From Vicugna vicugna (lineage: Eukaryota): a stretch of 64,000 nucleotides of DNA. The position numbers were made by a program, and so were the translations under genes. Every line of letters begins with the position of its first letter. Positions within the stretch are counted from its first letter, which is position 1. Positions 1 through 64,000 of the stretch are shown here, one piece after another. The notes beneath the pieces were generated by a model that saw only the letters and a list, made by a program, of their open reading frames with translations, did no database searches and had not been told where the DNA came from. The stretch spans positions 1,255,102 to 1,319,101 of the forward strand of contig MU057724.1 in the NCBI GenBank assembly GCA_013265495.1, in the 5' to 3' direction.

Positions 1-69
1 CTGATAAACGGATTTGAGTATATTCACAAAGTGGATTTCTACCCACTTATTCTTTTCAATAAAAAATAA

Positions 70-2375
70 ATTAGGGACTTTCCAGGTATGGTTCTACACA
101 TAAAGATCTCGGAAGTCACCACTCTTTCCTCACAACAAATAAAAAGTCGAACAGACTGAAAAATCATCAGCTCTTCTGGGATCCATGAGATAAAGAAGGA
201 CACCTGGCAAACCACTGCCCTCAGATTGGAGGACGGGCAGCGGAACACAGGCTGCTGAGCAGAACAGAGACTCACGAGCGAGACCGGCAGGAAACCAGCA
301 CCAGGTAGGAAACCCCCAACCAGAATGAGGATTGCTGGAGGCTCCGCATAGGCAGGTCTGAAAGGGAGACCGGGGGGTCCAGTCCTGGGAGCCCCCACAA
401 TACTGGGAGACTTACTGCAGGAGTTCAACTAGGTCCCCGCAGTAAAAACTGGAGAGAAATGCCCTTGGGCTCCTGGCAGGGAGAAAGGGGGCCTTGTTCT
501 TAGCAAGGTCTGAACTCAGGGGAGCTGGTTAACCAGTGCCTACCGTGCTGAGTGAGTATCAGTGTCTGACCCGGGAGAGAGAAGCATCCAGCTCCAGCTG
601 ACTCCAGCCATCCTGTCCCTCCTAAAGAGGACAGAGGGGACTGAGAAAGGCTTGCGAGGTTTGCAGTCTAGAGGCACAGGCTTCACTGCACACTGAGACC
701 CATCACAGGACAACGGAGTGCTTCACTCACCGTAACCCTTAGTACGAGGTTACTGACACCTCTTTACAACAATTTCTTACAACCAGTAGAATTCCTGGCT
801 ATCAGGAAAAAAATTACAAGGCATACCAGAAAGGTGAAAAACGTACTTTGACGAGACAAAGCAAGCATCAGAACCAGGCATGTCAAGGATGTTGGGTTAT
901 CAGATGGGGAGATTTTTTTAAATTATGCTTAATATGCTAAAGAATCTAATGGATAAGGTAGACAGCAATGCAAGAACAGATGGGCAATGTGAACAGAGAG
1001 ATGGAAATACTAAGAAGAAACCAAAAAGAAAAGCTACCGTTAGAAACCCTGCCCCAGAGATGGAGGCCTCTGATGGTCTCACGAGCACTTCAGACACAAC
1101 AGAGGAAGGATCTCTGAGCTACAGGGTCTATCGGTAGAATCCTCAAAAACCCAAACCAGAGAGAACAAAGACAGAAAAAAACAGACGAGACTACCCAAGG
1201 ACTGTGGGGCAGCTATAAAAAGTGCAAATGTGCCTGCAAGAGGAACAGCATAAGGTGCAGAACAAGAGACCAGAACAGAACAACCACTTGAAATAATAAT
1301 GAGTGAGGATTTCCCTGAATGTCAGGTACCAAATCACAGATCCAGGAAGCTCAGAGAACACTAGACAGGATAAATACCAAAAACCATCACCTAGACGTAC
1401 CGTTTTCAGATTACAGAAGATCAAAGATACAGATAAAGTACTGAGCAAGGAGGGGGTGGGGAGAACTCACTTACAGAGGAACAAAGACGAGAGTCCTAAC
1501 TGATTTCTCCTCAGAAGCCAAGCAGTAAGAAGAGAAGGGTGTGAAATATGTAAAGTGTGGAGGGAAAAACCCCAACCTAGAGATCCATGTCCGGCAAAAT
1601 GGCTTTTCAGAAGAGAATGCGAAATAGACCTTGAGACAAAAACTGAAGGAATCAATTCCCAGGAGACTTGCCTGGTCAGAGATGTTGAAAGTTTTTCAGA
1701 GAGAAGATCAACGTTATGGGTGTAAAGCTTGGACAGAGCATCAAAGAGTTAACATGTGAAAGAAAAGCTTTTAAAAAAACTTTCATTTTTCTTATTCTTA
1801 ATTGATGCCACAGATAACAATTTGTTCAAAATAATAACAGCAAAATGTGTGTGGCTGAGCATTCTTATGAATGTTTACACAGAAATTAAATGAAAAGCAA
1901 CAATTACACCAGGGACTGGAGAGATGAATTAGGGTTATTTGCTTGTTATAAGGAACTCACACTATCCTTGAAGAGGTGTAGGGTTATTTAAAAGTAGACT
2001 TGGATTAATTATAAACATCTATTTCATAGTGGTTGACTCTTGGTTGGCCACTAAGAAAAGTGAAAGAGGAGATATAACTACATACTAAGAAAGCAGAGGA
2101 AATAGAATCACATAAACTGTTAAAGCAACAAAAGCAGAAAAAGAATGAAAGGCAAAAATAGGAGCGAGGAACAAGGACCAAAACTCGAAACCATAGCAAA
2201 TGTGGCAGCTATCGCTCCAGGTGTCCCAGGAGCCGTTAGGGAGTAGGGGGTCTAATACGTCAGAGACCGTCAGAGTGAATCACAAATCAGACCTGACCAT
2301 ACGCTGTCTACAAAAACCCGTTTTAAATATAAAGGTACATGGAGGTTAAAGTTAAATGGTGGAGTAAAATACACA
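70..2375 (+). mobile_element. Old LINE-1 (L1M-type) fragment: 5'UTR/ORF1 to start of ORF2, decayed
   Basis: A-rich strand; ORF1p-like remnant PSPRRTVFRLQKIKDTDKVL at ~1380-1445; endonuclease-like 'ccatacgctgtctacaaaaa' at ~2297; boundaries approximate. Confidence 0.75.
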
Positions 2376-3349
2376 GGAACAACTAACACGTTTGCTTGTC
2401 TCCGGTTCTCTGTTCTTCCCTTCGGCCATCGCTGCGTGGGTGCTGGACTGGCTCCCTTCTTCTCACTTTCTGTTTTCTAACCACCTGCTTGTGTTCATCT
2501 CGGTTCTACAACCTCACGTGAGGTCCTAAGTGTTTCCTAAAATAATTGATGGACTACAGATCTGGATATCTGTTCTTTCCTCTAATTCACTTGGCCTAAA
2601 ATTCTGAATGATTATCCCGGATGAGCAGTTTCAGCTGGACGAGTGATCGTTCTGTGTAAAATTAGAAAACGAGACTCACCTCAGAAGAGCTGCTCTGTGA
2701 GTGAGTCAGCGCTTTTTAATGCAAAGGCGTTTCATTATCACCGCTTCAGACCAGCATGTTCCTAATGTGGTGCTGGGGACAAGGAGCTGGGGGGATCCTA
2801 AAGACTAAGTATTTGTGAAGGTTCTATTGCTTCTGCAGAAATTCATTTAATTAAATATGTAATACTTCAATGAAATTAAATATAGATTGATACACTAAAA
2901 TTTGCATTGTTCTGGAAATGGAAAACCATACAAACTAGGTGAAATGAAATAGATAATAACATGGAAATAAGGTCTGTATTATTTATGTAAATACTATCCT
3001 ACGTGTTCAACACAGTAGATTAAATAGTGAAAGTTTTGGTCAAAATTGTCATTTTTGTTATTGATATATTTCCTATTTTTCTCCCTTGAAATTGACTTCA
3101 TCAGTTGTTTTGTACCACAGACAGAGAAATTCAATGTTTAAAAAACGTGTTTTTCTCCTTCACATCCCCCTGGAGAAGCACAAGAAGAGGCCTCGTGGGA
3201 GGTCAGAATTTACTTCGGCACGCTGATAACGAGGCCACTTTCACTTAGGCGTCCGTGGGGACCTCTCGGGAGCAGCCGCCAAGCAGCCCTGCGCCTCCCA
3301 GCCAGGCTCTCGTCGGCGGAGGCCTGGCGCAGTTACAAGGAAGTTCTCA

Positions 3350-5010
3350 CCTCGAATAAGAAAAGACAGTTAACAGATGCCAACCTTAAGATGTCACGGG
3401 TGTTAGAATTACCCAACAAGAATTTGAAAGTCGCTCTCCTAAAATTGCTTCCTGTTTGTTACAAGCAGGACTGAAACAAGTGAGAAAAGAGACGGTCTCA
3501 GCAAAAAGCTCGCGGAGCTCGCAGAACTGAAAAGTCACCCGAAACAGAGCGGACAGAGGAAAGAACCACTTAACTGAAGACAGAACAATAAAAAAGTACC
3601 GACTCTAAACTAAAGAGAGAAGTTGGTCTGGAAAAAAATTAAGGTACCCGTGAGACTAAAACAAAACATCTAACACTTATTTCATCAGAGTCCCCAGAAC
3701 AGAGAAAGAGGTCAGGGCTCAAACAGCGCTTGAAGAAATAACGGCTGAAAACTCCCAAAATTTTGCAAAAGACATAAACCCACACATTAAAGAAGTGGAA
3801 CTAACCTCAAAAGGATAAACCCAGGACACCCACGTCAGGACACATCACAGACAAACCCTGAGAACTAAAGACAAAGGAAAAGCTTAAAAGCAGCAGGAGA
3901 AAAATAATACTTTCCCAACAGAGGAAAAATAATTCAAATGATAGATTTTTTCCCCAGAAACAATAGCAACCAGAAGGAAGTGGCATCGTGTTATCCAACT
4001 GCTGAAAAGAAGAAACGATCAACCTGGATTTCTGTAGATGCCAAAAGTATGCTTCAAGAACCAAGGGGAAGTTAAGACATCATCAGGAGAGAGAAAAGTA
4101 AGAAAATGTGTTGCCAAGAGACATATTCTAAATAGTGGCTGATAAGAACTTTGTAAGCGGAAACTTACAACTCGTTGATAAAATGGGCAACAAAAAGTGA
4201 GGAAAGGCCTTGAATCGATGTTTTTTCCAAGGAGGACGTATACACGGCCAGTAAGGAAGTGAGGAAGTGCTCAGCACCGTTAGCCGTCAGGGAGACGCAC
4301 GTGAAGTCGCAGCGAGATGCAGTTTCTATCCACTAGGATGTTTACAGTCAAAAAGACAGAGAAGAGCAAGTGGTCCTGAAGGTGTGGAGAGGCTGGAATC
4401 CTCAGACTCTGCCGGTGAGAATGGAAAACGCACAGCTGCCCTGAAAGAGACTGGAGGCTCCCAGTTTCACCCCTTGGTTTATGCTCAAGTCCAGTGAACA
4501 CTCGTGTCCACACAAGAGCCTTCACACACATGATCGCAGCTGCGAACATCATTCATAGCAGCCAAACCCTACAGAGACCCCAGGTCGGCGCGGGTGGAGG
4601 AACGGGGGAGTCAGAGCTGGCACGCCCGGTCCGTGGAGTGCTGCCTGACAATTTTAAAACTGAAGTACTGGCACGTGTTACAACATGGATGGGTCTTCAG
4701 AGCATCACAGTGAGAAGCCAGGCGCAAAGAACCACACGCTGTATAATTTCGTTTCTGGAAAGTGTCCACAAGGGGCAAGTCTGTAGACACAGAAAGCAGA
4801 TGTGTGGGTGCCCACGGTTAGAACGGGGTGAGGGGCAGAGAGTGAAGGGTGCGGAATCATATTTTGGAAAATACAAATATTGTAAAAGTGATTGTGGGGA
4901 CGGATGCATGACTGTAAATATACTAAAAACCACTAAATTGTACACTTTAAATGGCTGGTTCTAAGATATATGAATTATAGCACTGTAGAGCCATTTCTAA
5001 AAAGACAGTA
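3350..5010 (+). mobile_element. Old LINE-1: ORF1 remnant joined to ORF2 C-terminus/3'UTR
   Basis: ORF1-like 'aaagacaaaggaaaagcttaaaagcagcaggagaaaa'; L1M-type 3' end 'atgactgtaaatatactaaaaaccactaaattgtacactttaaat'. Confidence 0.78.
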
Positions 5011-5019
5011 AAATAACCT

Positions 5020-7370
5020 TTGTATATTCACATATCTAAATATTTCTGTGTGTAACCACCTCTATATTAAGCTAAACATGAGTTTATACTGACACCTCCA
5101 GACGGTCTTCCGTGACCCACGGACTGTGCCAGCCTCTCCCTGGCGTGTCTGACTCCCGCTCCCACCGGTTCCTCTCACCCACCAGCTACGCAGTTCATTG
5201 TTGAATCTCAGCATGCACAGAACAGGGACAGAGGTGTCGCACCCCTCGTGGGAAGACGCGGTGCCCGGTGCAGCTCCTCTGCTCTTCAGTCCTCCGCCTT
5301 CTGTGTCTCAGCCCCGCTCTCCTTTCCAGTTACTCAGGCCCCCCGTTGCCCCCACCCCTTTTGGTGAGGTGCTGACATCCATCTGTAAGGCAGTTAGGTT
5401 ATTCCTCACAGCACCCATTCCTTCTCTGGACTCCCTAGCTTTTACACTTACATATATTAAGGTGGACTGCTTTTCGCTGACATTCTGTGGGTTTTGACAA
5501 ACGCATAATGTCGTGTATCCATTACTGTAATATCATAGAGTGGTTTCTCCACGTGTAAACCCCTGTGCACCATCTATTCGCCCTCCTCCCTCTCCCCGAA
5601 CTCCTGGCCACCACTCCTCATGTCGCTGTCTCCTTAGCTCTGCCTTTTCAGAAGGTCTTATGGATGGGGTCAGAGGGCACGTCCTTTTGCTTAATACTTT
5701 AAACCTGAGGTTTCCGCCCATGTCTTTCTGAAGTTAGGTAGCTCACATCTTCTTATTTATTATTTATGTATTTGTTTTATTTATTGTGCCTTCTGTGAAT
5801 GAAGAGCATCTCGGTCACCTCTTCAGTTTTCAGCAGTTATGAATAAAGCTGCTATAAACATTTGCATGCAGGTTTTATGTAAACACAAGTTTTAAAATTC
5901 ATCGAATAAATGTCCAGGGGCACCACAGGTTCCGACTGTGTTAGCTTCATTGGAGACCCCAAACTCTCTCCTGAATCCCCACCAGCGAGGAGTGAGAATC
6001 CGTGTTAGTGAGCTACATCCCCAGCATTTGGGGGTCAGCGTTTTAGGGTTCGGCCATCTAACAGGTGTGTGATGTTCGCTCATTATCATCCTGCACCCCC
6101 CTAGTACCATAGCATGTTGAGTTTCTTTTCATGTGCTTTCTCGCTGTCTGTGTGTTCTTTGATGAGATGTTTGCTCAAATATTTTGGCATCTTTAATTAG
6201 ATTATTTTCCTGCTGAGCTTTGAGTTCTCTGCGTATTTTGGAAACAAGTCTTCATCAGATCAGCCTTTTGCAAACATTTTCTTCCCACCTGTGACTTTTC
6301 ATTCTCTTAACAGGATCTTCTGCAAAGCAGAAGTTTTTAGTTTTAATATTTTCTGACATCAAATCTTGTTCTTTTAAGGACGATGTTTTAAATGTCCTTC
6401 CCGAAAGCTCATCACCGAACCCAGTCATGTAGTTTTTCTCCTAGAAGTTTTATACAATATTGGGATTATGGGTGGGTCTGTGATTCATTTCGTGCTAATC
6501 GTTGTGAAAGGGTAACATTCATATTTCAGTTCCTTTCTTTCTTTCCTTCTGTTTTCTTCTTTGCTTGTTGAATCACCTTTTCCTCTGCCAAAATCAGTTC
6601 CCTTTGTTTGGGTTCTGTTTTGGGCTCGCTGTTGTCTTCCATCGATCTCTGTGTTTAGTGTTCAAAACAGCCGTGCTGTCTCGATTCCTGTAGCTCCTTC
6701 AGCAAGTCCTCCTGCTGTGTCCCCCCTCAGCGCTGTGTCTGCGATGGGTCCTGTGCTCTTTGTACAAACCCAAGAGCCAGCTTGTGGACGCCTTCAGACA
6801 GCTCACGGGATTTTTGTTAGGTCTGCCTTGATTCTATAGACCAAGGAAGTAAGAATCAATATCCTAGAAGCATTGAGTCTTCTCTGCCGTGAGCAGGAAG
6901 TCTTTTTTTAATTGCCGCAGAGTCGGCTGCAACACGCCCATTTCTGGTGACGCATCCTGTCCCAGCCCTGCACGCACGCACATCTTGATCATCCTTGACT
7001 TCTTTCCTCAGGATTCTATAGTTCTCCACATAGAAACCTTTACTTGTTAGGTTTATACCAAAGTACCCCCTTTTTAGTGGCCATCGTAAATAGCACTGTG
7101 ATTTTAATTTCCAATTCCAGTTCTCACAGCTGAGGTATAGGAAGGTGGCTGAATTCTGCGCATTCACCGTGTCTCCACGCTTGCTGTAATTACTGACTAG
7201 TTCCGTGAGGTTTTGCTGGGATTTTCTATGTAGACAAAGAACAAAGTTTTATTTTTTCCTCTCCAGTCGGTGTGCCTTTTATTTCATATTATTGCTGTGT
7301 TGCCTTGGCTGTGACTTCGAGCACAGTGTTGAGCAGCCGTGGTGGGAGGGGGCACGTTGCCCCGTTCTCA
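5020..7370 (-). mobile_element. Old LINE-1 3' region (L1MC/MD-like), antisense
   Basis: T-rich strand with 'gaataaagctgctataaacatttgcatgcaggttttatgt' and 'tgttgaatcaccttttcc'; boundaries approximate. Confidence 0.75.
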
Positions 7371-7489
7371 GTCTCCCAGGAGAATACTGTTTCTTACAAT
7401 TCCTTCCCCTTCTGCTACATCACGCACCGATTTTTCACAGTCGTCGTTTCTTCATCTTAATTCTCTGTCTCAGCTCAGGCCTATGTGAT

Positions 7490-7650
7490 AGCAAAAACAG
7501 TGGGAATCAGGGAAACTTCCGTTTCAGTCATGATGTGGCTCTTGGTCAAGTTATTTAACTCACATGCATTTTAGTTTCTTATTCTAAGTCGGGAAAACAT
7601 TGCCTGTGCCAGTGGGCTGTTGTGATGATCACGTGTTTGAAATGAAAATG
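7490..7650 (+). mobile_element. MIR SINE fragment
   Basis: Core-like 'gtggctcttggtcaagttatttaactc...tagtttcttatt...gggctgttgtgatgatca'. Confidence 0.5.
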
Positions 7651-10585
7651 TTTGGACGATAGCCCTTATTCCCTTAGTGCGTGCATGAGTCCCTAAGTTT
7701 GATGTAGGCCCAGTGCTAAATTCTTTGGCTACAACTGGGAACAAAGAGGCTCAGGACCCAGAAAGCTGTAGTGGGAAAAACAGTCGAGGTCCCGGTGTAT
7801 TTTAATAATCAGCCATGAGTGTTAGGAGACGTGTAAGTGTACGCAGCAGATTTTTGGTAATTAGAAGCTACCGTCTATGGGTATTCCTTTCTGAAGTTTC
7901 CCTTCCTGAATCGTCAGAAAGAGCTCATGACTTTTCTTGTCACTTTTCCTGCATATCTGCTTTCTTCCCATCACACAGAATCAGTACAGCTCTGTTTGCT
8001 CGTCTCTCTCATCTCTGCCTTGATCTCACAGCTTCCTCCCTTTTCACTACGTGTATCAAAAGCTTCTGTTCCTGGGATTTATGAGACCAATGTGTTTTGC
8101 TGGGTCACATGTGTGAACTGGTTCCATATAGTCCATGCGTTGGAGGTAGAGAGGATGTCAAATGTAATATCCAGAGGACAGGGGTGGTAATAATTGTGTT
8201 CTTATATAAAGCAAGTGAAGCACTTAAATCTTTCTCGTAACATGAATGCTGGTACTTAGGTGCGTGGCATGGTTTTATACAGTCCAGAACTCCTCTTGGG
8301 CTCCATCCTTTCATTTTGTGAAGAAAAAGAAGATTAAAGAAAGGCTTTTTATGCAGATGAGTCTATGGGAGCACCTATCTCAATTCTGTGTTTTAAGAAA
8401 TAAGGTAACCGATGCTACCTCGGTTTCCCCTGGGACAGCGTGCTGTTGCTAGGCAGCAACTTTGTGAAACTCAAGCTGTGTTGACTAAAGGCGGCTCCCC
8501 ATCAGCTTCCACCCACTCTCTGATTGATGAAACAATTCATTAACATCACTTTTTCCCCTTTGATTTTTGGGGTGGGGGGAGAACCTGGTGTGAGAGGTGG
8601 GGTAGGCCAGAGGGCACAGCTCTCACAAGCACACAGACCCCTGGCGGGCACCACAGGTGCCATCAGAGAACAGTCACTTGCCTTTCCATGCCTCCTGCTA
8701 CCTGCAGGGACCAACTTAAAATTCTGGCTTTAAAACATGAAGTAATTTGTCTTGCCCAGCGCTCCTTCCTTTCTGACAAGTAAGCTAATGAAGTGGGAGC
8801 ATCAAGAGGTGCTGGCTGGCTTTGCCAGAGCATGTGTGGGCACACCCATGTTTAAACAACATTAAAATAAAAGAGTCAGGTTCTGCTGACTCTTTGGTCT
8901 CTCCAAACACCTCTCTGCATCAGCAATTTTATATTTGATTTGGAACATGTTCTAAACCAAAGATCGGAAGGCGGTCTTGTAGAGAATGAGTGAAGGCACA
9001 GCACAGACCCCTGGTAGGAGCCCTGGGCGCCGCTGTCCTCCAGGGAAGCCGGGGCTCAGCTCGCAAGCTGATGCTCACTGGGATCTACTCGCCAAACGGC
9101 CTGCGTGGCTGACGGTTGCTGTGCAGGATATTCTAGAAAATTTAGGTGATGCCGTTTGCTATTTAAGACGCATTTGCTTTGACAGATTGAAGTCTTTGTT
9201 TTGAGACAGTTAGTTGATGGGGGTTGTCTGAGCTAAAGGCACCACTGGTTCTGATACTATTTTAAGGAATCGAGTATTTATTCCTCACAGAAAAGGAATT
9301 ACGAAAATAGCTCCGCCATCCAAGAACTGTAATTGATGGGCAGTGCTGTGAAAGTGGTTTGCCTGTCTGTTTCAGAATAAAGATGACCTTTTCATTGATC
9401 TCTTCCTCTGAGTCTTCCAGTATTTGAGCTGCTCTGTGACATCACTGTTGGAAAATGATTAGATAAATATTCAACAGACATCTAAATGTGTAGTGTCACT
9501 TTTCTTTCTTCAGGAAGAAATCTATATAAAGAAGTATAAATGTTGTTAACTATGGTTTTATTATCACCCTTAAATGATAAATTGGTTTAAAATGTATATT
9601 TTTACTACCACAGGTGAAATGCATCAGGTGACTATTAAGCAGGGAATGGATAACTTAGCCAATAAACGGCGTCTGTGGAGACACAGGGGCCAGAAAACAA
9701 GTGTCTGTGCCAGGTCCTGGGGGGAGCGTGGAGTCTGCCCCATCGCGGGTGGGTGGGGGCGATTCAAAAGACGGGCATGTTACAAGTAGAGAAGGTTGTA
9801 GATGAAAGCTCCCAACCCTTCAGCACGTCAGGAGGACAAGCATTACGAAGACATGATTGCCCCAAAACAGTAATATTGACTTTTTGTCAAAAACTAAGGG
9901 ATTTGTCCAAATGTGGCTCTTTGTGATTTTTTTTAAGTTTCATATGTGCATGATTGAATTGTTATTTACAGTATGGAAGGCAAAAGAGAACTGCTTTTGA
10001 AAACTGAGAATGTACTGTCATTACCAGTTAATTGTAAAATCCACTCTTTGAAACAAGCAATCACTGTGAGCCCAGTTTATTCAGCGTTTCAGTCCCAGGT
10101 GTCCACGTGGGTGATTTATGTGCTGACAGGTGGCACCTCCCAGCCCAGCTCTCAGACCACAGGCCCCGTGACCGGGCAGGGAGGGAGAGCAGACCTGGTG
10201 GACAAAGACAATACGTAGCGCTGGCTGTGAACTGTTTTTCTGTAACTCACAGCTTGTCATTTCTCAGACAACAGGAATATTAATGTGAGAGTGAGGAGAG
10301 ACTTTAAAGTCAAGATTTCAAACTGCGTCCAAAACCTCCCGGAAAGGCCGCCAGGTTGAGAGTTCCGCAGCTTAGTGCTGCTGCCGTCCCTTTCAGCTGG
10401 ACAGACACGTTGTTAGCCTTCAGTTTAACAATTGCAGCATCCTCTGTTTGTCCCATGGTTTGGAGCCTCTGTGCTGTCACAAAATGTTCTTTTTTAAAGA
10501 GCAAAGCACTAAGACCGAGAGGAGGAAAGCGGTGGGGAAGTACAGTACCAGGAAGCGCTGACCGCTGCTGAACTCTGTCTTTCAG

Positions 10586-10642
10586 GAGAGAGCCGTGACC
10601 ATCAGAAGACAGACTGTGGGAGGATTCGGACTAAGCATCAAG
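10586..10642 (+). CDS. SNTG1: SNTG1 coding exon (57 nt), PDZ start with GFGL loop: ERAVTIRRQTVGGFGLSIK
   Basis: ctctgtctttcag acceptor, gtagcc donor; phase 0-0. Confidence 0.96.
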
Positions 10643-12554
10643 GTAGCCCGCGCTTCCTGTCTGTCCTTCCAGGGGCTGTGCTGAAAAGCCTGCGTGTCTG
10701 TACCTTTAAACTGTGTTGATTGATCGTGAGCTAAGAATGGCTGCAGCAAACTCCTCAAAGTTTGACTGAGACGTAAATTAGGTCAGTTCTCGAAACGCTG
10801 GCCACCTTAGACTGAGAGATACTGGAAGAGCATTTGGGAAATTTGCCTTTGCTGGAAAGGAAGATAACTCATGAACTGTCTTCATCTGGTTTCATCTAAT
10901 ATATCAGATGTGGTCTTGTAGTGTTTGTACCTTTTAACCAGTGAGGGTGGGAGATACCGACCTGTCAGGCGAAGGAACTGGAGGGAACCACACCTCGTAG
11001 CGAAAAATAAGGTCTGTGAGCAAGCTGAGTGTTAGCTGTGTCCTTCTCATCTTGTTCTTCTGTGCGGTGTTTTTTTTTTATTCTTATTTAAGAAGTCAGT
11101 AAAATATCACGTTACAATGCCGAGTACAGAGGACAAAGTTTTAGCGTCTGATTTAGTTTAAAAAATTAACCACATCAATGAAACTTACGTGTTCTTTTCC
11201 ATTTATGGTTAAATTTGAAAGGGCTTTTCTTTCTGTATGTTGCTGGCTATCAAAGACGCACTTACCCGCCACTTTCCTCCTCTGTCAACACGGAATCACG
11301 TGTGTTTAACCCTCTCTGGGGGGCACTTTCCGGACGTTGCCTCGCTTTCTCTCACCGTGATTCACGCTGGGACAGCACAGCTCGGTGACTGGTTAGTTCT
11401 CTGAACCCTGGCCGTGCCTCCCAGCCAGACCCAGGGTAGGTCAGGAGACGATGGTAGAGAAATGCGCCCGGGCCTCAGGCCCTTCAGAGTCTGGAGGGAC
11501 AGTGGGCGCTGAGCAGTGTCCAGGGGAGAAACGTAACCGCGGCTGTGACCCCGGCTGCAGCAGGAGCCCCTGCAAGTAGGGGAACGAGACGACAGGGCCC
11601 TGCAGCTGAAGCCCTGAACGTGAGGAGAGTTTACACCAGGTTGAGAGTAAAGGATAAAAGTGTTCCAGGCAGAGGGCGGCGCACGCGGACGTCCGTCAGT
11701 GCCCAGAGTGATGGGGCGCGGGAGGAAGTGGGGGGCTGGCCCGCGGGCTGCTGAGGACCTTGGCTTTCGGTCCACATGACTGGGGAGCCTGCCACCTGTT
11801 CTAAACAGAGGGAGTCACGTTATTTGATTCCTGCCTGGAAAATCTAGAATTTCCCCACTTAGGTTCAGAATAAAATCAAATTAACTTTAATTGAACTGAT
11901 CTGTCCTCTCATTTTATTCAATAAATGAAGGCGCTGTGATGTTCATTTCCCATTTTACGTACAAAAGAAAACATTGACAAGATAGGGCTTCGCTGTGTCT
12001 CATTATGAAAAGGCAGCTGTAGGTCTGCAGTGCTGAGGGAGGGGTGGAGTAACCGTGGTGACCCTCAGGCAATCGCTGTCTCAGCGGCCTTTTCCCCAGG
12101 CTGACCCTGGGGGAGGCTCCCCACTGTCTGGCATGGCAACTTGCTTGAAAAATCTGAGCACTGAGAAAGTGTTTAAATTCACTAGTGCAAGGAGGGAAAA
12201 CTGTGAAAAGCAAAAACAGCTGGAAGGAAGCACTCTGGGGGGACGTGAACACGCCACTCTGCCCCCAGACGCCTGAGCCACGGTGTCTGGATGAGTTCCT
12301 TCCTCTTTAACAGCACGTAAAACTCCACCAGGGCATGGTTTACTTTAGGTAACCAGCTTTTTCTGCTAAGAAATGGAGATGTATTCTTAAGCTATTTTCC
12401 CCAATTTCCAACTATCTCTACCTATAAACTGTCTGTTATGATGGCATTTGATTTCATTGGTCATCTTCTTAGTTTCCATGTAAAATCATTCTGCAAGGTA
12501 TTTTTAAAGGATGAACAATTTTAGGTCTGGAAAAGCTTTAGACTTCATTTATTT

Positions 12555-12830
12555 AGTCTCTCATTCATTCAACAAAAATTCCAAAGATTAAAAAAAGAAT
12601 CATGATTCTATGCACTGGCATTACAGCAATGTATGAAACAAATTGCCAAAAAAATCCAGTGCCTTTGTGGAACTTACCATCCAGTTCAGGACAGAGGAAG
12701 GAGAAAGAAAACAAACAATAAATGTAGGAAATGAGTAAAGACAGCAGTAGGCTAGAAGCTGATAAGAATATTGGGAAAAAGCAACACGGGGGGTTGGGAA
12801 CTTGGAATCCTAAGAGGTAAAATAAAGAGG
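12555..12830 (-). mobile_element. L2 LINE 3' fragment
   Basis: 'tcattcattcaacaaa' tail plus 'tgcctttgtggaacttaccatccagt'. Confidence 0.55.
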
Positions 12831-13512
12831 CTTGACTTTTGATTGGCATTTACCGTGCTAAGCAGGCACTCATTTCCCTAAATCTCCATCACAAACCCCT
12901 GTCCTCTGATCAGATGAGGGATTATCCTGGACAGAGTCAGGATTTGCCAGCAACTCACCGACCAAAAGGCAAAAGCAGAATCAGGGCCAACGACGTGCCA
13001 AAGATGCCCTGCACAGTTAGAGGCTGGCTGGGCGGATGTCGGGGTGGTGGGAAACGGTGAGGACAGGGGGAGCCAGGAGCCAGTCTGGATCTTACCCTGG
13101 TCGGACAATTTCTGCTGTTTTATTTATCACGTCTCCTTAATATCCCGGAGGCAGAAAGGATGACTTACCAAGAAAAACTTGAAAACCACGCTTTTCTCAA
13201 CAACTATTGCCCATCTTACATTTAAGTATATTGACAGTTCGTCACTAAAAGTGGACATTCATGGGGGAAAGAAAGTTCTAAAATCACTTTGATCCTTGGA
13301 GAGGAAAGGCTTAGGAGGCTCCCCTCTGGAGCTGCGGAAGCCGCGCCCACCCGCCTGAGTGTGCTGGGCTCACGTTCTGCGTGAAGTCTTACTCCTAATG
13401 CACGGATTCAATTTTTTCACTATTACTTTCAACCTTCTCACCTCTGTAATATAAAACCATGATTTCATACAGGTAGTTCGGGGGTTTATTTTATTTCCTT
13501 CTATAGAAGTTT

Positions 13513-13651
13513 AGCTTATTGTTTTGGGGGGTAAGGTAATAAGGTTTATGTATGTATTATTTTTTCAGTGGAGGTGCTGGGGCTTGAAGGATCGAAGCCA
13601 GGACCTCGTGCCTGCTCAGCACGCGCTCTCCCGCTGAGCTATGCCGTCCCC
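13513..13651 (-). mobile_element. tRNA-derived SINE (camelid vic-1-like)
   Basis: Reverse complement ggggacggcatagctcagcgggagagcgcgtgctgagcaggcacgaggtcctggcttcgatcc (A/B boxes) with A-rich tail; homologous to the copy at 52203. Confidence 0.8.
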
Positions 13652-14263
13652 TTTCTTTTTCTTTTTTCCCCCTGTCTTACTTGGTCAGTTAGATAAAGCA
13701 CGACTGCGATATTCTTGCCAGTTTACTTTATTCTGTTAAATGTTTAGCGTGTGCTTTCGCACAAGGAGAAATATACTAGTTAAGAAACCTCCCCATCAGA
13801 CACGTGCACTCTCTGATTTCATTGTATCAGTTTGTGCAGGTAAAGGTCTTCCTAGTCACTTAGCCTCCAAAGGGGTCCTAGCTTGGTCACCAGCATAGAA
13901 CAGCTTGGCCAGATAATGGAACTACATAATCATCTACTGTTTGGAGCCCTAAATAAGAATTTTTACAGTGGGAAGCCCTGGTGCACATTGAAGAAAATGC
14001 CTATTTAAGTCATCACCAATCGTTATTTGGAAAATTAAAAATTTTCAAAGTCAACTGTTATTAATTTAGTGGATGGCACAGTGAAATTGTAAACAGATGT
14101 CTCTCGGGAACACGGTCTACTTGGTAGAGAAATTCCACAGGTTTATTTAAATTTGATTTGGTGTTCATTAACACACTATTCATAGCCTATAGAGTTTTCA
14201 AACTCAAATTCCTATTTTTATTTTTTGAGCTTAAATGCACAATATATTATTTTCTCTTTTCAG

Positions 14264-14321
14264 GGGGGAGCAGAACATAATATTCCTGTCGTCATTTCAA
14301 AAATCTCCAAGGAGCAAAGAG
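14264..14321 (+). CDS. SNTG1: SNTG1 coding exon (58 nt): GGAEHNIPVVISKISKEQR
   Basis: tttctcttttcag acceptor, gtaaaa donor; phase 0-1. Confidence 0.96.
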
Positions 14322-15122
14322 GTAAAAGTGTTAAGAAAACTGTACCATAGCCGTTCCTTTGTACGTCACTGTCACTGAAGAGTAAAGATGGTAGTTAAGG
14401 GCCAGCAAGTCCTGTGTGACTGGCCAGCTCCTGGTTCCCCGTGGCTGGGTCTGCTCGTCGAGTCTGCATCTTGCATCAGCCCAGGGGAGGCCGTCTGCCA
14501 CAGGAGGGCGGGGATGAAGCGGTCAGAGCGCGTGGCTGTGTGGGAACTGGGGCCACATGCCTTCTCAGCGGTTTCATTAAACAAACGCAAACAAACCTAA
14601 GGGTTACAAGACATCAAATACAGGCAATGCCTGACACATAGGTACACACGTAGGCATTTCAGTCCTCATACGCAGTGTACCTCAGCCCTTATGGGATTCC
14701 ATCCAGGAAGAACACTAAAGATGTAAAGCAGCTGTTCCAGTGGCTGAAATCCCTCGGACAGCCTAGTGCTTGGAAGGAAGCTTGGAGCTGGTTCCATCGC
14801 TGATGGACTGAATGTCTAGATCTGAACATTTGCATAGAAGCCTTAAAATTACAAGTACACGGGAGCATTTAGGCATCCATCCAGAGGAGAGGCCATTCTT
14901 TTTAAGATCTGAAACAATAACATTACGTGGAAATATCTCAGCATATGTTCACTATTGGAAATGAGTCATGATTGTTCTTGCACGACCCTGGCTTGTGGAT
15001 CTTTTAAGACGCTCCCCATGTAAGACGTTTCACTTTTCCCCTTTATCAGTTTTGACTCTGTTTAATTAAAACTCCTCCCTTTGCATGACCATGCATAATC
15101 TGTTGTCCTTCTCCATCCACAG

Positions 15123-15166
15123 CGGAACTCTCAGGACTGCTGTTTATCGGGGATGCCATTCTGCAG
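15123..15166 (+). CDS. SNTG1: SNTG1 coding exon (44 nt): (A)ELSGLLFIGDAILQ
   Basis: ccttctccatccacag acceptor, gtagac donor; phase 1-0; PDZ GD-x-IL motif. Confidence 0.96.
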
Positions 15167-15259
15167 GTAGACGTTTTACCACTAGTTTTCACGTACAGCC
15201 CACACGTGCAGTCAGTTCACAGTATTCCACGTGAAGCCGTGCCTGTCTTTCCATTGCAG

Positions 15260-15301
15260 ATAAATGGGATTAATGTGAGAAAATGCCGACATGAAGAAGT
15301 G
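15260..15301 (+). CDS. SNTG1: SNTG1 coding exon (42 nt): INGINVRKCRHEEV
   Basis: tctttccattgcag acceptor, gtaagt donor; phase 0-0. Confidence 0.96.
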
Positions 15302-15700
15302 GTAAGTTTGCTTTGCTTGGTGCTGAAATCGTGACTTTCCGCGGGCCAACGAGAACTGAGGGCGTCGCTTAAGAGCTGTTTGTTTTATTCATTAGCAAGA
15401 TACGACCTGGCCCAGTGGGCTATCGGATTTTCAAATGACCTTTTATTTGATCTTTCTTTGCATTAGCAACAGATCAGTGAGTATCACCCAGAACAGAATA
15501 TAACTCAAAGAAATTCTTAAGGAGGGCCATTTGCTATGTTTTCCAGCTTTTCTGTGAACTTCTACCAGCCTGTATCCACTAAGTATATCTCGAAGTGATA
15601 TACATCTCTAAACCTTGGCAAATGTTTAAAAGCTGATAAGGAATAAAATGCATGTTTCTAAAACCTCATACAGTAGCAGAGGCCATGGGGCAACATACAG

Positions 15701-15771
15701 TCTGTGTGTCCGTGTGTGTCCGTGTCTCTGTGTGTCTGTATGTGTCTGTGTGTCTGTGTGTGTCTGTCTGT
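15701..15771. repeat. Imperfect (TG/TC)n simple repeat
   Basis: tctgtgtgtccgtgtgtgtccgtgtctctgtgtgtctg... Confidence 0.8.
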
Positions 15772-15864
15772 GACAGGAGACAGAAGCAGACACAACACTC
15801 AGAGGCTCTCCATCCCAAGGCTCACGGGTGTAGCACTAGACAGAAAGGCCATCAGTGTTGACAC

Positions 15865-15968
15865 AGTGTTTCCTGGATGTTGGTAAATGTGTAGATCTGA
15901 AGCCGGGGCCTAATTCACTCAGTTTAGGTGATCCAGGAATGTGTATTTTAACAACCAGCCCAGTGAGT
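15865..15968. mobile_element. MER5A-like hAT-Charlie fragment
   Basis: 'ccaggaatgtgtattttaacaaccagccccagtga' resembles MER5A. Confidence 0.45.
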
Positions 15969-17119
15969 GCACTGTCGGGGGAGGAGGGTGTGTAGCTGGG
16001 AGGGTGAGGACCGTCTCTCGGGGCCGAGGGAGGACGTGGAAAGTGAGACAGGAAGGAACAGGACAGGGTCTGGCTTTCACGAAACGTTTTTCACGGTTGA
16101 TGAAATAACATGCATAGAACCTTCACTGAATTCCTGTCTCAGCTCACACGGGAGAGAGAGGAAAACTGTTTAAAGGTTTGCGCTCAAGGGTCAAACTACA
16201 TGAAAGCACTGTAAGCCTGTGCTCCTCCGGGCTCTGGTTCATCTGGTTGTGGATGCGCTGCTCCTCTGCCGCCAGCGACTTGGAGAAAACTCTTCTGATA
16301 TGTTTACATGTTTCAAACCTCAAAGAGTCAAGCGCAAGTGTCTGAAAAGTGCAGGCTCAGAGCAGCGCTGCTGGTGAGGGCTCTCCGCGCAGCCGTCACG
16401 GCCTGTCCCCAGGCATCACTCATCTGCTTTCTCAAAAGTCCCGAGGGGGCCCCCATTGCCACTCCATGGTGAACATCGCAGGTCGACATCAAACAGGACA
16501 GAGAAAAGCAGTGTTCGGAGCAGGCTTCAGACAAAGGGGGCCCAGCACAGCGCGAGCACTTTGCTCTGCAGATTCATATGCAAATTTCAAACACAGCTTT
16601 GTAAGCAGAGATGTTTTAACTTTAGGAGTTTTTCAGAAGAACAAAGTGATCTTAAGCTCATCGTCCAGGGAGCAGAAGCAAGGGCATCTTTTTGCAAAAC
16701 CGCACGCTGCTCGGCAGAGTTGTGTCCGGACCTGCCCTTCAGAGCGGGCAGCAGACCCACACAGACGTGATGGGCTCTGATTAAATGTAGCGGCCTGGTG
16801 GGAGGTTGGACCCTGCAAGTCGTGCCACTTCTCAATGGTGTTCCTTTCCAAGGAAAAGAGGTTTAGACTTGTGCTGCAAACTGCATGTGGCTCTGCACGG
16901 TAAATGGTTTGTTGGTTTGTTTGTTTTGAGAGGTTTGACCTTCTCCTGAAATGTAGGTACTAGTATTCTTACTCAGTTCCAGCCTTTCACTTTCCAGCAG
17001 TTATTAATGCTTTTGTCTTCACTGTGAATTTCCTAAGCAGATGGATTTACCCCTCAGTGGGACTGAGATGTTGATCAAACATGTAAGACTCACAGGGAAG
17101 GAAGGCAGCACCGCGAGCT

Positions 17120-17539
17120 TATTGCAGAAAGCTGATTCCCGCCGAGAGACCAAGCACCCCTCGCAGCGCTGGAGAACTCAGGTTTATTACGCCTGCAGGC
17201 CCAGAGGAGTTAGCGCTCCAAGCTCTGGACCCTGTCTGTAGGTTTACACAGGCTTTTATAGGGTTTTAGGTCTCGATTAAGTTTGCGCCATATGCAAACG
17301 AGGTGTTAGAAATGGACCAGTCTGGAGTGAGCTTTTGGGAACCAATGGAATTTTAGGGGTAAATGCAAATGAGGTGTTAGAAATGGACCAGTCAGGAGTG
17401 AGTCTTTGGGAACCAATGGACTTTTGGGGGTAAGTTTCATTTTCCTAGAAGCAAGCCGTTTTACAGAAGCCCAAAAGCGGGAAGGTAATGGCCCTGCCTG
17501 TGAGGTCTTGCTGGTCCCTTTGTGGGTTTTGCTGCTTCA
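17120..17539 (-). mobile_element. ERV1-type solo LTR (~420 bp), antisense to SNTG1
   Basis: 4-bp TSD AGCT at 17116-17119 and 17540-17543; termini TA(from TG)...CA; minus-strand TATAAAA (17254-17260) then AATAAA (17183-17188); 71-bp tandem repeat in U3. Confidence 0.8.
17292..17433. repeat. Two-copy 71-bp tandem repeat in LTR U3
   Basis: atgcaaaYgaggtgttagaaatggaccagtcWggagtgag...gggaaccaatgga...ggggtaa starting at 17292 and 17363. Confidence 0.92.
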
Positions 17540-17729
17540 AGCTCAGAGGTGTAGATGGTTGTAAAATCTCATGCTGCCGCCCCCTCGTTCCTTATTCCTA
17601 GTCAATGCCTCACAGAGCTGTGAATTCAGGGAGAAACCAGGAAGGTGTGGCACTAGGTGGTCTGCACATGTGACTTTTCTTTTATTCAGCCACTTGTGCA
17701 GGGACTTGGTCAGAGGGCCTGCATCATTC

Positions 17730-19763
17730 TTAGATGCTGTCAACAGTGTAGCAACAGTGTTGCACTTCCACCAGTAGTAACAGGAGGTTTCCCATTTCTC
17801 CAGCTAGCAGTTGGTGTTACCGGTTTTGTGGATCTGAACCATGTGTGTAGTGGTATCTCGTTCCATTTTAATTTACAATTTCTTTAAGATGAATGATGTG
17901 GGGCATCTTGTCAGATGCAAATTTGCTCTCTTTGTATTTTCTTTGGTGCTGTCTGTTCACAAACTTGTCCAGTTTTAAATTCTGTTATTTGTTTTCTTAC
18001 TATTGAACGTGACACATTCTTTATGTATATTGGAGGTATCTCCCTGTAAGTATTGGATACAACACCAAATATATGCTTTAAAGATATTTTCTCCGTCTCT
18101 GTGGGTGGGTTGCCTTTTAATTTTCTTAAAAGTGTATTTTGCGGAACGAAAGGTTTTTATTTTAATGAAGTCTAACACATCCATTACCAGATGGCCATAA
18201 AGATAGCTTTATTTCTTTCTCTAAGTCTATGTCACTTTTATTTATTTGTTATTGTCGTATTGCACTAGCCTGGGCTTCCAGCATGATTTGAACAGGTATT
18301 GTGAGAAAATATGCCTTTTTCTTGTTCCTGGGCTCAGTGGGAAAGAGTCCAGTTTCTCACCATAAAGTATGACGTTAGCTGTGGGTGTTTTGTAGAAGTT
18401 CTTTGTCAGGTTGAAGAGGTTCCCCTATGTTCCTAGTTTGCAGTGAATTTTAATCATGGTTGTATATTGAGTTCTTTCAAATGCTTCTTCTGCCTTAGTT
18501 GATATGACCATACTTGTTTTGTTTTTCAGACTTTTGATATGTGGATTATATCGGTTGAATTAAAAATGTTAAATCATCCTTGCTTGCCTGAAATAAGCCC
18601 AATCTGATGCGATATACAGTCCCTTTTAGACGTTGTCGGGCTTGATGTGCTGGTGATTTTTTGAAAATCATTGCATAAATGCTCATGAGACATACTGCTC
18701 TTAATTTTCTTTTTCTGTAATGTTTTTAAAATTGTTTTTGGTATTAGGATAATGCTGGCATCAAAAAATGCCTTAGGAAGGGTTGCCTCTGCCTCTGTGT
18801 TCTAGACGAGATCGTGGATGGCTGGTATTAATTACTTCTTCACCAAATATGTGATAGAATGCCCAAGGACATTTTCTGGATTGGATGCTTTTTTCTAGTG
18901 TTATTATTATTGGTTCCATTTCTTTACTACTAAAGAATATAGGCTATTTCCAGAGTATCTGTCTCTCCTCGCATGAGTTTTAGCAGTTGTGTCTTTCAAA
19001 GAACCGATCCAAGTCATCTAGGTTATCAGGGTTGTGGGCTTAGAATTGTTCACAGTGTTCCCTTCTTAACCTTTTCTTAACGTCCATGGAATCAACAGAG
19101 ATGCCCCTCTTTCATCTGTGATATTGGTCATTTGCATTTTCCCTACTTCTTAGTCTGGTGGGAGGTTCACTGATGTTTATTGATCATTTCAAAGAAGAAG
19201 TGTTTAGTTTTGATAACTTTTTTCTGTTGTGTGTGTGTGTTTTCCAGCTCACTGATTTCCTCTGTGATTTTGTTTCCTGTGTTCTTTGGGCTTTGACTGC
19301 TCCACTGTTTCTAGTTCCCTAAGCGGAAGCTTAGATCATCGACTTTAATCTCCTTTATGAGTATATGAATGTATCGCCATATAAACACATTTTACATGAA
19401 TTTCTCTCTAAACATTGCTTTCACTGCTTCCCACAAATTTTGAAAAGTTCTACTTCATTTTTATTTAATTCAAAATATTTTTAAATTTCTCTCCAGACTT
19501 TTTCTTTGACTCCTGTGTTAGATGGAAAGGTATTCTCCAGATGTTTGTGGGACTTCCGAGCTATCTTTCTGGAACCGACTGCTACTTTAAGTTCTTTGTT
19601 GTCCGGGGGCACAGTGTGTAGATTTACATTCTTTCAAAATTGTTAAGTTTTGTTTCTGGCCTAGAATCTGGTCTGTCTGTGAATTTTTTATATGAGCTTG
19701 GGAAGAACAGAAAAATCCAATGCATTTTGCTGTCTTTGGATGGAGTATTGGGCCAAAGTCTGT
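17730..19763 (-). mobile_element. Old LINE-1 ORF2/3' region, antisense; interrupted by MER44-type element and resuming ~20588-20830
   Basis: Minus-strand ORF 17975..18184 LDFIKIKTFRSAKYTFKKIKRQPT...ENIF resembles L1 ORF2p C-terminal region. Confidence 0.85.
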
Positions 19764-19765
19764 TA

Positions 19766-20585
19766 CCGCCGTTCCCTCCTTATCGGCAGTCTGGCTTTCC
19801 TGGATTCAGTGACCCGCGTCAACCACGGTCCAAAGATACTAAATAAAGAATTCCGGAAGAAAGCGTCCGCGCGTTTTACGTGGTGCGCCCGCTGGCTGCG
19901 GCGCTGACGTCCCCGCTGCAGCGCGTCCGCGGGGGCCGCGTCTCCCTGCTCCGCGCCGCGCCCGCCGTCACCCCACCGCCGCGGGGCTGTTAGGTCTGCT
20001 GTCCGCTGTCGCCCTGCGTGCGATCAGGTGCCCCCGAGTTTGCTCAGGAACGTCCCCGGAGCGCAGGAAGCGCGGCACTGCGGCTCGCTGAGCCACAGAG
20101 AAGCGGTGAAGTGCCTCCTGCAGGTGAAAAGCGGCGCTCGGGGCGCGGCGCCGAGAGGGGGGCGCGAGCTGGGCTGCCGACACCCGCCCGGAGAACGGGC
20201 CTTCCGCCCGAAACTGCCAGGAAGGAGACGGGAACGTGCCCCAGGTTTGCCGTTGCCCCTCACGCTGCGAGAGTTAGGGCCGCGGTTCCGGGGTTACGTT
20301 GCGGTGCTTCATTAAGACGGAAAAGGCGTTAACTTTGTGCGGTAGGATCATTTGAGAGCGAGAGAAGCCACATTCACATGACTTTGTGACAGGATACGGT
20401 TCCAGTTGTTCCATTTAATTGTTAGTCATTGTTGTTCGTCTCTTGTTGTGTCTAATTTATAATTAAACTTCATCACAGGTGGGTACGTCCGGGATAAAAC
20501 CGTCCACACAGGGCTCCGGGGTGCCCGGGGCTCCAGCCATCACAGGGGTGGTGGGGCGCGCCCCCTGTGGACGGGGGTGGTACTG
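19766..20585 (+). mobile_element. MER44-type (Tigger7-derived, TcMar) DNA transposon, full length, GC/CpG-enriched
   Basis: TA at 19764-5; 5' end ...ccctccttatc...ttcagtgacccgcgtcaaccacggtccaaa; 3' part ccacattcacatgact...ctaatttataattaaacttcatcacagg...tactg; peptide RKETGTCPRFAVAPHAARVRAAV resembles Tigger7 transposase N-terminus. Confidence 0.85.
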
Positions 20586-20841
20586 CATAGCGCTTGAGCG
20601 ACTGCTGTTCAGTCAACTCGGTCCTCACCGAGTCGCTGGCTGCTTGAACTCTGATACTGGATACGTCTGCTTCTCCTCTGAGTTCTGTCAGTATTTGCCG
20701 CATATATTTTGCCGCTTTGTTGTTAGGTGTTTAGCATCACTACGTATCCACAGGGAGTCCACCACTTAATTGCTGTTTAATGCTTCTCTTCAGCCTGGAT
20801 GATTTTTCCCGTTCTCAGGTCGGCTTTGTGCGTTCGTTTCC

Positions 20842-20960
20842 TGTGACAAATGCACTATACTAATGCGGGACGTTGTAACAGGGGAAGCTGAGTGTAGGCT
20901 GTACGGGAACCCTGTACTATTTTTGTTCAATTTTGTATAAACCTGCAACTGTTCCAGCAT
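20842..20960 (+). mobile_element. L1MC-like 3' end fragment
   Basis: 'tgtgacaaatgcactatactaatgc...gggaaccctgtactatttttgttcaattttgtataaacct'. Confidence 0.6.
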
Positions 20961-21959
20961 TAAATATTTGTATTAAACATGAATAGAATGGTACTTACCA
21001 TGATCTCATTTTCTTTTCCTTGTCTTTGACTTTTGTTTGCACTGCCTCCCATCAGAAGACCAGCATCTTGGGAGTGAGAACCGTCTCTCTTCCCTCCAGT
21101 GCTCTGCGCGCTGACCCAGGGCAGGCGAGCATGAGCCGCGGGCGCAGCAAACGAGACAGCCCCGCTGGTGCCAGGGTTCTCCTCCCCTCTTGTAAACCTC
21201 ACTCCCGCTTCGCTTCTCACTCTTTCCAAATAATTCCCACAGCTTTCGTATCAACCGACATAGAAGCTTTTACCAACTTAAGAAAAGTTTCAGACAGCAG
21301 CCCTTGGCCTGCTGGTTTTAAAACACTGTCTTCCTTCTCCCACCAAGAGCCGCGGGATAGAGTGGAGGCAACGGCACCCCGTCTCCACCTACCGCTCGCG
21401 GAAGCTCCCTTTGAGGTGCTCTTCGGGCTCTGAGTCATTCTTAATGCGTCTCTACATTTGGTTGCTTCGGGATTTAATCCGGCTCCATTCTTCAGTTGCA
21501 CATTTTAAGGTTTGAGTTCCTGCTTATCTGCTTCTGTGTCCCAGCTGAGGCTTTCTGAATGAGATGCCAGGTTTGGCAAGACTTTGTTTGAGACCCTTTC
21601 TGCTCCTGAAACCCGACCGCGGTCTTCCTTCTCCCCGCTGGAGTGACGTGCTCGTCGTCACGCAGGGGTGCTGTGCGGTGCTTTGCCTTCAGGACTTCTG
21701 GGACAACGCCCTGCTCTTTCTTCAGCGGTGAGCTGTGTCCGTGGAGTGCGCACAGCCGAGGGCGGGCGAGGGGGTGCGGGCAGCAGCGGGCAGCCCGCCG
21801 GCTGCTCCCTGAGCCGGGCCCGCCGCGGGGCGGGGGCCCCGGTGGTGTGGGCAAAACCAGGGTCAAACCCGAGTTCTTCCCATTCCACATAGTGTGATTT
21901 CTGACCAAACACAAAGGTTTCCCCACACTGAGTGAATCTGAAGACAGTAAAGTGAAAAT

Positions 21960-22039
21960 ACAGGTACTGTATTTACTGGGGAAAATGTGTATATTAGCAG
22001 GTCCGTGCAGTTCAAAGGAGTGCTGCTCCAGGGTCCCTG
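21960..22039. mobile_element. Tigger2-like terminal fragment
   Basis: 'gtccgtgcagttcaaaggagtgctgctccagggtccctg' resembles the Tigger2/MER28 terminus. Confidence 0.55.
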
Positions 22040-22799
22040 TGTTTACAGACGTTGCCTCTTTCTCTTTCTCAGGGTGAGTGGTGTGTCCTCAGGCTGCCAC
22101 TGGCTTGGTTTTCTGGGGGCTTATCCCGTGTTAGACAGCTCAGTAGTCTAAGTGTGGGAGACCTGCTTGTGGCTCTGAAGGTGAGAAAGTGAACGTGCAG
22201 GCCTAGTCAGAGGCTGCCGAGTGCGTCTCACTGGTGCCCCATGCATGTGTTGAATGAAGTACTTTATTAGTAAAGTACTTCTACTCTGGAGGTACACAGA
22301 GGTTCTATACTAAAGCATTTTATGTGAAACCCTTCTTTCCGTTTAAACTAATCCAATTATTTTTCTAGCATTAGGTACGTTTGTGAAGTAAGCACAAGAC
22401 ACCAGGCTCTTCTCTGAGCATCTCCCTGGTGCTGAACCACCTGGTCTTCGTGAAGTCGCTGGGGAGAAGCGACTACCGCTGTTGGTTCACAGGGAGCAGG
22501 TGTGTCCTAGAGGGATAAGTCAGTGCCCCGGGCTGTTCAGCTGGCCAGTTGCGGAGCGAGAACTCAGATGAACAGAATCTCACGCTAAGGCTCAGGTTTT
22601 AACAAGGACTTGCCATCTAGAGTGAACGGTTTGGGTGATTTTGTTACAGTAATCTTTCTTCCAAAGACATAGTCAAAGTTAAAGTTCTTGGCTTTTTTTT
22701 TTTCTTTTCTTTTTCATTAGGAATGTGATAGAGTTTGGGTGTTAAGGGACTCTTCTGATTATTCAGATTTCTGTTCTGAATCTCATCTAATGCCAACCA

Positions 22800-23500
22800 T
22801 TTTTTAAAAACCTGAAGTGTAGTTTGTTTCAAACATTGTGTCAATTTCTGGTGTACAGCATAGTGATTCAGTTATACATATACATATGTTCCTTGTCATA
22901 TTCTTTTTCATTATAGGCCATTATAAGATATTGAGTATAGTTCCCTGTGCTATATAGTAGGACCTTGCTGTTTATCTATTTTCTTTTATTTTTTAAAAAA
23001 ATTTTAATTGAAGTCTAGTCAGTTCACAATGTTGCATCAATTTCTGGTGTCCAGCATCATGTTTCAGTCATACACATACATACATATATTCCTTTTCATT
23101 ACAGGTTACTACCAGATATTGTATATAGCTCCCTGTGCTATATACAGGGAACTATACACAAGATAAACTTGTTGTTTATCTATTTTATATAGAGTAGTTA
23201 GTATCTGCAAATCTCAAAATCCCAATTTACCCCTTCTCATACCCTTTCTGCCCTGGTAACCATGAGTTTGTTTTCTATGTGAGTCTGTTTCTATTTTACA
23301 GATAAGTTCATTTGTGTCCTTTTTTTTTTTAGGTTCTACATGTAAGTGATATCATATGGTGTTTGTTTTTCTCTTTCTGGCTACTTCACTTGGTATGAAA
23401 ATATCCAGGTCCATCCGTGTTGCTGCAAACGGCATTATTTTATTCTTTTTTATGGCTGAGTAGTATTCCACTGTATAAATATACCACAGCTTCTCTCTAA
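22800..23500 (-). mobile_element. Lineage-specific L1 3' end, with the terminal ~185 bp present twice
   Basis: ORF 23352..23624 has KLWYIYTVEYYSAIKKNKIMPFAATRMDLD (L1 ORF2p C-term); flanking aaccattttt at 22795 and 23499. Confidence 0.88.
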
Positions 23501-23539
23501 CCATTTTTAAGTGCTCCAAATCTGTAACATGTTTTGTGT

Positions 23540-24085
23540 GAACAGAAAAATGCCTTCTCTCCTGCAGCCTCTGGAATGGGTTTCTTAGTGCCTGTTCTTC
23601 ACTTCTGTCCCCTTGGGGGGACATTCTTGGCTGTTTTCTCTGTCCTATCCAGCTTTCCTCGCCACCTCAGTGTCCCCGATGGCTTGTCTACCTGTGTCTG
23701 TAGAGCCTTAGGTTTAATGTGGTGTGAGATCTGTGTATCCTGCTTCCTCATGACTCCTTGGGGGTCCCTGTCCCGTCCTCTGATCTGCCAGCCCAGGCTT
23801 GAGTCCAGTGCCATTGTGGCTCCTGGGCCCGGCTGCCATCACCCCCTCGGAGTCCTCTGTCTCCGGCTGGCTGTGGGGCTCTGCTCCTCGTCTGTGCACT
23901 GCCTCGCTCCTCTGCTGACACTGTCCCCAAATCCCTGACTTCATCCTCCTGTCTGAAATATCTAGTTTCTATGACAAGATCTTGACAGTTCCAGATACTT
24001 ATCTATGTTTCAGATTTTCCTGGGCCCTTAATGAATGCAGTTAGATTTTTTCACTGCAGAATTTCAGTAAATGTTTTGTTGATTA
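23540..24085 (+). mobile_element. Decayed L2-like fragment
   Basis: Pyrimidine-rich L2-like text ending 'ttcagtaaatgttttgttga'. Confidence 0.4.
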
Positions 24086-25185
24086 GGAGATTAAATTGGA
24101 TGAGGAAAGTTTATAAAAATAGGTGAATTCCTAAGAATGGAGACTATAAAATCATCAGGCCTTAGTCTAAATGAGGAAAGAACACCTCAGGCTGGAACTC
24201 CATGCCGAATATCTTAAATGAAATGCTTGCATGTTGTTTCAGCCCTTCCTACCGCACATCTGACCTTCCAGCCCGTGTTAAGCCTCTCCCTCCATGCCCC
24301 CATCCCTGCCTTCGCCCCCACGCTATCCTTGCCCTGACTGTGGGGCCCAAGGGGATCGGGCAGATGCCATCAGCTTGTCCTTCTCCAGCAGGAGCAGATT
24401 TAACTCTGGGCAGCCCACGGTCAGGTGCAAGCAGCTGCCTTTGGGAGAGGTTCGGCCACTTTTAGTCCACGATGTGAGATATCTTGAAAATCACAGGAGA
24501 GAAATATGCCTGCGTCCACTGCAGCAGTCGGAGGTGTAATGCTTGGTTCACTTGAATTTATTTACTATTTACCCGGAGAGGCTTTTGGGCAAGGGACATA
24601 CAGCATCATAAAAATCCAGAGAAAATAAACGGAAACAACCTGCTGGTTAGCACTAAAATAATTAGATGAGACACACCTTGGCATGAAAATGGCAACAACG
24701 CAAAGCTTGCGGAAAGCACTTATGTCTCAGGTCTTTCCCTCACACTGGCTCGATGCTGAAGGTCTGGTCAAAGGCGTTTTATATTCCTAACAGAAGTCAC
24801 CTTTGATGCCCAGTCTAATCTATACAATTATAATTAAAACCTTAAAATGGTTAAAAATTGTTTATTTTCACAACCGAAATTAGCCTGTATTTAACAATAA
24901 AAAATATTTCATTGAAAGAATTACAGGTGGTAGAAATGAGGGAACACACCTTGAAGCTAATGTAGCTTAAATACTATGAGAGACACAAAACCATGATTAG
25001 CATTATTTTTATTAACAAACAGGTATTGAGTATCCAATGTACACATCACAGCTCTCGGAGAAGATTATCAGACTAGAAACTCTTTTCTTTTCGCAGAGTG
25101 TGTCTTTTGAGAGGATAGCCCCCGCAAAGCAGAGCTGCCGTAGTTTGAACACAATCTAAGACAGAGTTAGTGATTGATAGACTAA

Positions 25186-25206
25186 ATATATATATATATA
25201 TATATA
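25186..25206. repeat. (AT)n microsatellite
   Basis: ~10 AT units. Confidence 0.9.
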
Positions 25207-26064
25207 GTGCTTTATTTTGAGATTTTCATACTTTGTCCCTATAATCACTTACGGTCTGTATATTCAAGGAGTGTAAAGTTTGTGCTTCTCACTGGGCAGC
25301 AAATAACTTGGACCACATCAAATGAAATTCAGAGCCTCTGCTGTCCCCCCGTGTTACCACCTCTGGGACGGCACATGAAGTGGCCTCCTCTGTGTCACTC
25401 TGGACTGGGTGAGAGAACTCCTCATGTCTCTCTGAGGTGAGTTCTCATCGGCAGTCGGGAGGAAGCTCTGTGTCTCCCAGTTGCCCCAGAAAGAGCCGGA
25501 TGACGAGTTGGGGAAATGTCTAAGAGTTCCTTTTGAGCCTCTTGGCCGAGCAACGTCAAAGAGGAGACGTGCTGGGTTGTGCCTCATGGCGTTCTTCACG
25601 AGGCACTCGCTGTTGCTCCCAGTTGATGGTGTAGTTTCTGCCCAGGGATGAAGGTCCCAGGGTCCGCCCAGCCAGAAACAGAAACAGTGCTGGTCCTGGA
25701 GCTTCAGCCGCGACCCAGGTGGCGCAGACGCACTGACAGAGCCTCCAGCTTATGAGGCCCAGACAGGAGTGGTCAGCAGTGCTGAGGGGACGGCTCCCCA
25801 CCAGTGATCTGGCAGTTGGGGCCCCATCAGTCTTTTTTGGCTCCCCGAGCTGAGCTGGGAGCTGCTGCCCAGGTTGCTATGGGGACAGAGGGACAGGAGA
25901 CAGGGAGTAAGTGCATCCTTTCTTCTCTCGTGACTGCAGACATGGACCCCACGCTCAGGACGGCAGGTGTGACGACAGCAGGTGGAGAGAGGGTGAAGGC
26001 GTTTCCACCACATCAGGCTCTGGCAGGGAGCCCCGCATCTCTTCCTCCCACCTACTTACACCTG

Positions 26065-26300
26065 CTTTTTGTAAAAATGGAAGTATAGTCAATTTACAGT
26101 GTCTCAGGGGTACAGCAAAGTATGTTTTATATATATATATTTTTTTTTAATTTTTTGGATTCTTTTCCATTATAAGTTATTACAAGATATGGAATACAGT
26201 TCCCTGTGCTGCACAGTAGGTCCTTGTTGTTTACTATTTTATGTATAGTAGTGTGTGCTAATCCCAAATCCCTAATTTATCTCCCCTCCCCTCCTTCTGT
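26065..26300 (-). mobile_element. L1 3' end fragment
   Basis: 'gaagtatagtcaatttaca...ttccctgtgctgcacagtaggtccttgttgttta', same family as 22800 copy. Confidence 0.82.
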
Positions 26301-29010
26301 TTTTCAATATAAACGCTGGTGAGAATTACAGCCAGTGGATTTCTCCAGGGCGGCTTCATTTGAAACACCACATGGGAGTTCACCTACCCTCCATGGACGC
26401 TCATTCTTCTAAAATCTCTGACTGAGCATAAACCAACTCAGCTTCATATCTCAAGTGACCAGCCTGTAGGCTTCAGAAATGGGCATTCGTTGTCTTTGAC
26501 TCATTGAAAGAGACAGAGCTTGAGTTCCCTGGTACCCAGCCACTGCCCTGGGGCCACGCCAGATCCGTAAGATTCCAGGCGGCCTCTGACACGAGGCGGC
26601 TTTGGACCAGAGGGGTTGATGTCCTGGCACCCACTGTGTTTAACACATTGTCATGATCTGTTTACTCTTCCCTTAAAGTGTCTGTGGATTGAGACGAAGG
26701 CTCACGTGGTTTTCAGAGGCCTGGAATGAGGAGGTCTGAAGGAGGGAACAGGAGGGTTCCCCAAAGAGTCTTTTTGGTTTTTGCTTTTGTCATTTGGGGA
26801 CCAGGTAGCAGGATGTCCTTTGGGACTCTTCCAAGTAGAGAAGGAGACTTGAGAGACATCTGAGAAAACAAAATCAAAAGGCAATAAGTTGATAATTTGC
26901 TAAGGGCCATCCTTCTGTATTCTCAGTAATTTCCATGCAAATAAGATGAGGACACACTCGGTTTCCAGATAAAGTGCCTGCGTCTCATAAAGTCATGCAT
27001 TCTGCCCAGTTCATTAAATACCTGAATGGCTTTTATAACTGTCAGGTCTCCACCAGTTTTGTGTGTGATAAATTCCTCTGAAGACTGAGATTGGAAGTAG
27101 CAAAGTGAATGTATTTTCCTTCAGGTATTTAGCAACATATAAGGCATATTGTTTTCTCCTCGGTCATCTAACGCATAACATTTGAGACACACGGCTCTGC
27201 TCTCGAGTATCTGAAATGACCGGGCTTGCAGAGGAGCCACTGCTCCCCGGGGCCGGACAGCCGCGCTTCTCCTGTACGGACTTCGGGCTCGGAGGAGACG
27301 CTGGCGGAACCTGCCCTGGTGGCCGGGCCATGGTGCCTGTGTCTCAGGGTGTTCATGTTGTGCTCAGCGTGCACCCCAGGGGGACGGCACTTAAAAGTCA
27401 AAATAACACATTTAAGTGACTTCCATGATAGGATGAGATGACAGAGTGTGGAAGGAAAGGGTACAGGCAGTTCAGATAGTGACTTCTTAGTTCTGTGTTG
27501 TGCCCACAGGTTGGGATAAAATGCACAAACACACACACTTACAACTGTGTCTGAGGTTGCACATCCCATGTGGTGTCGCCACACCCCGCTTTGTTTTTCA
27601 GACATTGGCAGTTCGTTTTGTATAAGATGATCTGACACAGAATTCTGCAAAAATAAGGAAACATGATCTCTCTCCTTTCCTTCAACGATTCTCCTTAAAT
27701 TGGGTGCACTGTTTACAAACTAGACACTCGTGTCGCTGTGGTGTTGATGTTGTGGATTCAGAGTAAATACGTGCATTGCTTCTTGCAGGCTGCTGTGGGC
27801 GCGCAGTGTTGCCACCGCACCTCGCCTGACTCCGTGGGCTCTGGTCCCTTTGACAGCACACTGTTTCGCGCCCTTGTGGGGCTGGCTTGGTGCAGGTGAT
27901 TCACTGTGTGTCATCGGGCCCCCACTCCCCCTGCGGGTGCTTCTGAGGAGTGGAGGGCCTCTCGCAGGTCCGGCCCCGCACCGCGGCGTGGTGGGGGCTG
28001 CCTGTCCCACAGGGGGCGGCCGGCCCTCCCTGGGGAGGCCCCGGGCTTCCCAGTCAGCTCCGCTTCTCCCGTCTGCCTTTCGGAGTCGCACCGCCGTCGT
28101 CTCGCGCTTTCCTCGGTGTTTGCTAGTTGCACTTACTGGGTGAGAGAACTTTACCACATCTCACAGGGACCAGAAGTCACTCTCAGTCATTTTGACAGTC
28201 AATTCTTGAACGACCTAATGACGAACCCTTTTTCTGTGTTTAATGACAAATTACGCTCATGTGATTGTTACCTGCTTCGCTGTGTTCTTAACTCTCCTCT
28301 TAGTTTGTGAGATAATTATGGCTATGCTTAGATCTTCTCCAGCTATGTTTGCTGCAAGTGACCCTCAGCTCCTTGACCTTTTAGTATTGCTTGCATTGGT
28401 CTTGGTGTAATATTTTGAGAAACTAGCATCTTTTAACTGGAAGAAATAGACCCAGTAATTCCATAATTTGGAAAGTTTTGCGACTCTGATAATAAGGGTC
28501 TCCCTCATTGCTCTAAACTTTCAGGGAAAGGAAAAGAAAATAAGCCATGGTGTCATGGGGAAATAACATCTGTTTATTGTTTGCAAAACGGTTTGAGTGA
28601 GTTGGAATGATTTAATTAATTAGAATTAGCACCCTGGTCGACAGCTACGGGACCATTCATTTGTACGTCTCCAAACAATACATCACGGATACTCAATAAA
28701 TATTTATTAAATCAGTAAATGCAGTGGTTTGAGCAGTGCATCTTTCTGTAGACTGAACACAGACCATAGAGCCTCAAGAGAGGCTCAGTGCACGTGCGTG
28801 GACGATGACGACGTTGTGAGTGAACAGGGACTACGGTGGTGGGAAGAGGGCAGTGGCGGGCTGGTTCCTGCAGCATGAGAGAGCCTGTCCCCTCTGTCTT
28901 CCACGAAGAGCTTTGACCACTAGGAAAAACTGTGAGAGGTGGAAAAAACAACCAGTTATTTCAAGGATTTTCAATAATATACAAATTTTTGGCAGGCATA
29001 CTGATAATGA

Positions 29011-29052
<42 letters not shown>
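29011..29052. repeat. (GAT)14 trinucleotide microsatellite
   Basis: 14 perfect GAT units counted directly. Confidence 0.96.
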
Positions 29053-29053
<1 letters not shown>

Positions 29054-29066
29054 ATTTTTGCATTAG

Positions 29067-29169
29067 GTTCAAGTTCTTCGAAATGCTGGAGAAGAAGTGA
29101 CCCTAACGGTCTCATTTCTGAAAAGAGCACCTGCTTTCCTCAAGCTCCCACTGAACGAAGACTGTGCGT
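29067..29169 (+). CDS. SNTG1: SNTG1 coding exon (103 nt), PDZ end: VQVLRNAGEEVTLTVSFLKRAPAFLKLPLNEDCA
   Basis: tttttgcattag acceptor, gtaagc donor; phase 0-1. Confidence 0.96.
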
Positions 29170-29714
29170 GTAAGCATTTGTGAAGAGCAGGTGAAATGCT
29201 CTCATTGTCATATTTACCTCCTAGACCATTATTTCATGACAGCAGTTAGTAATTCCTTTTTAAAGCTGGGATTTTTGCCTGAATACAAACTTTAAAAGGA
29301 AAATATTGCAAAGCATTCTATTAGCCCTTCTGCAAAGGGAACAGATGTTGCTTTTTGTTTCAGAATGTATTCACGTTTAGTTGTTTTCCAGCCTATAAGT
29401 GGGGAAGTGTTTTTATCTTAAAAATAAATATCATGTCAAATATATGCATTTTGTATCTCTATTAAATTTCATTCATAATATTTGATGAATGTGTATTCTC
29501 TAAGTAGAAAAGAATATACTCTGATTTGGCTACTGAACTGAATAAATAAACATTTACACTTAATTTGTCCTGATGAGAATGCGGGGATTGAAGGAAGCAC
29601 CAGTCTATGTGGAAGTGTAACAGTTTCCATAAGCGCCACTCAAAGATTTCTGTATCTTCTTGCATATTGTGAAATGAAATGCATATTATCTGATACTTTT
29701 TGCTATCAGAGAAG

Positions 29715-32615
29715 AGTGTGTTTCTAACTGAGGCACAGTTTACATGCAATGAAATGCAGAGACCTTAAATGCACGGTTGGATCAGTTCTGACAAAGGCAC
29801 ACATTTGCTTAGTCCTTTAGATCACAGAACAGCTCCGCTGTGCCTCTTCCAGTGAATAACTTTCCAGAAGCGTCCATTGACTTAATTTCTTATCATCATG
29901 TGTTATTTTTGCTTCTCCTAGAACTTTATGTAATGCAAGCAGACTGTACTTATTCCTTTCTGTCTGGCTTCTTTCACTGTGAACAGTCCCTTGTGTTGCA
30001 TATTCAGTGGTTTACATCGCTGTGCAATACGAGTGGAGTGTGATAACACAGCGTCCTGTCCACAGGCAACAGGATGCGTCCAGTCTTCTGCTGTTATAAA
30101 TAAATCTGCTATAAACATTCTCGTGCAAGGATTTTGGAAGTCTTAATATTTTATGTCACTACTATTAAGTGCTATAGGAGTGGAATTGAACAGGATAGAT
30201 GTACAATTAACTTGCTAACAAACTGCCAAACCTCTTTCTAAAATGGGCGTGTATGTGAACGTATGCCAAACGCTGTCCGCTCCAGCATGGCTGGCGGCTC
30301 TGCCTGCTCCACGCTTATTCCGATACTTGATGGTCAGAGTTTTTTTTTTTAACTGTTCCCTTGAGCGTGTTGTGGTATCAGATTGCAGTTTTGATTTGCG
30401 TTTCCCCAAAGACTAATGATGATTACCTCCCAATGTACCATTTCAGCATCTTTACTGTCTGTTTGCATATCTTATTCTGTAATGTGTCTGGTCAAGTCTT
30501 TGGCCCAGTTTTTAATTGGGATGTTTTTATATTGTCACAGTGCAGGAGCGTACAAGCCTGTTTCTAAGTCTCTCGTTAGCTACACGTGTTACAGACGTGT
30601 CGCTCAATCTGTGTATGGCTGTCTGCTTTCCCTAAAGGAGTCTCCAACTTGCAGAACTTTCTAATTTTGAAAAAGTCTAAATTACCATTTTGTTGTTGTT
30701 GTTTTTGTTGTGTGTGCTTACTGCTTTTTGGTTCTGAGGTAGGAGTCAGGAATGAAGGAATCACCGTCTTATTTCCGTGAACTTGTGTCTCTCTCCGTTC
30801 ACCTAAACCACACTATTGATTGTTGTGCTGTATAATACTTCCAGTGCTCACCCAGGGTAGGCTGGTCGGCTTTCCAATATTTCAAGCTTGTTTGGTTTTT
30901 CTAGATCCTTTGCATTACTCACACATTTTGTAAACAGCATGTCAGAATTTCTATTATAAGAATACTATCATGATTTTGAATAGGACTAAACTGACTTGAT
31001 AGGCAATTTAGAGAATTAACTCCTTGACAACTTTAAATCTTTTAATCCACAAACATAATATCACTTTCCATTTAGTTATGTGTTAATTTTTCTCAACAAT
31101 ATTTTAATGTTTTCAATGGTAGAATACTACATATCTCTCATTAAATTTATTTTCATCATTTTATGTTTTTCAATTTATTGTAAATAATATTTTAAAGATT
31201 TAATTTTCTAATTATCTGCTGCTAACACATAGAAATGCATTTATATACTCTGGCATTCTGCAACGTAGCTTAATTTTCATATTAATTCTAGTAAGATTTT
31301 TTACTTTCTTTAAATTTTTCTATATATAAAATTATGTCATCTGCAAATAATAAATTTTGCTAATTTCTTTCCAACCTATATTTCTTTAATTTTTTTTTTT
31401 CCTTGGTTTTGCCTGTTGTCATGGCTGGGACCTCCAGTGAGATGCTGAATGAAGTATTGACAGCAGGTGTCCTTCTCATTCTCAGGATAGTGGAGGGAAC
31501 TTCTAGGCTTTTACCATTAAATGTGGCACCAGCTGTTGGTGTTCACAGATACACTTTATTAGAATAGAAGGTGCCCTTCTGTTCCCAGGTTCCTGAGGAC
31601 TTTACTTTTTCTTTTTCAAAATAGAAGTTAAAGTGGAATTCCCTCAGTGTTTTTTTATCCATTGAGGTATTGCATTTTTTCTTTTTTCACTCTGTTGATA
31701 TGGTGCCCTTTTAAAAATGGATTTTGAATGCCAAATCCAGCTTGCATTCCTAGGGTAAACACCACAGTCATGAAGCATTATGGTTTTTAAAAATATATCA
31801 CAGCTTCTAATTTGCTAATGTATTTTTAATTTTAAAAAAAAGTCTATGGTCATGAAAGACAACCAGACGTGCCTGTCTTTCCCTGAATGCTGTGGTGGGA
31901 ATTGGGTGCCAGGGTTACTACATCTTCACGTTAAGTTGTGAAGAGGTGACTCCGCCTCTATTTCCAGAAAGAAGCTGTTTAACAGTGAGAGTATCTCTTC
32001 CTTAAATGACTGGATAAGTTCACCAGAGACACAGTCCAATCCTAGAAGCATCATTTTTGTTCATATGAATTAATCTGTCGAGTGAATATAGGGCTTTTTT
32101 GATATTCTCTTTTCTTTTTTTGTAAATTTTGATAAGGTTTTTTTCAATGTTTTTGTTCATTTCAACTAAGTTGTCAGTGTCTTTGCATGAAGTCAGTCAC
32201 ATCTTTCTGTTACCCTTTGACTATCTGCTGATTTGCAGTGACACCTCTGCCTTCACTGCTGATACTAGTAACCTGTGTTTTCTCTCTTTTACTGTGTCAT
32301 TTTTGCTATAGGTTTTATTAATTGTTTCAAAGAACCCATTTTTGTCATGGTTAATTTTGTCTATTATTTTCAGTGGCCTATTTCATTGCTTTTCACTTGT
32401 ATTTTTATTATGTTCTGTTTTCTATTTACCTTGTGTCAGTTTGGCTTCCATTTCTAACATCTTAAGATCCAAGCACAGATCACTGAGTTTACACATACCT
32501 TCTTTTTGTGCATATATTTAAGTTTTTAAATTTCATTCAAAGAACTACTGTAGATGCATTACAGAATTTGATATGCTACGTTTTTGTTTTATTCAGTTCA
32601 AAATACATTTTAAAG
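29715..32615 (-). mobile_element. Old LINE-1 (L1MC/ME-like) 3'UTR and ORF2, antisense
   Basis: 'aatctgctataaacattctcgtgcaag', 'attatgtcatctgcaaataat', 'tttttattcagttcaaaatacatttt'. Confidence 0.78.
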
Positions 32616-33634
32616 TAACATGTGGTTGCATTAAAAATATCTCATAAGAGAGAAATGCAGATAAACATCAAAAGAAAAATATCTAAAACAAACTGAAATT
32701 CTTAAGATTTAAAAAACATAAAAACTATATCCATGCTGGTAAAGCAAGAATGCCCGTTTCCCTTCTCAGCACCAGGCAAACTAAGTTTAAGAGTCATAAA
32801 GGAGGAGAGCAAGGTCACTGTTCTTGAGCACGTGGGTCACTGTGTTAGGAGTCTGCCCTTTAATGACGTTTGCATGTAAGTATAATACGTCAAATAAAAG
32901 TTGGGAGTGAGATTCATTAATAGCTCATGTTTATCCACATTAGCAATTCCAAAAAATAAAATGTTTTCAAAAAATGCAATGAATCAGAAATCAAGAAATA
33001 TGCACTCTAATCCTGACTGTAGCAATTACTAAACTCTAAATATCTTAGAAAGTCACAAATCTTTAGGATATATATTTACTTATTTTTAAAACATAGACAT
33101 TGGCAGGTTTCTCATGAGGATCTAATATGAAGTGTCTTAACCGCAGATTCACAAAATTAAATCATGTCAATGAAACACTTCCCGTTACAGTGTGTGCCAA
33201 GAGCCCTTAGAAGGACAGAAGTCTCACAGGCTTTTTTTTCCACAAACATTTTTTGCATGATGGAAAAGTTCAGGACCTAAATATGGAATTTGCTGGTAGA
33301 TTAATCCATGGCATTAAATAGAACTTTGTAGACAAAACCCTGCACTGCTGAATGGACGGCTCGTAAGGGCGGGCCCTGCTCGATAATGAGGTGAAATAGT
33401 GCTTTTATTCGGCTTCGTTTCCCTTAATGAAGCCTTAATATCTCGGGGGTCAAAGGTAACTACTTGCGGGTCTCCTGCAGGGGCCCGCTTTAGGTTTTAA
33501 TGTTTTTTTTTGGTGTAAGTGACATACATGACTCCCTGGCCATTGAGTGTATGAAGCAGACAGTGTAGACGGTGTGAGTCTGGCACAGGCAGGCGTTCTA
33601 ACCAGTGGTGCCTCTGTGACTCTGTCTCCTGCAG

Positions 33635-33717
33635 GTGCTCCCAGCGACCAGAGCAGCGGCACGTCCTCACCTCTTTGTGACAGCGGTTTGCACCTCAACT
33701 ACCACCCCAACAACACA
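33635..33717 (+). CDS. SNTG1: SNTG1 coding exon (83 nt): (C)APSDQSSGTSSPLCDSGLHLNYHPNNT
   Basis: ctctgtctcctgcag acceptor, gtaaga donor; phase 1-0; seen within ORF 33547..33747. Confidence 0.96.
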
Positions 33718-36467
33718 GTAAGATGGCCAAGGCGCAGACCCCGTTAATAAGGAGGGAGCTTGGGGAAGGTCTAGGGAGAATACGTGTAGCGTCAGTGCGC
33801 AAAAACTGCTGTGAAGTCCAGTTTCTCTGATATGTTTGAAATCCGTGGTTGCTTCATGATTTAAGGATCACGATAATCCAGGGAGGAAAAACACGAGTAG
33901 GTCGGTTACTTTTTTGATGTCACTTTTCTCTTCTCAGGTCTGTATGAAGCCCTCTGTGAGCTACAGAAACTTACCTTTGGGACACCACGTGTCACATCAT
34001 ATAGTCACCTAATAACATTGCATATTATATGTGGTTGCATGTTCTATGTCATTTGACATAACTTTCATCATTTTTTCTTTTGAAATTATTTTGCTATAAG
34101 TAGCTATGTAATTTGCCACACATTAGGATTTCTTAGCACCCTTCATGCACACCAGGGAATTAATGCAAAGTGGGGAGACCTAACCTACACATTACATGAG
34201 ATGTGAGGAACGTTAAACTATGCATGTATTTAATAATTGATAAAATTGACTTGTTTGTTTTATATCCATTTAATAAAGTGTCCATTTTGATTTTCCACCT
34301 GTATTTGGGAGTAAGCAGGTTTTTCTTTTTTCTTTCATAATAGATTTTTGAAACTCCTTGTATCTCACTCTTCAGAACATTCCCACGTTCTGAAGACAAA
34401 CGATTCTGCCTGGTTAAACGTGAGGCTCACAGCATCCCCTGTGCTCACTTTATGCGGAATTTTTGTTTACTGTTCCACGTGTTAGGCTGTGTGAGACACG
34501 TAGCTTTTTCTTCTGACATGGACAGTTCACTCTCCACTGGGAATCCTTGCCCTCGCTGTGGCATTTTTCTTCCAAGCCCTCCTCTTGGGCACCTCCAGGC
34601 CCTCGTGGAGCCATCGTGCTGAACCGCACCAGCACCCATCGCGGCTGAAGGCCTCCGGGCCCCACGTCTCTCCCGTTTGGTTGGTTTAGCTCCTGCAGGG
34701 GAACCCTGGGCACCACCGAGGGTCATCTGTGCAGGTGTAGACCCGCCACACTGGGGGCACTTCATCTGGCTGCCTCTTTTACTTTGTTACCAGAGAAATC
34801 GTCCCACGAGGGAGGCTGTTTACAATGCGGATCTTCAGAAGACGGGGATCTGAGTAACTTAGCGGCTGCTTTCCTGGTGGGGAAACGGCTAGACACGCCC
34901 TGGGCCCTGCAGCACTCCAGGGCCCGCGAGGGGCAGAGGGGGCCGCTCCGGCCTTAGTGATGGGGCGACTTGGTCGGTTCTGGCCCTGGGGCCTCGTCGG
35001 TTTGCCCTCGTGGGTCACACAGGGTCGCTGTTTCTCCAGGTGCCCTCCTGCAGAAAAGACAGGGGCGCAGGGGCTGAGCGCTCGGAAGCGCCTCACTTCC
35101 CTTCTGTGAGAGGGGCCCGTGACGGCCTGTCTCTGGGACAGGTGCGGGGAGGCCGGGGCATCGCAGGACCCTGCCTGGGACTCGTGGGCTGGGGGAGTGG
35201 CCTTTCTGCACCCGGGGGTCTCACTCTGCTCGGGAGCCTGAGCCCTGACAGCCCTGCTGAGCTGTCACCACCGCCTGTGTCACGTCATGTGACGTGAAGG
35301 CCGGGGGAGAGGAGGACGGCTCCTGTGGCCCCTGGTCTGGCCCCTGGGGTGGCCCCACGAGCATGTCTTACACGGTGGGGGGGGCGTCCTGGGGACCAGC
35401 CACGGCCCCTCACCACCATCGGAGTCAGGCCTCCCTCTGGCTGTGGGACGTGGCTGAGGACTTGGCCAACCCTCACGGGCACTGTGGTTGACAGTTACCA
35501 TAAAGAACACTCCACCTTTAGCAAAAAATACGTAACAGTTTTTCCCCTAAGCAATTTTGAAGAAATTAATACCTGAAAGAGGCTAAAAATGTTACGCTCA
35601 CAGGGCTTCAGCACCTGCACTAGAGCAGGGTCTCCTCCAGCCTCAGGACTCGGGCACGGTGGGGTCTGGCAGCAGGGGAGCCGGCGCCGGGGCCCCAGGC
35701 CGGACGGAGCCTGGCTCTCACAGCTCCTGCGCCGTGTCGGCGTCCTTCCCTGTGTGCCACTCGTGAGCAAGTTTAGCAATGAAGCTGGGATCGTGAAAGA
35801 AGGGTAGATTCACATCAAGTGAAAAGCTCAGATTTTATTCAAATACATGTCTTCTCTACGCATAAGGAGAAAATACCCACACTTTTAATGACACCTAAAA
35901 TACATGTAATCTTAAACCTGTAGAAAACAACATAAGGAAATACAAACGTGTGAGCATGAGGGTTAAACAGTGGACAGAGGTTTCCTTGAGTTGAGCTGGG
36001 GAGCTGTTTTAGGGGAATGCTCATTCTACTCAAAAATCTCTCTAAGTAACTGATGGATCACAAGGCCTTCTAACAACGTTTAATGCTGAGCAGATAGGAA
36101 CCATTTGCTTAACTGAATGGACTATGATTATTTGACTTTTGTCACCAGCTAGTTCTTTGCAGTTAGTTTCGCCCCACCTTTCCATCCTTGAGTGAATTCA
36201 GTTGTCACGGTTTTATTTTTTTCTTCCTCCTCCTCACCCCATTTTTTCGTGTTTTCAGTTTGGTTCTTGAGCTCAGTGTGTCCCTCCTCACTTTCTCGTA
36301 GAATTCCGTGGATAGAGAAATTAACACAAGTAACTTCACTGTCAGTGAACATGAACGTCTTGTGGTATTTTATCCGCGTCTTGTGATGGTTTAGGGATAG
36401 GCGTCCCTCAGATGAGGAGGGCTTGTGACGTGGAGCCCACGGCACTGAAGGCTCCTTTCCTTTTCAG

Positions 36468-36598
36468 GACACGTTATCCTGCTCCTCGTGGCCCGCGTGC
36501 CCCGGGCTGAGGTGGGAAAAGCGATGGTGCGACCTCAGACTGATCCCTCTGCTGCACTCCCGCTTCTCCCAGTACGCGCCGGGGACGGACCTGAGCCG
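36468..36598 (+). CDS. SNTG1: SNTG1 coding exon (131 nt): DTLSCSSWPACPGLRWEKRWCDLRLIPLLHSRFSQYAPGTDLS(R)
   Basis: cctttccttttcag acceptor, gtgagt donor; phase 0-2. Confidence 0.96.
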
Positions 36599-37039
36599 GT
36601 GAGTCCCGCGGGCGGCTCTCCCTAGCCGTGCGCCCCCAGGAGCAGGCCACACGCGTCAGCGCGGGCGGCCGAGGCGTCGCCCGGCGCTGTCCTCTTTGTT
36701 CCCGCTGTCTGGTGTAACTTCGTGTCGAGCGGTTTCGCTCCTTTGGTATTTCCCGAGACTTGGTTTCACTCAGTATTGAACTAATTTTAGGAAATGTTCC
36801 ACGTGCACTTCAGAGAGTGTGCAGTGTCCACACAGTGCAGCCCGGTCACGTTTTTCATTGGAGATTGTGATCCTCTAATAACTAGTAGTGTGGCTGCTTC
36901 TCGTTGAAAACTCCACCCCCTGAAGGCCGTCTGGGCGGCCCCAGGGGTTGGTTTTTCCAGGCAGAGCTGCTGTGGGCACTTGGGTGTGGGCTTCCGGGCG
37001 AAGAGGCATTCTCACTCCCTTGGGCGCGAGCTCGGAGCG

Positions 37040-37470
37040 CAGCTGGCCGCACGGCAGCAGCGTGCCTAGTTTGCCGAGGGGCAGCCGAGGGTTTGCGGGG
37101 GGCGAGCGGGCGCCGGCCGGGCCTCCGCGGCTCTGCCGGGACTCGGTGTTGCCGTCTCCCGTTTCGCCGCTCCTGCAGGCACAGTGCAGGTAGGATTCAC
37201 CGCCGCGGCCTGAATGTGCACATCCCGGTGCTGCTGGGCGTCTTGCCCTGTACTTATCCGTCGCATGGAACCCGCTTTGGTGAAATGCTGCTTTGTCTTT
37301 GGACCATTTTGTAATTGGCTTTATTTATTTGTTTTTATTTACTTTTTGACTGCTGAGATTTGACAGTTTTATATGTGTTCAAGAAAAAACTCCTTTGTGT
37401 CAAGTTTTTGTACTCTATTCTAACTTTTTTCAAATAGTTGAACATTTTGATTTTTAACATTCCCTCTGTG
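37040..37470 (-). mobile_element. Old L1 ORF2 C-terminal fragment with GC-converted left half
   Basis: Collinear by eye with L1 copies at 17760-18010 and 30230-30530. Confidence 0.55.
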
Positions 37471-37530
37471 ATGTTGTTATACATACACCCTCTTATTTTG
37501 CTTTAATTGTTGCCTGAGCATCATGCCGTA

Positions 37531-37858
37531 TGTCTCCGTCCTTCAAGCTGCTGTAACAAAACACAGCAGATGATAGCAGCAAGCAAGGAGCAGACACGTG
37601 TTCGCGCAGCCTGGGAGCCGGAAGTCCTAGACGAGGCGCCGGCGTCCTGGTGGAGCTCTTTGATCAAGACCCCGCCCTGGCTCACGCGCGCTGTCTTCTC
37701 GCTCTGCCCCCCTGTGGTGGAAGGGACCAGGGATCTCTCGGGAGCCCCTCCTGCAATCACTGATCCTGTACCCAGGGCTCCACCCTCCCGTCTTAAGCGT
37801 CCCTGAAGCTCCGCCCATCAGTCCATCACATTGGTCATCGGGGTTTCAGACCACAGCA
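37531..37858 (-). mobile_element. MLT1A/MLT1A0-like MaLR solo LTR
   Basis: tgtct...gctgctgtaacaaaa...gtcttctcgct...gggctccaccctc...ccatcacattgg...ttcagaccacagca follows the MLT1A0 reverse consensus. Confidence 0.8.
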
Positions 37859-38444
37859 CCACACAGACATGATTTATGACTGTTCAATGCAATTTACTAT
37901 TTTTGTCTTTTTCAGAAAATGCTAGAAACTTAGAACACTTTAGCTAACTCCTTTCTTTCCTGTCCTTGGGCCTATTTCTGATGAGCTCTGATTCATGTGT
38001 GCAGCCTAAGTTCCTGAAGATATTTTATTATCATAGCGTAACTATTCCTCAGCAGTGACCCACCTTTAACCTTTCTTTTGTTCGTCTTTATTTGTTTTGG
38101 TTCTATTTTTCTTTTGCCTTAAGAACTTTTTAAAAATATTTCTATTAATGGCATTTTTAAATGTATGAATTTGTTTTGTTTTGTTTTTACTTTTAAAAAT
38201 GTATGTAGTTGCATGGAGTAGAAGTGTTCAGCTTAAGCAATTGACGAGAAAAAAGAATTTCCATGAGTGCAGATGAATTCTGACATTTTTACTTTTATGG
38301 CACCCCAGCACAATTGAATTAATTACACTCGATAAACATGACAGTAATAATCAGTTACAGACCCAGCACTGTTCTGAGTGGATTGCACAGCAGTTCACAT
38401 TCAAGAGCTAACTTATTCTTCACTCATTGCCTAAAAAAATATTT

Positions 38445-38660
38445 TTTAACATTTTTTTAATTGAGTTTAGTCATTTTACAAAGTTGTGTCAAATTCCAGT
38501 ATAAAGCACAATTTTTCAATTATACATGGACATACACATATTCATTGTCCCTTTTTTTGCTGTGAGCTACCACAAGATCTTGTATATATTTCCCTGTGCT
38601 ATACAGTATAATCTTGTTTATCTGTTCTGCATATGCCTGTCAGTATCTACAAATTTTGGA
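38445..38660 (-). mobile_element. Lineage-specific L1 3' end inserted in a MIR-like element
   Basis: 'ttttttaattgagtttagtcattttaca...ttccctgtgctatacagtataatcttg'; degenerate TSD ctaaaaaaatatt (38431) / ctcaataaatatt (38661). Confidence 0.8.
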
Positions 38661-39199
38661 CTCAATAAATATTGCTTTAGTATCTGTACGTGGGAAGTGT
38701 TGAGGTTGAGGGACAAAGCTGCCATGTTCATTTTCCACCCAGAGAAATCAGAGGTCAGAGAGTGGCATGAACTTAAGTTCTGTGCAGTCACCTTACAGAC
38801 AGTGAACAGAGTGGGAGGGACGTGCAGGGCTTGTGTGGGGATGATGAGTCGCCAAAATTCAAATCGGGAGATGAACTGGTGATTCCGCTTTGGGAGACAG
38901 GTAACGAAATGTGGAAGAGCTTCTGACGAACCTCAGCCAATGGTGGCGGTTTTGAGCCAGGAGCCGGGACGGACCGTGCATCAGGCAGAGAGCACACCGA
39001 GGTGGCCCCACGGCGGAGACGCCCCTGAACTTGCTGCTGGTGGACTGAGCTCAGTGTGAAACAGAGCAAATGGCTGGAATCACTGGCCCCACGGTCTCCT
39101 TTCATTTTGCCCTTTGCTTCATCATCTCTCCAGTAATTAATAACCAACTCAGGAAAAGTGGCTTATTTTTCAAATACTGTTTGAGTCGGTTCTCTCCAG

Positions 39200-40220
39200 G
39201 AAGAGATGCCCTGCCCTGAAACATTCTGACCCTTATTTGAGTATCTCGAGACCCTTCCTCCGTCCCTGCCTGCAGCAGCATCGCACCTGCTCTAACCCAC
39301 TGCAGACAGGCCTTCGCAAAGTACCAACATGAGCCTCTCACGCCAGGGCCCTGTGCTTCCCAGGGCTCTCCCTGCCCGGGCCAGGTGGCGATGCTGAGCT
39401 GGCGTGCAGGGCCCGCTTCCATCGCAGCCATCGGGCTTCACCTAGTCGCTGCCCTGTGACTTGCTACTTCCCCAGACGCACGTTGTAGCGACGACCACAC
39501 TTCTCTCAAACTGCCATGCTTGTAAGAGGCTGACGTTCGTCTTTGGAGTCCTTCCCTCCTGTCTGAAGGGTGTGCCTTCTCGCCTTTCCCGCATCTAAGC
39601 CATCCATCCCGTGGGACCCGAAACCCTGCAGGGATCTGACCACCTGCTCCCTCGTAATCTGTGAAGGGAGGCGGCACTGAGCCACACCCTTCCTCACCCT
39701 TTATGAACCCCTTTAGCCAGCTGCTTCATTCTCACTCTCCCCGACACAGGTTTGTTTCAGTCCCACATCATCTCATCTTTGGCCAGTTACCCAAACTGGT
39801 CCAACAGGGCCACTCCCTCCCTCCACACGAATCGGACCGTGCAGCCAGTCCTCCGTGGGACGTTCGGCTGCGGGTCCCGTGGACTCTGAGCTGCTCACAC
39901 GAGGCTCACACCCTCCTCCTCGGGCTGGCCTGCCTCTCCGTGGGCTCCCCGCTGCCCTTCGTGGACAGGGGATCCCCGCCGCTGCAGACTTGCACATTTT
40001 GGTCTCTCCACCTCTTCCTCGTGCTGAAAATGCCTGCTCCCTCTGCCTTCACCTGTTCACTCCTCACAAACTGAACATCAATCACATACACCTGCCTTCA
40101 TGTGGTCTAAGAGCAGCAGTGAATCCAAGCATGCACCACTTAACCGAGCGCACAAGAAGTGCATGCATATTCATGGGGATCCTGCTGTGCTGAAAAGTAG
40201 TTATGAATGCTTGGTGTGTG
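39200..40220 (+). mobile_element. Decayed L2 LINE
   Basis: Pyrimidine-rich L2-like text ('ctgaaaatgcctgctccct') ending 'gtgctgaaaagtagttatgaatg'. Confidence 0.4.
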
Positions 40221-40441
40221 GTGTATTTTTCATATAAAGGGAAACTAAATTTGAATTTTAAATGAATAAACCTAGTTTAAAATTCAGCAACACTGGAGAA
40301 TAACTTTTATTGCCAGAAAAGTGATCAGGAATCCTTAGAAAAATATAAGACAATATTGAGCAAAGAGTGGGAAAAAACCCTGCACTCAGAAGTCTAGGTT
40401 ACCCAACTCTAGCCATGCAACTGCTTTCTTTCAGCAAGTGA

Positions 40442-40465
40442 GTGTGTGTGTGTGTGTGTGTGTGT
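40442..40465. repeat. (GT)12 microsatellite
   Basis: Direct reading. Confidence 0.92.
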
Positions 40466-42850
40466 ACAAAGAATTATCATTTAGCCCGGGGACCCTCAAG
40501 GCTACAATAATTGTGGCTAAAGTTTAATGTCTCACAGCACAAAACCGAATTAACATGTAATGCATCTTATTGATTTCAGAGAGCGTACGATCAAACAAGA
40601 TGAAACACATAAGTTTTGGCTTGACAATTTCTGATTATCTTGACCCAAAAATGACATTTTCTGAAAGCTGCAGACACCGCCGCGCACTGCCGCTGCCCCT
40701 CAGTGCTGGGTGACAGACGTTGTCACTGAGCTGCCCCAGACACCGCAGTCGGGACCACATGGCGGTGGTTCATTCGCAAGCTTCTGTGATACGTGAAAGC
40801 GTCTGGGTCCTACCAGTTACTCCATAAATTCTGACTGAATCCGTAAAGGATATTTTGCTCATTTTCTTTTAGGGAAATCGAGGCACAACGAAGTAGCCTC
40901 AGTTGCCAGTGTTCTTATTTATTCTAACAGAGGCAGGAATGGGGCCCAGGCTGCCGTCCTTACGCCCCGTCTGCCTTCCAAGAGGCCACATGGAAGCAAA
41001 GAGCCCGTTCAAATGCTTCGCTCGTATTCCTGAAAGGGTTTCTGACAAACCCGCCAAAAAGTGGAAACATCGTAGACGGTGATGTATGTTGGCAGCTTAG
41101 CCCGGGTTTACGAAAGGTCAGTCTTCAGACTGACTCTGCGTGCAGACGTCGCGGCGCGTGTGACTGCACGGACGGCAGACTGGCTCCGGGGCGCTGGCTT
41201 TAACCAACCGAGGTACCCAGGCGCCGCGACGCATTTACAGCAGAGAGGACGGCGATGTTCAGGACAGACTGCAACTTGCGGTGCATGAAGCAACGGTTGT
41301 GATGACCAGCGAGCAGAGAGAACCGTGTGCGACTAAATGCAGACTGGTTCCCGCACGGAGAGCTGAGCTTCCGTGCACTGCAGATCTCTCGCTCACTCTT
41401 GAATATCAAAATTAAGCTAAGAAATTCAGGTCAAGTTGCAATATTCTTCTTGTGCTTAGCGTATTCTTTTCTTGTCACAAATTCAAAAGAACGTCATTTC
41501 AAAGAGAGGAAGAATAGTTGTCCCTTCTTAGGCTTTTTGTGTATTTTTAAGAGCAAACGAAAAAGAATATTTGAACACTTCCTGTTATCAGTAGAAAGCG
41601 CTTGGTCTGCAGCAGGTTTCTCTGGAGATGTTCATAATGTGGATGCAGGGTGCCCGGACGGGAAAGGTTTGCCTCGCGTCCAGTTCTGAGACCGGACCAG
41701 TCTCGTGGGACGGGAGAGCGAAGCGGCCCCCGTGGTGGTCCTGGGCCAGACACATGCCCCTCGTGTGGGGTCTTTGCTTGTGGAGATGAAATCACGTGTA
41801 GAATCTACAAACCTCTACTCAAAAAACTCAGAAGAGAGAGAAAAACTATTTAATTGGAGAAAAACATATAAATGTATGCCATTTACATCACATTTTGAAT
41901 ACTGAATTAAAGAATTTTTCTATTGCTTCAAAACGGGCTGGGATTTAAATATAATTTGTGCATTTTCTGAAGTATATTGTGTCGCGTCACAGAGTAATTC
42001 TCAAACATGAGGATTTGGCTACTTTTCATTCATTTGGGGTTTTCTTTAAATCTATTCCTCTCCATTAAGCTTATATCGAAACATGCAAGAGCCTGATACA
42101 GGAAAAAAAGTGAACAATTAGAGCTGTAGGAAGCTGCTTTAAATTCTACAGCACTTTTGTCAATGGCTCCATTTAATTTTCTCTAACAACAACAAAAACA
42201 GCAAAATCTCAGTGGAGGATTATAGAGACACTTAGGCCGACTGCTGCATTTTAAGTCAAGCGTGGTGGTCGTGCACCACACGCACGTAAACTTCAAATGT
42301 GAGTATTCAGAGCAGGTGAGGAGCTATGAACCTCTTGTCCCAAACCGCTTGAGAAGGTGGGTAACAGCTGGTTCCACAGCTGACAACATGCTCCAGCTCC
42401 TGACGTCACGTGGTATGATGCCCAGTCTCTGGGTGTGTGGCTTTTGTGTGTCCATTCTGTGACATCAGAAAATGCACTGAAAAATGGCAAGAGGAGGCGA
42501 TGGTACCCAAAACGATAAACACCAACATGTGATTCCATGGCACGCGGGGAAAGAAGCCCCGTCAATGTCTTAGCTGTTTTCCACTTACGTAACGTACATT
42601 TGACATCTCAGAGGTTTTCCAGATCCATCTGAATCTCAGAATGCTTTCTCGTACCTCAGAATCGTGTGTTGCCTGCATTCATCCTGAGGGCTCCTTTTAA
42701 AAACATATTTTTATGAGAAGTAAGCAAATATGAATTTGAAGCTGCATTTATACTGTTTGAAAGAAGAGCTTTCGAACAGATAACTATTTCAAGTTGCTAA
42801 GAGACAAGCGAGATGATGCTTCGGTCTAATTTGTTGTGACATCTCCGCAG

Positions 42851-42980
42851 GCAGAACGCTTTTCAAGTCACGGCAGTGGACGGGGTCTGCAGCGGAACCC
42901 TCCAGTGCCTCTCGGCTGAAGACTGCAGTGAGTGGCTGCAAGCAATAGCGACGAACATCTCCAACCTCACAAAGCACAAT
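42851..42980 (+). CDS. SNTG1: SNTG1 coding exon (130 nt): QNAFQVTAVDGVCSGTLQCLSAEDCSEWLQAIATNISNLTKHN
   Basis: atctccgcag acceptor, gtgagt donor; phase 2-0; overlaps ORF 42876..43154. Confidence 0.96.
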
Positions 42981-44049
42981 GTGAGTAGTGATTGCAGAAC
43001 ACCTGCCAGGGTTTACCAGCCTTGGTGGATTTCTTCGTATAATACGGATGTAACTTTGCATCAACTGCATGGTATTTGTCTAAGAATGGGCCACTGCACA
43101 TCCATCGTAAAAGCCATTGTAGATACTGGTTTGAAGAAAATCACTCTGTCCTGAGAGTCTTAGTCCAGTGTATCAGCCCAAGAGTGCTTTTGCATCTAAG
43201 CTTCACAAACATTGCAGTGTTGACATTAGTTAAACGACTGGAAGTAGACATTTGGCATGTGATCACTAAAGCATCTGTCTGTCTGCCTGTCCGCTCGAGA
43301 GATTAGCCTGCATAAAAATAAATTAGAAATGCATGTAAAGTAAGTTTAAAAGTAAAAGAGGATCATGCTATAGAGATGAGGTCAAATAACTAGAAGGAAA
43401 AGAGGAATATTAAAGTAATAGTATTTTAGGAACACTTAAATAATGAATCATGTTTTAGTGTATGGACCGTTGGAGGATGGGTGCAGGAGGAACTTAGAGG
43501 GAAAAAAACAAAAAAAGAGAAGACAACAGCTGCAATCACTGAAGCAACGTGCTGGCCGTTGTCTGTTCCCTTTGCTCGCCGATTCCCAGCAGCAATAATT
43601 GTGTGAAATAGGGAGATTTTCATAGTGTTTTATGTGGAAATTCCTTGTAATTATGTTGCTCAATGAATTTTTTTCCAGAAGGTTATTGAATATAAAGTGA
43701 GAAAGATTTAGACAAAATGATTTTAATTTTACTTTACCATTATTCAAGGTGGCTCTGAAATAATTACGTGCATTTGGTAAACATGTCTAGTGGAAGATGG
43801 TGCTTCTGGGAGATGTGTCTCAAAGCTGGGCTTCACGGAAGCACGTTCCTTTTCCTCAAGTTATATGCTTTCCCTGCAGAGAGGGAGGGTGACCGAGGCT
43901 GGGGCTTCCTGGAATGGGTTCCAGCTAAGCCGAAACCGGTTCCCATTGGTCGTGTGCTGTTATTTTGGGTGAAGTGGATTTGAACAGATTTGTGAAGGTA
44001 GAATTCAAGAGTTGTGAAAAACAGTGCTTGCTTCAGGTTAATCCTCTAA

Positions 44050-45310
44050 TTCAGCTACACACACACACACACACACACACGTATATTCTTTTTCACTTTC
44101 TTTTTCATTAGAGGTTATTATAAGATGTTGAACGTAGCTCCCTGTGCTGCACAGAAGAGACTTGTTTGTCTATTTCATACTTGGTAGGTAGCATCTGCGA
44201 ACCTCCCACCCCCAGCGTATCCCTCCCCGCTCCCCTTCCCCTGGTTACAAGTTTGTTCTTTGTGTCTGTGAGTCTCTCTCTATTTTGTAAATATGTTCAT
44301 TTGTGTCTTTCCCTCTTTTTTTCCTTTTTGGATTCCACGTATGAGTGATACCATGTGGTATTTTTCTTCCTCTTTCTGACTTGCTTCACTTAGTATGACA
44401 ATCTCCAGGTCCATCCGTGTTGATGCAAGTGGCATTATTTTATACTTTTTATGGCTGAGTAGTATTCCATTGTAAATATATATCACAGCTTCTTCATCCG
44501 ATTATCCATTGATGGACATTTAGGCTATCTCCATGTCTTGGCTATTGTAAATAGTGCTGCTATGAACTTGGGGTGCAGGTGACTTTTCAAATTAGAGTTC
44601 CTTCTGGATAGATGCCCAGGAATGAGACTGCTGGGTCACATGGTTAAGTCTATTTTTAGTTTTTTAAGGAACCTCCATACTGATTTCTATAACAGCTGCA
44701 CCAACCTGCATTCCCCCCAGCACTGCAGGAGGCTCCCTTTCTCCACAGCCTCTCCAGCATTTGTCGTCTGTGCGCTTTTTAGTGATGACCATTCTGGCTG
44801 GTGTGAGGTGACACCTCATTGTAGTTTTGATTTGCATTTCTCTGATAATTAGTGATGCTGAGCACTTTCTCATGTGCCTGCTGGCCGTGGTATGTCTTCA
44901 CTGGAGAACTGTTTGTTCAGGTCTGCTGCCCGTTTTGGGTGGGGCTGTTTGCTCTTTGCTGTTGAGCTGTGCGAGCTGTTTGCATGTTCTGGAGGTCAAG
45001 CCCTTGTCAGGCTCATCATTTGCAGGTGTTTTCTCCCAGTCCATAGGTGGCCTTTTTGTTTTGCTTATGGTTTACTCTGCTGTGCAAAACTTATCGGTTT
45101 AATTAGGTCCCATTTATTTTTCTTTTATTTCTGTTTCCCGGGTGGACTGCCCTAGGAGAGCACTGCTGACACTTACGTCACAGAATGTTTTGCCTGTGTT
45201 TTCTTCCAGGAGGTTTATATAGTGTCTTGACTTATTTTAAGTTAATTTTTTTGTGTGATGTGAGGAAGTGTTCTAATTTCACTGATTTCTATGCAGCTGT
45301 CCAGCTTTCT
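44050..45310 (-). mobile_element. Lineage-specific L1, 3' ~1.25 kb, antisense
   Basis: ORF 44664..44873 [33 protein letters not shown]...KCWRGCGE and 44280..44486 KIMPLASTRMDLEIVILSEASQ are L1 ORF2p C-terminal remnants. Confidence 0.92.
44057..44080. repeat. (AC)12 microsatellite at L1 3' end
   Basis: Direct reading. Confidence 0.92.
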
Positions 45311-45569
45311 TGAAGGGTATTTTTGTAAGGAAAGAAAAATGATTCCAGATCCAGGCTTAGGATGTGGGAAGGAAGGGCAGTGATAGGCCTGTGAGTTAAT
45401 CTATATACACTTTTTTTGTATCTAAACCATTTTAAAATAAAGGGTTTACTGTAAAAGATGCATAAGGATGTGTATATACATTAACATGAACACGTGTACT
45501 TCCATCATTGTTACATGTATGTACACTGATCCCAGATACTAACGTATTTTCAGGATAACTGTCAGCTCC

Positions 45570-45900
45570 CTGATTTATTCAGCCATCGTTTCATTTAGTA
45601 AATACTTTGGAGGGCCTACAGTTTGATAGGTATTAGGGCTGTAATGAACAAAAATGGTCTTTGCCCTCATGGAGCACATAGTCTAGTGGGGAGGGGAGGT
45701 ATTAATTTAACAAGCACACAGGGAAATGTGCAATTGCAGCTGTCATAGGTCACACAGAGAAATGCTTTGAGAGGCTGAGTGTGCACCCCTCAGAGAGGTG
45801 AGGGCCGCTCCCTGAAGTCGGCGGACGAACAATGAAAAAGGGCAAAGTAGGTGAACTGGCGGCAAAGGCATTTTATGCAGAGTGACAGGGCGTCGCCACG
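45570..45900 (-). mobile_element. L2 LINE 3' fragment
   Basis: 'tcatttagtaaatactttggagggcctac...ctttgccctcatggagcacatagtctagtgggga'. Confidence 0.65.
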
Positions 45901-47368
45901 CAAGAGCGAGGCTGTAGAGTGAGGCACACACATGAACTCACCTAATACGGAGACTGTCACTGGTCCTGGGCAAAATGAAATAGTTTAGACCAAAATAAGT
46001 GAGTTTTTCATAAATCTCAATTACTTTTTGGGAACAGGTTGTCAGTTTGAAACATGTCTTCCTATGTCTGTGGTTTCAAATGTCCGTTTTTTTTCAAAAT
46101 GATGACTATCGCAGGTAAGACTTGTCTTAACTAAAATCGGTGTTTAATAAAGTAAGAGACTGTTTGCCTACGACATCCCAGCGAACTGTCAGAAGTTTAA
46201 TGCTCCTGGAAACGCGTGTCTCCGAGTTGCTGAGCCAGAGCCTTGCCAGACAGGGCAGTATAGATATGTCCCTAAAACAACTGGGCACCTGAGGTCACTG
46301 AACGCCAGGGCGGCGGAACCTGTGACGTCACCAGCAGAATACAAATCCTTAAGGGGAGGTTCGATTTTGGAACGTCCCCAGGATCAACTCCTCAAGTCTC
46401 TCCAAGGCTGACCTCACCGTAACTTGAAAATGTTCGTGGTATTAACGGTCTCTGTCACAGCGCTATTCACACGCACACGCACACACACAGTGTGGCAGGG
46501 AACACAGAGTGTAATCGAAGACTAAGGTAGTGGAAGAGACCAAGGGCTGCGAGCCTGAGTGGGGCGGGCACACGGCAGCGCTGGGGAAGGGGTCTGTAGG
46601 CACTAAGCCGGAGCTGGGAGGGCAGCCCCGAGCGCTCGCTGTCTGGTCACAGGGGTTCACGCCGATGCGCTGGCCAAGCCGTCCCTGCCGCGTGGAGGGA
46701 GCCAGGCTTTGGGGTCCACAGACGCGTAGGTCGGGGCTTCGTGAGCCCCTTCAGAAGCAGACCGTAGGTTAGCTTCCGTCCCTGCGAGGGCTCAGTGAGA
46801 GACTTCCGACCCGCCGGCCCTGAAAGCCCGCTGAGACGTCGGCGCTTCTCTTCTCTGCAGTTTCCCTCTAGATTAAATGATTGGATCCCTGAGCCGCTGG
46901 CAAATGCAGCATCGATTTGCTCACTGCACGTGAGGGTGCAGTCTTGGCTTTGTCCCGTTGTCTCTGAGATTCTTCCTCTTCTGAGAGATGGTTGTTTGGA
47001 TAACAGAATGTTGGTAAAACTGGACAAAATGAGTTAAATAAATGTCCAGTGGTGACTAGACCATTAGGCAGCTCTGATTTGTCAAGCCAGAGATCTGCAC
47101 ACAGTCCCTCGTCTTTAAAAGAGACAGAGGAACAGGTAAAAAGCAGAGCTCTCTTTCAGCCACATTTCATGGGTCTGCCCTTTCCCATCGTTCTCTACCG
47201 CTGCAGCGCTAAGATAAACCCTGACCAATACACAGAGAATTTCATGTGCCACTTCTCCCAAGGTTACCTACTAACATAAAAGAATCTCCTCTGGTCTAAA
47301 TTCTTCCATATTTGTCCTATGCACGCATTTCCTTTATTGGAATGGAATATGTTGCTTGAAATGTATCA

Positions 47369-47370
<2 letters not shown>

Positions 47371-47399
<29 letters not shown>
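47371..47399. repeat. (TG)14 microsatellite
   Basis: Direct reading. Confidence 0.92.
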
Positions 47400-47402
<3 letters not shown>

Positions 47403-47649
47403 CAGACAGATAGATATGAATATATATAATATGCTTCTATTCTAAAAGGTTCATTGAGAACTAGTATGATCTTAAATGAAAGTGTATGATTGCATATGTG
47501 GGATTTTCAAGACGTACAATTCATATTATGTGAAAAGATTAGACTCTCTCCCTCAAATGTATCAGTTGTGAATGCTTTCAGTAACAAATTAGAGACACCC
47601 TGAGTGCTGATGGAGTAAATAGTTGAGTTTTTTCCCCACATGAAAATAA

Positions 47650-48090
47650 TTGTGGATGGTGCCATTTGCTGGAAGCCACCATCTACCCAGAACCCATCCC
47701 CTGTCTGCACGCATTATCGCTACTGTTATCCACTACCCTTAGAGTACTGGCTTTTACCTTATGTTTGCCACCTCATAGTCACACAAAGGCTGCAGCAGTT
47801 CCAAACATCACTTCAGTGTTCAGAACAGGAAAGAAAGGGAAGCAGGTGTAAGTAGCACCAGCCACATGTCTCCCCTTTTATCAAGATAAGACAAAAATTC
47901 CCAGAATCCCTTTACTGGACTAATACTGCTCGCTTTCCTCTTGAACTCAGCCCGTGACAGTCCGGGGGGGTGAGTGGCTGGGCGGTGGCATGGCTAGTCT
48001 CTACTTTTTCTAGCATTTATGGTGAGATGTCACCAAGAAAAGAAGTGTGCATGGCTTTTGAGTCAGACGACCAACAATATCTACTGCATT
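47650..48090 (-). mobile_element. Old MaLR LTR (MLT1J/K/L-like) fragment
   Basis: 'cctcatagtcacacaaaggctgcagcagttccaaacatcac...cccttttatcaag...ttcccagaatccc'. Confidence 0.45.
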
Positions 48091-51000
48091 GCTTAATACT
48101 AAAAGCATATAAATTCTCAAGATAACGCATGAACAGCCGATACCCCTCTGATTTCTGTGGGACGATCGCAGCCCTCAGGACTCACGCACACTCAGTTCAC
48201 CAGCCATTCGAGCCCATCAGGATGTAGTTCACCCGTCTGCCTACATTTTACCCATTTACTTGCAGGAGCAAAAAAAACTTATTTGGGAGTCATACATAAT
48301 CCACAGAGAGCTGCTGTACTGAATGGCAAACACTTGCAACTTGAAAAGAAAGGGAATATTTTTCCCATAATACCGTGGGGTGTGAAAAGCTGAAGGAAAA
48401 ACTTTTATCACGTCTTCCGCATTCAAAGGACTCAACGAAGCTCGTAGGTGAATTGAAAGTCATGACAAAATAAAGCCTAGAAGAAAGCAGATTTACCGAA
48501 AAGGAACTCGAGTCTGTGATCAGAGCTTCTGGAGTGCGGTTCTGACCGGCATGGGCGCCACCGAAGGCGACTTTCCTCCCTTTACGGCTGCTGACGTTTC
48601 TGTGCCCTTAGATGCACTTTTCTGTGCTAGCACGTCGTTTTCTGCACTGTTTCTCCTCACAGACCAAAACAGGAGCGCCAGGCTCGCCGGTGGCAGCCGG
48701 AACTGGTTACAGGGCGGTCGAGCCGCGGCAGCCAGGAAGCCGAAGCAGAGGAAGCGCGAGGGCCAGCCGGGCCTGTGCTGCGCGCGTATTCTTTGCCGTC
48801 ACGTCTTCGCTCTCTACGTGATTGACTTGGCGTATCTCGTCAGGAGGAGTTTCGGTGCAGTAACTAACCTGCTTTGGCTCTCAGGAAACTCCTCACCGGA
48901 AGTCAAGGTTGACATTGGAAAATAGTAGCTGATTCTTATTTGCACAACCCAGAGCATCTGCTTGGAGGTTAACTGAACAGTGCGATCGTGATCAGATGGG
49001 CAGTTTCACTGGACGCGGTGCTGTGCCCGCCTTGGTGCAGTCGCCCCCGGCCCCCAGCCCCTCCCCCCGGGCCTGATGCTTCTGCCTCTCTTCCCGGCCA
49101 TAGCGTCCCCAGCTCCTGGCAGCTCAGGCCTCGGAGCTGCAGACGCAGCGCCCGCACACACCGCCCCTTCCGCCACCGCTCCCACCTCGGGCTGGATTCG
49201 GCAGGGCTCCGTCATGCCCCCAGCCCCAGGGCTGACCCCGCCGGGCCCGCCCCCCAGCTGCTCCCAGACTAACGCCACTCAGGAGGACCAGGGGGTGATT
49301 ACGCCCCACGGGACCTGCACTGTCCGGTGGAAGTCAAGGGCCGGAAAGAAGCAAGCTGTAGGTGGCCGCCGTCCCTCGGCAGACGGACCGCTGGGAAGCA
49401 CAGTGTCCACGTGACGCTCTGAAGGCGTCGCTCCCTGGTGACAAACCCACGGTCACCGGCTGAGAGACCATGGCCACTGCCCCCTGGTGGACGCCTGCCT
49501 TCTGCTGCCCGGCCTCACGTCCATTTGCCTGTGACTCTTGCTTCCATAGGGTTGAACATGCTCGCTCAAGAGCAGTTTAACCCTTGTGGCTCTTCCTCAG
49601 GCTCTGTTTCTGAAGAAGTGAGTCCAAGGAAACACCTTTGACCTCCAGATGCCAAGCCTTCCGGGCTCACCTGGTAGCAGGCTTGCGTGGAAAGGAAGGT
49701 GTCCACGAACATTTTGAGCTTGTGGCCCCTCGATTCAGTGTTTCTTGGACTCCCCTCCTCTTAAGACGGAGCTTCAGAGCTGAGCACCGGCGAGCAGAGG
49801 CAGCCACAGACCCAGAGTCCTGTCTGAGTCCTCAGCTGTGAGGCCTGTGCGTCCCCCTCGCCAGGACTGCTGACGGGTCATCTGGCAATGGTCAAACCTA
49901 TTTCCTTCACCTTTGACCACTCCCGGCAGATAAAGAACATCTCATCACATCCATCACTTCCTGAAACCCAGGGCTCCCACGCTGCCCGCGCAAGGACCCC
50001 TCCTCCCTCTCCGCACGCATTGTTACCTGCTGTACCACGCGTGCCAAAGGCCCAGAATTACCTGTCACCTATGCCAGACGATTCTGCGCATAGGAATCTG
50101 GTATCCTTGGCATTCACTTGGTGTCCAACCCACAGTCACGTCTGGCGTCTAGTGAGTTCGTGGGAGAACAAATGGCGTCAGCTTTGAGTGAAGAAACAGA
50201 CATTTGTAAATGGCTGCAACCTAGTTCAGCTTTCGGGCGGCTCATTCACCATGAAGATGTGTGTGTGTGTGTATACTATGTGTGAAAAGTGTCATACATG
50301 TGTTCTAATCTTAAAAACGATGATAGGTAAAATTTTAAAATTCTTGGACTAGAAAATAAAGTTTAAGACAGTGCCTTTAATCATCTCAAAATATCGATGT
50401 ACTGTTAGCAGACAGGCTTTTGAAAGCAACATGGCGTGCTTTTGAAGTTGCACCTACAGGCATGGGGAACAACCAAGGTAGCAAGGGCAGAGAGTCCAGG
50501 TTCAGGGGAAAATGGGTGAAAAAAATGAGCTGAAATGGGGGCTCCTGCGGCAAAGATCATTTCTGATTCTTCCCTTCCCTGGTCAAGGCAGAGTCTGAGC
50601 AGCCGCAGGACTGGTGCGCGGCGGCGGCAGCCCACACACCAGCGCCGTGTATCCCCGGGAGGGCCTGTGCCTGCAGGGTGAAGCTGTCTCCAGGCCCTCA
50701 CACGTCTGCTGGCTGGTATTAGCCACAGACCTGTAGGGGAGCTGGACGGTGGGTTCTTGCTTCCATAGGATTTATTTGCTTGGACAAATCTTCACAATTA
50801 ATTTTTCCTGGGAAAATACACCTTGTAAGCAATGTGCATCCGGGGAACACACCTCCCCAGCCGTCAAAGCCGACGTGTACATGAGGGTTAAACAGCAAAG
50901 AGTAACAGAATTAAGACACAGGTTTTAAATGTAAGCTTTTCACTTACCTGTAAACCTTTAATTGGAAAAAAAAATCCCTAAACATTTGAAGTGGGAGGAG

Positions 51001-52202
51001 GAAAAACTGTGTAAAGGACTATTTAAATGTCCTGTTGCATCTCCCTTTGTCTAAAGAGAATGTCGGGGGAGGATACTTCTGCTTTCATTGCTGGGCACAA
51101 CTGGTGATGCTGAAATTGAATATAGGAAATTAAGGAATTAAAAAATTAGAGTGATATTTAAAGCAGATGGGCACTCTAGTGACTTCAAATTTTATTTTTA
51201 ATAAATCAAGTCCAAGCAGTTCTTTATTAGAACCAGTCATGTAATTATTCTTATCTCAATTTAACATATCTGCAATAACTAACTTCCTTTAAGGGTTTCC
51301 ATCATTAATATTCAATTAAATGCTTTCAAAGAAAAAAAGGGACACATTATCATTTCCCCCGGCGTTCAGACATCAGACAAGGTCTATATTGTTACTTAAA
51401 ATACAGTTCATGCTGTTTAAGTAGATGTTCACTTTTGATGTTGGGTAAAATTGTAAAGTGGTAGAATTATCATTATTTTTTCAGTTCTTTAGTGTAAGAA
51501 ATATTAGCTGAAAGGTTTTGTGATGTAAGCTTTCTTTGCCTTTACATGTACCCCTCGATTTTTAAGCAAAATCACAAACTTTAAGTTTAAAGTTCTAATG
51601 AAGAGTCTCTAATGAAAAACCTACTGAATTTAAACTAAAATTTTATAACGCAGCAATAAATTCATATTGCTATGTGGTTTTAAATATTTGTTTCTTTAAA
51701 TAAGACTTCATCAGTACAAAGATTCCCATAAGAAAAAGAGAGGCACTAATGTAGTAAAATAAGATGGGAAAACAAAATAAAGGGTGAAGATGTTTGACAA
51801 AATAAGAGGCAGCTTTTTCTCAATGTGATTAAACATCTATAAAAATATGTAGATGAGATGCAGCAAGAACTATTTTTAGTAATAAATTTTAGGATCTTGA
51901 AAATAACTTTCTTTTCTATTCCATTTCATCCACAATGTGAAGATTCTTCTCACATTGGGTTTCCAATTTGTTCTTTCCCTTAAAAATTATTTAAAATTCT
52001 CCTTCTGCAAGAGTGTGTCTCCAGTACTTAACTTTCACATCTCTTGGGCATATTGTTTCCTACAGATTCAGACCCTAAGCCCTATTTGCCATTTGAGGTA
52101 ATAGACCTGGTAAAAAGATATGTTTTAAAATTTGTGCTATCATAGTATTTTTAAATTTTAATTATTTATTGAAGTGCAGAAGAGGATAAAAATGAAAATG
52201 TA

Positions 52203-52336
52203 GGGGGGAGGGTACAGCTCAGTGGTAGAGTGCACGCTTAGCATACACAAGGTCCTGGATTCGATCCCCAGCACTCCCTCTAGAAATAAATAAATAAACC
52301 CAATCACCTCCACCCCCCAAAAAACAAATAAAGAAA
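52203..52336 (+). mobile_element. tRNA-derived SINE (camelid vic-1-like), full length
   Basis: ggggggagggtacagctcagtggtagagtg...ggtcctggattcgatcccca (A/B boxes), aaat-rich tail; TSD gaaaatgta at 52194-52202 and 52337-52345. Confidence 0.88.
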
Positions 52337-54519
52337 GAAAATGTATTGCAGTAATAATGGTATATTTATTGCCAGTGTTTTTGTTAGTGCATGTGTTATG
52401 TACACATTAAAATGCGTAACTTGTTTACACACATAAAAGGAAACGACTGTTCTCCTGTGTGGGTGATGTCATCCTTTGTTCAGTTAACGTTAAACGTGAA
52501 CATTTTCCCATGACAGTAATTGCATCCTGACATCACCTCCATTTAATGGGCTGATAGGGATTTTGCTGTTTGTTAATGTCATAATTAGTGAATGGATTAT
52601 TGTTTGACACACACATCATTTAAAATATATCATTACTGAAATAGTGCCCCATGATTTTTGGCATATTAATCAGTGAAAACATTGCTAATTACATCTTAAT
52701 AGAGGTGTCTAGAAAAAGAATCAGAGTATGAACATTCTTTAGTCTTGTAAACTAAGACCGACGTCTAAATCCAGCTGCATCAAGGCTGGGTTGAGGTTTT
52801 TGTAAGGCTCTGTGTTTTTCCTGCCCCAGAGATACAGCCGCCAGGCCTTGGGCTGAGAGCAAGCCTGATTCCAGGACAGGTCCATTCCGGACCCCCTCTC
52901 CTTGACCGCCTCTGGCTTGTCCTCGCTTCTGTCTCAGCATACATTTCTTAAACTCTTGTCTGTTTTCATAGATTTTCAGATTAATCTTTTTTAGCCTTTT
53001 GTCATGTTCAGATTCAAAATTCAGCGAATGCCTTGAGGTGTTGTGTTTGAAGCCAGGAGCTCACCCTCCTTACAGTTGGGGGTGGGGGAGGATGGTGTTC
53101 TCAGATGTCTTTAAATAAAATGCTTTCATTAAATGCACCTTCCCGTTCTGGTCACTATGAATAGGAAGGTAGGTGTGCCTCAGGCCATCCCGCCCCATCT
53201 TAAATGTGTGTGCATTACATTAAACACAGACGCAGGGGGAGTTAGTGGGTGATATATTGTTTTTCAAGGAATTAACCAATTATCCCAGCATTGTTTTCTA
53301 TTCAAATTTAAAATACAATCTTTATCATTAACTCAGTAATATACATTTTAGATTCAATTTTTGATTTTCTATCAAAAGTCATTGGTGTGTTTGGCTTTGC
53401 AGTGGTAAAACCGTGTTTTAATTGTTGTGATTCTGTAGTGCATTGTGTACCCGCCCCCCAAGATGAATCTTAAATGCCCTTGGGCGTATTTGACCATTTA
53501 CTCTTGACAAGCCCATAAAGGTCTAAAAATAGCTGCAGTAGAATAAAACCACCAGATAATATTTTAATTTGGAAGACATTTGACATTCAGGAATGAATGT
53601 TTGTATTTCATTTGAGGTTAATTATTAATTTTATTTTTATTAGGTTGATTAAAAAGCATTTTTTCTATTTCTTTTTTTTTCAAATTTAGGAAAACTACTA
53701 TCTGTATTTAATATTCAAACACCTCAAAATTGCCTAGTCATTTTTTATAAACCACGTCTCGTTCACAAACAGGTTTTTGTTTTTAGTTCTCAGTGAATCT
53801 AAAATTTAAAGTAAATGTCAAATTTTTTATGTTGAGATTTGTCATAAAAATTAAATTCCCAGAATTTCTGATACAATTAGAACATGAAATGTTTTGTCAT
53901 AGCAAGAGGATGTGAGGTCTTAGTGCCAGCTGCTGCCAGTAGCCCAAAATACATACCAGTCTAGTGACTTCCGTTAGTTTTGCATTTTTGTTGATTTGTT
54001 TATATGGAAATCATTAGCAAAGTGGACAAATTACAAGGCTCTCAGCTTCGACTAAGAAAGGGGATTAAGTCTGACCCTCGTTAAGAAGAATTAGGACGGC
54101 TGAGCCGCTTACAGGTTTCCGGGTCAGAGCCGGGAGCCTTGCACAAGCCCTGGGGATATGCTGCAGTCCAGGCGGCAGCAGCAGGGGCTGGGGCCACGGT
54201 CTGGGTTCAGGTCCGGGATTCTGAGAAGGTGGGAGCAGCGCGTGACGCCCCCTGAGCCCTCCCCGCCAGCCATCTGGCTGTGATTGACAGGGCATGCGGG
54301 GTCACACGGGCCCAGAGCTAGGCCGAGGGCAGAAGAGGTGGGAAGGACGGTCTGCGGTTAAGGTTCCGGTGCAGGGAGGTCAGAAGTACCTGCACCGAGA
54401 ACAAGGCAAAGTCAGCCGGACCCACAGGCAGGACCACAGGGAAGGCCACTGACCACTTCTGCGTGGGTTTTCAGAAATGCTTTCATGGCGACATGGTTCT
54501 CGAATGTGTGTCCAAGAGC

Positions 54520-54632
54520 AAAGCCTGTGGTGTCAGACAGAACCAGGCTGTGCCATGTCCCGGGGCAACTTAACCAATCCCATTTAATCTCTGTGCACCT
54601 TAGGTAGACATAATAAAAAAGATGAAGATTCT
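54520..54632 (+). mobile_element. MIR fragment
   Basis: 'tgtggtgtcagacagaaccagg...catttaatctctgtgcacctt...aaaaagatgaagat'. Confidence 0.45.
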
Positions 54633-55068
54633 TACCCGGTGAAAAGGGGAGAGAGAGAGGGAGGGAGGAAGGAAGGAGAGCGAGCAGGTGGGGGTCCGGG
54701 GAGCTTGTGAGCAAAACCTCCACAAGACGTGTGTCCCCGAGGTCTGTACAGACCGGGACCCGGGACGCCGGGGACTCCTGTGAGGGGCAGGGGCCAGATC
54801 ACGAGGGTCTGAGGGATATGGGATTCTGGGCAGGGATTAATTCATTTATTAAGAAATGGCAATTGAAGATTTGCTTTTTAAAAATGCTACCCTAGACGGA
54901 GGGTGTAAGTGTGACAGAAGGGCAGACCTGAAATACTGCTGTTACTCATCCGTCTTTTATCAAGAAGAAAGTTACAGGAGTGCGCACCTTCACCTATGAC
55001 GTCTCTTGTTGTCACATGATGAACCTGGTGACTGAATGCCAGAATGTCCTCCACAGCTGAGTGGGTGT

Positions 55069-55109
55069 AGGTCACTGTCAAGGTCAGGATGTAGGTCACT
55101 GTCAGGTCA
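55069..55109 (+). promoter_or_regulatory. Candidate nuclear-receptor element: four AGGTCA half-sites in a ~24-bp tandem duplication
   Basis: AGGTCA at 55069, 55081, 55093, 55104; motif presence only, function not shown. Confidence 0.35.
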
Positions 55110-56033
55110 GGTGCAGCAGGTGGGAGGAGTCCCGCTCAGAAGGCTGTGTGTGGTGATTTGCTGGATAAGCACTCAGGTCAGTTTTCATAAGAATTTTGTG
55201 AACAGAAGTCTGAGGCTCGCTGCCCTCCATCTGCCTTTTCTGCCAGCGCTGTGATCTGTCTTGGAGGTTCCCAGTGTCCCAGCCAGTCCAGCGTCAGAAG
55301 TCAGTGATCAGGGGAAATTCTGGGCTTGCAGGTCTCCTTGTCCCCCCTCCTCCCTCCTCCCTGCGGAGACCCTGTCCTTGGGACCTCTCTGTGAAGTTCC
55401 TTCCAGGTGGCCCGGCGTCACCCTCTGTCTGTGATGCACTCGTTGACGTGTGTGTCCCGCCGGGATCTCCAGCGTCCTAGTCATTTCCTTACCAGTCAGG
55501 CGTGAAAGAGCTTGGATTCCCTCCTTCAGACTGAAACGCTTTCTCTGGTTACAGCTGTTTTGTCATTTGGAAACCACCCTGGACCTGGGGATTCCGTGAG
55601 CACCTGGGGAGGAGCCCAGAGCGCTCCCACCTGGATTCCCCAGACCGATGTGCGCTTCACGCCTTGGCCAGAGTGCCGAGCCTCTCTCTCCTCTCTGAGC
55701 CTCTCTCTCTCCCCCCGTATTTTTGTCTCAGCCCAGAGACTGTTCTCCCTGTGAGCTGGCAACTTGCTTTTACATCATCAAGCATTCCTTCCTCCCTGTT
55801 CTTCTATGTACGGCATAAACTCTAGGTTTGGAAGCCACTGAAAGTACTATAGACATTCAAAGCTAAGAATTTAGAATTTTTTTTTCTTTAGAAGTAACTT
55901 ACATTCAGGACTAAGTTAGTCAAATACAAGAGTGAGACTCTTTGTTCCGAGTCGCCTGTCTCTTCACTAGCTCATCACCGAGCTGGGCGGACAAGACTTA
56001 GTGGACTTCTGAGTGCAAGGAGCGGTGCAAACC

Positions 56034-56122
56034 GGGGTGGGGCAGCTCAGCGGTAGAGCGTGTGCTCAGCGCACACTGGGGCCTGGGCTCAGTCCCCAGG
56101 ACCGCTGTAAAAAAGCTTTTTA
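56034..56122 (+). mobile_element. Short tRNA-derived SINE (vic-1-like head plus A tail)
   Basis: ggggtggggcagctcagcggtagagcgtgtgctcagc...gcctgggctcagtccccaggacc...aaaaaa. Confidence 0.72.
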
Positions 56123-56561
56123 AAAGAGTGATGTTAACAGGTGGAAATCTATGATTTCATGAACTTTTTTTCAGGGAATCATAATACAAAAATAAATTAA
56201 AATAAACAATGTTAGATAACGCTAAGTAGCATGAAGAGGAAAAACTCAGGAAAAGGCCATTTTTAATGGAACACTGCTTTACACATTTACCCTGCTACCT
56301 CCAGGCCTAGAGGGCTGTAAAGAGACTCAGTTTGCTTAATTTCTCATTCACACTGTGGTGACTTAAAAGAATTCATTTGCTTTCTTTTGGTCTTTTCACA
56401 CATTTTAATAAAAACTTTTGTTCAGGTAACTATTTTTTAATCTCAAGTTAAAATCACTCAGCGTATTCTCTGGTTAGACCGCATGAACCCAGATTAACCA
56501 GGAAACCCTCATAGGGCTCCCCAGGTTGTCCCCGTCATAAAAACGTAGCACCGTGTATCAT

Positions 56562-56563
<2 letters not shown>

Positions 56564-56598
<35 letters not shown>
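56564..56598. repeat. (GT)17 microsatellite
   Basis: Direct reading. Confidence 0.92.
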
Positions 56599-56599
<1 letters not shown>

Positions 56600-58172
56600 A
56601 CGTGTCTGTGCTATAAATCTGAGAGTACCTGCCTATCCAATTCATTCGAGGTACTGAATTCCTGTTTAGAAGATGTTCCAGTATGATTCAGGAAAAAACC
56701 AGAAATGGAAGCACTGTATATTGTTTCCTTGCACAAACCTGGGGGAATTCCGTTTCAGCAAGCTTGATGGCCTAGGCCTGATTCTGAAAGGCGGTTTTCA
56801 CTGAATGCCATTTTAAGTAAATGTCAGGCAAAGCAGTGTCAGTTACTTCCCTTCAGTCATACGTTCTGCATTATTCAGAGAACTAAAATACATGTTGGGG
56901 GACTGAAAGACACAAGGCTGGACAGTACATCCTCGAAGACAGTGGTTCACATAAAACATTGGTAGAATTTTATAGCAATCCTTAAAACCTAATAAAAGGC
57001 ATAGTTCCACAACGTTCTCAACATGGATTGTTTGATTGGTCAGTAAAACATGATTAGAGTCCTGCTCTTTCTGTCTACATCTCTGAACTATCCTGATTTT
57101 AGCTGAAGGCACCAATAGTTTCAGAGATTTCCTGAGCTGATTCCTCACCAGAGTAAAAACTGCTTTGAAATGGTCGGATCAATGCAAGAAAGACAGGCTT
57201 TTTGTACATGGCTCTGTGGAAATCACATAATCACATCAATTTCTCAAATTTGATTTTCTTCCGTGTTTTAAGAGACACGTGTCCCCCCAGTCAGTCTGTT
57301 TTCTTAGCTGAGTCGTTTGGTGCTTCTCCAGCCTTGTGCACCCTGTTCATTACATTTCCTCTTAATTCACATTTCTCAGTAAGACAAAGGGGACTAAAAC
57401 TAGAAAAAAAGGAAAAAATAAAACAATTCACCGAAATAACTTCTAAGTGAAATGGCCTGTCTTAGTCTGATGTGAGATCATAGCCGCAGAGAGCGCTTCT
57501 CAGGGGTCCCTGGAAACCCAGCGAAAGGTGAAAACCGGTTTTAATCAGTAAAACTTCTGTTGAACAGAGACCTTGTGTAAGGTCATTTGTCTAAATCTGA
57601 TGTTCATTTTCATTTGGTTTTTTAAGCTAGTTTACATGACTTAATACAGAGGAAACTCTTTCTCTGAAAATTTATTTTAAATTCGTAAGACATGTTGTTC
57701 AATAAATGGTCTTCATGTAAATATTTATTTTATTCGAGGTCCTAGCTGAAAGTATTTTGATACACACACATCATCCTTTAGCGCTGGAATATTCCATTTC
57801 CTCTGTTCTCTTACATGCTGTAACAATTGAATATAATATGACTTCAAAGTGGAAAATAACATTTTGAAAACTTACTCTCTGTGCTCTTAGTAGATTGTCA
57901 TTTTAAATTGTGTGAAACATAGGCTTTTGTTTCTCATAAAGAGAAAATTATTAGGTGGGAGTCCTTTGAAATGTTTGCATATGAAATTGGAACGATTTGA
58001 TAGCTAATTTAGAAATGTTCATAAGAGGTGATTGATAGGCAGTGATTTTAGTGCGTCAGTATAGATACCGGTTTAGGTTAACTCACTGAAAATAGGTTCT
58101 CATAAAATTTGAGGGGCCTTATGTTACTTCATCTCTGTTGTTCTCACTTTGATTATTTATCTATCATTGCAG

Positions 58173-58211
58173 ATTAAAAAAATCAACAGAAACTTTCCTG
58201 TAAACCAGCAG
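58173..58211 (+). CDS. SNTG1: SNTG1 coding exon (39 nt): IKKINRNFPVNQQ
   Basis: tttatctatcattgcag acceptor, gtaaga donor; phase 0-0. Confidence 0.94.
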
Positions 58212-59498
58212 GTAAGATGGAAAAACTCTCGTGAAGAATCATGTATTTCTTTCATTGTGTCTGTTATGGAAGATAATCTTGACTGCATTTAACTTTTATG
58301 TGAAAATGATTGGTACTATCACTTGCCAACTTTAGGAAAATACATATTTTATTAGATTTCTTTTATGTTATGTAATAGATCTGTTTTTTTTACTAATATT
58401 AAAGGCAGTTTTAAGAAAAGCTTTCTATCTAAGTGAATTAAGTCAGAACTGTTTGGACAAAATAATCGTATTTATTTGAATACGAAGTTGAATAACTCAG
58501 AGAGCTATTTACATTAGAGCGCTTCACTGCGTCTTAACATTTGGAAGGCCTGTATTTCATTGATCTAAAAGTTAAAGGGAAGTTGAAAGTTAGCTGACAA
58601 TATTTAAAATGAGTCTGAATTACTGTCTGAAAGGAAAATCATGTCAGATTAATCAACCTAAGAATACAGTTGGCTTCTTAGACTAACAATTGACTATAGA
58701 ATAAAATAAATGTTTATAAAAATGACTGATCCCACTACAGCTTTATTATGCTAAACTCAGCTTCCGTTGCTTTCATAAACATAACGTGAACATCAGTTAG
58801 AAGGAGAAGAAGTGAGTGAGAGCCCGGCTTCTGGGCTCTCCTGAGCCGCCTCTGTGTCAGGTTTGTGTGAGGGTGGAATTGCAGTGACAGGACACAAAAC
58901 TCTGACCCTTGGCATCAATCTCAGTTTACAACTGCTGATCAAAATCCAGACACCTCCCAGATCTGTAGGTAAATGGCGCTCCAGTCACAAGTTAATTTCA
59001 ATGGTGCAAATGTTTAAATCTTCTTCAGCTCATTAAAACCAAGTTACTTCTCTTTTCTAAACCTCGGCTCCCTCGTCTGTAGCATCTGTGTGACAGCAAC
59101 TATCTTACAGGTTTATTTTTGAAAGTTAAGTGATACCCAATGTCAGGTTCTCAGCCTACGCCTTGACTGACGTGTCACATTCATAAGTGAGTTCTTTGCG
59201 GTCCTCAGCTTATGTTCTGCTGTAAACTGCGCGGTCAATGACGCCCGCGGCCCGACTTCCCGCACAGCCACGTGTGGCTGAGCAGGTGCTGAGAAGGGCT
59301 CCGGAGAGCGTGCTGTCCCCTGGCCGCCTCCCCATCCAGGCCACCGCGCCCCTCCTCCAGCCGACGCTCCGGCAGGTGCAGGGCGGGGGGCGTGTGCGTG
59401 TGTCCGGGGCCCTTGCTCAGGGCGCAGGGCCGGCCTCCAGCCCAGAGCGTCTGATTCAGCCTCTCTGGGCTGACGCCTGGGAAGCTCCCTGTGTCCCT

Positions 59499-59523
59499 CC
59501 CAGCCCAGCCCAGCCCAGCCCAG
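59499..59523. repeat. (CCCAG)5 pentanucleotide repeat
   Basis: Direct reading. Confidence 0.88.
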
Positions 59524-60384
59524 GTGACTCCGAGCATGGGAGCGCGCCGGTGACATCCTGGAAAAGCAGTTTAACAAGTTCCCAGGGCTGAGCGGAGACG
59601 GGAGTCACGAAGCACACGTGACTCAGACAGAGGCTCCGCCAGGGGGCGCGCTTGCGACGCCCGTGCCCAGACGCGGTCGCTTCGCGGCCAGACGCGTGAA
59701 CCGGCAGATCTACTCTGGGGGAGCTCCTGCCAAAAAAATGAGGGGAGAATCTTTCGTTTGAAATATTTCATTTCAGAACGACTCTAATATTTGTGTGTTC
59801 ACCCTCCCTCGCCCCTTCGACCCTCAGCGTGCGCAGTGTTAGCGCTGAGCGTGATTTAACCACCGAATAGCCAACCCTGACCGTCCCGGCTGCGCGTTAC
59901 TTACGGCGACACCTGCAAGGGGCGTGTCCCCCGAGCCCCCTCCGTGACGAGCGACGTCCCTCCCCATCGCGGCTCGTATCTAGGGCTCGAGTAACACTGA
60001 GGGGGCCAAATACAAAGCTGGAAATAAGCCATAATAAAAACTACTGGAATTCTAAGCCACTTGTCTATAATTATCACAGATAAGCATTAGCATCCATGGC
60101 TTTTTATTTGTTAGCCGTTTAATATTATTACTGTAGTGAAATTTTATTTCAAATCTCTTAGCATCTCACAATTTTGAATTCATGCTGAATTCTTCCTGAC
60201 ACTTCAAGCAGGAGTTAATAGATTTTTCCCTTACTACCTTCCTCCGTGCAAATGAAGCCCTTCAGGAAATAGGGTTCCTTTACAGGTCAACGTTCCCTTC
60301 TGTGCATAATAGGGAAAACTCACCCGCAAGGCGTGATAGCAGAGCGCTAGAAGATCAGGGAACATCCTCCACTGAAAATCTGAG

Positions 60385-60655
60385 CCGTTCCTCCCCCACT
60401 TGCCCTTTGGTAGCCATAGTTTGTCTTCTATGTCTGTGAATCTGTTTCTGGTTTGTAAATAAAATTTTTATCTTTTTTCAGATTCCACAGATAAGTAATT
60501 TCCTATGGTATTTGTCTTTCTGTTTCTGGCTTATTTTACTTAGTTTGATGATCTCCAGGTCCATCCATGTTGCTGCAAATGGCATGATTTCATTCTTTTT
60601 TATGGCTGAGTAGTATTCCATAATATAGATACACCACTTCCTCTTTATCCATGAG
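60385..60655 (-). mobile_element. L1 3' fragment, antisense
   Basis: 'atctccaggtccatccatgttgctgcaaatggcatgatttcattctttttatggctgagtagtattcca', same family as 23400 and 44400 copies. Confidence 0.88.
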
Positions 60656-63600
60656 CATCTTTAAATGGCACTGGCATATCCTCTCATGTGTCTTTCTCTA
60701 CATGTTAAGCGTGTTCCTATTTTCTTCTTCTTGTTTTCTTACTTGTCTGTAAGCTCTGCATACTCAGTACAGGAAGGGGAGTTAACCTTTGCATTTTTAT
60801 GTAGCCTAAGTCAGCAGTCTTTTGTGATGGCTTACAGGACTTGTGCTGTGCTTGTTGCAGGCCTGAAGAGGCCAGGGGAGGGCGCTGTATCAGATTATTA
60901 AAGTGTTCATGCAGATAAGGATGCTGACAAGAGACGTTCTGCCCCCTGGGCTGGGGCCTCAGGGGGCCCCTAGCAGCCTCTGCTGGGGCAGACTTGGGCC
61001 CTCGCCTCACTCTCTCCCCCCCCCCTTCTGTACCACTGGCTTCTCCCATAAGTGCCTCCACCAGGAAGCAAGAGGCGAGGGGTCAGCTCTGGAAGCACGT
61101 GATGTCAGCAGTTGCGGGGCACAGCGTAGAGGATGAGCCCCGGTCCAGGGGGCCTGGGCACAGCGCACGTGTGAGCAGTGCCGTGTGACGGCTTCTCTGT
61201 GCATTACACTCTGTTTGTTGAGTTTTTTTTTCCAGGGGGATAATAAATGAGTATAGTATTTATTTCATTTTGCACCATATTAAGTGTGTTTCATAGTGAG
61301 TAACAGTATGGAATCAATTTTCTTCTTTCTATTGGACTACCCTTAAAATTCCTAGGCACATATGAGCGTGATGAGCATTTATAATGGAAATAAATGCTTA
61401 ATCTTATATTTGAAGCCACCATGATAAGCGTTGTGCCTTTTAAGAGTTTTTGAGAACTTTTCTCTCCAGGATAATAGCTGAAAGATCTTTTGAACATAGT
61501 GATCTATAAAGAATGTTTTACAAATTCTTAACTCACAGGAAAAGATTTGGTTTAAATATACATAAATTTTTTTGATTTAGTAAGTCTTCTGAATAGCATA
61601 TTAGTTCTCTATGGTGTACACTTGTGTGTTGCTAAATATATGATTTTATTCAAACAGTGTTTTCTGTGTGATGCATTAAGTCTAACTATTATGCAGAGGA
61701 AGAGCGTCAGCTGTTGTTTTATTTTTTTCCATTAATCCTGTAATATGTTAACAAGTGTATCAGAACAGAGAGATCAACCTTCGGGTCTGAGTACCATGTT
61801 AGTGAGATACTAGGAAGTAGACAGTGGCCTGGCGGTTGCTAAGTCCTGCCCCGCACGTTGTCTGTGATGATGTCCACGGTGTTGAACATGTTGTAGTATC
61901 TGTGCTCCGTTGTGTAAGTATGACTTATCCTCTTAGTACGAAGCCGACTTCTCATTCTCTCTCCAGTGGGACAGACCTTCCAGGGCATCAGAGCAGGGTA
62001 GTCACGGACAGCTACTCCAGGACCCATTTAGTGACTTGTCTGATGGACGGTTCGAGCCTGTATCTGACCAGCAGTTGCACAGGGATCTGCAGGTGACTTG
62101 GATCAGATGTGGCTCATAAATGCAAGTGATCTGGGCTCAGAATTCACTTCCTGGAGAGGTTGAAACGGCAGCCGACATAGGGTCAGAAAGCCTCGCGTAG
62201 AGGAAGGAAACACTGGCCAAATTACTAAGGCTTCATTCTCTGGCCGCTCTTAGGCATTTAGCACAGGGCAAGGGCCTGCCTAAAAACTGGGGAAATGGGC
62301 GATTCTGTCATCAGACTTCTACTGAAAGACAAGACTAGAGTGGGTGTGTGGTGGCAATGACAGACAGGGTGCACGATTCAGGGAGCCTCAGCGTGCTGGC
62401 CCAGCGCGATTCCGACACGCGCTCTCTGAGCCCAGAGGCGTGCGGCCGGCGTGGCTGGCACCACCCTGCTGCAGGGGGCGTAGACTGCCGAGCGCAGGCT
62501 TCCTTGATGTTGGGTCTGGAACAAATGAAAGGAGTCTCTTTTGCAAAACAATAAAGGAGTATCTTCCTTGAGCTCATGTCTTCGTCACAGAGAATGCATC
62601 CTTTGTGGAGGACAATGATAAATCACAACACATATTTGAAAATCCAAACCAAGAAGCCTGAATTCAGTGACTTATGACCTCATTATGATCAGGCGAAACA
62701 CGTAAGGAGAGAAAAAATGTGCAAACGTGCATTTTACCTGTATTTCCCCATATCTTAATGAACTGGGAAATACAGGTATTTTGTGAAGCACAGATATCAA
62801 TTTATTGATGTCACTATATTTAATTGTCGTAGTTACGTTTATAAAAGCCTTTAATACATTTAAATCTTCAGATAATCTCATGCACTGTTAGTGAGAGGTC
62901 ACACGTTTCTGGAGGGCAGTCCTGCATTAAGTGTCAACATTAAACTGCACGTATCATTTGGCTCAATAGTTCTTCTTTTTTAAGGGGCATTGTTAACGGA
63001 AAAAAGTTGACGTGTAACAGAAAGATAAAGACAAGACAGTTGTCCCACCAATAGAAAAATTGTCACATAGATTTGTTACAGTTGTTCCCTGGATTATAAT
63101 ACCAACATACTCCAACAGGTCTATAAGTGCAGAAATAAAAGTTTAAACATTAAACACTCACCCCCACAATAAATCCACCTTTGGGTTTTTTCTTCCCCTT
63201 TGCACATGTTTCAAGTTTTAGGAGGATGTCTTTGAGATGGTCAACCCTGAGTGTCCCTAGAGCAGACACAGAGTCCAGAGGAGCTTGAAGATAAAGTTTT
63301 CATGTTTCATTTTATATATTTTGTATGTTTGATTTATTTTTAATGAACATTTGTATAGATATTATTTATTAGCTTAAAAAAATATTATTTATTAACATTA
63401 AAAATGAAAAAATAAGACAAAAGTTATGTTACATACAATTTATTACCCAAAATAAGAAAATATAGATGGGACATATGATTATTTGTGACATAGCAGTTCT
63501 TAAGGTTTCGAGTGAATTTTAGGTTTTAATTACATTTTGAAAAAATACCAGCATATTTCTGAAGTACTACAGAAACCACAGAGCCTTGCTGCCTGGACTC

Positions 63601-64000
63601 CTGGACTGCAGTTCTCAGGCCACTTGCCCAGCGAGGAAGCAAGGACGCTTCCTCTCACCAAGTGTGGCAACTTTTCTGGGTTATTAGTTTTGATTCCGTC
63701 CTCAGAAATGAAAGCGTAAACCTGGTGGGAGAATGAGTTTGTCAGGCCAGCCTCAAAGTGTGTTCTAACAAATTGGCGCAGAGGAGAATGTCATGGTAAC
63801 GTTTGTAGTGACTTTTAACCACTTAGTGAGCAATGACCTGCACTGAAATTTGCATTTTAATTACATAATCCGACCCACTGGGGCATGAATTAATTTTAAT
63901 CACAGTTTCAACAACAGGCAGATTTAGGAGAATGACTAAAATGGATATGCTTAATATGCATTTGTTGTAGTGACAGAAACTAAAATTTTTTAATGAAATT

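Follow-up and report, generated by a model that had tools for sequence, protein, structure and literature searches.

On sequence comparison, the stretch at 19766-20585 is a Tigger7-derived (MER44-type) miniature transposon whose centre, relative to other Tigger7 copies, has shifted from A or T (weak, W) towards G or C (strong, S) and now forms a CpG island; strong local GC-biased gene conversion (gBGC) provides what is probably the best explanation of this W-to-S shift. The element lies in an intron of SNTG1, on the strand of that gene, in a vicuña DNA stretch of 64,000 nucleotides, the whole of which is called the window below. The features concerned are the following.

15302-29066, + strand: intron of SNTG1 (gamma-1-syntrophin) holding the element, ~13.8 kb, placed by the exon match downstream
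17744-19279, - strand: old antisense L1 ORF2, likely host of the insertion and W/S-balanced control (PDB, tblastn and blastn matches)
19764-19765, + strand: TA target site at the left end, read from the sequence
19766-20585, + strand: Tigger7-derived non-autonomous element of MER44 type, 820 bp (by-eye and blastn comparison)
19766-19787, + strand: decayed left terminal inverted repeat, which agrees with the human Tigger7 start in 15 of 21 columns (by eye)
19860-20330, no strand: CpG-island core and zone of strongest W-to-S rewriting (GC 0.707, 66 CpG, observed/expected (o/e) 1.12)
20050-20339, + strand: dead remnant of the transposase start, from the DNA-binding region, frameshifted and lacking its start codon
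20383-20500, + strand: AT-rich 3' segment, moderately GC-shifted (blastn to contig L027, 72%, E 1.6e-15)
20562-20587, - strand: right terminal repeat, strongly decayed, 10 of the first 15 bases as at the start of the human copy (by eye)
20588-20900, no strand: right shoulder of raised GC (GC 0.48, CpG o/e 0.82)

The identity of the element as MER44/Tigger7, proposed in an earlier note on this DNA, is borne out by collinearity with human Tigger7 exons and by the L027 match. From 19766 the window runs collinear, by eye, with the start of a human Tigger7-derived first exon (GTF2IRD2B record), and across 19989-20339 with the GTF2I record; 267 of 405 columns are identical to these two RepeatMasker-annotated exons (by eye), and the divergence of ~34% from the human copies is mostly one-way. 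The references were the first 400 letters of GTF2IRD2B and GTF2I isoforms with Tigger7-annotated first exons (PMC6169893 supplementary file 2), a comparison that leaves outside it the 3' end of the element and most of 19914-19988. Within it, 20050-20339 shares 157 of 241 columns with the coding start of the GTF2I Tigger7 exon (by eye). The 12-mer and the peptide quoted in the earlier note are both present in the window.

The element is built from ~580 bp of Tigger7 5' end and ~230 bp of 3' end, resemblance to the coding frame ending near 20340 and the 3' segment, which L027 has as well, beginning by 20383; this amounts to a 5' part joined to a 3' part; we take the segment at 20383-20500 to be the Tigger7 3' end. 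Motif scans of genome contigs (0, 1 and 0 matches), viral contigs (0, 8, 3 and 1) and metagenome contigs (4) yielded 17 loci, among which only L027 matches well beyond the motif. L027 and L016, the latter used below for the L1, are public microbial or viral contigs; both appear chimeric, with bacterial-type DNA joined to mammalian repeat DNA, which in L016 (from 548 onwards) is an L1 ORF2 and in L027 (~1100-1394) comprises the 3' segment of the element together with another stretch that looks like a repeat.

MER44A-D are described as non-autonomous Tigger7 derivatives (TcMar-Tigger; PMC5753468, PMC1914374), a family consistent with the structure seen here, in which a Tigger7 5' end is followed by a short remnant of coding sequence and then by a 3' segment. 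The element resembles the members of this family in the collinear 5' end, the coding start, the AT-rich 3' segment, the left TA and the internal deletion; it differs in its terminal repeats, ~20-24 bp in such elements, which are no longer self-similar, a self-comparison score as high being reached by 1449 of 2645 randomly drawn pairs and by 1929 of 3000 shuffles, so that it is not above chance. Tigger elements are reported with TA on both flanks (PMC9219625), and the right target site here is CA where TA would be expected, which one T-to-C change would explain. Searches for a transposase in the element returned no match in Pfam (0 of 5 frames), in a homologue search (0 of 15 candidates), in Atlas or in PDB; one profile-library match (P0003) was rejected as spurious, the protein being repetitive.

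The placement in SNTG1 rests on the exon starting at 29067, which shares 22 of 23 residues with gamma-1-syntrophin (E 2.9e-07, against 0.003 for gamma-2), and on the upstream exon at 15260-15301, which is AG..GT-bounded with an open frame and which we take to belong to SNTG1; the frame is open in all eight SNTG1 exon pieces examined within 10587-42981. On the left, the antisense L1 is traced by ORF2 C-terminal fragments at 17744-18172 (- strand; tblastn with 120 fragments), by residues 500-572 of the PDB L1 ORF2p at ~18577-18795 (- strand; E 0.018) and by blastn matches to L016 and a further reference contig, L017, at 18214-19279 (- strand). The tool-confirmed L1 stops at 19279, about 490 bp left of the element, and in the DNA touching the element no L1 match was found in PDB, in Pfam (0 of 14 frames) or in a homologue search (0 of 11 candidates); when L016 was aligned to the flanks next to the element, the scores did not exceed those of shuffles, and both L016 and L017 begin too far into ORF2. 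The frames flanking the element presumably belong to the L1 endonuclease region, the region to which extrapolation of coordinates would also assign the insertion point, and the right flank at 20588-20900 is presumably L1 as well. The element thus stands beside or inside an antisense L1, which is its likely host. The proposal of an insertion inside an AT-rich L1 holds up to 19279 as regards antisense ORF2, and for the adjoining DNA it stands on collinearity and on assumed resemblance. The left flank (17700-19400) has GC 0.373 and CpG o/e 0.34, and 19500-19763 has GC 0.40 and o/e 0.30, against the higher values of the right shoulder.

Within this setting the centre at 19860-20330 is, as had been described, extremely rich in GC and CpG: within the window no other stretch of 471 bp has as many CpG (the runners-up hold 47 and 42), and the CpG/GpC ratio of the centre is 0.93. 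The merged island at 19716-20744 (1029 bp, GC 0.596, CpG o/e 1.03) qualifies as a CpG island on sequence criteria (length of 500 bp or more, GC of 55% or more, CpG o/e of 0.65 or more). For mammalian DNA, the window as a whole has a high CpG content (o/e 0.53), with 35 merged patches passing a 200-bp island filter, and the island is the strongest peak within a generally raised region. In an alignment-free comparison the coding remnant has 67% GC and 35 CpG in 290 nt, against 43% and 7 CpG in 293 nt of the human copy. For the coding remnant the claim of a de novo island is therefore sustained; for the 5' part it holds less, since the human copy already bears 8 CpG in 165 nt there (47% GC, by eye), and the island is only partly de novo.

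The sharp contrast in composition with the flank might suggest a foreign origin for the GC-rich block, or an artefact of assembly, a reading so improbable as to be nearly negligible, because collinearity with Tigger7 runs straight through the core, and a plasmid search gave two short chance matches and a phage search none.

Against the two human copies, the 405 columns hold, besides the identical ones, 100 W-to-S, 23 S-to-W and 15 neutral differences (by eye; p 1e-12). These main counts come from a hand alignment, with statistics scripted on the hand counts, and all reference copies are paralogues, so that the differences are unpolarised and are placed on no branch. The core (about 19859-20339) gives a ratio of W-to-S to S-to-W of 90:16, against 10:7 at the 5' end (p 0.018), the latter counted by eye over the terminal repeat and 19806-19859; the left terminal repeat taken separately differs from the human Tigger7 copy by 3 W-to-S, 2 S-to-W and 1 neutral change (by eye). 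By eye the ratio is 11:1 at 19859-19888, 5:0 at 19901-19913, 14:1 at 19989-20041 and 60:14, with 10 neutral differences, over the seven pieces (241 columns) of the coding remnant; the last aligned piece, 20304-20339, gives 4:5. From the hand counts 154 S bases are predicted in the window's 241 columns, and a script finds 154. Ambiguous stretches (20132-20164, 20288-20303 and most of 19889-19988) were left out of the hand alignment; in the first of them 30 of 33 window bases are G or C, against 14 of 39 in the reference. Among the GC-neutral differences in 20050-20339, C/G swaps number 9 and A/T swaps 1 (a hand count, with small numbers).

A scripted comparison of the 3' segment with the independent copy L027 comes out at 23:5; dropping CpG columns leaves 16:5, and dropping the search motif, which contains three of the 23, leaves 20:5. 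GC is 0.373 in the window and 0.218 in L027, and per site the skew is mild, at 23 of 92 (25%) W-to-S and 5 of 26 (19%) S-to-W. The antisense L1 flank is balanced by the same measure (136:140 and 116:107 by blastn to L016 and L017), and the three SINE copies of the window, at 17:12 and 16:8, have no significant skew. By eye and by script, then, the differences are mostly from A/T to G/C, as the earlier note had it, and its proposed check for a W-to-S excess, run here on paralogous copies, found the excess and left that reading standing. Expressed as class switches, the coding remnant has S at 60 of the 133 sites that are W in the reference and W at 14 of the 108 that are S there, compared with switches at 136 of 648 W sites and 140 of 385 S sites in the L1 flank (p 4e-8 and 2e-6, respectively).

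Part of such a difference could arise if the element had been GC- and CpG-rich from the outset and had escaped decay, the reference copies having drifted to A/T; the CpG-bearing 5' 165 nt of the human copy would fit this, as would up to 18 of the 60 W-to-S differences of the coding remnant, which are attributable to CpG decay in the human copy. Dropping those 18 nevertheless leaves 42:14 (p 2e-4), and the independent copy L027 is also AT-richer than the window. The human coding exon, moreover, comes from a family that has been exapted and is subject to strong purifying selection (a dN/dS of 0.019 is reported for GTF2IRD2; PMC6169893) and keeps an open, lysine-rich frame at 43% GC, whereas the frame in the window is broken; original richness is accordingly a highly improbable account.

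A local mutation bias toward G/C, from error-prone repair or break-linked mutagenesis and with no bias in fixation, is another candidate source of the shift, and a hint of an unusual spectrum is given by the coding remnant, where S-to-S differences affect 9 of 108 sites and W-to-W differences 1 of 133. The types of change there, however, show strand symmetry, with transversions among them (A>G 25, T>C 21, A>C 9, T>G 5), and the raising of all four W-to-S types on both strands together with a lowering of S-to-W is the pattern of a fixation bias; mammalian mutation, besides, is AT-biased. Mutation bias without fixation bias is for these reasons very unlikely.

The remaining alternative is that selection built or keeps the island, the element having been co-opted as a promoter or enhancer of SNTG1. 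Tigger7 5' ends do serve as first exons in human GTF2I and GTF2IRD2, with an isoform that is relatively high in testis (PMC6169893), MER44B/C/D are reported as enriched in accessible chromatin with AP-1 motifs (bioRxiv 707612, PMC12212084), and the motifs present in the island include one that is CRE-like, one that is ETS-like and two GC boxes. These counts are near the shuffle expectation (0.36, 0.21 and 1.55, respectively), a motif scan of the island found no AP-1 site, many similar CpG-rich patches occur in the window, and one-way change at ~45% of the A/T sites of the coding remnant (measured against a paralogue), over hundreds of bases, is fast divergence and not conservation. Co-option is therefore improbable. 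As a separate observation, the CRE-like motif at 19905-19910 results, by eye, from two A-to-C/G changes with respect to the human copy, its chance expectation being the 0.36 given above.

Strong gBGC acting on the element accordingly keeps the standing of best explanation that had been claimed for it, on the strength of a W-to-S excess centred on the element. The shift is strand-symmetric, localised, one-way and set in dead non-coding sequence, and it is weak at the 5' end and in the left flank; the destruction of the reading frame excludes selection on a protein. A W-to-S excess at non-CpG sites, on both strands and relative to the flanks, is what characterises a gBGC tract, and it is found here in unpolarised form, against paralogues.

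Under gBGC, a Tigger7/MER44 miniature transposon would have inserted into an old L1 in the SNTG1 intron ~85 million years ago, an age taken from the literature (the mean age of MER44 is given as near 85 Myr; bioRxiv 707612). Later, on the lineage to Vicugna, meiotic recombination would have been focused, during long or recurring periods, on ~0.5-1 kb at the element, and mismatch repair of heteroduplexes favouring G/C would have fixed A/T-to-G/C variants while the reverse variants were lost. The gain of CpG would be a by-product of the W-to-S change, and the sequence need serve no function. In a toy simulation with author-chosen rates, the passage from 43% to 65-78% GC needs a population-scaled bias B of ~5-8 over a time of 0.15, or 3-5 over 0.3, and CpG o/e reaches ~1.0 at B of at least 5 even with 10-fold CpG mutability. 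An o/e near 1 was consequently rejected as proof of hypomethylation, the island being, by this ratio, compatible with either methylation state in the germline. A B of ~3-8 averaged over the whole period would be too much for one short-lived PRDM9 hotspot, and the amount of change thus implies, within this model, a hotspot that was long-lived or repeated.

The choice between a stable, promoter-like 'default' hotspot and repeated hotspots in a region of high recombination is about evenly balanced. The default version would perhaps have been seeded by the CpG-bearing 5' end of the transposon, which is plausible as a promoter-like seed given the 8 CpG of the human copy 5' end and its testis-expressed first exon. 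The fuller proposition, that a promoter-like Tigger7/MER44 5' end opened germline chromatin and founded a PRDM9-independent hotspot that reinforced itself through new CpG, is a tentative possibility and somewhat doubtful.

Comparable systems have been described. gBGC makes new, mostly non-genic CpG islands in dog (Berglund et al. 2014, PMC4350167), and the dog GC-peaks and islands share with this element a short, non-promoter island and accelerated W-to-S substitution; dogs, however, are without PRDM9, whereas supplement 1A of PMC5519329 gives camelids an orthologue with intact catalytic tyrosines, so that the dog model does not transfer directly, and the present case is a single locus. A loss of PRDM9 zinc fingers in camelids was considered and dropped, the label in the table concerned being identical for human PRDM9 (PMC5519329). 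PRDM9-independent hotspots are reported as active in 39 of 52 mammals, including species with PRDM9 (Joseph et al. 2024, PMC11161765). Like these 'default' hotspots, the locus has a GC* peak on the kilobase scale, and the species probably carries PRDM9; the difference is that the default loci are orthologues of mouse knockout hotspots at hypomethylated regions (PMC11161765) and the present one lies in a transposon. A text search of the main text and four supplementary files of that paper, figure labels aside, found no mention of camelids. The short episodes of strong gBGC described at human hotspots (Glemin et al. 2015, PMC4510005) share the local W-to-S burst; they are brief, while a change as large as the present one requires an episode that lasted long or recurred. 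In the dromedary genome, divergent sites are reported as densest in CpG islands (PMC4973839). No literature on the locus or on gBGC in camelids was found in a search whose scope stopped short of most subscription papers.

The creation of islands by gBGC is already known from dog, and this single locus contributes one more instance without a new mechanism. A transposon remnant that was AT-rich is now classed as a CpG island and goes unrecognised in homology searches at the protein level, and the locus is a clean record, in neutral sequence, of how far recombination-linked conversion rewrites DNA. Should seeding by the transposon hold at many loci, camelids would represent a lineage that has PRDM9 and in which insertions nevertheless routinely give rise to new, long-lived default hotspots, and dated repeats would serve as clocks for the birth and lifespan of hotspots; the value of the locus rises if this element and similar loci show such insertion-seeded, long-lived hotspots in camelids despite PRDM9.

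Several other features of the window were recorded. A second GC peak lies ~1 kb right of the element at 21600-21870 (GC 0.705, o/e 0.78; 85% at 21750-21849) and could represent either a further conversion tract or the 5' part of the L1 beside the element. A second 1-kb island at 36324-37334 (GC 0.60, o/e 0.87) covers a likely SNTG1 exon at ~36471-36599, whose open frame has GC3 of 0.88, against 0.29-0.74 in the other seven SNTG1 exon pieces examined, and in which a few residues presumably differ from the human protein in the GC direction. Further intronic CpG-rich patches lie at 40991-41412, 46385-46988, 48490-49582 and 59118-60080 (o/e 0.64-1.06). A younger antisense L1 3' end at 44481-45309 gives W-to-S to S-to-W ratios of 109:66, 85:35, 75:29 and 89:73 against unrelated L1 copies, a G/C lean against three of the four references that suggests, from these comparisons, a regional bias acting after the insertion of that L1. 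A tRNA-like SINE, which we take to be a camelid SINE, is present in three related copies (13515-13655 on the - strand, 52203-52340 and 56030-56125), and at 17292-17433 a 71-bp unit is tandemly duplicated with 91% identity.
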